Part shown: piece after piece, positions 1 to 32,000 of the stretch
Numbering within the stretch: the first letter of the stretch is position 1
How the letters are laid out: each line of letters opens with the position of its first letter
Origin: Candidatus Cloacimonadales bacterium
GTDB lineage: Bacteria; Cloacimonadota; Cloacimonadia; Cloacimonadales; JAFGVF01
Reading direction: 5' to 3'
DNA length: 32,000 nt
Assembly (NCBI GenBank): GCA_963667035.1
Contig: OY762964.1
Coordinates: 2,786,097-2,818,096, forward strand
Notes under the pieces: generated by a model
The model's database searches: none
Seen by the model: only the letters and a program-made list of their open reading frames with translations
Told to the model about the DNA's origin: nothing
Translations under genes and position numbers: made by a program

Positions 1-1535
1 TATTCGGAAGAATTACTAGGCTGAACCGGAATTCCAAAAACTGCCAGAATCCCATCACCAAGATATGCTTCCAGCAAACCCTTATTACCTGTAATAAACT
101 CACTCATAACAGTGAAATATGCGTTTAAATTCTCCACCAATTTCTTAGGATTGGTTTTCTCTGCAATACTAGTGAAATCATATATATCACTAAACATTAC
201 CGCAGCTTCTACTTCTTCTCCCCCTAAATCAATAAGGTTAGGATTCTTCTCAAGCTCTTTCAGAATCTCTTTACTTATATATCGACTGAACATGTTCCTG
301 ATTCTAAGTCTTTCGTTGTACTCTTTAGCAAAAGAGAGAAATATGTAGCTGAGAGTATAGCAAAGGTAGGTGAAAATAACTAGCATAATAGGCATAACAA
401 GACAAAGCTTAATCCATATTAGATAAAAAATAGCTATAGTCAAAAGAGTAATACTTATGCTTATGAATAAAGTCTTAACAAAACCTTCACGATTAGTTAT
501 AAAGACAAGAGCAAAGAGGAATAAAGACGTTAAAATTACTGTCAGAAATGGAGACAGAAATCTCACGTGGTCATTAGTGATTAGGTTAGTATATAACGTT
601 GCCCAAGCCTCAATTCCAGGTCTCTGAGAACCTACAGGTGTATGTTTGATATTATTTAAACCGTCTGCTGTTGCACCAATCATTACAATAGCATCTTTAA
701 AATAACCGGAGGGGATTGTTGCCTCTCCTCCATATTTCATAGCAATTGAACTTTGTAAAACAGCTTTTATAGGACAGTAAATAAACTCTTCATTGTACCA
801 ATTAAGATGATACAATCCGTCCGTTAGGGGAATTGCCATGATTTGGTCTACTCCAATCTGATTCTCTACTAACTTTATCGGATAAGATGGTATCATGTAA
901 CTTTGCCCACCACTTTTTAAAACGTTATACACAGGTATTTTACGCAAGATTCCGTCCTCATCACTTTGAACATTGATTGCTACCGTACCTGTAACTGCAT
1001 TATAAAGAGTATCTGTCGGCATGTTCACACTATAGAATTCAGGATAGTTGTTTAGATTACTTTCAATCTTGCTGTATTGATCTAGAGGTGCTTCTGTTTC
1101 TTTCTCCTCTTTTGATAACTGAGTTGCAATATATACATTACCATGTTTGCGTATGGAATTTGCGAGAATACTGTCATATTCACCTCCGACAGCTTCCGAA
1201 GATTCTCTGCTTCTATCATGGAATAGAATATCAAATAGAATAGCTTTGCTTCCTTCAGTAGTAAGATAATCAACTATGTGAGCATAGAAATCTCTAGGCC
1301 ATGGATACGAATATCCGGTGTTTTTTCTTACATAATCCAGACTGCTGTTGTCGATTGTAGCAATAATCACTTTTGATGAGTCCGGTATGTTATGATGTCT
1401 CATTCTCTGAAGTAAATCAGCTTCAGAGTTTTTTATGGAATTGTTTAATCCAAATCCGAAAAGGAGTAATAAAACTCCAATAGTTATCTGTAACGCTCTA
1501 ACGTTTATGTGCTTTATCTTAGTTTTTTCCACCAT
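1..1535 (-). CDS. CHASE2 domain-containing adenylate/guanylate cyclase (class III), C-terminus truncated by window edge
   Basis: Manual reverse-strand translation from ATG at 1535 (MVEKTKIKHINVRALQITIGVLLLLFGFGLNNS...). CHASE2-like extracytoplasmic region with IDNSSLDVV, FDILFHD and GMVGATADGL, then TM helices, then cyclase motifs (MFSRYISKEIL, VMFSDIYDFTSIAEKTNPKKLVENLNAYF, YLGDGILAVFGIPV). Absent from the supplied ORF track because it has no stop inside the window. Confidence 0.9.
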   Translation of the reverse strand, partial: MVEKTKIKHINVRALQITIGVLLLLFGFGLNNSIKNSEADLLQRMRHHNIPDSSKVIIATIDNSSLDYVRKNTGYSYPWPRDFYAHIVDYLTTEGSKAILFDILFHDRSRESSEAVGGEYDSILANSIRKHGNVYIATQLSKEEKETEAPLDQYSKIESNLNNYPEFYSVNMPTDTLYNAVTGTVAINVQSDEDGILRKIPVYNVLKSGGQSYMIPSYPIKLVENQIGVDQIMAIPLTDGLYHLNWYNEEFIYCPIKAVLQSSIAMKYGGEATIPSGYFKDAIVMIGATADGLNNIKHTPVGSQRPGIEAWATLYTNLITNDHVRFLSPFLTVILTSLFLFALVFITNREGFVKTLFISISITLLTIAIFYLIWIKLCLVMPIMLVIFTYLCYTLSYIFLSFAKEYNERLRIRNMFSRYISKEILKELEKNPNLIDLGGEEVEAAVMFSDIYDFTSIAEKTNPKKLVENLNAYFTVMSEFITGNKGLLEAYLGDGILAVFGIPVQPSNSSE

Positions 1536-1780
1536 AACTACTCAATAAATGACTCACATTTAAATGGCAATCTTTTTTAGTTAAGTTGATGATATTATAT
1601 TATGTAATCCCAGTAGTATTTTTTAGGTAAAGTTTTGACTGTCCTAGGGTGGATACTTTTAAGGGTGACTTGCAAAAGAATTCTTCCGTTTTTGTCTCGT
1701 GATTCTCTCATGACTAACAAACAAATAATTAATATTAATAGGTCACTTTCATCTTACTAAATTTTCACTTCTCAAGTGGG

Positions 1781-1813
1781 TGTTGAGTAAGTGTTGAGTA
1801 AGTGTTAAGTGGG
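1781..1813. repeat. 11-bp tandem repeat (TGTTGAGTAAG x2 plus a degenerate third unit)
   Basis: Read directly: tgttgagtaag tgttgagtaag tgttaagtggg. Confidence 0.8.
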
Positions 1814-1953
1814 GATTATGTAAATATTATGCGTTCGTTGGTCATGAGAGTGACGAGGGAGTGGAGAGATAAATATTGAAATCCGTTATTCTAGATTTCG
1901 GGTTAGTCTGAATCCATGATGTAGAAGTTAATGATGTTTACTCACTATAAAGT

Positions 1954-1984
1954 AAAACCGCTCCTAAATTAGGAACGGTTTTTT
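1954..1984. terminator. Hairpin terminator, probably bidirectional
   Basis: AAAACCG-C-TCCT-aaatt-AGGA-A-CGGTTTT followed by a T run on the + strand. Lies about 30 nt past the stop of the 2014..5328 minus-strand gene. Confidence 0.65.
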
Positions 1985-2013
1985 ATTTAAGGTTAACAAT
2001 ATGTAATCAACTA

Positions 2014-5000
2014 TTACTTGCTTTTATCTATTAATTTGCTCAATCCAAAAGTTGCCAAGATTACAGCGATAGCACCTAGTAAGAAATACATTTTTGCACC
2101 AACAAAACTATCACTCATAGACATTTTCAGTACTTTAAATGTAACATAAAGTCCAGCTATCCAGATTAAAGATAATCTATTTGTAGCGACTAGTTTCTTA
2201 ACAAATATATGAACAATAACTGTCATAACAACTGTTACAACAAGCCAAGTTATGATTTGTGTGGAATCTAGGTACAAGAAAGTCGATTTCATTGATAGTG
2301 ATGCTGTCAAAAGAAGCAACATTATAAACATTAGAATATTTCTTTTCTTAAAGCCATCCGTAATTTTGTCGATAACAATAAAAACCGGCATAATGAGTGT
2401 TAATGAACGCACAAACATCTTTAATGAATCTATTATCGCTCCAATAATTGGTACACTATTTACCATTACCGATGAATCAGGAATAGAGGCAGTAATCTTA
2501 GGTAATAGTTCCATTACAAGCAGATAGAATCCTATTGCAATGAAACCTATACTGATACTGTTTAATAATGTACCGGAAACATTTTTATCCTTAGCATAGT
2601 AAGCCATAACGATACTAACAAAGAAACCGACGACAACAGTTATTAGGATTGTTACGAGAATGCTCATTACATTTTGGTTACCAAGGGGTTGTGAAGTTGA
2701 ATAACCCATTTTCATATTACTGTATTCCAATCCAAAACCAATGAAAAATATAATTAATATGAGAATGAGCAGTATAAAAAATACTTTCATATTCAACAGC
2801 TTCTTGGTCCAGGCAATGATGATAACAATTAATGCTCCTAAGTACGGTAGCATTGTGACAATGTCAAGGATGCTGAAGATTGCTTCTCTAGTTCTATAGC
2901 TATTCCAAAACCTTAAAGACTCTTTTTCGGGAAGCTTAATTCCCTTGTAAATAGTGCTTAGCTCATCTCCTGCAAACCCGATTCCATAGTTTATATAGTT
3001 ATCCCCTAAGCTATAATTCACAGTATCTTTGTACGTAAAATACCAGTCTGTTCTATTATCTCTAAGAGAAGGAATAGCTTTTACAAGAGTTAAGTCATTG
3101 AAGTCAATCTGATGAATCTTCTCCAATTGTTCTTTTGCTAGTACAGTAGCTTCAGGTTCCGTTAAGTTTACTCCTTCACTCTCTTCATGAAAATCATGCC
3201 TATAGTTTTGTAGCATTCCATCTTTAGTGTAGGTAACCGAGAATTCTTCTGCTCTTTCTTGTAGGTCTCCTTGGAATTTTGCAAAACGAACAGCAATAGC
3301 ATTACATTTTACAAAATTGTCAGAGAGATTGTTAAAGTTTTCTTCACCAAGAAAATGCCAAATCTGACTAACAACAATTTTATGCCCATTTTGAGCTTCC
3401 GTCATTACCTCGTACTGATCAAGATCTTCTACACCTAATGATTCAATGAATTCAGTTGCTTTAGCAATTGCCTCTTCATTCGTAATTTCAAGTTTGGACG
3501 CATTGTAGTTAACCCTGAAGAATAACAATGCCAGAATCAATCCTACTATACCAAGAATTGGGATTATCTTTCCAAGTTGTTTTGAATTATCATTCCGGAC
3601 TACAGATTTACTTATGGTAGATACTTTTTTTATCTCCGGTTGCCAGTCTTCATTGTAAGATCCTGATAAATCGTCTTGGCACTTTCTCTCCCTTACTCTT
3701 CTGTAGACAAGAATTAGAATCGGGAAAAGCATTACAAGTACAAATAGTACTTTATTACCAATCATCTCATTTGATTCAACCATCCAGATAGGAAGCCCCA
3801 TTAAAACAGCATCAAATACAAAATGAATCATCACACCTGTTATAAGACCGAATCTAACATAAGCTACTGCAAAAACAAGTGACGGGAGAATTAGCTCAAT
3901 TACTCTTGCATAAGATGGTTGAGCAGCGTAATTAGCGTGTCCCATACCGAAAATTATGACTTGTACTATCATTCCTATCCAAAAGAAAAGCTTCTCTTTG
4001 CCAAGTTTTCTACCTATTAAGACAGCACCGGCAATCGGAATTGCTCTAAATAGACATTCTTCCCAAAATCCGGCATGTAATGCCCTTGCAATAGATCCCA
4101 ACCAAGGAAATGATGTTGCTAATGTGTTTGGATCTACACTAAGAGATGAAGAATTCCACCAACCAAAGTACTTGGTAGTAATCATATAAAAAACAAGTAT
4201 ATATGTTAAAGAAATGGGTACCCATAGATAACCACCTATTGTATTGCCTAGCAACTTCTTTGAGTTAGCTACCCCGGGGCTCCAGCTCTTCCATAACTGA
4301 GTATGTTTACCAAAAGCTTTCCTTGTGAAACCTTCAGCAACCATAAAAGACGCAGAAAGTATAATCGTATTTGAGAAAAAATTGACAAGTGAAGATGAAA
4401 CATAACCGAAAATATGCTCATTGACAGATGATGATGTTTGATACCATAACCAGGAAAGGGATAAGTCATTAAAAGATGCAATAAACTCTAGCAGAGCAAC
4501 AAGTATACCCCAAAATAAAGCTCTCTTCCAGAGTAACCATTTGATTTTAATAAGAAAAAAAGCCCCTACAACTATTCCCAGTGCTCCGTATAAAATTATC
4601 ATAAGCACAGAACCAACTCCGGCAATTGTGTTATTAGCAGAGCGCATCTCGGAATATCTTCTTTGGAAAGCTTCAGGCGTCTTAAGCGAATGGTATAATC
4701 CGGTAAACTTATTGCCTCTAACAGATAGATTTATTCGGAACTTAGCTTTTGCTATTTTCTTGTCTGTTCTTTCGAAAATGAAAGTGTAATCTTTTCTACC
4801 TTTAGGAGTAGTAACTAATTTAGTATCATTTAGTTTATATGGTGTGAAATCAATCCCCCAGTCAGTTTCAGCTCTTGTTTTTGCTAGCTCTAAAGCTTCC
4901 TCAGAGGTTAGATTCGGTAGTTCAAGATCTTCAGGAAGCTTTATGTCAAAACCATAAGGTTCTCCTGTTGGTTTGAAATAAGTATCGGATTCGAGTATCT

Positions 5001-5328
5001 CTCCCGGTTTATAACTTCTTACCTTCCATATATAATAAGAGTAGAAGTCACTTTTTAACAGCTCATTAAAGGCTTCCTTACCCCCTCCTTCTAACTCAAT
5101 ATAAGTTTGACCGCTAGAACCTCCGAACATAGCAACTTGCCTGAAATCATCTAATCCCCAGTCGTATTTTACAGATAACTCTTTCGTCTTTTCGAATGCC
5201 TCTTCTCTGTTCATCGTAATATCAATATTAATAAATGACATTACTTTAGGGAAATAGTTAACAATAAAAAAAAGAGATGAGATTGAAATAAGTGTAAACA
5301 CTATCCAAAACCACATTTTCTTGAACAT
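2014..5328 (-). CDS. CPBP family intramembrane metalloprotease (CAAX protease/bacteriocin-processing type) with internal duplication
   Basis: ORF of 1104 aa with RBS GGAGG upstream. Carries the CPBP motifs EExxxR (WEECLFR), FxxxH (FGMGH) and HxxxD (HFVFD) within multiple TMs. Soluble PepSY-like/alpha-beta segments precede each membrane half. Confidence 0.85.
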   Translation of the reverse strand: MFKKMWFWIVFTLISISSLFFIVNYFPKVMSFINIDITMNREEAFEKTKELSVKYDWGLDDFRQVAMFGGSSGQTYIELEGGGKEAFNELLKSDFYSYYIWKVRSYKPGEILESDTYFKPTGEPYGFDIKLPEDLELPNLTSEEALELAKTRAETDWGIDFTPYKLNDTKLVTTPKGRKDYTFIFERTDKKIAKAKFRINLSVRGNKFTGLYHSLKTPEAFQRRYSEMRSANNTIAGVGSVLMIILYGALGIVVGAFFLIKIKWLLWKRALFWGILVALLEFIASFNDLSLSWLWYQTSSSVNEHIFGYVSSSLVNFFSNTIILSASFMVAEGFTRKAFGKHTQLWKSWSPGVANSKKLLGNTIGGYLWVPISLTYILVFYMITTKYFGWWNSSSLSVDPNTLATSFPWLGSIARALHAGFWEECLFRAIPIAGAVLIGRKLGKEKLFFWIGMIVQVIIFGMGHANYAAQPSYARVIELILPSLVFAVAYVRFGLITGVMIHFVFDAVLMGLPIWMVESNEMIGNKVLFVLVMLFPILILVYRRVRERKCQDDLSGSYNEDWQPEIKKVSTISKSVVRNDNSKQLGKIIPILGIVGLILALLFFRVNYNASKLEITNEEAIAKATEFIESLGVEDLDQYEVMTEAQNGHKIVVSQIWHFLGEENFNNLSDNFVKCNAIAVRFAKFQGDLQERAEEFSVTYTKDGMLQNYRHDFHEESEGVNLTEPEATVLAKEQLEKIHQIDFNDLTLVKAIPSLRDNRTDWYFTYKDTVNYSLGDNYINYGIGFAGDELSTIYKGIKLPEKESLRFWNSYRTREAIFSILDIVTMLPYLGALIVIIIAWTKKLLNMKVFFILLILILIIFFIGFGLEYSNMKMGYSTSQPLGNQNVMSILVTILITVVVGFFVSIVMAYYAKDKNVSGTLLNSISIGFIAIGFYLLVMELLPKITASIPDSSVMVNSVPIIGAIIDSLKMFVRSLTLIMPVFIVIDKITDGFKKRNILMFIMLLLLTASLSMKSTFLYLDSTQIITWLVVTVVMTVIVHIFVKKLVATNRLSLIWIAGLYVTFKVLKMSMSDSFVGAKMYFLLGAIAVILATFGLSKLIDKSK

Positions 5329-5489
5329 TATACCTCCGATTAGTTTTGCTAGTCACATAAAACCATAAATAAACCTTTTCATGTTCATCTTTTCTGATTA
5401 AGTTTTTAGTAATCAAGCTTTTTCTACAAATCGTTAGCATTTTAACGAGGTGATGCTTGATTTTGCTACTTAGCTGTTAAGAAAAGACT

Positions 5490-5516
5490 TTGACAAAAGA
5501 ACTAGTAGTTTACAAT
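5490..5516 (+). promoter_or_regulatory. Candidate sigma70-like promoter for the 5545 lipoprotein gene
   Basis: Perfect -35 TTGACA (5490-5495), 15-bp spacer, TACAAT (5511-5516). The spacer is short. Confidence 0.35.
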
Positions 5517-5544
5517 AGAAATTGAAACTCGTTCCGGAGGAAAA

Positions 5545-6216
5545 ATGAAACGTTTGTTAATGATTATAACAGTATTGTATTTAATGTTATCAGGCTGTAC
5601 TGAAGACATAGATAAGATTGACTATACTATGCTTGAAGATGAAATATTCTTTCAACTTGATGAGATTTACAAGAATCCAGAATTGGAGAAAAATATTCCT
5701 AATGATAATTTCGAACATCTCTTAAGTCAGAAAAGAGTAAAACTGTTTTCAAAAAGATTTGAAGCACTCCAAAAAGCAAACAACAAAATTGGTGCATTTT
5801 ACGAGGAATACTACTACAATAGATTTGGTGAACTATTCGGAAATAACTATCCTTTAGAAAGCTATGAGCTGAAATCCTTTGTGAGACTTAGGGAATCAGA
5901 ACTTGGTTTGGCTGAATATGATAATGTTACTGAAGCAGTAGTTGCAGAAGAAACAAAGAAAGACTTCGAGACAGGACATGCAGAGTATAGGCTCGAGACT
6001 AATGATGAATATGTTGTTTACATGACTACTGACGATAATACTGTTTTTAGAGATGATGAAAACTATTATTATACCGGACACATATATTTTGGTGGAATAC
6101 CTAATCCGGTAGGCATGAGAGTAAGAATTCACTATAACAACATATCTGTGTATGACGAAGACAATGAAAAAGTAATCAAAGCATTATTAATAGAGCAACT
6201 TGACCCTAAAAAATAG
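5545..6216 (+). CDS. Hypothetical lipoprotein
   Basis: 223 aa with N-terminal signal and lipobox (MKRLLMIITVLYLMLSGC), preceded by GGAGG RBS. No recognised domain. Confidence 0.8.
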   Translation: MKRLLMIITVLYLMLSGCTEDIDKIDYTMLEDEIFFQLDEIYKNPELEKNIPNDNFEHLLSQKRVKLFSKRFEALQKANNKIGAFYEEYYYNRFGELFGNNYPLESYELKSFVRLRESELGLAEYDNVTEAVVAEETKKDFETGHAEYRLETNDEYVVYMTTDDNTVFRDDENYYYTGHIYFGGIPNPVGMRVRIHYNNISVYDEDNEKVIKALLIEQLDPKK

Positions 6217-6238
6217 CTACAAGTCAATTAGGTTATTT

Positions 6239-7702
6239 TTACTCTTTAAAAACTGCTTTCAATTCAGGATTGTTAGGATCAATAGCCTTTGCTATTTTCC
6301 AATTATCGTAGGCTTTTTTACTATCTCCCATTCTGTAGTATATGGAACCTAACTTGATATAGGCTAGAGCCATATTGGGTGCTAAACGGATTGCTGCCTT
6401 GCACTCTAGAACAGCTTCTTCAAGCTTGCTTTGATAGTAGTATTTAGTTGCTTTAGTTATATGAATCAAAGCTTCATTTAAGTCCTTGTAATCCTTTAGC
6501 TCAAGCCGAACTGCATCAAGCTCTTTTGATTTTCTTAAATACTCATCCGTTGAAATGCCTGTAAACACTTTAAGTGTGTCTACGACATAAATAGTATCTT
6601 TGATAATCTTCTCAACTTCAATATAAAGAGTGTCCATTGAAACCGGTTGCATTGACTCAACAACCTTCATAGGTTCTCTGATAATTTCTCTTTGAACTCT
6701 TGGAGGTATATGAGATGCAAGTTTATATTCCTCTGTTGTTGAATTACCGAGTTTAACTTCAAGTCCAATGAAGTGATTGCCATATGGAATCTCTAAATCA
6801 GAAAAGAGGGGGTAACTAAAGCCGTAATCAAGAGAAAGGTCTATTGATTTGGTATTTATCATTTCTCTATTGTTTAACGGATTTCTATACTTCTGAATAT
6901 ACTCTTTCCGTAGAACTAATAGACCTAATCCAAAACTCATTTCATTGTTATTTACACCACTTCTAAAAGCTAGATTTTCAGTAAGTCTATATTCTGTGCC
7001 TAATGAATACGTAAAATCATTGAAGTCTTTTTCCTTGTAGCTGTTGTACGTTACATCAGAGGCTATTAACCATTGAGGAATAATGTTATACGTTGCACCT
7101 AATCCAAACTCTCTTGGCAGGGCATCATCTGCCTCTATTGCTAACTTTGTTTGAAATATATTCCTACTAACAAATCCCATTTGAAAACCGGTTGAGACCA
7201 GATATGCTACCCCGAAGTCCATATCAATAGCGGATTTACTTGTGTCATTGTTCACAAAGAAAGGATCATTAGCTGTATATTCATTTGTTCCGTAGTCGAT
7301 GTTATATAGATTAAGTCCAAAACCAGCTTTCAGTTTGTCACCAAATAGATACGAACCAGCATGAAGGCCTACATGGATTTCGTTATATAAATCCGATTGG
7401 AAAATAGATGAACTGAATGCCGTACTGAATTGATTGCCAATAGGGATTGTTAGAATAACAGCATTGTAATCCAAATTGTCGTTTTCGATACCATAAAGAT
7501 ATGCTCTATTATCTGTTAATAGCGAGAAGTCACTCAAATGAGCCAGTAAAGCAGGATTATAGACAGAAGCAGAACCATCATAGGATTGAGAGATTCCTGT
7601 TTTTCCCATAGAAAAATTTCTTATTCCGGCTTTCTCAAAAGTATAAGCTATTAGGTTAGAAATGATAAACAAAGCAGAAATTATTATTACTATTCTTTTC
7701 AT
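6239..7702 (-). CDS. PorV/PorQ-like (UPF0164/FadL-like) outer-membrane beta-barrel protein with C-terminal TPR region
   Basis: Start trimmed from 7723 to the ATG at 7702 (MKRIVIIISALFIISNLIAYTFEKAG), which has GGGAGG just upstream. N-terminal region has YNPALLA and aromatic beta-strand periodicity. C-terminal TPR-like motifs (YYQSKLEEAVLECKAAIRLAPNMALAYIKLGSIYYRMGDSKKAYDNWKIAKAIDPNNPEL). Confidence 0.75.
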   Translation of the reverse strand: MKRIVIIISALFIISNLIAYTFEKAGIRNFSMGKTGISQSYDGSASVYNPALLAHLSDFSLLTDNRAYLYGIENDNLDYNAVILTIPIGNQFSTAFSSSIFQSDLYNEIHVGLHAGSYLFGDKLKAGFGLNLYNIDYGTNEYTANDPFFVNNDTSKSAIDMDFGVAYLVSTGFQMGFVSRNIFQTKLAIEADDALPREFGLGATYNIIPQWLIASDVTYNSYKEKDFNDFTYSLGTEYRLTENLAFRSGVNNNEMSFGLGLLVLRKEYIQKYRNPLNNREMINTKSIDLSLDYGFSYPLFSDLEIPYGNHFIGLEVKLGNSTTEEYKLASHIPPRVQREIIREPMKVVESMQPVSMDTLYIEVEKIIKDTIYVVDTLKVFTGISTDEYLRKSKELDAVRLELKDYKDLNEALIHITKATKYYYQSKLEEAVLECKAAIRLAPNMALAYIKLGSIYYRMGDSKKAYDNWKIAKAIDPNNPELKAVFKE

Positions 7703-7712
7703 CACTTCCTCC

Positions 7713-10700
7713 CTACTTTGCAACCGTTATTGTGTTTAGATGAACTTTGCCATTAACTTTTACCTGACACAGATAGATTCCCGGAGAAACTAATTTCCCA
7801 CTTTGATTTACTCCTTCCCAAACTGCTGATTTGCAGTTATAAGTCTGATTAGTTTCAGGATTTATATAATTGTATGTGCTACAGGATAACTTCTTAACCT
7901 TCTTACCACTACGATTAAAAACTATACAATCAACCTTATCATTCTGAGAATCAACCGGGATTATTATGCGAGCCTGATCGTTGTAACCATCCCAATTAGG
8001 AGTTATTATATCCGGTATTACTGTTACTCTATCAATATCAGTATTTTTAAAAATGTTTATCGAGAACTGAGCCTCAGCTCCTAATGGTTCAGGCTTTGAT
8101 TTATCATGGGCCGCAATATCAATACTTAATTGTTGTCCCTCATAGTAATAGTTATCAATTATATAAGTTAACAGATAGCCTAAAGAATCAGGATTTGAAT
8201 TATAAGTAGAATTATCAAGATTAAAACTGTTTATGTCTCGGTTGTTAATTTTAAGACTAATCGAGGTTGAGTCTATTCCAGTTCCTTTATCTAGGATAGC
8301 TATTTCTAAAGACTCATTAATCTTAATTTCGCTTTCAGGATATTTAAGTATAAAATATGGTTCAAACTCATCCTCTATTAAGTTAAAACTATACTTATCT
8401 TCAAGAAGATTACCTATATTATCAGCAATAGAATATGAGACTTCAACGGTTTCAGCCCCATTCAAATCATCTGTAATATAGCGTATTTTACACCCATTGT
8501 CTGATAACTCTGTATAAAAATCAAAAATCGGTGTACTATTGATGTTGAAGGAAATGTTGTTTGGATTAACACCGGAAAGGTCATCGTAAAAGTGGAGATA
8601 TATAAGAGAGAAAGGATATCCAAACTCTCCTTCGGCAGGATTAGACATTACAAGATAAGGAGGATCAATATCATTGATTGTAGTAAAGTGGTAATTAATG
8701 CTAGCTTCATTATGATTTGAAGAGTTGTCTATAGCATAAATCTGAATATTGACTGTCTGATTATAATTGAATTTTGATTCCGGTGTGTAGAGAATGGAGT
8801 AACCTGTTGCTTCATTTTCTATAACTTCCTCAATCAGATAATCCTCAATCTGTTGATTATTGATATTAAATAGGATGGAGTTTGGATTTACTCCTGTTTC
8901 TGTATCCATGATTCTGAAAGATATAGAAGTATCAATAGGTATTCCAATGCTTTGTTGAGCAGGATTAAAGCTTTCAAAATACGGTGGAATCATATCATCA
9001 TCTGCAACTACAAAACTAAAATTATAATTAGAGAGTGAATTAGGTATCGGAGCAAGGTCGGAAACAGAAACAACTATTGTGACAGTTTCACCATATTCAT
9101 ACGGCTCATGATTCCATGTAATCCTATAATTACTTTCATTTTCTATTTGCTCTGTTACAGGTATAATCTCAACGTTATTCTCATGAATAACTAAAGAATT
9201 AATATCCACACCTAATCCTGAATCATGAATCTCAAATGACACATTCTCTGTTGCCGGAACTCCAATATCATTATTCTCCGGATGTAAGTTGCTAAGAAAC
9301 GGTGGTTCAATATCAGGTATTACTCTAAAAGAGTATGAAGTATCCATAGAATTGGGAACAGAAGCCAAGTCTTCACAAATAACTCTTACTGTAACCCATT
9401 GGTTGAAATCAAAATTGACACTTGATGTGTATAGAACATCGACTTGCTCTATGGTTTCATTAACTATTATGTACTCGGTAATATCATTTTCATTTATATA
9501 TAATCTAACGGATTTAGGATTGACACCGGTTAACTCGTCTTTCAAAGATAAGGTAATATCTGTATTAGGCAATACGTTTAACTCTTGGTCTGCCGGTGAT
9601 GTTGAAGAAATGTATGGTGTTCCCAAATCTTGAATACAGGTAAAAGTGTATTCTTCCATATTCATAACATTTGCAGGTATATTATAATCTGATGCATTAA
9701 TTTGTACTGTGACAATATTGCTATAATAGTTCTCAGGAGTATGAGAGATTCTATATCCATTTGTGATTTCATCTACCTTTGTTGAGTTCAATCCAATAAT
9801 CTCTACTCCATTAATTCTAATAGAGACGGTTTCTAAATCAATTCCTGAAAGAGTATCAATAATATCTACACTAAATGATGTGTTTTCAGGATTGTCCATA
9901 CTGAACTTCTCCGGATGATGATTCATAGTATAAGGAGGTTCCAGATCAGCTTCTACAGTAAATACGGAAAGAGTATCGATTGAATTTTTTAATGCAGACC
10001 TGTCTTCAATATAAAAGTGTATTAAATGTTCTCCAATCTCAAATATATTATCTGGCATTGGATTCCATGATAATCTTATTCCTTTATCACTCTGAATAGG
10101 TATTATCTCAGTTTCATTGATAATTGAATTGTTATCAAGCTCTAGGATTAGGGAATCTATATTCAAGCCTGATTCATAATCGACAATCTCTATGGTGACG
10201 GGATGATTTCTTGCAATTACTTCCTCATAGGTTGGATCAATATACAAAATAACTGGAGATGAAATATCCTCTAAACATTGAAAAGAGTAAGCAAAAGTAC
10301 TCATAGCATTCGGACTTTCAGCAAAATCAGAAGCACTAATTAAAACATTTACCGTTTGTTCATAAGCGAAGTTTGCTGAGGGATTGATTTCGATAAAGTA
10401 ATCGTTAGGAGTTCCATAATAAGAAAATTCAGAATCATCCTGAGTATAAATATTCCCATCAATATTGACTTTGATAGTAGATAAATCTACTCCTTCACCT
10501 AAATCTAAAATATGGAATGATATATTTGTATCTACACTTACGTCAGTATCTCCCGGAGCCGGATTCCATGTACTAGTATAAGGAGGATCCGTATCCTGAC
10601 GAGTAAAAAAACGATAAGCTGTTGTAGGAATTGTGAAGCCATCATTATCATTCGCTACAACAGAGACATCAATAACTTGATTGTAACCAAAGAATTCTTC

Positions 10701-12374
10701 AGGATTTATAGCAATTCTATAACTATTTAGAGCTCCTGAGTAAGTGAGATTAGGAGAGTTTATGTCATAGATTGTTCCTGCAATGACTACTCTTATTGAG
10801 TTGATATCTATCTCTTCATCATCTGTTAATGAAAATGATACTGGCTGAGCAATATCTACATCACTAGCTCCATTTGATGGAGTTGGATTGCTAAAGTAGG
10901 GAATCCCTCCAAGTATTGTTGTGGCACTTCCAAAGTTATTATATCCTTGAGGTGCAGCAATAGTGATGTCCATCTTGTCATCATTATTAAAGTCATGAAC
11001 TACAAAATCAGAACCAAGCCTATCATCTACAGAGTTTCCAATTATCCTCATATCAGGATTACTATCTTCTATGTTAATGTTTATAGGAGGATTGTCTTGA
11101 CCATAAAGAATATCAACTTTACCACTTCCAATACCATTTATTGTTGTTGCCCCAGAAGTTCCGATTATTAAATCTTGAATTTGGTCTCCTGATAAGTCTT
11201 TAATTAACAAAGTACTTCCAAAATTATCATCAGTTTCTTCTGCCGTTATAACCATATTGGCATTATTCTGATTCAATTCAATACTTGAGGGTAGAGAGTT
11301 ACTACCAAACAACAGATAGATTCTACCCCGTTCCAGATCTGTAGAAAAATCCGTGATTACTAAATCATCGTTGTTATCATGGTTATAATCTCCACAAGCC
11401 ATTGAATTCCCAAAACGGGAATTCTGCTCTCGTGCCTTTATCGTTAGATTAACATAATTGGAATTACCAAGTGATATCTCTTGGTATGGCATACTGGTTC
11501 TACCATAAACAACATATATAGCACCACTATTATTGTATATACCATTATCATAACCCGGAGCAGATACTAAAAGATCATTAAATAAATCATTGTTTATATT
11601 ACCGCTAGAAAAAGAAAATGAGGAATTGTCATTAGAGTTTAAACCTAGAAATACAGTTATGTTATCCAACTCATTAATAGTACTTTGTTGAGGATAAGTG
11701 GAATTGCTCCACAGAATATAAGTCTTTCCGCAATTATTTGCTACATTACTATCAGCAGTCGGAGCACCAATAATTATTTCGGATTGTGAGTCATTATTTA
11801 TATCTGTTAGTATTAGACTTGAGCCAATTAAGTCATTTTGAGAAGAGCCGATAAAAGTTTGAGTTTCGTATTCAGCCAAATCAATAAGTGAAGGAAGTTG
11901 ATTACTTCCCTTTATAACATAGACTTTTCCAGTTTGGTCCAGTATATCAGTGCCTGCATAAGGTGCTCCAATAACCAGGTCTGAATATATATCCGAATCA
12001 ATGAGGCCGGAATCTATTGATTTTCCCAATTGATCGTTGTTTTCTGCTCCGACTATAGTTACATCTGCATTTGAGATTGATAGATTAATGTATTCGTAAT
12101 TAGGAATTGATTCATTACCAAAAAAAATGTAAACAGCACCGGCTGAATTCCTTCCTTGAAAATCAGAAAAAGGAGCAGAGCATATCAAGTCGCTTATTCC
12201 ATCACCATTAATATCACCACTACAAATATCGTAAGAAAAGAAATCAAAGGCTGTGTCTCCAGATACGCAATGGTTACCATTCCATTGTGATAAGTCATAA
12301 TTTACAAATGAATCCAAATCAAGTAAAGCTATGAATACGATAAATATAAGTGCGTAAACTTTTTTTGTGCTCAT
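7713..12374 (-). CDS. Large secreted surface protein: signal peptide, FG-GAP/integrin-alpha-like repeats, multiple Ig-like (Big_5-like) repeats, gliding/FlgD-like C-terminal domain
   Basis: 1553 aa. Multiple FG-GAP-type motifs (SGDINGDGISDLICSAPFSD, CGDYNHDNNDDLVIT, DLSGDQIQDLIIGTSG, DFNNDDKMDITIAAPQG). Repeats of ~95-105 aa of the type PP(Y/F)...P...V....ISF.I.D...GV....I.......I. C-terminus ITPNWDGYNDQARI...VFNRSGKKVKKL...WEGVNQSGKLVSPGIYLCQVKVNGKVHLNTITVAK. Confidence 0.85.
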   Translation of the reverse strand: MSTKKVYALIFIVFIALLDLDSFVNYDLSQWNGNHCVSGDTAFDFFSYDICSGDINGDGISDLICSAPFSDFQGRNSAGAVYIFFGNESIPNYEYINLSISNADVTIVGAENNDQLGKSIDSGLIDSDIYSDLVIGAPYAGTDILDQTGKVYVIKGSNQLPSLIDLAEYETQTFIGSSQNDLIGSSLILTDINNDSQSEIIIGAPTADSNVANNCGKTYILWSNSTYPQQSTINELDNITVFLGLNSNDNSSFSFSSGNINNDLFNDLLVSAPGYDNGIYNNSGAIYVVYGRTSMPYQEISLGNSNYVNLTIKAREQNSRFGNSMACGDYNHDNNDDLVITDFSTDLERGRIYLLFGSNSLPSSIELNQNNANMVITAEETDDNFGSTLLIKDLSGDQIQDLIIGTSGATTINGIGSGKVDILYGQDNPPININIEDSNPDMRIIGNSVDDRLGSDFVVHDFNNDDKMDITIAAPQGYNNFGSATTILGGIPYFSNPTPSNGASDVDIAQPVSFSLTDDEEIDINSIRVVIAGTIYDINSPNLTYSGALNSYRIAINPEEFFGYNQVIDVSVVANDNDGFTIPTTAYRFFTRQDTDPPYTSTWNPAPGDTDVSVDTNISFHILDLGEGVDLSTIKVNIDGNIYTQDDSEFSYYGTPNDYFIEINPSANFAYEQTVNVLISASDFAESPNAMSTFAYSFQCLEDISSPVILYIDPTYEEVIARNHPVTIEIVDYESGLNIDSLILELDNNSIINETEIIPIQSDKGIRLSWNPMPDNIFEIGEHLIHFYIEDRSALKNSIDTLSVFTVEADLEPPYTMNHHPEKFSMDNPENTSFSVDIIDTLSGIDLETVSIRINGVEIIGLNSTKVDEITNGYRISHTPENYYSNIVTVQINASDYNIPANVMNMEEYTFTCIQDLGTPYISSTSPADQELNVLPNTDITLSLKDELTGVNPKSVRLYINENDITEYIIVNETIEQVDVLYTSSVNFDFNQWVTVRVICEDLASVPNSMDTSYSFRVIPDIEPPFLSNLHPENNDIGVPATENVSFEIHDSGLGVDINSLVIHENNVEIIPVTEQIENESNYRITWNHEPYEYGETVTIVVSVSDLAPIPNSLSNYNFSFVVADDDMIPPYFESFNPAQQSIGIPIDTSISFRIMDTETGVNPNSILFNINNQQIEDYLIEEVIENEATGYSILYTPESKFNYNQTVNIQIYAIDNSSNHNEASINYHFTTINDIDPPYLVMSNPAEGEFGYPFSLIYLHFYDDLSGVNPNNISFNINSTPIFDFYTELSDNGCKIRYITDDLNGAETVEVSYSIADNIGNLLEDKYSFNLIEDEFEPYFILKYPESEIKINESLEIAILDKGTGIDSTSISLKINNRDINSFNLDNSTYNSNPDSLGYLLTYIIDNYYYEGQQLSIDIAAHDKSKPEPLGAEAQFSINIFKNTDIDRVTVIPDIITPNWDGYNDQARIIIPVDSQNDKVDCIVFNRSGKKVKKLSCSTYNYINPETNQTYNCKSAVWEGVNQSGKLVSPGIYLCQVKVNGKVHLNTITVAK

Positions 12375-12448
12375 GATAACTCCTTAAAAACGACTTTAAT
12401 AAGTCCTGGAATGCATAAAGTCAAACAAAAAAAATATTAATTTTTTAC

Positions 12449-12477
12449 TTGCCACATAAAAGAGAATTGAATTTAAT
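12449..12477 (+). promoter_or_regulatory. Candidate sigma70-like promoter of the motor/EPS operon
   Basis: TTGCCA (12449-12454), exact 17-bp spacer, TTTAAT (12472-12477), then RBS GGGAGG (12489-12494) and ATG at 12500. Confidence 0.55.
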
Positions 12478-12499
12478 CCAATTATCTTGGGAGGATTGG

Positions 12500-13879
12500 A
12501 TGATAAGGAAAACTGTTATTTACTTGTTGATTATCTCTGTGCTCTGTTGTGTCGTTGAGTTATATTCAGAAACAACAAGCTCTTTAGCAGAGTTAAAAGC
12601 TGAAACTGAACTTGCAAAACGCATTGAAGACCTAGTGAAACCATTTACTGAAAAAGTTATTGTTGGAGTTGATCTTGATTTAAGATATAATCTATTTGAG
12701 ACTAACACTTCAGATTTCAAGTTCGATCCCAATATGAGCCTACCCGGTTTACCGGTAGGTAAAACAGATAATAGAATAGTTGAGAATGATCTTGAAGATG
12801 TAGTACCAACTGAAATATTAAGAAAGAAAATTAGTATTAAAGTTCCATTAGATACTTCCAAAGAAGTAATCGAATTTCTCAATCAAGAAATACATAATAT
12901 TATTACAATAGATGAGAATAAAGGGGATATATTGCAGATAACCCCTGAATCTAATCTAACCAAGTATATCCGTTCAAAGAATAACAGGTTACAGACTTAC
13001 TTTTTTCTCACCTTAATTGCAGTTATGATTTTAATGCTGAATAATATACGTAGCGGTATGAGAATAATTGCCAAGTCAATGAGAAAAATCAAAATCACTA
13101 ACCTTGAAGTTCTAAATAAATCAAAAACACCGGAGATAATTAATAATAGTACTTCTGAACAAACTCATCCCAGAATTCCTCTTGAACCTATAAAAGTAAA
13201 AGTTCTTCAAGATGAAGAAGAAGATTTGATGCCAACGAGATTCGATTTCTTAGAAGATCTTTCGGATGCTAACTTGTTAGAAGTTTTAAGAGAAGAGAAT
13301 CCCGAGGATATAGCATTTATTGTTTCTCAAATCTCTCCAGAAAAAGCAGGAGCTGTTTTCCAGAATCTAAAAGAGAATAAAGAACAAGTAATAAATGCAA
13401 TGTTAGAAAATCAATCAAAGCTGAAGCTAGACCTTAAAATCCTAGTTGTTAATTTATATAATAAGTATCTGGAAATTATGGAGAAAGAAGCAATTCAGTT
13501 AGAGGGTGTAGGTCTACTCGCAAAAATAATAAACAGTTCGGATTATGAGAGTTCTAACATTCTATATGAATCCATAAATAATCTTGATAAAGATAAGGCT
13601 AAAGAGATTGCGAAAAAGATATTCTTATTGGATGATGTCTTATTGCTGTCTAATATTCAAATTGAACAGATTTCTCTTGAATTTACTCATCTAGAGTTAG
13701 TTAAATTCTTAGCCTGTGTGAATACAAGAATAAAGAACAAATTCTTCTCTCAACTTTCGGAAAGAGCAACAATGATTTTTAAAGAGGACATAGAATCTCT
13801 AGGTAAGCTTTCGGAAGGAGAAAAGAGAGTTATATTGAATCACTCATTGAGAAAAATTCGTAATATTCTAAATTTCTAA
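12500..13879 (+). CDS. FliF/FliG-like chimeric membrane protein (signal peptide, FliF RBM-like periplasmic domain, one TM, FliG middle and C-terminal-like domains)
   Basis: Start moved from 12449 to ATG 12500 (MIRKTVIYLLIISVLCC) with GGGAGG RBS. FliF-like AKRIEDLVKPFTEKVIVGVDLDLRY...RKKISIKVPLDTSKEVIEFLNQEIHNIITIDENKGDILQI. TM LQTYFFLTLIAVMILMLNNI. FliG-like NPEDIAFIVSQISPEKAGAVFQNL and GVGLLAKIINSSDYESSNILYESINNLDKDKAKEIAKKIFLLDDVLLLSNIQIEQI...KFFSQLSERATMIFKEDIESLG. Confidence 0.8.
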   Translation: MIRKTVIYLLIISVLCCVVELYSETTSSLAELKAETELAKRIEDLVKPFTEKVIVGVDLDLRYNLFETNTSDFKFDPNMSLPGLPVGKTDNRIVENDLEDVVPTEILRKKISIKVPLDTSKEVIEFLNQEIHNIITIDENKGDILQITPESNLTKYIRSKNNRLQTYFFLTLIAVMILMLNNIRSGMRIIAKSMRKIKITNLEVLNKSKTPEIINNSTSEQTHPRIPLEPIKVKVLQDEEEDLMPTRFDFLEDLSDANLLEVLREENPEDIAFIVSQISPEKAGAVFQNLKENKEQVINAMLENQSKLKLDLKILVVNLYNKYLEIMEKEAIQLEGVGLLAKIINSSDYESSNILYESINNLDKDKAKEIAKKIFLLDDVLLLSNIQIEQISLEFTHLELVKFLACVNTRIKNKFFSQLSERATMIFKEDIESLGKLSEGEKRVILNHSLRKIRNILNF

Positions 13880-13889
13880 AAGGTTTTTT

Positions 13890-14627
13890 ATGAAAATAAG
13901 TACACTATTAGGTATAGTTTTAAGTATAGTGATTATTGTTTTTGCCATTAATGCAAAAGGTAGTTTAGTAGAATACTTTGATCCAATAGCTTTGATGGTA
14001 ACATTAGGGGGAACTGTTTCAGCTCTTTTGGCAACTTACTCGTTTTCTAGCCTTAAAGATGCAATAGAATCGTTGAAAGTAGTTTATTTTACACCGCCCA
14101 TACCGCATGACGATATGGTCGAGATAATGATTGGAGTGAGTAAGGATTCTCGTTCATTAAGTTTTATGGAAATTCAAAGCTATGAAGAAGTGCAAAATAT
14201 CCCATTTCTTAAAACAACTATTACAATGTTAGCTGATAATCTTCCCAAAGACAAAATTACTGATTTTCTTGAGTCTGAAAGTAGATCAATACTTAGAAGA
14301 AGAATTCGTTCAGCTAAGATATTCGGAGTTGCTGGAAATCTGTCACCAATGTTTGGTATGATTGGTACAGTAATTGGACTAATAGCTATGCTTGGCAATA
14401 TGAGTGATCCTTCTGTTGTCCCTAGAGCTATGAGTCTTGCTCTCGTTACAACTCTATATGGATTAATTCTATCTGTGATAATTTTTAGACCAATAGCAGG
14501 TAAGATATCTTCAGGAGCAGAATATGACTATATCAACAGAGAAATCATTATTCAAGGTATCTCAGGAATTATTGAAAAACGCAACTCGGAGATAATTAAG
14601 ACTGAGTTGACTAAAATTTATGCATAA
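13890..14627 (+). CDS. motA: MotA/PomA-type stator protein
   Basis: 245 aa, four TM pattern, DPIALMVTLGGT, LSPMFGMIGTVIGLIAMLGNMSDPSVVPRAMSLALVTTLYG. Confidence 0.93.
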   Translation: MKISTLLGIVLSIVIIVFAINAKGSLVEYFDPIALMVTLGGTVSALLATYSFSSLKDAIESLKVVYFTPPIPHDDMVEIMIGVSKDSRSLSFMEIQSYEEVQNIPFLKTTITMLADNLPKDKITDFLESESRSILRRRIRSAKIFGVAGNLSPMFGMIGTVIGLIAMLGNMSDPSVVPRAMSLALVTTLYGLILSVIIFRPIAGKISSGAEYDYINREIIIQGISGIIEKRNSEIIKTELTKIYA

Positions 14628-15276
14628 TAAAGACAACAATAAAGTTAATCAAGTTTTGTCTGATATCGAGGATAGCCTCATAAATACTCCAGACAATGAT
14701 TTCTCAGGATTTTATTCAGCTTTAGTTCCTTATGCTGATATGATGACTTTACTACTCATTTTCTTCGTTTTCTATTTTGTCATAGGAGATACAGAAACAG
14801 GGTGGAAGGCTATTGCCGAGATACAAAAGAAGAAACTTAATAACAATATCCAATCAGAATCCATAGCAGAAACTGAGATGTATGAAGGTGATATTAGCGA
14901 AAAGGTAATATCAATACCGGGGAATATCCTCTTTGAATCTGGTGAGGCAAACCTTAGATGGTTGTCTCAAGATACACTTATTAAAATTGCTATGGATATA
15001 AAGAAGATCGTTAAAGACGATGATAGCTGGCAAATTCGTATAGAAGGACACACAGACAATGTTCCTATTGCCAATAATAAATATGCTTCAAACTGGGAGC
15101 TTTCTACAGCAAGAGCTTTGAGCATTGTGAAGTTTTTTATTAGAAATGGCTACTTTACTGCAGATCAACTACAGATTATGGGGTATGGAGAATTCAAACC
15201 TCTAGTACCAAATGATACAGAAGAGAATCGAAATAGAAACAGACGCGTTGAGATTAAAATCAGTCAGAAAAGATAG
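14620..15276 (+). CDS. motB: MotB/PomB-type stator protein with OmpA-like peptidoglycan-binding domain
   Basis: 218 aa. Single TM with conserved Asp (YADMMTLLLIFFVFYF). OmpA domain IEGHTDNVPI...NWELSTARALSIVKFFI...GYGEFKPLVPNDTEENRNRNRRVEIKI. Start overlaps motA by 8 nt. Confidence 0.93.
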   Translation: MHNKDNNKVNQVLSDIEDSLINTPDNDFSGFYSALVPYADMMTLLLIFFVFYFVIGDTETGWKAIAEIQKKKLNNNIQSESIAETEMYEGDISEKVISIPGNILFESGEANLRWLSQDTLIKIAMDIKKIVKDDDSWQIRIEGHTDNVPIANNKYASNWELSTARALSIVKFFIRNGYFTADQLQIMGYGEFKPLVPNDTEENRNRNRRVEIKISQKR

Positions 15277-15284
15277 GAGGGATA

Positions 15285-16121
15285 TTGATAGATTATTATA
15301 GTTTTTGGGATATCAAAGAACCACCTTTTGAAGATAACAATGATCCTAAGTTTTTCTATAAAAGTATAGATCATTATGAAGCACTTGAAAGACTGAAGTA
15401 TGTAATTAACTCAAGAAGCATGAACATTGGACTGCTTAGTGGAGAAATAGGAACCGGAAAAACCATTACAAAAATGGTTTTGATTTCTGAACTTAAGAAA
15501 CAAAACCCACATAATGTTATTGTAAACATTAACTCATCCTTGTTCACTTTTAATGAGATTATTACAGAAATACTCTCTCAAATCATGGATATAGATCCAA
15601 TAAATTTACCAACTAAGAGATACTATTTGTTTAAGAAACTTGAAAGATATATTGAAGACGAGTTATTATACACTAAAGGATTAATTTACATATTTTTAGA
15701 TGAAGCTCAGAAGATTACTCCTAAAGACTTGGATTTACTAAAAGATTTAACTAACATTAACTATAATTATTTCTGTCCTGTAAAGCTAATGCTTATTGGA
15801 CAACCGGCTATATTGAGAAATGTGAAAAAACTTCCACAAGTTGATCAAAGAATTGGTATAAGATTTCATCTAAACAATATGAATGAGGAAGATACTAATG
15901 CATATATTGATTACAGGCTTAAAGTATCCGGATCTCAAAAAAAGATTTTTAGTGATAGTGCCCTATCTTTAGTTTATAAAAAAACTTCAGGAATTCCAAG
16001 AGAAATTAACAGAGCATGCAAAATTGCAATGGATGTAGCCTCTGCTGAAAAAGAAAGCCTCATATCAGGAGAAGTTATGGAAATGGTTTTTAATGATTTA
16101 TCTTACCATGGAAGAGAATGA
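15285..16121 (+). CDS. ExeA/GspA-like AAA ATPase (type seen with XrtA/PEP-CTERM EPS loci)
   Basis: 278 aa with TTG start and AGGAGG RBS. N-terminal FWDIKEPPFEDNNDPKFFYKS, Walker A GEIGTGKT, Walker B YIFLDEAQ, C-terminal TSGIPREINRACKIAM. Confidence 0.85.
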   Translation: MIDYYSFWDIKEPPFEDNNDPKFFYKSIDHYEALERLKYVINSRSMNIGLLSGEIGTGKTITKMVLISELKKQNPHNVIVNINSSLFTFNEIITEILSQIMDIDPINLPTKRYYLFKKLERYIEDELLYTKGLIYIFLDEAQKITPKDLDLLKDLTNINYNYFCPVKLMLIGQPAILRNVKKLPQVDQRIGIRFHLNNMNEEDTNAYIDYRLKVSGSQKKIFSDSALSLVYKKTSGIPREINRACKIAMDVASAEKESLISGEVMEMVFNDLSYHGRE

Positions 16122-18679
16122 TAATGCCTAAGAAAAGACTCTCTATTTCAAATATTAGAAGTAAGAAAAGCGAGAATGAATCAACTGAAGTTATACTTCC
16201 TGAGTTAGAAGATAATCAGGCTGATTCCGACACTAAACTTGTTAAAGAAATTCCTAAATCAGCAAACCAAGGTGATGGGAATATCGATAATCCAAGAGTG
16301 AAAACAGAAACTCAAGATGATCTAAAATCATTAAAGCATAATCCAACAGGATTTATCTCTAATCACAATGAGGAAAGCGAACCTTCGCTACTAGAATATC
16401 TTGAAGTTGGATACCGAAACAAATGGTTAATTCTAATCATTACTCTTTTGTGTATTATTGGGGCATATGTTTTACACATTAGAAAAGTTCCTTTATTTAG
16501 AACTAGAACTAAAATATTCATCCATGATGATTCAATGGAGCTGGAAGTAATTAATAATAAGCCATTCATAAAAGGGAAAATGGATGTTGCTACTTGGATG
16601 GAAATACTAAAGACTAGAGATGTCTGTAAAAGAGTCTCTGCATACATGAATAATACTATATCTCCCCAAGAAGCTAAGTTGATGATTAACTGTACTAGCT
16701 CAAAAAATGAAGAAAACATCATTTCAATCACCTCAACTAATCCTAATCCAGTTATAGCTACGGACGTTGCTAATAATTTCTATCGTGCACTTAGAGATTA
16801 TGATACGGAAGCCAACAAGCGTAACATTAACAAAACCATAGATTATCTTGAGCATCAACTAAGAGACAAAAATCACGAGCTTGATTCCTTAAACACAGCA
16901 GTAAAAGCTCTTTATGCTAATATAGATTTTAAAAACTACGGTGATAATTTGCATGAAAACTTAAAGCGTTTAAATGCTTTCAAACATAATTTAACAACTG
17001 TAGAAGTAGAGTTAGAAGCTGAGAATGCAAACATAAAAGTTTTGAACTCCAAGCTTAAAGAGGAAGATTCAACCTATATTACTGAAACAACTTATAGTGA
17101 ACCACTTAAAATTAAACTGATGAATCTTGAAGTTGATTTAGCTAGAGCTTTAACTACCTATGGGGAGAATCATCCAAAAGTTATAAGTCTACGTACTAAC
17201 ATAGCAAACATTAAGAAACTTATTTCAGATGGTGTTGAAGAAAGCATTCAAATGAGGAGTATTGGTCAAAATCCGTTAAAACAACAGATTCTAAAGGATC
17301 TCGTTGAATCTCAGACCAGGTCAATATCTTTAACCCAAAAACGTAATGCTTTGAGAAAAGTAATAAAAGAAATGGAGTTGTCTCCTAAAGATAACTCTAT
17401 GCTGGTAAATAAGCAAAGAGAGAAAGATGCTTTAATACTTACCATCACTAACCTTCAAAACCAGATTAATAAAGTCAGATTGAATGCTAACATAGATTTT
17501 AACAGAATAGTTCAATTGGAAGAGGCAACTATTCCGCAGAAACCAATTGGTAAAAATCTACTCTTAATGCTTCTTAATGGATTAGGATTGGGTGTTGCTT
17601 TAAGTAGCATCTTAGTTTTTTTACTTACTAGGTTTGATAACAAGATTAATACTATTAATAAACTTCTTCATGTTTATCCGAACATTCCTATCATAGGTAC
17701 AATACCTAGGTTCAAGTTTAGTCCTATTAAGATTGATGCTCAAACTTCTAATCTAACAGAAGAGGAATTACAGAACAAGGATTTGGTAAACAGTGTTTTC
17801 AATGAAATTGCTTTAAATTTCCGATACCTGATTCTTAACAAAAGGAATAATGCTATTGCAGTGGTGAGTTCTTTAAAAGGCGAAGGCAAATCAACTATAA
17901 CGAACTATTTAGCAGTTGCTTTAGCTAATAATAATACTAAGACTCTTCTTGTTGATGCAGATTTCTATAATCCTCAGATATCTCGATATTACAGTAAAAC
18001 TAAAGCATTCGGATTCTCCGAAGTTCTATCTGAACAAATACCATTGCATGAAGTGATAATAAATACTAAAATTGATAATCTTATGATACTGCCATCAGGC
18101 AAGTGTCCTCCAAGTGTTGGACATCTTTATCACAGTGACAGATTTAAAGAGATTATACAAGAAGTAAAGTCTGTTTGCGATATCATAATTATTGATACTC
18201 CTGCTTCAATGTATTTCCCGGAGACATCAGTACTTGTTAATGAGATGGATTGTGTTCTCCTAACTGCAAAGATGGGATTTACTACAACAATCAGTTGTAA
18301 AAAATTACTAAAGAAGATACAAATCCTAGATACCAAAATTGGGGGAGTAATTGCAAATTCAATGTTAAAAGAGGTTTTCGATAAAACCTATAGTGATTAC
18401 TACAATTATAGTTATGAATATTACTCCCGATACCATAACTACACAAACAATCAAAAGCAGAATTCTTTAACAAAACATATACCTACAGATTTGTTTAAAG
18501 TAGTAAAAAAGAAGGATAAGTTGGAAAGAACATTCTTGCAGGAAGGTGAAATTCTAGACTATGAAGCTCAATCTGAAACAAATTTCGGAAGAATAAATAA
18601 AGATAAAACCTTTGGGCTATTTCTAAAAAAATTAAAACGTTTCCTTGGTCTTGATGATGACTTTGATTTAGGAGAATAG
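16118..18679 (+). CDS. Polysaccharide chain-length determinant (Wzz domain) fused to BY-kinase (bacterial tyrosine autokinase)
   Basis: 853 aa. Wzz-like N-terminal TM (YLEVGYRNKWLILIITLLCIIGAYVL), coiled coil, P-rich TM2 (ATIPQKPIGKNLLLMLLNGLGLG). Kinase motifs VVSSLKGEGKSTITNYLAVAL, TLLVDADFYNP and IIIIDTPAS. Tyr cluster YSDYYNYSYEYYSRYHNY. Confidence 0.9.
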   Translation: MIMPKKRLSISNIRSKKSENESTEVILPELEDNQADSDTKLVKEIPKSANQGDGNIDNPRVKTETQDDLKSLKHNPTGFISNHNEESEPSLLEYLEVGYRNKWLILIITLLCIIGAYVLHIRKVPLFRTRTKIFIHDDSMELEVINNKPFIKGKMDVATWMEILKTRDVCKRVSAYMNNTISPQEAKLMINCTSSKNEENIISITSTNPNPVIATDVANNFYRALRDYDTEANKRNINKTIDYLEHQLRDKNHELDSLNTAVKALYANIDFKNYGDNLHENLKRLNAFKHNLTTVEVELEAENANIKVLNSKLKEEDSTYITETTYSEPLKIKLMNLEVDLARALTTYGENHPKVISLRTNIANIKKLISDGVEESIQMRSIGQNPLKQQILKDLVESQTRSISLTQKRNALRKVIKEMELSPKDNSMLVNKQREKDALILTITNLQNQINKVRLNANIDFNRIVQLEEATIPQKPIGKNLLLMLLNGLGLGVALSSILVFLLTRFDNKINTINKLLHVYPNIPIIGTIPRFKFSPIKIDAQTSNLTEEELQNKDLVNSVFNEIALNFRYLILNKRNNAIAVVSSLKGEGKSTITNYLAVALANNNTKTLLVDADFYNPQISRYYSKTKAFGFSEVLSEQIPLHEVIINTKIDNLMILPSGKCPPSVGHLYHSDRFKEIIQEVKSVCDIIIIDTPASMYFPETSVLVNEMDCVLLTAKMGFTTTISCKKLLKKIQILDTKIGGVIANSMLKEVFDKTYSDYYNYSYEYYSRYHNYTNNQKQNSLTKHIPTDLFKVVKKKDKLERTFLQEGEILDYEAQSETNFGRINKDKTFGLFLKKLKRFLGLDDDFDLGE

Positions 18680-19761
18680 TGAAGATAAAAAAAGATAGAA
18701 TTAAGCGTAAGCATATATATGCTATAACATATCTTTTGATTATAATAGCTACAATCATTATACTTTTATTATTACCTAGGTCATGTAGCTATTCAGGTAC
18801 TATTTATGCCGGAGTCGGAGGATGTGTTTATGATCCCGGTGTATATCCTATGTACAAAGGTATGACTTTATACGAGTTGATTCGTAAAGCAGATGGTATG
18901 AAACCTAATGCTGACTTAGATCGCTTTAATCCGGATATGATTATTGAGCCATGGGAATCATATTGTATTCCCTGCAAAATAAAAAAAGACCCTCCTGTTA
19001 AACAAATTATTGCAGAAGTAGCTCCTTATGCCCCTAAACGAGAGCTTAATGATGTAGACCGCTTCACGATTATCTATGCAGGTTTACCAAGAACTTTTAT
19101 ACTTCTAGATGTTTATCCGAATTACGGACTCATATCAGCAACACATATTCCTTGGTTTACAGCAGTACATGATTTAGTCGGAAATGTAAAGACTCTCTAT
19201 GAAATGTATTTAATCGGAGGAACTGAAGCATTGGTAAGGTCAGTGTCTGATGTTACCCAGACAAATATTGACTACTACTTCGCTCAGGATAGACCTGCTT
19301 GGATTAAATTTATTGATTATCTTGGTGGAGTAAAAGTAGACATTCCGGTTGAATTTGCAAAGCAATACAGAGTAAATAGTGGTATTCATATAATTGATGG
19401 ATACACTTCTTGGTTCTATATTACCTTTATTTCCAAAGAAATGAGAAGAATAGATTATAAAACCGGCTCAATGAATAGAATCACTCGTCAAAAACTTTTT
19501 ATGGAAGAGCTATATGCCAAATTTAAGAATCTGGATTTCTTTAGAAGTAGTCAGATTGGAAAATCCATATTAACAGATGCTGAAACGAATCTCTCTGCAG
19601 CTCAAGCCATAGAACTATCAAACAAAGTCAGGAAGATGTCTTCAAACAATCTAAAGCTTTTCACTTATCCGGGCGTTATCATTAATTATAATGGAGAGAA
19701 CTATTGGGAAGTTAATCCTATCAGATATAAAAATAAAATCTTTAATGAGATAAATAATTGA
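18679..19761 (+). CDS. SLBB-like plus LytR-CpsA-Psr (LCP)-like membrane protein, atypical active site
   Basis: 360 aa, GTG start overlapping the previous stop (TAGTG). N-terminal TM, SLBB-like GCVYDPGVYPMYKGMTLYELIRKADGMKPNADLDRF. LCP-like PRTFILLDVYPNYGLISATHIP, TQTNIDYYFAQDRPAWIKFIDYLGGVKVDIP and NRITRQKLFMEEL. Confidence 0.65.
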   Translation: MKIKKDRIKRKHIYAITYLLIIIATIIILLLLPRSCSYSGTIYAGVGGCVYDPGVYPMYKGMTLYELIRKADGMKPNADLDRFNPDMIIEPWESYCIPCKIKKDPPVKQIIAEVAPYAPKRELNDVDRFTIIYAGLPRTFILLDVYPNYGLISATHIPWFTAVHDLVGNVKTLYEMYLIGGTEALVRSVSDVTQTNIDYYFAQDRPAWIKFIDYLGGVKVDIPVEFAKQYRVNSGIHIIDGYTSWFYITFISKEMRRIDYKTGSMNRITRQKLFMEELYAKFKNLDFFRSSQIGKSILTDAETNLSAAQAIELSNKVRKMSSNNLKLFTYPGVIINYNGENYWEVNPIRYKNKIFNEINN

Positions 19762-19768
19762 GGTATTC

Positions 19769-20491
19769 ATGCGTATTATTCTTGTTACTTTACTTTTTTT
19801 AACTACATTTTCGGTATTTGCCCAACAAACTTATATTCCCCGTATGGCAAAAGATGACTTTTTTAACGGTGAAACTGATCTATCTAACATACCTGATTCG
19901 CTATTGGTCAGTACAGAAGATGAATACATTCTTAGAAAAGGTGACAGAATATCAATTTATGTAATGGATCATTTAGAGTTCTCAAAGCCTCAAATAATGA
20001 TATTACCTGACGGAAGTATTGAGTATCCTTTGATAGGAACTCTGAGAGTTGCAGGACTTAACTCTGCTCAACTAAGGGCTATTATTGAAGAACGTTTACG
20101 TCCTTACGTGACTATACCCATTGTTACTATCTATATTGAAAAAATATTCGGAGAGAAACTCAATATAATTGGCTATGTTAATGGACCTGGAGAATATCAG
20201 CTTTACGAACCTATAAGAATCACTGATGCTATTGCAATGGCAAAAGGTATTATAAACATTAGAGAAGTTAAAACTATAAGAGTTATTCGTAAAGATGGAG
20301 ACGTGTTTAACGTAAGCCTTAAACATATATGGTTTAATGATGATGATGAGACAAACTACAGAGAAAATCTTCTTCTTAATCCGGGAGATACGCTTATTGT
20401 ACCTCCTCCTCGAAGATTTAACTGGAGAATGTATACTGCAATAATTGCAACTCTATCACTTATTCTTCAGATATATATAGCTACTAACTAA
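19769..20491 (+). CDS. Wza-family polysaccharide biosynthesis/export protein (Poly_export + SLBB)
   Basis: 240 aa, signal peptide MRIILVTLLFLTTFSVFAQ. YILRKGDRISIYVMDHLEFSKPQIMILPDGSIEYPLIGTLRVAGLNSAQLRAIIEERLRPYV, IIGYVNGPGEYQL and LLNPGDTLIVPPP, with C-terminal hydrophobic helix. Confidence 0.88.
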   Translation: MRIILVTLLFLTTFSVFAQQTYIPRMAKDDFFNGETDLSNIPDSLLVSTEDEYILRKGDRISIYVMDHLEFSKPQIMILPDGSIEYPLIGTLRVAGLNSAQLRAIIEERLRPYVTIPIVTIYIEKIFGEKLNIIGYVNGPGEYQLYEPIRITDAIAMAKGIINIREVKTIRVIRKDGDVFNVSLKHIWFNDDDETNYRENLLLNPGDTLIVPPPRRFNWRMYTAIIATLSLILQIYIATN

Positions 20492-21830
20492 AGTTTTTTA
20501 TTCTTTTCATATAACTAATCGTCATAGCTAATGAAAGAATGAATGATCCTGCATCAGCAATTGGGAAACTCCACCAAACACCGTTTAACCCAAGAATTCT
20601 TGGAAGTATAAGTATGAGAGGTATCATGAACATTATCTGTCTGGCAATTGATAATACGAAAGAGGGAGCGGCTTTTCCTATGGCTTGGAAAAATGATCCT
20701 GACATTACTTGAAATCCTACTAAGAAGAAAGCTGTAACTATAATCCTAAATGCTGTTGAACCTAAAGCAAGCACTTGTAAATCAGTAGTAAACATTCGAA
20801 TCAAAAAAGATGGAATAGCTAAAACAACTAACATTCCTGTTATAGATATAATAGAGGCTCCTATTGTCGCATCTTTCATAACCTTTCTAACCAAATCATG
20901 TCTTTTCCTTCCATAGTTAAATCCTACAATAGGTTGCAGTCCCTGACCAACACCAAACATAGGCATCATCATGAATGACATAGCTCTGTTGATAACTCCA
21001 TAGGCAGCTATTGCTAAATCTCCACTATATGTTTTTAAAGTTTGATTGATAATAGCTATCAGAACGGATCCTCCAATTTGTCTTACAAATGAAGGCATTC
21101 CAATAATTATAACTTCTTTAAAAATCTGTGGATTCCATCTATATTGCTTAAACTTAAGTTTGAAAATACTTCTACCACTTATGTAATAGTAAAACAGATA
21201 TATAACTGTACATATCTGGGATATAACTGTTGCAATTGCAGCTCCTTTAATTCCCATATTAAAAACGAATATGAATATCGGATCAAGAATAATATTCATA
21301 CCTGCAGCTAATAGCATACTTATCATTGCCCATTTAGCATTACCTTCAGCTCTAACGACGTTGTTGTTGACCTGCATAAAAGTTAAGAACAAGGTTCCCA
21401 TAAAGATAACCCTCATATATTCTTTAGCATAAGGCATGATTGCCTCAGTTGCTCCAAAGACTTTTAATATAGGCTCAAGAAATAGTTGTCCGCAGATAAC
21501 AACAATTGTAGTAAAGAAAAGGACACTTATATGAATAGTATAAAGGGTTAATTCCGCTTTCTTAAAGTTATTCTCACCCAAAGAGCGGGATATAAGTGAA
21601 GCTCCTCCCATTCCAAATACGAAAGAAAATGCCATTATAGCCATCTGTATGGGGAAAGCTATTGTCAGTCCGGCTAAACCCATTGTTCCTACTCCGTGTC
21701 CAATGAAAATGGCATCAACAACATTGAAGAGGGCCATTACTATCATTCCCGTCATTGCGGGAACAGAAAGTCTTATAAGCAATCTACCAACATGTTCATC
21801 TGCTAATATATGTGTATCGTTTTGTTTCAT
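20484..21830 (-). CDS. MATE family efflux transporter
   Basis: 448 aa with 12-TM pattern. N-terminal LSVPAMTGMIVMALFNVVDAIFIGHGVG and LTIAFPIQMAIMAFSFVFGMGGASLISRSLG, later AYGVINRAMSFMMMPMFGVGQGLQPIVGFNYG. Confidence 0.93.
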   Translation of the reverse strand: MKQNDTHILADEHVGRLLIRLSVPAMTGMIVMALFNVVDAIFIGHGVGTMGLAGLTIAFPIQMAIMAFSFVFGMGGASLISRSLGENNFKKAELTLYTIHISVLFFTTIVVICGQLFLEPILKVFGATEAIMPYAKEYMRVIFMGTLFLTFMQVNNNVVRAEGNAKWAMISMLLAAGMNIILDPIFIFVFNMGIKGAAIATVISQICTVIYLFYYYISGRSIFKLKFKQYRWNPQIFKEVIIIGMPSFVRQIGGSVLIAIINQTLKTYSGDLAIAAYGVINRAMSFMMMPMFGVGQGLQPIVGFNYGRKRHDLVRKVMKDATIGASIISITGMLVVLAIPSFLIRMFTTDLQVLALGSTAFRIIVTAFFLVGFQVMSGSFFQAIGKAAPSFVLSIARQIMFMIPLILILPRILGLNGVWWSFPIADAGSFILSLAMTISYMKRIKNFS

Positions 21831-22073
21831 TACGTTCCTTAATCACTTTATTTAAGCTCAGACAGATTAAAGTCAATTATCCTGCAAGCAAAAAGAAAAC
21901 TTTAGATTGTTTAGGGAGAAATATACAATAGGTATGATTCTATTGTCTACTCCAACGCTATCAATTGTTATTGATTTAATTAGCAATGTTTAATTAGGAT
22001 ACAAATCCTATAATCTCTTGCCAAGAATAAATCTTCTATTTTACTTGAAATTAACAAAATCATGGAGAGAGAA

Positions 22074-23795
22074 ATGAAAAAGGTTTTAATTATTACCGGA
22101 ATTGTAGTCGTAGCGATAGTTCTAATTGTAGTACTTGGAGGCTATTTCACCGCTAATCGCTTCTTTAATGCCAAAAGCGGTTTCTCATTAAGATCAACTT
22201 TAACCGAATCAATGGGTAAGAGAGTTGATTATACAGATTTAAAAGTTAAATTGGGATTAGGAGTCAAAGTAGAAATTAATGGTTTCTCAATAGTTGATTC
22301 AGATTATCCGGATAAACCTTTGATTCATGCCGGTAAAGTTTATGCTGATATGAAACTACTTCCTCTTCTTTCTAAAAAAATTGAAGTCGTTAGGATAACT
22401 ATAGACAATCCTGAAATATATTGGAATGATAAGATTAAGTTTGAACAAAAAGAAAAAAAGCCTAACTCAACGACAAAGAGTAGTAAACCCGAAAAATCCA
22501 AAAAAGAAAGTGCTATGTTTAGTTTATCAGTTCCTGAAATTGGAATCAATAAGGGTAAGTTTACCTTTGAAACTGAAACTGATACACTTTTAGTAGAAAA
22601 CATTAATCTAAACCTTCAAGTAAGTGTTAATAACTTGGATAAGGATAAAGAAGATTATTCCGGAACGTTAGAAATAAAGAATATTGATGGCTCCTATGGG
22701 CCCTATAACTGGCAGAGAGCATCAGGTTCAATATCATTGAATCAGGACAAATTATCGTGTGATGAATTGATATTTGCTACATCGCTTGGTAGATATTGGA
22801 TGAAGGTTGATTTGTCTGATTGGAGTCACTTTGGTGTTAAAGATGTTACTCGTCCTAAACTTACATTCCATGTTATCTCTCCTCTTGCTGATTTTTCTAA
22901 GCTTCCAAAACAGGAAAAAGCAAATACGGAACCGGATAGTCTAATCGCAATGGAAGAGATTGAAGTTGAGCAAAAATCAGACATCAATAACGATAAGCTA
23001 GAACTTCCTTTGGATGTCCAAGGCATAATAGATTTTAAGAAAGTAAAAACAGAATTCATTGAAATTAATAGTCTTAAAACCCTTATTGGGGCAAACAACG
23101 ACAAAATATATCTCAATGTTGAGACATCAATTGCAGGTGGAAGAGTTAATCTGGAAACTACTCTGATCAACGGTAAAACAAAATCATTGAAAGATTTAGG
23201 ATATAAGGGAGAATTAACTATAAGTCATATGAGCTTACAGGAAGTCTCAAAATCTCTTATCAAAGATGATTTCTTAGAGGGTAATCTTTATGCCTCTTTT
23301 GATGTACAAGGGACAGGTGTGAGTTTACAAGATATGGTTAGCACTATGGAAGGTCAGGGTACAATATCTTTAAAAGAAGGTTACTTCTATTTACCTGATA
23401 ATGTAAGAGAGTTTGGTAAATATGCTAAGACTCTTAAGAATGATAAGATTAAGGTAAATGTAGAAAATACTTCTACATACAAGAAAGGTATTCTAAAGCT
23501 CGATAATCTTGTTGCTGAATCTGATGTGGCTGATGCTACAATATCCGGTTATATTAAACTTACTGGTTACATCAATACAAAGATAGTAGGAAAAGTCTCA
23601 AGACAAGTTAGTAAAGAGCTAAAAATACCTGGAAAACAAATGTTCTTTGATGAAGAGAAGAGACTTGGATTTAAAGTTACTGTAAAAGGCTCGTTTGAAG
23701 AACCTGAGGTTAAGTTCTATTGGGCTAAACTCACAGGACAGATATGGAAGAATGTAAAAAGGGGAGTTGGTAGCTTAATAAAAGGATTATTCTAG
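22074..23795 (+). CDS. AsmA-like (DUF748/AsmA C-terminal region) membrane-anchored protein
   Basis: Start trimmed from 22062 to ATG 22074 (MKKVLIITGIVVVAIVLIVVLGGYF), with GGAGAG just upstream. KIEVVRITIDNPEIYWN, SLKEGYFYLPDNVREFGKYAKTL and TGYINTKIVGKVSRQ are AsmA-like. Confidence 0.75.
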   Translation: MKKVLIITGIVVVAIVLIVVLGGYFTANRFFNAKSGFSLRSTLTESMGKRVDYTDLKVKLGLGVKVEINGFSIVDSDYPDKPLIHAGKVYADMKLLPLLSKKIEVVRITIDNPEIYWNDKIKFEQKEKKPNSTTKSSKPEKSKKESAMFSLSVPEIGINKGKFTFETETDTLLVENINLNLQVSVNNLDKDKEDYSGTLEIKNIDGSYGPYNWQRASGSISLNQDKLSCDELIFATSLGRYWMKVDLSDWSHFGVKDVTRPKLTFHVISPLADFSKLPKQEKANTEPDSLIAMEEIEVEQKSDINNDKLELPLDVQGIIDFKKVKTEFIEINSLKTLIGANNDKIYLNVETSIAGGRVNLETTLINGKTKSLKDLGYKGELTISHMSLQEVSKSLIKDDFLEGNLYASFDVQGTGVSLQDMVSTMEGQGTISLKEGYFYLPDNVREFGKYAKTLKNDKIKVNVENTSTYKKGILKLDNLVAESDVADATISGYIKLTGYINTKIVGKVSRQVSKELKIPGKQMFFDEEKRLGFKVTVKGSFEEPEVKFYWAKLTGQIWKNVKRGVGSLIKGLF

Positions 23796-25136
23796 CTCTT
23801 GTAAAACCTTCTTATCAAGCATAAACACTCTATCTGATATAGATTTAACAAATGGCATGTCATGACTAACAATTATTATGGCATGCCCTTTCCTTTTCAT
23901 TTCAATAATGATATCCAAGAGTTTTAACTTGTTATTATAGTCTTGTCCAAAAGTTGGCTCATCCAATAGAATCAACGATCTATTCATAGATTGTACAATT
24001 GCTAGTGAAAGTCTTCGTTTTTCTCCAACAGATAAAGTAAAAGGATTTTGCTCTTTTTGTTCATCTAGATCTATCATTTTAAGTAATGAGATATCTCCAT
24101 TAACTTCATCGATTACTCTAGGATAAATGAAGTGGTTTTCAGGGTTCTGGAATAGAAGAGCAATTTCCATAAAGAGTTTCTTTCGTTTCATTCTAACTAT
24201 ATCGGTATCTTGAATACGAACATATCCGTTGTATCCCTTCTGTAATCCTGATATTATTCTTAATAATGTGCTTTTCCCTACACCATTACTGCCTATTATA
24301 GTAATTATCTCACCTTTATGGAGATTAAGGTTGAGGTTTTCATACAAAGTTTTTTGCTTGAATCCAAAACTTAAATTCTCAATTGATAAAAATTTCATGC
24401 TTCCTGGTTTTTGCTCAAGTTGTGGGAATTCTTGTTCCCACTTTATATTATTTAATCCTGATTCAGTCAAAAAACCATTATCATCAATTGAGATTACTCT
24501 GTTTATATAAGGTCTAAAATATTGTAGATTATGTTCTACAATGATAACAGTCTTATTCTCTACTTGCTTGCTAATAATGTTTAACAATTCTTCAGCTGAT
24601 TGCGGGTCCAGAAAAGCTGTAGGCTCATCAAGAAGTAGTATAGACGGATTTGTTATGAGTATTGATAATAGAGCAACTTTTTGTTTTTCACCACCTGATA
24701 AGGATAATACTTCACGCTCAAGCAAGCTTTCTATTCCATGTTGTTTTGCCAGTTCTATGATACAATCTTTGATTGTATCAGGTTCATATCTAAGGTTCTC
24801 CAATCCAAATGCCAGTTCTTGCTTAACCGTCTGGTGAATCATTTGAGAAGAAGGATTCTGAAACAGTAATCCGGATTCTATTTTCTCTCTTTCCGAAAGT
24901 TCAGAAACGGATTTACCTCTATACTCAATTACTCCCGAAAGAGTGCCGTTTATTTGTTCGGGGATTAGTCCTTTAAGTGCATATAAAAGGGTTGTTTTAC
25001 CTGATCCTGAATTCCCTTTTAAGAGAATGAAGTCACCCTGATTAATCTTAAGTTCACCCTTCCAGCCAATACCGTTCTGTTGAAACGGGTAGTTAAAAGA
25101 AAAATCTTTTATCCTGTATATTAATTCTCTTTGCAA
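23787..25136 (-). CDS. Energy-coupling-factor-type ABC transporter, two ATPase domains in one polypeptide (EcfA1-EcfA2-like)
   Basis: 449 aa with two Walker A (GNSGSGKT, GSNGVGKST), two signature motifs (LSGGEKQKV, LSVGEKRRL) and two Walker B (LLLDEPTAFLDP, ILLDEPTFGQD). Start is TTG. Confidence 0.9.
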   Translation of the reverse strand: MQRELIYRIKDFSFNYPFQQNGIGWKGELKINQGDFILLKGNSGSGKTTLLYALKGLIPEQINGTLSGVIEYRGKSVSELSEREKIESGLLFQNPSSQMIHQTVKQELAFGLENLRYEPDTIKDCIIELAKQHGIESLLEREVLSLSGGEKQKVALLSILITNPSILLLDEPTAFLDPQSAEELLNIISKQVENKTVIIVEHNLQYFRPYINRVISIDDNGFLTESGLNNIKWEQEFPQLEQKPGSMKFLSIENLSFGFKQKTLYENLNLNLHKGEIITIIGSNGVGKSTLLRIISGLQKGYNGYVRIQDTDIVRMKRKKLFMEIALLFQNPENHFIYPRVIDEVNGDISLLKMIDLDEQKEQNPFTLSVGEKRRLSLAIVQSMNRSLILLDEPTFGQDYNNKLKLLDIIIEMKRKGHAIIIVSHDMPFVKSISDRVFMLDKKVLQELE

Positions 25137-25147
25137 TTACCAATCCT

Positions 25148-26047
25148 TTATAGATTCATTCCTTGATAAACATCATCTTTGTACAAACGTTCTAACAGCT
25201 TATTTAGCCACAACTTCTTATCTCCATTTATGTTTGTGGCAATTCCGTTTCTTTGTAGATTTGATGTAAAAAGTCTACTGACGGTTTTTTTTAGAGAAAG
25301 CTTCTTCAGAATTTCAATCAGCACGTCAATATACTCATCTATGTTTAACAATTTCACATTCAAATCTGCTAGTTTTGAGCCTTTAAAAGCTACAAGATTA
25401 TGAAACTTAACATCAGTTATAACTCTTTGACTATTGATATATTCGATTGTTAGAAGCATATCATCGTAAGTTTCGTTTGGAATCCCGATTATCAGATGTA
25501 CTCCGGCCGTCAAATTTTTGTCTGCAATTCTTTTTAGTGCATCTTCTACTTGAATAAAGCTATGATTTCTATTGAGAAATATAAGACTTTTATCGTTTAT
25601 AGTTTGTAGCCCAAGCTCTAAATGTACATTAAATTTCTTGCAAAGCTCCAAGAACTGATCTGAGCAATAGTCAGGTCGTGTGGAAACAATTATTCCTTTT
25701 ACTTTTTTTTCGGAATAAACTGTCTCAAACGCTTGTTCTAGTATTTCTAAAGGAACAGCTCCAGTTGTTTCATCCTGAAAATATGCAAGATAACTCAATT
25801 CTTTTCCTACCCCTTTACTAACTTTCCTTATACCGATATCCAATTGCTCTTTTATCGGAATAAAGCTATGATTTTCCGTGAAAGTCGAAGGAAGGCAAAA
25901 GATACATCCGTTTCTTGCTCTGTTTGGGCATTGCAGACCAAGAGATAAACCTACTTTAAAGGTTTTACCGTCGTATTTTCTCTTGGCGTACTCACTCCAA
26001 AGATTTATTCTATATTCGAGTCTTTTCCCCTGTCCTTTAACAAGCAC
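25148..26047 (-). CDS. TIGR01212/YhcC-like radical SAM protein
   Basis: Cys motif CPNRARNGCIFC, LAYFQDETTGAVPLEILEQAFE, VSTRPDYCSDQFLELC, HLELGLQTINDKSLIFLNRNH and LIIGIPNETYDDML. Start moved from 26167 to a GTG at 26047 preceded by GGAGG. Confidence 0.85.
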   Translation of the reverse strand: MLVKGQGKRLEYRINLWSEYAKRKYDGKTFKVGLSLGLQCPNRARNGCIFCLPSTFTENHSFIPIKEQLDIGIRKVSKGVGKELSYLAYFQDETTGAVPLEILEQAFETVYSEKKVKGIIVSTRPDYCSDQFLELCKKFNVHLELGLQTINDKSLIFLNRNHSFIQVEDALKRIADKNLTAGVHLIIGIPNETYDDMLLTIEYINSQRVITDVKFHNLVAFKGSKLADLNVKLLNIDEYIDVLIEILKKLSLKKTVSRLFTSNLQRNGIATNINGDKKLWLNKLLERLYKDDVYQGMNL

Positions 26048-27692
26048 CTGCAGATCCTCCACCTGCAGATCCTCCACCTGCAGAACCTGAGCTTGAACCT
26101 GATGCACTACCTCTGGAACCAGATAGATGGGATATAAAAATTGCATAGAAAGCTGAGAACTCAGCAAAGTCCTTGAAGTTAAGTTCAGAAAGTATATTCG
26201 GAAGCTCTATTTTCTCTTTTTTACAATATCTTATGAGTTTGTCATTCAGTCCCAAGACTGAAAAATAAGGGAACACATCTTTTACATAATCTTCATCCAC
26301 TACGAGACTCTTATCTCTTATGGAAGATGAGATAAAGTGTTTATAAGCTCTCCATGTTGCTTTCACGTTCTTGCCTTCCGGAGATAAAGTGTTGATGAGA
26401 GAGGCAAACATAAGAGAAAGAAAAGCAGTATCAAATATTAATATAGGTGGTATAAAGCTCCATCCGGTTCCTTTTTCCCACAATATCAACATTGGTATAA
26501 AGAGGATTATGGAAAAAATCAATGTTATGGAAGAAAGAATAAGCTTTCTATTTAATGTTTTTGTCAGCTCTTCATATCCAAGTCCTTCATTAAAAAACTC
26601 TTCGTGAAGCAGTTTTCCAAGAGTCGCCTTGCTATCCTGAGTCATTAGTTTCACAGTGGAAAGTAGAGGTTTCTGTTTCTCTTCTTTCAGTTTCCTGAGC
26701 TTATCAACAAACTCCATATCAATAGTGTTATCAAGTTTGATTGATTCAACAATATGCCAATCGTAGTCTTTCTTAAATGCTGATTTTATCTGACCATCCA
26801 CAACAACAACCTTCTTCCAAATCAAGTTTAGGAGTTCTCCTCCATAATTATATTCTCTGGATGTCGGGTAATAGATAGTTTTCCATATTAAAAGGGGGTG
26901 AATACTCTCAGGTAAGTCTTGTGATTCATAAGGTAGTTTCTTGTCTCTGTATACAACTAATGCAAGAACAGTAAAGACTGATCCGAGAATTAATATCACT
27001 GAACCGAAACCCAAGATTGCATAAAGAGTAGTAAACTCAGACTGGATTAGTTTTATTTTGCCATGCTCCGATTGAGGTAAATGAATAACTTCTTGTGGTA
27101 AATCCAGATTGACTGTGAAGTTCTTTTCTTTTAAATTATTAAATGAGTATATGTAGTTTTTACCATCTTCCGATAGTACAGGATTAAACCTTTTGTTACC
27201 CTTGGTACTAATTCTAGTGTGATCAGATTGGTTGATAATCTTTACTGTCCCTTTTTTAATAATGAAATCATATTCGTCCGGTAACGGTGTCCAACTGAGA
27301 ATAACGGTATCATCTTTAATTATATAAGGTTTGTTAATTAGATAACGCCATACAACAGTTGTTTTTCTATCGTAATAATCGGATAGAAAAACAGCCATCT
27401 CTAAGTCTTTTTTATCTTTAACTTCACATAATTGCGGATTATTAGGATTTAAAAACTCTCCATCATGAATAATCTCAATAAACCTTATCCCATCACTATG
27501 CTTATCTGGAACCTCTCTGTATAGTTTTCGAAAAGGACCACCCTCTAAATTATATGTCCATTCCTCTTCAATAAGTAAATCGCCGCTTGGCTTTAACTCC
27601 GCTTGTATTTTTAAGTTCTCAATATCGTAAGATTTAGCGTAAACTGAAGCTAATGTCATCAACGTAAGTAGTAATGGTAGTATTTTTTTCAT
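26037..27692 (-). CDS. DUF2207-like membrane protein with low-complexity Gly/Ser/Ala C-terminal tail
   Basis: Start trimmed from 27713 to ATG 27692 (MKKILPLLLTLMTLASVYA), preceded by AGGAGG. SYDIENLKIQAELKPSGDLLIEEEWTYNLEGGPFRKLYREVP, TMs near the middle, tail GSRGSASGSSSGSAGGGSAGGGSAGAC. Confidence 0.8.
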   Translation of the reverse strand: MKKILPLLLTLMTLASVYAKSYDIENLKIQAELKPSGDLLIEEEWTYNLEGGPFRKLYREVPDKHSDGIRFIEIIHDGEFLNPNNPQLCEVKDKKDLEMAVFLSDYYDRKTTVVWRYLINKPYIIKDDTVILSWTPLPDEYDFIIKKGTVKIINQSDHTRISTKGNKRFNPVLSEDGKNYIYSFNNLKEKNFTVNLDLPQEVIHLPQSEHGKIKLIQSEFTTLYAILGFGSVILILGSVFTVLALVVYRDKKLPYESQDLPESIHPLLIWKTIYYPTSREYNYGGELLNLIWKKVVVVDGQIKSAFKKDYDWHIVESIKLDNTIDMEFVDKLRKLKEEKQKPLLSTVKLMTQDSKATLGKLLHEEFFNEGLGYEELTKTLNRKLILSSITLIFSIILFIPMLILWEKGTGWSFIPPILIFDTAFLSLMFASLINTLSPEGKNVKATWRAYKHFISSSIRDKSLVVDEDYVKDVFPYFSVLGLNDKLIRYCKKEKIELPNILSELNFKDFAEFSAFYAIFISHLSGSRGSASGSSSGSAGGGSAGGGSAGAC

Positions 27693-27938
27693 AAACACCT
27701 CCTTTATTTTCATTACTTCATTACTTCATCACAATAGTAATGTCAAGTTCAAACAGAATTTTAATGTGTTAAGATTATGGTATATCATATAAGTACATTG
27801 AAACCTAATATAATTAGCTAATCTATAGCAGATTTTGTTATGTAAAATTGCTTATTATTTGTCTCTATGCTCTGTCACAATTGATAAATGTAACATAAGA
27901 ATTGATTCAGAATTACATGTCCATTTCTTGATAATTTG

Positions 27939-27971
27939 CTCAAGTGTTACTCAAGTGTTACTCAAGGAATT
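27939..27971. repeat. 11-bp tandem repeat (CTCAAGTGTTA x2 plus degenerate third unit)
   Basis: Read directly: ctcaagtgtta ctcaagtgtta ctcaaggaatt. Confidence 0.8.
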
Positions 27972-28262
27972 CTCAGGTTATGAACAGGAATTGTAATAGA
28001 GTAAACAAAGTGTAATGTTTCTGCCATAATTTAGATAGTATTAAGACAGCAACCGGATTGTTAAAAGGGTATCTAAGGTTAATGTAACAGTTGATCTATA
28101 AATCAATGTTAGCATTTTACCTGCATAAAATCTAAAATAAGGAAAGAATTGGTAAGCTGTTTATTCAATAACTGAGAATTGAATAAGATTGCATTTTAAT
28201 CAAGTAAAATGCTTTGAGTTATCTGAATAAGTCAATAGGCTAGAGGTAAAGATTATTTTTAT

Positions 28263-28291
28263 TTGACATAAGATTTTAGAATTCTTTAAAT
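28263..28291 (+). promoter_or_regulatory. Weak candidate promoter for the 28454 gene
   Basis: TTGACA (28263-28268), 17-bp spacer, TTAAAT. The -10 match is only 4/6. Confidence 0.25.
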
Positions 28292-28453
28292 TGCATCAGT
28301 GCTAACCTGCTAAAAGAGGTAGGATGCTTTATTGCAGGTTATCATGGGAAGCAGTATGATATTGATAATTTTAAAAAGTAAAGGGGACTAAAGCTTTTTA
28401 AGCTTTAATTATCATTGAATAACATTTACTAATTCCATACAAGGAGTTTCCGA

Positions 28454-31400
28454 ATGAAACAATTAACAATTATTGTGTTAATGTTTCTGGCTCTGAGCAG
28501 TTTGATAGCTGTAACAGAAACAGAACCAAACAACACATGGAACGCTACAGGCGTTCTCACAATTATTGATGGCGATCATGACGGTAGCATTAGCAGCAAT
28601 GATCACGATTATTGGAAGTTCTGGTCAGTTGCAGGGGATAACTTAGATATCAACTGCCTAAACACTTCTACTTCTTTCGACACTTATTTATATCTTTACG
28701 ATTCTACCGGAACTAATCAGTTAGCATCAAACGATGATGCCGGTGGAACAGCTCAATCTCAAATCATTTTCACAACTGTAACAACCGGATGGCATTACAT
28801 CGATATGAGAGGTTATTCTGCAACATCAATAGGTTCATACTTGATGACATTAAGCGGATCAACCCCTAATGACCCTAACATGCCAGGCTTACCTCATACT
28901 CCAACACCGGCACATAATGAGCTGAATGTTGTGATTACCAATAATGTTCTATCTTGGCAATGGGGTGCTAACACAGAAACCTATGATTTGTATTTCGGAG
29001 CTAACGCTCTGCCGGCAACTCCGACTGTGGCTGATGCTGTTGCGGATACTGTTAACGGAAATACGTTCAACGCAGGTCAGCTGGAATATGCCACAACTTA
29101 TTACTGGCAGATTGTTGCTAAAAATGCAAACAGTATTTATACAAACACAGCAACATGGTCCTTCCAAACCGAGCTTGGAGCAAGCACTATTCAAATCGGT
29201 GACGGAACAGTAGTAGATCAGCATACTCCTATCGAACCTTATAGTGAATATACTTACTCCCAGGTAATATATCTTCAGTCTGAAATCAATATGCCAACTC
29301 AAAGAATTGAAAAAGTGTATTATCATTATACTGGCAATGGAACACTTACAAGTAGTTTAGATTGGACTATTTATATGGGACACACAAATCAGACTTCTTT
29401 TATGGGAACTGATAGTTGGATTCCATCAAGTTCGTTAACTACAGTATTCGATGGTACCCTCACAACTCCAATGGGTGAAGGGTGGATTGAGATTAACCTC
29501 CAAACTCCATTTGTATATAACAACTCAGACAATCTCGTTATAGCCATAATGGAAGACACTCCAGGCAGAGCTACAACAAATGAAGACTTCTATTGCGAAA
29601 CCACTTTAGCTACAAGAAGTTTAACTTATTATGATAATACAAATGCTCCTGACCCAATGAATTTACCAACAGGTGAATTAATGAGTAGTATCCCGGAAAC
29701 CAGACTTTTCTTTGGTAATTTACCTACTACTCCTGAATTATCTTATTTCCCTGCTTCATGGGATTTCGGTACAATATTCTGTGACCAAGCTTCTAATCCT
29801 ACATTATGTACTGCACAAAATACAGGAACCGGTATTTTAAATGTTCAATCTATAAGCATTAACGATGCAACAAACTTTACTTTAGTAGATAATAATACGT
29901 ATCCTATGTCATTAGACTCTGCAGAAAGCATGAATTTTGAAGTAATATTCAATCCGGAAGATGAAGGACAGTTGTCTGCAACCGTATCTATTACTGATGA
30001 TTTACGTCAGGTTCATACAATGACATTTACAGGTGAAGGATACTATGCAACTATAGATGCCTTCCCATTCTCTGAAACATTTGAAAGTGCAACTGTGCCT
30101 ACCGACTGGACTATTGACCCTGTAGTTGCAAGTGATAGCTGGGAAGTAGCAAGTAGTAACATAGGTGACCATGGAGCCAGTACTGATGCTTCAGGTACAG
30201 GTGGCTATTGGATGGTTGTAGATGACTCTACACCTGAAACAGTACCATCACACTTATACACTCCTCCTTTTGATTTTACTAACTTATCAAACCCACTGTT
30301 AACATTCAATTATTGGATTGGTGATGATACCAATACATCAACACTTAATATTGATATTATATCTGGTGGAGTAGTCACCTCTGATGTTGCTATAGTACAA
30401 GAACCTAACGGCTCAACAGCATGGACTTATACAGAAGTTTCTCTAGCTACTTTTGCCGGTCAGAATATCATGATTGATTTCAGAGCTATGGAGTCAGAAA
30501 GTTTCTATGGAGATATTTGTATTGATGATGTTAGTATTTATGATAATTCACTTCCTCCTGCAGCAACTACTTTAATAGCTCCTACAGATACAGAAACGGG
30601 TGTTCCAATGACAGGAACATTAGATTGGAACTTTGCTCAAGGAGCTTCGGGATACTATGTTAATCTTGGAACCGATAATCCTCCATCAAATGTTTATAAC
30701 ATGAGTGATGCCGGTAATAACACTGACGTCAACTATTCAGCATTAACTGCAGGTACAACTTATTATTGGCAGGTAATACCTTACAATATTAACGGTCAAA
30801 CACCTAACTGTCCCGTATGGTCATTTACAACCTTTAATGATATTCCAAATGCAGCAACTACACTATCTCCGCTAGATGGAGCTACATATCAAAGCAGTTA
30901 TCCTACATTTGTATGGGAGAGTGGTGGTAATTTCCCTGACGGTTATAAACTTAATTTGGGAACAGACAACCCTCCAACAAATGTATATCTTAATCATGAT
31001 TTAGGATTTGTTACGACTTATGTAAGTGAAACCGAACTAGCTCCCGAGACAACTTACTTTTGGCAAATAGTTCCCTATAACTTCGTAGGTGATGCTCTAA
31101 ACTGCCCTATATGGAGCTTTATGACTGCTCCTGAAGGATTAGTTGTTGTTGGTAACGGGACAGAGATTAATCAACACCTTCCAATTGAACCATATTATGG
31201 GTATTCATACTCTCAGACAATCTATCAACAGAATGAGCTCAATGTACCAAATCAAAGAATAGAAAGTATACTTTATTACTACAATGGTGCAAACACTCTG
31301 GCTAACTGCTATGATTGGATTATTTACATGACCCATACAACAGAAACTGAGTTCAGTAATAGTACATCTTGGATTCCTATTAATCAGTTTACTGAAGTTT

Positions 31401-32000
31401 TTAATGCTACTATCCAACCTCCAAATGGAGAAGGATGGATTGAGTTCATTTTAGAAACACCATTTATTTATAACAATACTGACAATCTTGTTATAGCAGT
31501 GGAAGAAAACATGCCTAATTTCGGTACAACTAATGAGGAATTCTACTGTTCAGCTACTTCTAATTCTAGAAGTATCTATTATTATAGTGACAGTACCAAT
31601 CCTGACCCAACAGCTCCTCCGGCAGGCAATCTTCTATCTATGATTCCTAATACTATGTTCTATTTTGACGATTTACCAGTAGGACCGGAACTATTTTACC
31701 GTCCAATGCATCATAACTATGGAACTGTTTATACGAACACTCAATCAGATCCTGTTACATTTACATTACAGAATACAGGTATAGGAACTTTAGTTATCAA
31801 TTCATTAGGTCTTGCAAACACTACTGATTTTGATTTAACTGATAACAATACTTATCCTGTTAGCTTAAACACATCTGAAACAATCACTATCGATGTAGTT
31901 TTTAATCCTACAGTTCAAGGGTTGATATCAAGTTCAATTGATGTAACAATGCCTGATAGTGTAGCTCATATTCCAATTTCAGGAACTGGTTTCGATCAAA
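28454..32000 (+). CDS. Large secreted multidomain protein (PPC-like N-terminal domain, fibronectin/Ig-like segments, duplicated modules), C-terminus beyond window
   Basis: Manual translation from ATG 28454 with AAGGAG RBS: MKQLTIIVLMFLALSSLIAVTETEPNNTWNATGVL...DHDYWKFWSVAGDNLDINC..., open to the window end. Absent from the ORF track because no stop is present. Confidence 0.85.
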   Translation, partial: MKQLTIIVLMFLALSSLIAVTETEPNNTWNATGVLTIIDGDHDGSISSNDHDYWKFWSVAGDNLDINCLNTSTSFDTYLYLYDSTGTNQLASNDDAGGTAQSQIIFTTVTTGWHYIDMRGYSATSIGSYLMTLSGSTPNDPNMPGLPHTPTPAHNELNVVITNNVLSWQWGANTETYDLYFGANALPATPTVADAVADTVNGNTFNAGQLEYATTYYWQIVAKNANSIYTNTATWSFQTELGASTIQIGDGTVVDQHTPIEPYSEYTYSQVIYLQSEINMPTQRIEKVYYHYTGNGTLTSSLDWTIYMGHTNQTSFMGTDSWIPSSSLTTVFDGTLTTPMGEGWIEINLQTPFVYNNSDNLVIAIMEDTPGRATTNEDFYCETTLATRSLTYYDNTNAPDPMNLPTGELMSSIPETRLFFGNLPTTPELSYFPASWDFGTIFCDQASNPTLCTAQNTGTGILNVQSISINDATNFTLVDNNTYPMSLDSAESMNFEVIFNPEDEGQLSATVSITDDLRQVHTMTFTGEGYYATIDAFPFSETFESATVPTDWTIDPVVASDSWEVASSNIGDHGASTDASGTGGYWMVVDDSTPETVPSHLYTPPFDFTNLSNPLLTFNYWIGDDTNTSTLNIDIISGGVVTSDVAIVQEPNGSTAWTYTEVSLATFAGQNIMIDFRAMESESFYGDICIDDVSIYDNSLPPAATTLIAPTDTETGVPMTGTLDWNFAQGASGYYVNLGTDNPPSNVYNMSDAGNNTDVNYSALTAGTTYYWQVIPYNINGQTPNCPVWSFTTFNDIPNAATTLSPLDGATYQSSYPTFVWESGGNFPDGYKLNLGTDNPPTNVYLNHDLGFVTTYVSETELAPETTYFWQIVPYNFVGDALNCPIWSFMTAPEGLVVVGNGTEINQHLPIEPYYGYSYSQTIYQQNELNVPNQRIESILYYYNGANTLANCYDWIIYMTHTTETEFSNSTSWIPINQFTEVFNATIQPPNGEGWIEFILETPFIYNNTDNLVIAVEENMPNFGTTNEEFYCSATSNSRSIYYYSDSTNPDPTAPPAGNLLSMIPNTMFYFDDLPVGPELFYRPMHHNYGTVYTNTQSDPVTFTLQNTGIGTLVINSLGLANTTDFDLTDNNTYPVSLNTSETITIDVVFNPTVQGLISSSIDVTMPDSVAHIPISGTGFDQ
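29198..30045 (+). repeat. Protein-level repeat copy 1 within the 28454 gene
   Basis: GDGTVVDQHTPIEPYSEYTYSQVIYLQSEINMPTQRIEKVYYHYTG...TNEDFYC...DFGTIFCDQASNPTLCTAQNTGTGILNV... matches copy 2. Confidence 0.8.
31151..32000 (+). repeat. Protein-level repeat copy 2 within the 28454 gene (spacing 1953 bp)
   Basis: GNGTEINQHLPIEPYYGYSYSQTIYQQNELNVPNQRIESILYYYNG...TNEEFYC...NYGTVYTNTQSDPVTFTLQNTGIGTLVI... Confidence 0.8.

Follow-up and report, generated by a model that had tools for sequence, protein, structure and literature searches.

Relation to described motors

In the Chlamydiaceae, bacteria thought to be non-flagellated, a shortened FliF is naturally fused to a FliG domain. The chlamydial protein has RBM2 and one other RBM, lacks a SpoIIIAG-like RBM3 and includes only the M region of FliG; it was proposed to work with the T3SS and a MotAB partner was not mentioned (Bergeron, 10.1101/023564). 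Engineered and spontaneous fusions of full-length FliF to full-length FliG have been described in Salmonella and Vibrio, where they form MS-rings within a complete flagellum (PMC10941966, PMC11481574). Furthermore, ion-driven motors are found in the T9SS/gliding machinery of the Bacteroidota, with the GldLM motor, SprB/RemA adhesins and SprF/PorP-like anchors (PMC8986121, PMC9143113, PMC9127263), and in the Agl-Glt/Nfs systems of Myxococcus, where Agl-Nfs moves Wza/Wzc-type exported polysaccharide during sporulation (PMC3858216).

The locus described here lies in a window of 32,000 nucleotides from a Cloacimonadales genome. Its rotor protein is also a natural fusion, but one of RBM3 with both the M and C domains of FliG, and, unlike in the chlamydial case, a cognate stator is encoded beside it. 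As in Myxococcus, an ion-driven envelope motor may have been re-used to move surface material, although the Agl motor is TolQR/ExbBD-like, has no FliG-type rotor and works with unrelated partner proteins. Our literature search found no published description of the system, in agreement with an earlier sequence-only reading that had proposed an undescribed system. The findings suggest that a stripped-down core of the flagellar motor now powers something besides the flagellum.

Organization and conservation of the locus

The sequence-only reading had delimited a block of seven tightly packed genes on the forward strand, at 12500-20491, and its coordinates and junctions (in order a 10-bp gap, an 8-nt overlap, an 8-bp gap, a 4-nt overlap, a 1-nt overlap and a 7-bp gap) matched the open reading frames exactly. 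The block is, however, not the whole of the conserved unit, as that reading overlooked two divergent upstream genes (6239-12374). The unit thus comprises nine genes (Table 1), and synteny of all nine extends to seven other Cloacimonadales genomes. The domain content that had been proposed was confirmed, with Pfam matches above cut-off for all seven genes of the block; the exception was the SLBB domain of the LCP protein, which remained below its cut-off (23.5 bits). Domain searches of the window recovered no flagellar genes other than the rotor-stator, no glycosyltransferase and no exosortase, as had been stated before. In the divergent intergenic region, a GGAGG ribosome-binding site (12489-12493) precedes the ATG at 12500 by 5 nt, and sigma-70-like and terminator signals did not rise above shuffle expectation.

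Table 1. Features of the rotor-stator locus, with coordinates in the window and the evidence for each assignment.
Feature	Coordinates	Strand	Evidence
Predicted outer-membrane barrel + TPR protein	6239..7723	-	Pfam TPR_2/TPR_11/TPR_1, TraF_2, Toluene_X
Predicted surface protein (adhesin), 1553 aa	7713..12374	-	FG-GAP repeats, Big_5 Ig-like domain, CHU_C-like tail
Divergent intergenic region, adhesin gene/motor operon	12375..12499	.	sequence read
Rotor gene	12500(12449)-13879	+	ATG at 12500; database protein has same start
Rotor protein, natural FliF(RBM3)-TM-FliG(M+C) fusion	12500..13879	+	Pfam, AlphaFold, Foldseek, PDB profile
Torque-helix segment of FliG_C, SERATMIFKEDIESLG	13757..13804	+	alignment, column counts
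MotA/PomA-type stator A subunit, 245 aa	13890..14627	+	Pfam MotA_ExbB 84.5 bits
MotB/PomB-type stator B subunit	14620..15276	+	Pfam MotB_plug 29.8 bits, OmpA 66.4 bits
Cytoplasmic AAA_22 (ExeA-like) ATPase	15285..16121	+	Pfam AAA_22 51.3 bits
Wzc-like polysaccharide co-polymerase with BY-kinase	16118..18679	+	Pfam Wzz + AAA_31/ParA
Membrane-anchored SLBB-like + LCP (LytR-CpsA-Psr) glycopolymer transferase protein	18679..19761	+	LytR_cpsA_psr 51.2 bits
Short Wza-family OPX protein	19769..20491	+	Pfam Poly_export 69 bits, SLBB_2 30.8 bits

The arrangement is more than chance, because synteny is maintained in the seven genomes despite differing flanks and because very distant relatives cluster homologues of the same proteins in other orders. 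In fact, the gene set recurs in two further gene orders in distant lineages, at 21-27% identity. One of these (L023) has homologues of all nine proteins, with a polyprenyl glycosylphosphotransferase (sugar-phosphate transferase) between motA and motB, and another (L018, 67% GC) has homologues of eight of the nine in a third order, together with FlbD. The remaining lineages keep the rotor, the stator and a TPR protein alone, with or without an adhesin. Taking the seven lineages together, the most consistent partners of the motor are the TPR protein (7/7) and a large surface protein (5/7), and not the polysaccharide genes, which abut the motor in three. The connection to exopolysaccharide genes that had been emphasized before is therefore recurrent but not universal; considering that polysaccharide genes are absent nearby in four lineages and an adhesin in two, no single output device is universal. 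Within 10 kb of the motor loci of the seven lineages we found no flagellar genes other than the rotor-stator. The organisms are uncultivated and known from MAGs.

The rotor protein fuses a FliF ring-building domain to FliG

The first gene of the block had been read as a FliF/FliG chimera, and structure prediction recovered both folds. The encoded protein starts with a signal/TM helix (aa 2-22), followed by a periplasmic RBM fold (aa 29-150; order alpha-beta-beta-alpha-beta), a second TM helix (aa ~162-196), a linker, and FliG_M (aa ~249-303) and FliG_C (aa ~336-456), both above the Pfam cut-offs. Like in the flagellar motor core, the RBM3-type fold is split by an insertion, here of low confidence (aa 64-103) and bearing the motif SLPGLPVGKT, and continues into a TM helix. 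An earlier AlphaFold model based on 4 sequences was poor (pLDDT 50.7); with 32 sequences the pLDDT reached 78 overall, 86-91 in the RBM core and more than 90 in the FliG part. In a Foldseek search of this model against the PDB, FliG ranked first (E-values down to 2.8e-9), the match covering the C-terminal half, and FliF RBM3, S-ring and collar entries came next for the periplasmic domain, at probability 1.00. The FliF part was corroborated by a profile built from the first 200 aa, which obtained only seven matches with E<=10 among all PDB sequences, six of them FliF (best E = 0.0026), colinear with RBM3 and TM2. The gene thus fuses a periplasmic RBM3-type ring-building domain via one TM helix to the cytoplasmic M and C domains of FliG, a single polypeptide taking the place of the two flagellar proteins FliF and FliG.

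The residues related to torque generation are highly conserved. Alignment to solved FliG structures equates R422, E429 and D430 with R281, D288 and D289 of E. coli FliG, and these three charges are the ones that contact MotA. Among 32 representatives of the rotor family, with an overall identity of only 19-40%, the Arg at 422 is kept in 31, and an acidic residue at 429 in 31 and at 430 in all 32. The hinge motif IFLxED is strictly retained. Other elements of the flagellar proteins are missing. Pfam gave no FliG_N match, and the FliM-binding motif EHPQR is absent: the position equivalent to its His is not His in at least 28 of the 32 representatives, and that equivalent to its Gln is Gln in only two. 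With its mere ~140 aa, the periplasmic domain leaves no place for RBM1 and RBM2, which are therefore absent as well. Some members of the family carry the public annotation 'flagellar motor switch protein FliG'.

The stator is of the flagellar MotAB type

The proposal of a classical flagellar MotAB pair was borne out by profile and PDB matches, which are PomAB-like, and by the retained residues of torque generation. The A subunit scores best with the NCBIfam models MotP, PomA and MotA (130-148 bits, below the equivalog cut-offs) and its best PDB match is Vibrio PomA, over the full length (1.1e-32). The Arg aligned with PomA R88 is invariant in nine Cloacimonadales orthologues, and conservation is not clear for its acidic partner (E96/E97 in PomA). 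The B subunit has the layout of the flagellar protein, with a plug, a TM helix (PYADMMTLLL) and an OmpA-type peptidoglycan-binding domain, and matches the MotD, MotB and MotS models at 118-140 bits; the channel Asp in its TM helix is invariant across all lineages sampled.

Surface and polysaccharide partners

The TPR protein combines an N-terminal FadL-type barrel, related to PorV/PorQ/PorP of the T9SS, with C-terminal TPRs (aa ~410-488). The adhesin contains FG-GAP (1.2e-34) and Big_5 (3.8e-16) domains and ends in a T9SS type-B (CHU_C)-like sorting domain. For the window proteins, the PorP/PorV and type-B CTD assignments rest on scores below the curated cut-offs (PorV_fam 32.3 bits, cut-off 90; CHU_C 24.8 bits, cut-off 27; TIGR04131 19.5 bits, cut-off 35) and are suggestive of likeness; orthologues of the barrel protein match PorP_SprF and those of the adhesin give an unmarked CHU_C match. 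Homologues of both proteins adjoin the motor genes in lineages L014, L018, L020 and L023.

The arrangement parallels that of Bacteroidota gliding, with a power source presumably taken from the flagellar motor instead of GldLM. In both, an adhesin with a type-B(-like) CTD adjoins a PorP/PorV-like barrel, the motor is of the ion-driven 5:2 type in the inner membrane, and there is a tie to secreted polysaccharide; RemA of F. johnsoniae is reportedly linked to secreted polysaccharide, with wza/wzc. The locus differs in its motor, a MotAB of flagellar type that would turn a ring of FliG, and in the TPR domain of its barrel, and no Gld or Spr core genes were found in the window. Periplasmic TPR scaffolds also occur in elaborate flagellar motors, like FlcA of spirochaetes and PflA/PflB of Campylobacter. 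The constant presence of a TPR protein with the motor may be comparable, although the TPRs of the present family either belong to an outer-membrane barrel protein or are YbgF/BamD-like, and the TPR regions of two partners match the FlcA C-terminal model only faintly (14-18 bits, far below the cut-off of 300).

The other four proteins constitute the polysaccharide module. The ATPase is closest to the XrtA/PEP-CTERM-associated family (TIGR03015, 141 bits with a cut-off of 324.5) and has a 40% identical homologue in the L023 cluster. The Wzc-like protein exceeds the cut-off of TIGR01007 (112.9 versus 108 bits) and consists of a Wzz domain, a coiled coil, a second TM helix, a P-loop kinase, a Tyr cluster (YSDYYNYSYEYYSRY) and an acidic C-terminal tail, the latter being conserved, like the Tyr cluster, in an alignment of nine orthologues. 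Homologues of the LCP protein and, at ~40% identity, of the OPX protein are present in L018 and L023. The OPX protein, named for outer-membrane polysaccharide export, has a signal peptide, Poly_export, one SLBB domain and a C-terminal hydrophobic helix conserved in the nine orthologues.

Proposed function and alternatives

We infer the functional reading as a whole from gene content. Most likely, the locus specifies a rotary machine, driven by ions and not part of a flagellum, whose target is a surface adhesin/polysaccharide module; that it is, more specifically, a derivative of the flagellar rotor-stator that drives adhesin movement on the cell surface has, in our judgement, an even chance of being correct. 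The fusion protein would form a membrane ring, like FliF and the FliF-FliG fusions, which peptidoglycan-anchored MotA5B2 units would rotate using the ion gradient. We assume by analogy that a ring forms and rotates; considering that the covalent Salmonella and Vibrio fusions form MS-rings, the natural fusion could do so too. The periplasmic face of the ring would then connect, via the TPR domain of the PorV/PorP-like barrel, to the giant T9SS-type adhesin, and in this lineage the presumably co-transcribed Wzc/Wza/LCP/ATPase module may supply or anchor a polysaccharide on the surface that acts together with the adhesin. The predicted output is an adhesin moved over the cell surface, i.e. gliding-like motility or active attachment.

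The coupling of ion flow to polysaccharide export, as suggested in the sequence-only reading, is one of several readings and we regard it as unlikely. The ring would surround or engage the Wzc/Wza channel, rotation would aid polymerization, extrusion or winding, and the adhesin would be secondary. The motor and the Wzc/LCP/Wza genes do abut or overlap within one operon, their homologues cluster in two other very distant lineages, the enzyme between motA and motB in L023 is a priming glycosylphosphotransferase, and the acidic tail past the Tyr cluster of Wzc is a possible docking peptide; moreover, Myxococcus Agl-Nfs provides a precedent for a motor that moves surface polysaccharide (PMC3858216). 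Nevertheless, four of the seven lineages have no polysaccharide gene within 10 kb of the rotor-stator, whereas the TPR protein is always there. To our knowledge, Wzc/Wza systems in other settings function independently of an ion-driven motor.

In Caulobacter and Vibrio, the stators of the flagellum sense surfaces and thereby induce the synthesis of polysaccharide adhesins, and in B. subtilis EpsE, a protein of the EPS operon, acts on FliG. The module could have a sensory or regulatory role instead of a mechanical one, in which stator engagement or ring load reports surface contact or the ion-motive force and so governs how the adhesin is displayed and how much polysaccharide is made, for example via Wzc phosphorylation or nearby response regulators. 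Two response-regulator genes in the L023 cluster, sensor kinase, HD/GAF or GGDEF genes beside several loci and an MscS-type mechanosensitive channel gene after motB in two lineages would fit, but these regulators vary between lineages and the rotor protein carries no signalling output domain. The torque-helix charges, the hinge and the full stator, which are strictly retained, are requirements of torque generation, and we consider a purely regulatory role rather improbable.

Some Cloacimonadota are flagellated, and the genes might be divergent but ordinary flagellar genes that by chance neighbour envelope genes and belong to a flagellum encoded elsewhere, or decaying remnants of a lost flagellum; the public FliG annotations would agree with this. 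We consider it very improbable, as the parts that in a flagellum hold the export gate and rod, namely FliG_N, the FliM-binding motif and RBM1/RBM2, are not present in the fusion; FliM/N, export apparatus, rod, hook and filament genes are absent from all neighbourhoods examined, and the non-flagellar partners (outer-membrane TPR barrel, adhesin, polysaccharide-export genes) stay linked through three gene orders. Decay is disfavoured by the architecture and functional residues, which are shared by at least 37 clusters at 50% identity. Among 179 clade-2 Cloacimonadota MAGs, motA is present in 41% and flhA, fliG, fliF and flgB in only 13-17%, making motA ~2.5 times more common than the flagellar core genes (PMC13082233, Table S8), and flagellar genes were reported in only 5 of 46 genomes (10.1101/2021.10.08.463351). 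Finally, a Zorya-like anti-phage system built on MotAB, to which the MotB match with the PADLOC ZorB models (72 bits) might point, is effectively refuted, since MotA matches no ZorA model and no ZorC/D/E-like gene was found with PADLOC, the flagellar MotB/MotD models give MotB roughly double that score, and the stator is paired with a FliG domain in which the torque helix is conserved.

Organization and conservation of the gene cluster

The seven ORFs from the rotor gene to the Wza-like gene, their strand and every junction lie exactly at the coordinates that the sequence-only reading had assigned to them, neighbouring genes being either 10, 8 or 7 bp apart or overlapping by 8, 4 or 1 nt, and the domain series it had proposed was confirmed above the curated Pfam cut-offs. 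The longest ORF for the first gene starts from a TTG at 12449; a GGAGG sequence precedes the ATG at 12500, which is also where the database protein begins. A search for protein families across the window (GC content 34%) bore out that it contains no other flagellar gene, no glycosyltransferase and no exosortase, and Rfam and tRNA scans recovered no RNA genes from it. Scans for promoters and terminators yielded signals at or below the shuffle expectation and were thus uninformative on the operon structure.

Genes of the conserved block and the two divergent genes upstream
Product and domains	Position	Strand	Remark
Rotor, FliG_M + FliG_C	12500-13879	+	Pfam above cut-off
MotA, MotA_ExbB	13890-14627	+	Pfam above cut-off
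MotB, MotB_plug + OmpA	14620-15276	+	Pfam above cut-off
ATPase, AAA_22	15285-16121	+	Pfam above cut-off
Wzc-like, Wzz + P-loop kinase	16118-18679	+	Pfam above cut-off
LCP protein, LytR_cpsA_psr	18679-19761	+	Pfam above cut-off
Wza-like, Poly_export + SLBB_2	19769-20491	+	Pfam above cut-off
1553-aa FG-GAP/Big_5 protein (adhesin), CHU_C/type-B-like C-terminus	7713-12374	-	upstream, divergent
494-aa protein (TPR barrel), PorV/PorQ/PorP-like barrel + C-terminal TPR domain	6239-7723	-	upstream, divergent

Conservation of the block in relatives was corroborated by synteny in seven other genomes, all MAGs labelled Candidatus Cloacimonadales, in which the FliG-like protein is 40-68% identical. Complete chromosomes that bear the block include OY782831.1, OY829950.1, OY759729.1 and OY782499.1. 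The extent of the block had been underestimated: the two divergent genes upstream are syntenic as well and the outer flanks differ, so that the conserved unit comprises nine genes and not seven. The assignments of the two additional genes draw on their homologs. The C-terminus of the window adhesin scored 24.8 bits against CHU_C (cut-off 27) and 19.5 bits against TIGR04131 (cut-off 35), and its ortholog at the related locus L003 matched CHU_C at E<=1e-5. The window barrel scored 32.3 bits against PorV_fam, below the cut-off of 90, and the homolog at locus L020 scored 55.9 bits; the homolog at L018 matched PorP_SprF (PF11751) and reached 31.8 bits against TIGR03519, below the cut-off of 90.55. 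PorV/PorP-like barrels of this kind anchor type-B T9SS cargo (PMC9143113). The core of the Bacteroidota gliding/T9SS machinery (GldK/L/M/N, SprA and related proteins) is absent from the window.

Several other genes border the block. A MatE/MOP-superfamily transporter gene (20484-21830, -) with a weak Polysacc_synt match converges on the Wza-like gene, the ends overlapping by 8 nt. It is kept only in the closest relative (L005, 82% identity) and probably does not belong to the system; it could conceivably act as a flippase. The genes for a protein of 1104 aa whose sole match, to DUF4901, is weak (2014-5328, -) and for a 223-aa protein without a family match (5545-6216, +) adjoin the block and are not kept beside it in the other genomes. 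Both ends of the window are occupied by ORFs that run past it, one spanning at least 513 aa and with a membrane helix at its N-terminus (1-~1540, -) and one of at least 1189 aa with a signal-like N-terminus and internal repeated segments (~28450-32000, +).

The rotor protein as a FliF/FliG fusion

When 1.84 billion representatives were searched exhaustively by HMM, a rotor family of 37 clusters emerged at E<=1e-30; almost all have 440-490 aa and match over their full length. Word-indexed homolog searches were insensitive for this family (6, 12 and 1 matches), which is far larger by HMM search. The named members belong to the Cloacimonadota (five clusters) and KSB1 (one), and carry the annotations 'hypothetical protein', 'FliG C-terminal domain-containing protein' or 'flagellar motor switch protein FliG'.

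An AlphaFold model built on a four-sequence alignment reached a pLDDT of only 50.7 and was not used for the fold search, whereas the use of 32 family sequences raised the value to 78. The latter model predicts an N-terminal helix (signal or TM) and a domain resembling the ring-building domain (RBM) of FliF, then a long TM helix and, beyond a disordered linker, FliG_M and FliG_C. The periplasmic domain has the order alpha-beta-beta-alpha-beta (pLDDT 86-91) and both FliG domains exceed a pLDDT of 90. A low-confidence insertion of 40 residues between strands 1 and 2 carries the near-invariant sequence SLPGLPV[AG]K[ST]. In a Foldseek comparison with the PDB, FliG structures ranked first, followed by the RBM3/S-ring/collar of FliF (probability 1.00, E 3e-3 to 5e-2). 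When a profile of the first 200 residues was run against all PDB sequences, it gave seven matches at E<=10, six of which were FliF (best 0.0026), in a colinear alignment through helix 1/strand 1 and strand 2/helix 2/strand 3 of RBM3 to TM2. Comparison of the family with a single FliF in hhalign produced a weak colinear match (probability 13.5%), and the profile search against the PDB was clearer. The FliG part matched PF14841 (30.8 bits, cut-off 25) and PF01706 (51.1 bits, cut-off 23.3), and solved FliG structures at 1.5e-20.

The 'FliF/FliG chimera' of the sequence-only reading, for which a structural comparison of the first gene product with FliF RBM and FliG had been proposed, was therefore upheld by fold as well as by sequence. 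What is missing from the protein is equally specific. FliG_N, which binds the FliF C-terminus, gave no PF14842 match, the N-terminal 245 aa being taken up by the signal/TM helix, the RBM domain and the TM helix; nor was there a YscJ_FliF match (PF01514) for RBM1/RBM2, the PrgK-homology region, and the periplasmic part of ~140 aa holds a single RBM. Against the full-length FliG equivalog TIGR00207 the protein scored 75.7 bits, below the cut-off of 226.7. Profiles and predicted structure thus support a fusion of FliF (RBM3 and TM2) with FliG (M and C) that lacks RBM1/RBM2 and FliG_N. Given its failure in the tests for either parent (FliG_N, the EHPQR motif, RBM1/2, equivalog scores), it should be filed as neither FliG nor FliF.

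The representative search also returned other non-canonical FliG architectures (P0044-P0058). P0046 combines FliM, five DUF4116 domains, FliG_M and FliG_C in one protein of 996 aa; P0044 and P0045 have FliG_M followed by two FliG_C domains; P0056-P0058 (507-537 aa) have an N-terminus of ~300 aa without assignment ahead of FliG M/C.

The torque interface and the stator

In flagella, peptidoglycan-anchored MotA5B2 units turn FliG via its torque helix. The residues involved are retained in the rotor family, even though its 32 representatives share only 19-40% identity overall. R422 (equivalent to R281 of E. coli) is kept in 31 of the 32, E429 (D288) is acidic in 31 and D430 (D289) in all of them. 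The hinge motif is likewise kept, as IFLxED, the equivalent of MFxF. The FliM-binding site EHPQR reads EENPE in the window protein; within the alignment the Pro occurs in 12/32 and the Gln in 2/32, and His falls outside the six commonest residues at its position, which cover 28/32. The loss of the EHPQ part fits the absence of FliM/N from the neighbourhoods inspected.

The MotA homolog matched PF01618 (84.5 bits) and the solved PomA of Vibrio over residues 1-240 (1.1e-32), but with 148 bits it did not reach the NCBIfam equivalog cut-off of 394 and is therefore a divergent member. The Arg aligned with R88 of PomA is invariant in nine Cloacimonadales orthologs and was found in six of eight lineages. 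At the position of PomA E96 an acidic residue is not conserved in register, with acidic residues nearby. MotB contains the plug (PF13677, 29.8 bits, cut-off 24) and an OmpA domain (PF00691, 66.4 bits), and the channel Asp within its TM helix is invariant. Judged from these alignments, the residue pattern of rotor and stator matches the outcome expected of purifying selection on torque generation.

At locus L018, a homolog of FlbD (64 aa, PF06289, a small flagellar stator-associated protein; L018:11490-11684) is encoded between the rotor gene and motA. The 10-bp gap between these genes in the window holds no equivalent ORF.

The polysaccharide genes

The nearest NCBIfam relatives of the four envelope genes are XrtA/PEP-CTERM-type families (ATPase, chain-length determinant/tyrosine kinase, exporter), with scores mostly below the equivalog cut-offs. 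The Wzc-like protein matched PF02706 (33.9 bits) and TIGR01007 (112.9 bits, cut-off 108.05), and the Tyr cluster at its C-terminus is conserved in nine orthologs. Full-length Wza has three periplasmic domains and a C-terminal helix. The Wza-like protein of 240 aa has a PF02563 domain (69 bits), one SLBB domain (SLBB_2, 30.8 bits) and a conserved hydrophobic C-terminal helix, and remained below all NCBIfam equivalog cut-offs. The LCP protein matched PF03816 with 51.2 bits (cut-off 24.6).

Past the Tyr cluster, the Wzc-like protein ends in an acidic tail, FLGL[SD]D..D[IL][ED], which is conserved in nine Cloacimonadales orthologs (18560-18676). To our knowledge this is not a standard feature of Wzc, and the tail could be a docking peptide.

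Partners of the motor across distant lineages

The contexts of distant rotor-family members were inspected and compared with the window proteins by tblastn to check for homology. Contig L023 (27% identity) carries a homolog of each of the nine window proteins, all encoded on the same strand but ordered differently, with two single-domain response regulators within the cluster; a 692-aa gene with a C-terminal polyprenyl glycosylphosphotransferase (TIGR03025, 2.9e-27) splits motA and motB (L023:11434-15271; GCA_964472785.1, CAYYMH010000023.1). L018/L019 (21-23% identity, 67% GC) has homologs of eight of the nine window proteins in yet another order, namely Wza, Wzc, rotor, FlbD, MotA, MotB, an FG-GAP/CHU_C protein, a PorP_SprF-TPR barrel and LCP. 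This lineage of 67% GC is represented by ERZ23498668 scaffold_1527. In L014-L017 and L020 (29-34%) we found an adhesin homolog, the TPR barrel, the rotor, MotA, MotB and an MscS-type channel, and polysaccharide genes were absent from these neighbourhoods. In L021 and L024, finally, a rotor without the SLPGLPV motif is followed by MotA, MotB and a YbgF/BamD-like TPR protein. The gene for the MscS-type mechanosensitive channel overlaps and directly follows motB (L014:12806-13711, L017:12806-13714, L020:5401-6312), which was observed in two lineages lacking polysaccharide genes.

Summarized by lineage, the motor is accompanied by a TPR protein in 7/7, by a large surface protein in 5/7 and by the Wza/Wzc/LCP set in 3/7, and the polysaccharide module is thus not obligatory for the motor. 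Nevertheless, that the same set of genes recurs in three gene orders is strong evidence that the motor, the adhesin/barrel pair and the polysaccharide module are functionally linked. The conserved gene linkage, like the domain architecture, the predicted topology and the retention of the interface residues, was computed directly. The collar-loop motif SLPGLPV occurs in the five lineages where the partner is a barrel-TPR protein and in neither of the two with a YbgF-like partner, a small-sample correlation which hints that the collar loop and the TPR domain interact.

A possible mechanism

RBM3 of FliF drives the assembly of the S-ring, roughly a 33/34-mer. Covalent FliF-FliG fusions have been found to make rings still (PMC10941966, PMC11481574). 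For these uncultivated organisms we infer that the 459-aa fusion would assemble into a small hybrid of MS- and C-ring, with the stator turning it. Such a ring would have neither RBM1/2 nor an export gate or rod, and torque would have to leave the periplasmic collar by another part. The best candidate is the invariably co-encoded TPR protein, which here is fused to a PorV/PorP-like barrel and encoded beside a type-B-like cargo. The motor might thereby move or tension the surface adhesin, with the Wzc/Wza/LCP polymer in the role of a co-factor, whether slime, anchor or ligand. We consider a motor acting on a surface adhesin, with the polymer as co-factor, the most economical general picture and give it an even chance of being correct. 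That the locus represents an unrecognised class of envelope machine, in which an RBM3-FliG ring is turned by MotAB without type III export, rod or filament and passes torque across the periplasm, via the TPR-bearing outer-membrane barrel, to a surface assembly of adhesin and polysaccharide, is put forward somewhat more tentatively.

The observation of the sequence-only reading was thus confirmed and extended, and its interpretation, a reduced motor tied to polysaccharide export, was supported in part: the motor module stood and the linkage recurs in three of the seven lineages, but the polysaccharide partner turned out not to be obligatory. A motor that directly powers polysaccharide export seems unlikely, considering that the Wza/Wzc/LCP set adjoins it in no more than that fraction of lineages. 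A load or contact sensor that governs the output of adhesin and polysaccharide appears a little less likely still. Ordinary or vestigial flagellar genes are an improbable explanation. Genes for FliM/N, FlhA/B, FliPQR, FliI, rod, hook and filament were found neither in the window nor within 10 kb in the seven lineages, in other words in none of the neighbourhoods inspected, and the conservation of the residues for torque generation, with its pattern of purifying selection, argues against decayed remnants. The nearest canonical fliF-fliG cluster lies on contig L022 (27% GC). A Zorya-type defence can be dismissed, since MotA lacks a ZorA match, no other Zor proteins were found and the similarity to ZorB/MotB is generic only; other defence readings were likewise rejected.

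Relation to known systems and to motility annotations

The combination of a motor, an adhesin/barrel pair and a Wza/Wzc-type polysaccharide resembles Flavobacterium gliding, which combines SprB/SprF-type pairs with a 5:2 motor and a Wza/Wzc-dependent polysaccharide. The nearest precedent for the fusion is a chlamydial FliF-FliG protein, which differs in having RBM2 and, of FliG, only FliG_M, and for which a MotAB partner is not mentioned (10.1101/023564). The individual parts are members or divergent members of the FliF RBM3, FliG M/C, PomAB-type stator, Wzc, OPX and LCP families. The motor module is a variant of the flagellar rotor-stator, and its setting may constitute a new kind of envelope machine. 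As far as we know, FliG and stators of the flagellar type are regarded as specific to flagella. A 2025 survey places stators that combine a torque-generating interface with a plug and an OmpA domain in the flagellar class, apart from the non-flagellar homologs (PMC12505986); the locus is a counter-example to this class in context, if not in structure. Our search of the openly accessible literature recovered no published account of FliG and MotAB in a non-flagellar system together with PorP, an adhesin or Wza/Wzc.

Here this stator type and the FliG torque helix, under clear purifying selection, occur in neighbourhoods without flagellar genes and tied to adhesin and polysaccharide genes; a torque interface retained in a context that was rearranged three times and yet conserved would surprise a specialist. 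Cloacimonadota are uncultivated and abundant in anaerobic digesters and sediments, and if the machine rotates, the system is a candidate mechanism for their motility or attachment. It would also offer a naturally minimal one-protein rotor of ~460 aa for structural and biophysical studies of torque, and a test case, as a rotor-stator without export apparatus, for theories on flagellar origin. If the proposal holds, a further ion-driven device for surface motility or adhesion would stand beside flagella, T9SS gliding and Agl-Glt, and would be living evidence that the rotor-stator can work, and might have arisen, apart from the flagellar secretion system.

Flagellar genes were reported in only 5 of 46 Cloacimonadota genomes (10.1101/2021.10.08.463351). 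In a survey of 558 MAGs, motA and motB were annotated in 41% and 40% of the 179 clade-2 genomes (mainly aquatic), and flhA, fliG, fliF and flgB in only 13-17% of the same genomes (PMC13082233, Table S8), from which it follows that about a quarter of clade 2 has stators without the flagellar core. The fusion protein was evidently not called fliG in that annotation. Part of the 'motility' signal of Cloacimonadota in this survey is probably the non-flagellar system described here, which KEGG-style calls of 'flagellar assembly/motility' from motA/motB in this phylum probably include. According to the text of the survey, flagellar assembly genes are enriched in genomes from anaerobic digesters (PMC13082233), whereas its Table S8 (Supplementary Dataset 2) shows hardly any motA/motB or flagellar core KOs outside the aquatic clade 2.

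Follow-up and report, generated by a model that had tools for sequence, protein, structure and literature searches.

The window, a stretch of 32,000 nucleotides from a Candidatus Cloacimonadales genome, encodes a single polypeptide in which a periplasmic domain homologous to the third ring-building motif (RBM3) of FliF is followed by one transmembrane (TM) helix, a disordered linker and the middle and C-terminal domains of FliG. The gene belongs to a conserved five-gene module together with motA, motB and the genes for a giant surface protein and an outer-membrane beta-barrel, and residues at the catalytic sites and interfaces of its motor proteins are conserved. A fused rotor protein with its own MotA and MotB, placed beside a giant adhesin and a barrel and not among flagellar genes, suggests that uncultured bacteria have an undescribed motor driven by ions. 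The best explanation, to which we assign a probability of about 0.6, is not a flagellum but a minimal rotor-stator that stands alone and is coupled to the surface adhesin.

A FliF-FliG fusion in one polypeptide

The first-pass annotation had read the open reading frame (ORF) as a FliF-FliG chimera. This reading was borne out, and every segment named in it was found in its place, but the gene context proved to be non-flagellar, a point it had missed. The protein comprises, in order, a hydrophobic N-terminus, the periplasmic domain, the TM helix, the disordered linker, FliG_M and FliG_C (Table 1). The gene starts at an ATG (12500) with GGAGG 7 nt upstream and ends at 13879. A longer TTG start at 12449 was unsupported; homologues likewise begin with MIRK or MK. 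A frameshift or assembly artefact was ruled out by the presence of the same architecture in the 38 full-length cluster representatives of the family set and in the approximately 30 independent loci of the synteny set. The family was assembled by an exhaustive search of representatives, a word-indexed protein search having reached few relatives.

The hydrophobic N-terminal segment, noted at first as a signal peptide, was found at aa 2–22; in many relatives it closes with ...AQ. The single TM helix at 12989–13048 corresponds to aa 164–183 and lies within a longer helix (aa 161–196) in the AlphaFold2 (AF2) model. The juxtamembrane motif NNIRxxxRIIAKSxRxIK is conserved within Cloacimonadales. The linker predicted to follow the TM helix was also present and was modelled with low confidence (aa 198–243). 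It occupies the place expected for the FliF C-tail and FliG_N, and its length varies across the family, with Gly-rich versions in GC-rich relatives. The AF2 model used had a pLDDT of 79.7, and a model from four sequences only (pLDDT 50.7) was too poor for use. Sigma-70 promoter and terminator counts did not exceed those in shuffles and so carried no information, and neither Rfam nor tRNA scans gave a match in the window.

Table 1. Positions of the fusion protein segments and of the neighbouring genes in the window, with the evidence for each.
Feature	Coordinates	Strand	Evidence
FliF(RBM3)-FliG(M+C) fusion ORF, 459 aa	12500..13879	+	ORF list, ribosome-binding site, domain matches, AF2
N-terminal hydrophobic helix, signal peptide or FliF-like TM1	12503..12565	+	AF2 helix aa 2–22
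RBM3a: helix 29–46 and strand 54–63	12584..12688	+	pLDDT ~88–90; profile 9–40 vs FliF 241–274
Insertion (aa 64–103) that separates strands 1 and 2	12689..12808	+	at FliF beta-collar position
RBM3b: strand 104–116, helix 121–135, strand 144–150	12809..12949	+	ends in ...GDxLxI motif
TM helix and conserved juxtamembrane amphipathic helix, aa 161–196	12980..13087	+	AF2 helix 161–196
Cytoplasmic flexible linker, aa 197–247	13088..13240	+	pLDDT <50 for aa 198–243
FliG middle domain	13241..13489	+	Pfam FliG_M 3.5e-7; alignment to 3hjl, 1lkv
FliG C-terminal domain	13505..13867	+	Pfam FliG_C 1.8e-13
MotA, flagellar (PomA/MotP) type, 245 aa	13890..14627	+	NCBIfam MotP/PomA 1e-43 to 1e-42
MotB: plug, TM aspartate, OmpA-type peptidoglycan-binding domain	14620..15276	+	Pfam MotB_plug and OmpA; NCBIfam MotD/MotB/MotS
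AAA_22 ATPase (PEP-CTERM-associated/ExeA-like), accessory	15285..16121	+	TIGR03015 3.4e-41, sub-threshold
Wzc-like chain-length determinant and tyrosine autokinase, accessory	16118..18679	+	Pfam Wzz, AAA_31; TIGR01007
LytR_cpsA_psr protein with SLBB domain, accessory	18679..19761	+	domain search
Wza-like polysaccharide export protein, accessory	19769..20491	+	Pfam Poly_export, SLBB_2
Giant surface protein, 1553 aa	7713..12374	-	Pfam FG-GAP 1e-34; Big_5; CHU_C sub-threshold
Outer-membrane beta-barrel, 494 aa, PorV/PorQ/PorP-SprF/FadL type; periplasmic TPRs at the C-terminus	6239..7723	-	Pfam TraF_2, Toluene_X, TPR

The periplasmic domain

The periplasmic domain (12587–12952; aa 30–151) had been proposed to resemble the last ring-building motif of FliF, and profile matches at the level of the family as well as structure matches agreed with this. 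Its topology in the AF2 model (pLDDT ~90) was helix, strand, insertion, strand, helix, strand, with helices at aa 29–46 and 121–135 and strands at aa 54–63, 104–116 and 144–150.

In single-sequence Pfam and NCBIfam searches, the window protein alone did not match FliF. A periplasmic profile of eight Cloacimonadales sequences (A2) retrieved no FliF among its PDB matches, and its top matches were chance hits to salivary proteins (E ~0.3); two of the eight in this set matched YscJ_FliF_C weakly. When the 38-member profile (A5) was used in hmmsearch against all PDB sequences, the five best matches were FliF, which was also the sole PDB family found (best match 9yh6, 4.3e-6, profile positions 6–127). 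Salmonella FliF (6scn) matched at 4e-4 in two pieces: profile positions 9–40 aligned to FliF 241–274, and positions 95–128 to FliF 404–437 ('...RGDTLNVVNSPF'), the counterpart of the RBM3b stretch. These are the same two stretches, at the beginning and end of the domain, that had looked FliF-like at first reading. Pfam YscJ_FliF_C (PF08345) matched 11 of the 38 members, always at profile positions ~83–147, and one of them (P0047) was over the cut-off (30.9 bits vs 23.8).

In hhalign, the domain was colinear with a FliF alignment over FliF 236–415 (E = 1.4e-4, probability only 53%); against single FliF sequences the probabilities were negligible, though local matches fell at the right places. 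A Foldseek search with the AF2 model returned FliG at ranks 1–13 and FliF MS/S-ring chains at ranks 14–31 (probability 1.0), and the SctJ-type chain 2y9j_Y as a weak match at rank 44. The rival folds considered beforehand (LysM, SPOR and secretin) did not come up. Homology of the domain to FliF RBM3 is supported, the matches to Pfam YscJ_FliF_C and to FliF in the PDB being significant for the family and not for the single window protein. Among RBM domains, it groups in these sequence comparisons specifically with FliF RBM3.

The insertion between the first two strands is colinear with the FliF beta-collar region in hhalign and is about 60 residues shorter than the collar. It contains the motif SLPGLPVGKTD (aa 80–90; 12737–12769), of which S80–P85 were invariant among 29 diverse members, and it had a low pLDDT in the monomer model. 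No family member matched RBM1/RBM2 (Pfam PF01514, YscJ_FliF), and the approximately 130 periplasmic residues are all taken up by RBM3. Since RBM1 and RBM2 are absent, there is no room for an export gate.

The FliG half

The two FliG segments, previously placed at 13268–13438 (a middle-like motif) and 13502–13864 (FliG-C), both matched Pfam above the cut-off, FliG_M (PF14841) at aa 258–296 and FliG_C (PF01706) at aa 357–438. TIGR00207 (fliG) aligned to aa 241–437 (3.9e-21) with 75.7 bits against a cut-off of 226.7. With the single sequence as the query, aa 253–444 aligned to A. aeolicus FliG (PDB 3hjl) at 1.1e-18. The nearest true FliGs were about 25% identical to the fusion protein. One family member carries the JGI label 'flagellar motor switch protein FliG'.

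The suggestion that a direct tether replaces the FliG N domain also held: FliG_N (PF14842) was unmatched in the window protein, and the linker (aa 198–243) is too short. The FliF C-terminal helices that bind FliG_N are absent as well, the disordered 50-aa linker leading directly into FliG_M. In some relatives, weak FliG_N matches map within the M/C region.

The torque helix (SQLSERAtmIfKEDiE; aa 417–434; 13748–13801) has retained its charges. R422 and E429 were at least 90% conserved among the 38 members, the residue following being D or E; in alignments with 3hjl and 1lkv they fall on the R and the D/E pair of the torque helix. Of E. coli FliG K264 and R297, the equivalents have been lost or are retained only in part. 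The FliM-binding motif EHPQR is degenerate (EENPED / NENPKE; EENPED in the window protein) and varies across the family.

The stator genes

MotA was of the flagellar type and not of the ExbB/TolQ type, as its matches to TolQ/ExbB in NCBIfam were 0.0085 or worse (compare Table 1). It aligned end to end with PomA (8bri; 1.1e-32), in keeping with a four-TM MotA that has a charged loop in the cytoplasm. The equivalent of PomA R88 was conserved in the MotA of five out of six lineages, and an acidic residue lies nearby in a column that is not fixed. The motB gene overlaps motA by 8 nt; in MotB, the channel aspartate (VPYADMMTLLL), the plug and the peptidoglycan-binding domain were invariant. Judged by sequence, the MotAB pair is a divergent member of the flagellar-type stators, scoring below the NCBIfam equivalog cut-offs. 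Zorya or another defence system was ruled out: PADLOC found no ZorA for MotA and nothing for the fusion protein, and MotB matched ZorB merely as a generic MotB homologue.

The giant surface protein and the outer-membrane barrel

Wherever a locus had enough flank, the genes for the fusion protein, MotA, MotB, the giant protein and the barrel occurred together, in varying order, and the module ranges over Cloacimonadota, KSB1 and Electryoneota. The giant-protein gene, divergent from the fusion gene in the window, had a homologue in each of these loci. The giant protein consists of a signal peptide, FG-GAP repeats, Big_5 Ig-like repeats and a C-terminal domain (CTD) resembling the type-B domain of type IX secretion systems (T9SS). 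CHU_C scored 24.8 bits on it (cut-off 27), and TIGR04131 scored 19.5 bits in the window and 33.6 bits in locus L014 (cut-off 35).

The barrel gene lies immediately beside the fusion gene in most loci. PorP_SprF matched two of eight barrel homologues (best 1.6e-7, sub-threshold), and the barrel of L014 matched NCBIfam PorV_fam (7.7e-8) and T9SS_PorP_fam (6.6e-11), both sub-threshold. Bit scores were 42 for T9SS_PorP_fam (cut-off 90.55) and 32–56 for PorV_fam (cut-off 90); the match to PorV in the PDB (6h3i) was 9.8e-6. The T9SS-family matches of the giant protein and the barrel were thus consistent in direction and all below the curated cut-offs. Proteins with a type-B CTD are anchored by neighbouring PorP-like proteins (PMC9143113).

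Proposed mechanism

From these homologies and the conserved module we infer that a ring forms and rotates, that it is coupled to the barrel-adhesin pair and that it has a physiological output. The RBM3 domain would lie against the inner membrane on its periplasmic side, with the TM helix, the flexible tether and the FliG M and C domains below it. Many copies of the fusion protein would join into a ring by way of RBM3, with one FliG_C torque helix per copy displayed below the membrane; if the ring forms, a rotor stoichiometry of 1:1 is predicted to follow from the covalent link. The PomA-type MotA and MotB, presumably co-transcribed with the fusion gene and anchored to the peptidoglycan, would use ion flow to push the torque helices and turn the ring. 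The output would cross the periplasm to the barrel-adhesin pair, probably via the collar-like SLPGLPV loop and the TPRs of the barrel. Speaking against output through the barrel, the TPR proteins of other motors scaffold stators and do not take output. The likely effect would be that the adhesin is moved or tensioned, in a gliding-like or surface-remodelling role.

More tentatively, and at somewhat less than even odds, the five-gene module may be an unrecognised surface machine in which a flagellar torque core without export apparatus, rod, hook and filament drives the adhesin. If this were true, surface motility or the actuation of adhesins would have a fourth route, or else the module would be a useful 'half motor' in living cells, with a bearing on flagellar evolution.

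Accessory genes and alternative explanations

From the fusion gene through wza, the genes of the window overlap or are separated by gaps of at most 10 nt. A tight operon in Cloacimonadales unites the fusion gene, motA and motB with the AAA_22, Wzc, LytR and Wza genes, and these accessory genes recur in L016, L035 and L037. This arrangement is in favour of a possible but, on the whole, unlikely explanation, in which the fusion protein and MotAB are an energiser: ion-driven movement of the ring would serve not motility but the giant adhesin's secretion, insertion or maturation, or else polysaccharide export through Wzc/Wza in the lineages carrying them (both variants being weighed jointly). Parallels are GldLM, which powers the T9SS, and AglRQS, which powers Nfs spore-coat assembly. 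A route of secretion is also needed for the giant protein, whose partner barrel is similar to the PorV/PorP shuttle and anchor proteins. However, polysaccharide genes are missing near L014, L019, L022, L026, L030 and L034, whereas the adhesin and barrel are always present, and known secretion energisers rely on periplasm-spanning partners of the kind of GldM, TonB or TolA, not on a FliG torque ring.

Polysaccharide export as a core partner was ruled out by the absence of its genes from several lineages. The Wza/Wzc export domains are present, mostly below equivalog cut-offs, and stand beside the motor module in some lineages only. The AAA_22 gene is lineage-restricted too (present in Cloacimonadales, L016 and L037; absent in L014 and L019).

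The degenerate EHPQR and absent FliG_N, which leave the usual C-ring organisation missing, would also fit a non-rotating membrane anchor that binds MotAB only and serves as a stator reservoir, clutch or mechanosensor, a ring being unnecessary. The mechanosensor variant would convert adhesin load to ion flux or signalling. Genes with sensory roles are neighbours in some loci, namely a CHASE2 cyclase both in the window and in L018, and hybrid kinases in L002 and L003. We consider such an anchor distinctly unlikely: the part of FliF that was retained is exactly the ring-building RBM3 with its collar position, the module has a dedicated MotAB, and it apparently occurs in seemingly non-flagellated genomes, without flagellar stators to regulate.

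The ancestry of the three motor proteins is flagellar, some Cloacimonadota are flagellated, and Ca. Electryonea clarkiae, host of one family member, has a full flagellar set. Together with the JGI label, this could mean that the protein belongs to a genuine, if unusual, flagellum, either as one of its parts or as the rotor itself. We regard this as highly improbable, because no flagellar gene was found within 10 kb of the fusion gene in the approximately 30 loci, the RBM1/RBM2 that hold the export gate are missing along with the FliM-binding motif, and the FliG half is far below the TIGR00207 cut-off and distant from true FliGs. Flagellar genes are reported in the literature as absent in 41 of 46 Cloacimonadota genomes, and in clade 2 of a 558-genome survey motA was present in 73 genomes, fliF in 25 and fliC in 27 (PMC13082233 Table S8).

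A decaying, now functionless relic of a lost flagellum would agree with the loss of flagella in most Cloacimonadota but is very unlikely, to the point of dismissal, given the intact ORFs, the 40–68% identity across Cloacimonadales, the invariant functional residues, an architecture kept in three candidate phyla and the strict synteny with non-flagellar partners.

Comparison with known systems

The fusion protein shares with the flagellar rotor (FliF and FliG with MotAB/PomAB) an RBM3 fold that carries an insertion where the collar lies, the TM helix after RBM3, FliG_M, FliG_C and the R...(D/E)(D/E) charges of the torque helix, as well as an adjoining PomA-type MotA and a MotB with plug and OmpA domains. 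It differs from it in being a single polypeptide without RBM1/RBM2, the FliF C-terminal FliG-binding helices and FliG_N, in its degenerate EHPQR and shorter collar insertion, and in the absence of export-apparatus, rod, hook and filament genes nearby.

The helix-strand-strand-helix-strand ring-building fold is also shared with SctJ/SctD of the injectisome, whose RBM rings lack the insertion, and with SpoIIIAG, an RBM ring with an insertion. In contrast to the fusion protein, neither SctJ/SctD nor SpoIIIAG is known to be joined to FliG or paired with MotAB. The Agl-Glt gliding and Nfs systems of Myxococcus are similar in concept: through proteins with TPRs and barrels in the outer membrane, a proton-channel motor is linked to a surface adhesin as well as to polysaccharide exported by Wza/Wzc. 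That motor is TolQR-like and not MotAB-like, and no FliG or FliF homologue is known from it.

Salmonella and Vibrio FliF-FliG fusions from the laboratory (PDB 8z4d/8z4g) still form S-rings, with 34–35 subunits (PMC10941966, PMC11481574), so a covalent 1:1 fusion is compatible with ring assembly. Those fusions are engineered or spontaneous, full-length (945 aa) and part of a normal flagellum, whereas the fusion described here is natural, half the length and in a non-flagellar setting. In the searchable literature, with subscription-only papers outside its scope, neither the five-gene module nor any FliF-FliG fusion that is both natural and truncated was found described.

With the gliding/T9SS machinery of Bacteroidota (GldLM, SprB, SprF/PorP-like), the module would share an ion-driven inner-membrane motor encoded with a very large adhesin, the adhesin having a type-B-like CTD and its gene adjoining that of a PorP/PorV-like barrel (PMC9143113, PMC8986121); the T9SS-family matches are sub-threshold here. 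The motors themselves are unrelated, GldL5M2 with a periplasm-spanning GldM as opposed to MotAB with a predicted FliG ring, and the barrel of the module differs from its Bacteroidota counterpart in its C-terminal TPRs.

Implications

Textbooks treat FliF, FliG and flagellar-type MotAB as marking the flagellum. Here they are cut down to a fused rotor subunit and a stator, a reduced set that is conserved in at least three candidate phyla and associated with a surface adhesin rather than a filament. If the ring rotates, it would be the smallest natural rotor-stator known and, with its 1:1 stoichiometry and no switch complex, tractable for cryo-electron microscopy and single-molecule torque work. 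For the evolution of flagella, the module bears on the usefulness of a partial flagellar motor. A 2025 survey noted rotor proteins in filament-less genomes and left their function open (PMC12199754). For genome annotation, KEGG or Pfam matches to MotA, MotB and FliG in metagenome-assembled genomes of Cloacimonadota, KSB1 and related groups should not be taken as evidence of swimming; motA was three times as frequent as fliF in one survey (PMC13082233).

Domain architecture of the fusion protein

The start of the fusion ORF was placed at ATG 12500, which is common to all homologues and has a GGAGG sequence 7 nt upstream; the TTG at 12449 in the longest-ORF listing was therefore disfavoured. The window is AT-rich (GC approximately 33%). 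In a Pfam search with the single fusion sequence, FliG_M (aa 258-296, 3.5e-7) and FliG_C (aa 357-438, 1.8e-13) were matched above their curated cut-offs, and aa 1-240 had no match. The NCBIfam model TIGR00207 (fliG) matched aa 241-437 (3.9e-21), with a bit score (75.7) far below the equivalog cut-off (226.7). The best PDB match with phmmer was A. aeolicus FliG (3hjl, 1.1e-18; aa 253-444 aligned to residues 115-307 of the chain), and further FliG structures came next. These matches indicate that the C-terminal half is a FliG lacking the N-terminal domain. The segment boundaries proposed in the first-pass annotation were accurate.

Only three full-length relatives, all from Candidatus Cloacimonadales MAGs, were found with a word-indexed protein search. 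An exhaustive profile search with aa 21-205 against 1.84 billion representatives (E ≤ 1e-3) recovered 45 clusters. The majority were 444-537 aa long and matched at the same N-terminal position; the remainder were seven shorter fragments and one 2377-aa protein. Thirty-eight full-length members could be aligned end to end and shared one plan. The N-terminus is hydrophobic and precedes a domain of approximately 130 aa, which carries a near-invariant SLPGLPV loop and, C-terminally, the motif RGDxLxI. After this domain come one transmembrane helix, a linker of variable length that was often Gly-rich, FliG_M and FliG_C. Pfam scans of each member detected FliG_C in 38/38 and FliG_M in 25/38. Database entries for the named members read ‘hypothetical protein’ or ‘FliG C-terminal domain-containing protein’, and JGI uses ‘flagellar motor switch protein FliG’. 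Three other proteins from metagenomes (P0051-P0053) were unusually long FliG-domain proteins (580-646 aa) matching FliG_M and FliG_C, two of them also FliG_N, and may represent further non-canonical FliG architectures.

In the same scans, YscJ_FliF_C (PF08345) was detected in 11/38 members, always at profile positions ~83-147, the strand-helix-strand following the SLPGLPV loop; member P0047 scored 30.9 bits (4.5e-7), above the cut-off of 23.8 bits. In a search of the complete set of 177,635 distinct PDB sequences with the periplasmic-domain profile, the five best matches were FliF, and besides FliF no match fell below E = 0.4. FliF 9yh6 matched across profile positions 6-127 (4.3e-6) and Vibrio FliF 8z5s at 3e-3; Salmonella FliF 6scn (4e-4) aligned as two separate segments, 9-40 with 241-274 and 95-128 with 404-437. 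Comparison with an 18-sequence FliF alignment by hhalign was colinear over FliF 236-415 (RBM3a, collar and RBM3b; E 1.4e-4, probability 53%), with a deletion of ~60 residues within the collar relative to FliF. The AlphaFold2 model, built from the 38-sequence alignment (pLDDT 79.7), contained a helix (29-46), two strands (54-63, 104-116), a helix (121-135) and a strand (144-150) in the periplasmic part; these elements had confidences of ~88-92, and the insert at aa 64-103 was of low confidence. The periplasmic part is thus modelled as a ring-building motif (RBM) topology with an insertion at the position of the FliF β-collar. In a Foldseek search of the PDB with this model, FliG chains occupied ranks 1-13 (best 5.6e-9), and FliF MS-ring, S-ring or RBM3 chains ranks 14-31 (3.4e-3 to 7.5e-2, probability 1.0, TM-score on target up to 0.48), with no LysM, SPOR or secretin fold among the matches. 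The first-pass reading of the N-terminal domain as FliF is supported by these profile, hhalign and Foldseek matches, with the caveat that family-level evidence was required. We consider the protein to be a FliF-FliG chimera with a probability of approximately 95%.

The torque helix SQLSERAxxIxKEDxE was invariant among Cloacimonadales. Family-wide, R422 and E429 were at least 90% conserved and E429 was followed by D or E. In alignments with 3hjl and 1lkv, R422 and the following acidic pair corresponded to the torque-helix Arg and acidic pair of FliG, which we take to be E. coli FliG R281, D288 and D289. The K264 equivalent was Lys in 6/8 Cloacimonadales sequences and the R297 equivalent was lost. 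The R281/D288/D289 set of FliG is cited in PMC12505986. PF01514 matched no family member in the Pfam scan, indicating absence of FliF RBM1/RBM2. As first proposed, a direct tether replaces FliG_N: the FliF C-terminal helices and FliG_N are gone, and a disordered stretch of ~50 aa is in their place. The FliM-binding motif EHPQR is EENPED in the window fusion and varies within the family. The protein thus retains what ring building and torque reception need, and is without what housing a type III export gate or binding the switch complex needs.

Stator genes and conserved gene neighbourhood

The MotA encoded next to the fusion is of the flagellar type: it matched the NCBIfam MotP/PomA/MotA models at 1e-43 to 1e-38, versus 0.0085 or worse for TolQ/ExbB, and its alignment with Vibrio PomA (8bri, 1.1e-32) covered the full length. 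The equivalent of PomA R88 was invariant in Cloacimonadales (SKDSR) and found in 5/6 distant lineages, and an acidic residue lay close to the E96/E97 position. MotB had a plug, an invariant transmembrane aspartate (VPY[A/S]DMMTLLL) and an OmpA-type peptidoglycan-binding domain. A Zorya system was ruled out since PADLOC found no ZorA.

In the window, the fusion gene heads a tight operon (fusion, motA, motB, a PEP-CTERM/ExeA-like AAA_22 ATPase, Wzc-like, LytR_cpsA_psr+SLBB, Wza-like) with gaps of ≤10 nt or overlaps. Divergent from it, 125 bp away, are two genes. One encodes a giant secreted protein that combines FG-GAP and Big_5 Ig-like repeats and ends in a CHU_C/T9SS type-B-like domain; the other encodes an outer-membrane barrel resembling PorV/PorQ, PorP/SprF, FadL and TraF_2. 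This arrangement was kept in Cloacimonadales homologue loci; distant loci are given in the table. A metagenome scan added 21 loci, and those with enough flank all had one of two gene orders: most commonly giant, barrel, fusion, MotA, MotB, or otherwise Wzc, LytR, Wza, fusion, MotA, MotB, giant, barrel (L035 and L037, the latter with AAA_22 before Wzc). The module core is thus the five genes for giant, barrel, fusion, MotA and MotB, the polysaccharide-export genes being a lineage-specific addition. No flagellar genes occurred in any module neighbourhood examined.

Features of the window and of other module loci
Locus	Feature or gene order	Position	Strand	Remark
Window	CHASE2 sensor-adenylate/guanylate cyclase fusion	3-1541	−	continues past window start
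Window	1104-aa protein	2014-5328	−	DUF4901 (YcdB/YcdC repeat) only match
Window	223-aa ORF	5545-6216	+	no match
Window	barrel	6239-7723	−	494 aa; C-terminal TPRs, last 100 aa at 6239-6540
Window	giant	7713-12374	−	1553 aa
Window	fusion	12500-13879	+	459 aa
Window	motA	13890-14627	+	10 nt downstream of fusion gene
Window	motB	14620-15276	+	8-nt overlap with motA
Window	radical-SAM ORF	25148-26167	−	listed with TTG start
Window	second giant surface protein	28454-31999	+	>1180 aa; continues past window end
L006-L011	921-aa protein	~18250-21060	+	no Pfam match
L014	fusion, MotA, MotB, giant, barrel			‘bacterium’, GC-rich; without polysaccharide genes
L015	fusion, MotA, two MotBs, TPR protein	12182-13511 (stator region)		tandem MotB paralogues; 3103-aa FG-GAP protein ends 3.8 kb upstream
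L016	giant, Wza, two response regulators, barrel, AAA_22, Wzz-like, kinase, LytR, fusion, MotA, sugar transferase, MotB	11434-15271 (stator region)		sugar transferase: 692 aa, Bac_transf
L018	CHASE2/Guanylate_cyc protein	952-3111		~5 kb upstream of distant member P0013
L019	giant, barrel, fusion, MotA, MotB			
L020	protein with same C-terminal tail, TPR protein, fusion, MotA			

Hosts and flagella

Named hosts were Candidatus Cloacimonadota (many), candidate division KSB1 and Ca. Electryonea clarkiae (Electryoneota). Flagellar genes are missing from 41/46 Cloacimonadota genomes (bioRxiv 10.1101/2021.10.08.463351). According to the KO table of a study of 558 genomes, motA was present in 73 (41%) and motB in 71 genomes of Cloacimonadota clade 2, versus 13-16% for fliF (25), fliG (29), fliC (27) and flgB (23) (PMC13082233 Supplementary Dataset 2, Table S8). 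At least 44 clade 2 genomes therefore have MotAB without a flagellum, which is consistent with the module, and KEGG-based statements on ‘flagellar assembly’ or motility in Cloacimonadota may partly reflect this non-flagellar system. A complete flagellar set is reported for Ca. Electryonea clarkiae (PMC9324843); module and flagella can therefore occur together.

Proposed mechanism and alternatives

The FliF ring-building domain and the FliG torque-receiving domains are joined in one polypeptide. It has a dedicated flagellar-type stator with intact channel and anchoring residues and conserved rotor-stator charges, and its genomic linkage to the barrel-TPR protein and the giant adhesin is obligate. 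The ring would be assembled by RBM3, as in FliF; laboratory FliF-FliG fusions still assemble S-rings (PMC11481574), which are 34/35-mers in PDB 8z4d/8z4g. MotAB would rotate this ring, and we favour such a stand-alone rotor, if with reserve. Its periplasmic face, where the invariant SLPGLPV loop takes the place of the collar, may contact the barrel's TPR tail. The barrel would anchor the adhesin with its type-B CTD, a role that PorP-like proteins have for cargo of this type (PMC9143113), and the output would be a surface adhesin moved or put under tension. This adhesin-driving role is the more tentative part. GldLM-SprB/SprF of Bacteroidota is conceptually alike in its adhesin output, whereas the module is made of flagellar parts.

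Alternatively, the module might energise adhesin secretion or polysaccharide export; a giant adhesin belongs to the core, and polysaccharide-export genes accompany it in some lineages and are missing from L014. The fusion might also be a non-rotating stator anchor or sensor. TPR proteins act as stator scaffolds in some flagellar motors, and the barrel TPR tails of L014 and L019 had weak NCBIfam matches to FlcA, a flagellar collar protein of spirochaetes (E 9e-4 to 6e-3); the barrel could thus position MotB instead of taking the ring output. The C-terminal 100 aa of the window, L014 and L019 barrels all matched PilW, and those of the window and L019 matched Tgl. The likeness to FlcA, PilW and Tgl is probably generic to TPRs. 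That the fusion is part of a real flagellum, as one database label would have it, or a relic is poorly supported.

All parts of the module come from known superfamilies, and ion-driven rotor-stator systems are already a known kind; the fusion architecture and the five-gene module appear to be undescribed. Full-text literature yielded only engineered FliF-FliG fusions and a remark that rotor proteins of filament-less genomes might serve another function, and no natural fusion or module. Motor specialists would be surprised to see RBM3 and FliG_MC naturally fused, and paired with a dedicated stator, outside the flagellum. The fusion provides a minimal system in which torque generation can be studied, and it is relevant to how flagella evolved.

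Other genes near the module

CHASE2 cyclases stood near the module in the window and at L018, and hybrid PAS histidine kinases on its flanks in L002 and L003; they may represent recurrent sensory input. In six genomes of Cloacimonadales, a conserved 921-aa protein is encoded after the Wza-like gene; in the window and L005, a MatE/Polysacc_synt transporter on the opposite strand was in its place. The 1104-aa protein and 223-aa ORF stand between the cyclase and barrel genes, and no homologues were seen beside the distant module copies L014-L020. The second giant surface protein within the 32 kb is secreted and carries PPC and MAM domains besides several Ig-like (HYDIN/DUF1573) ones. The radical-SAM ORF shares 131 nt with the end of the membrane-protein ORF upstream of it (DUF2207; 26037-27713, − strand), and its true start is probably further downstream than the listed TTG.
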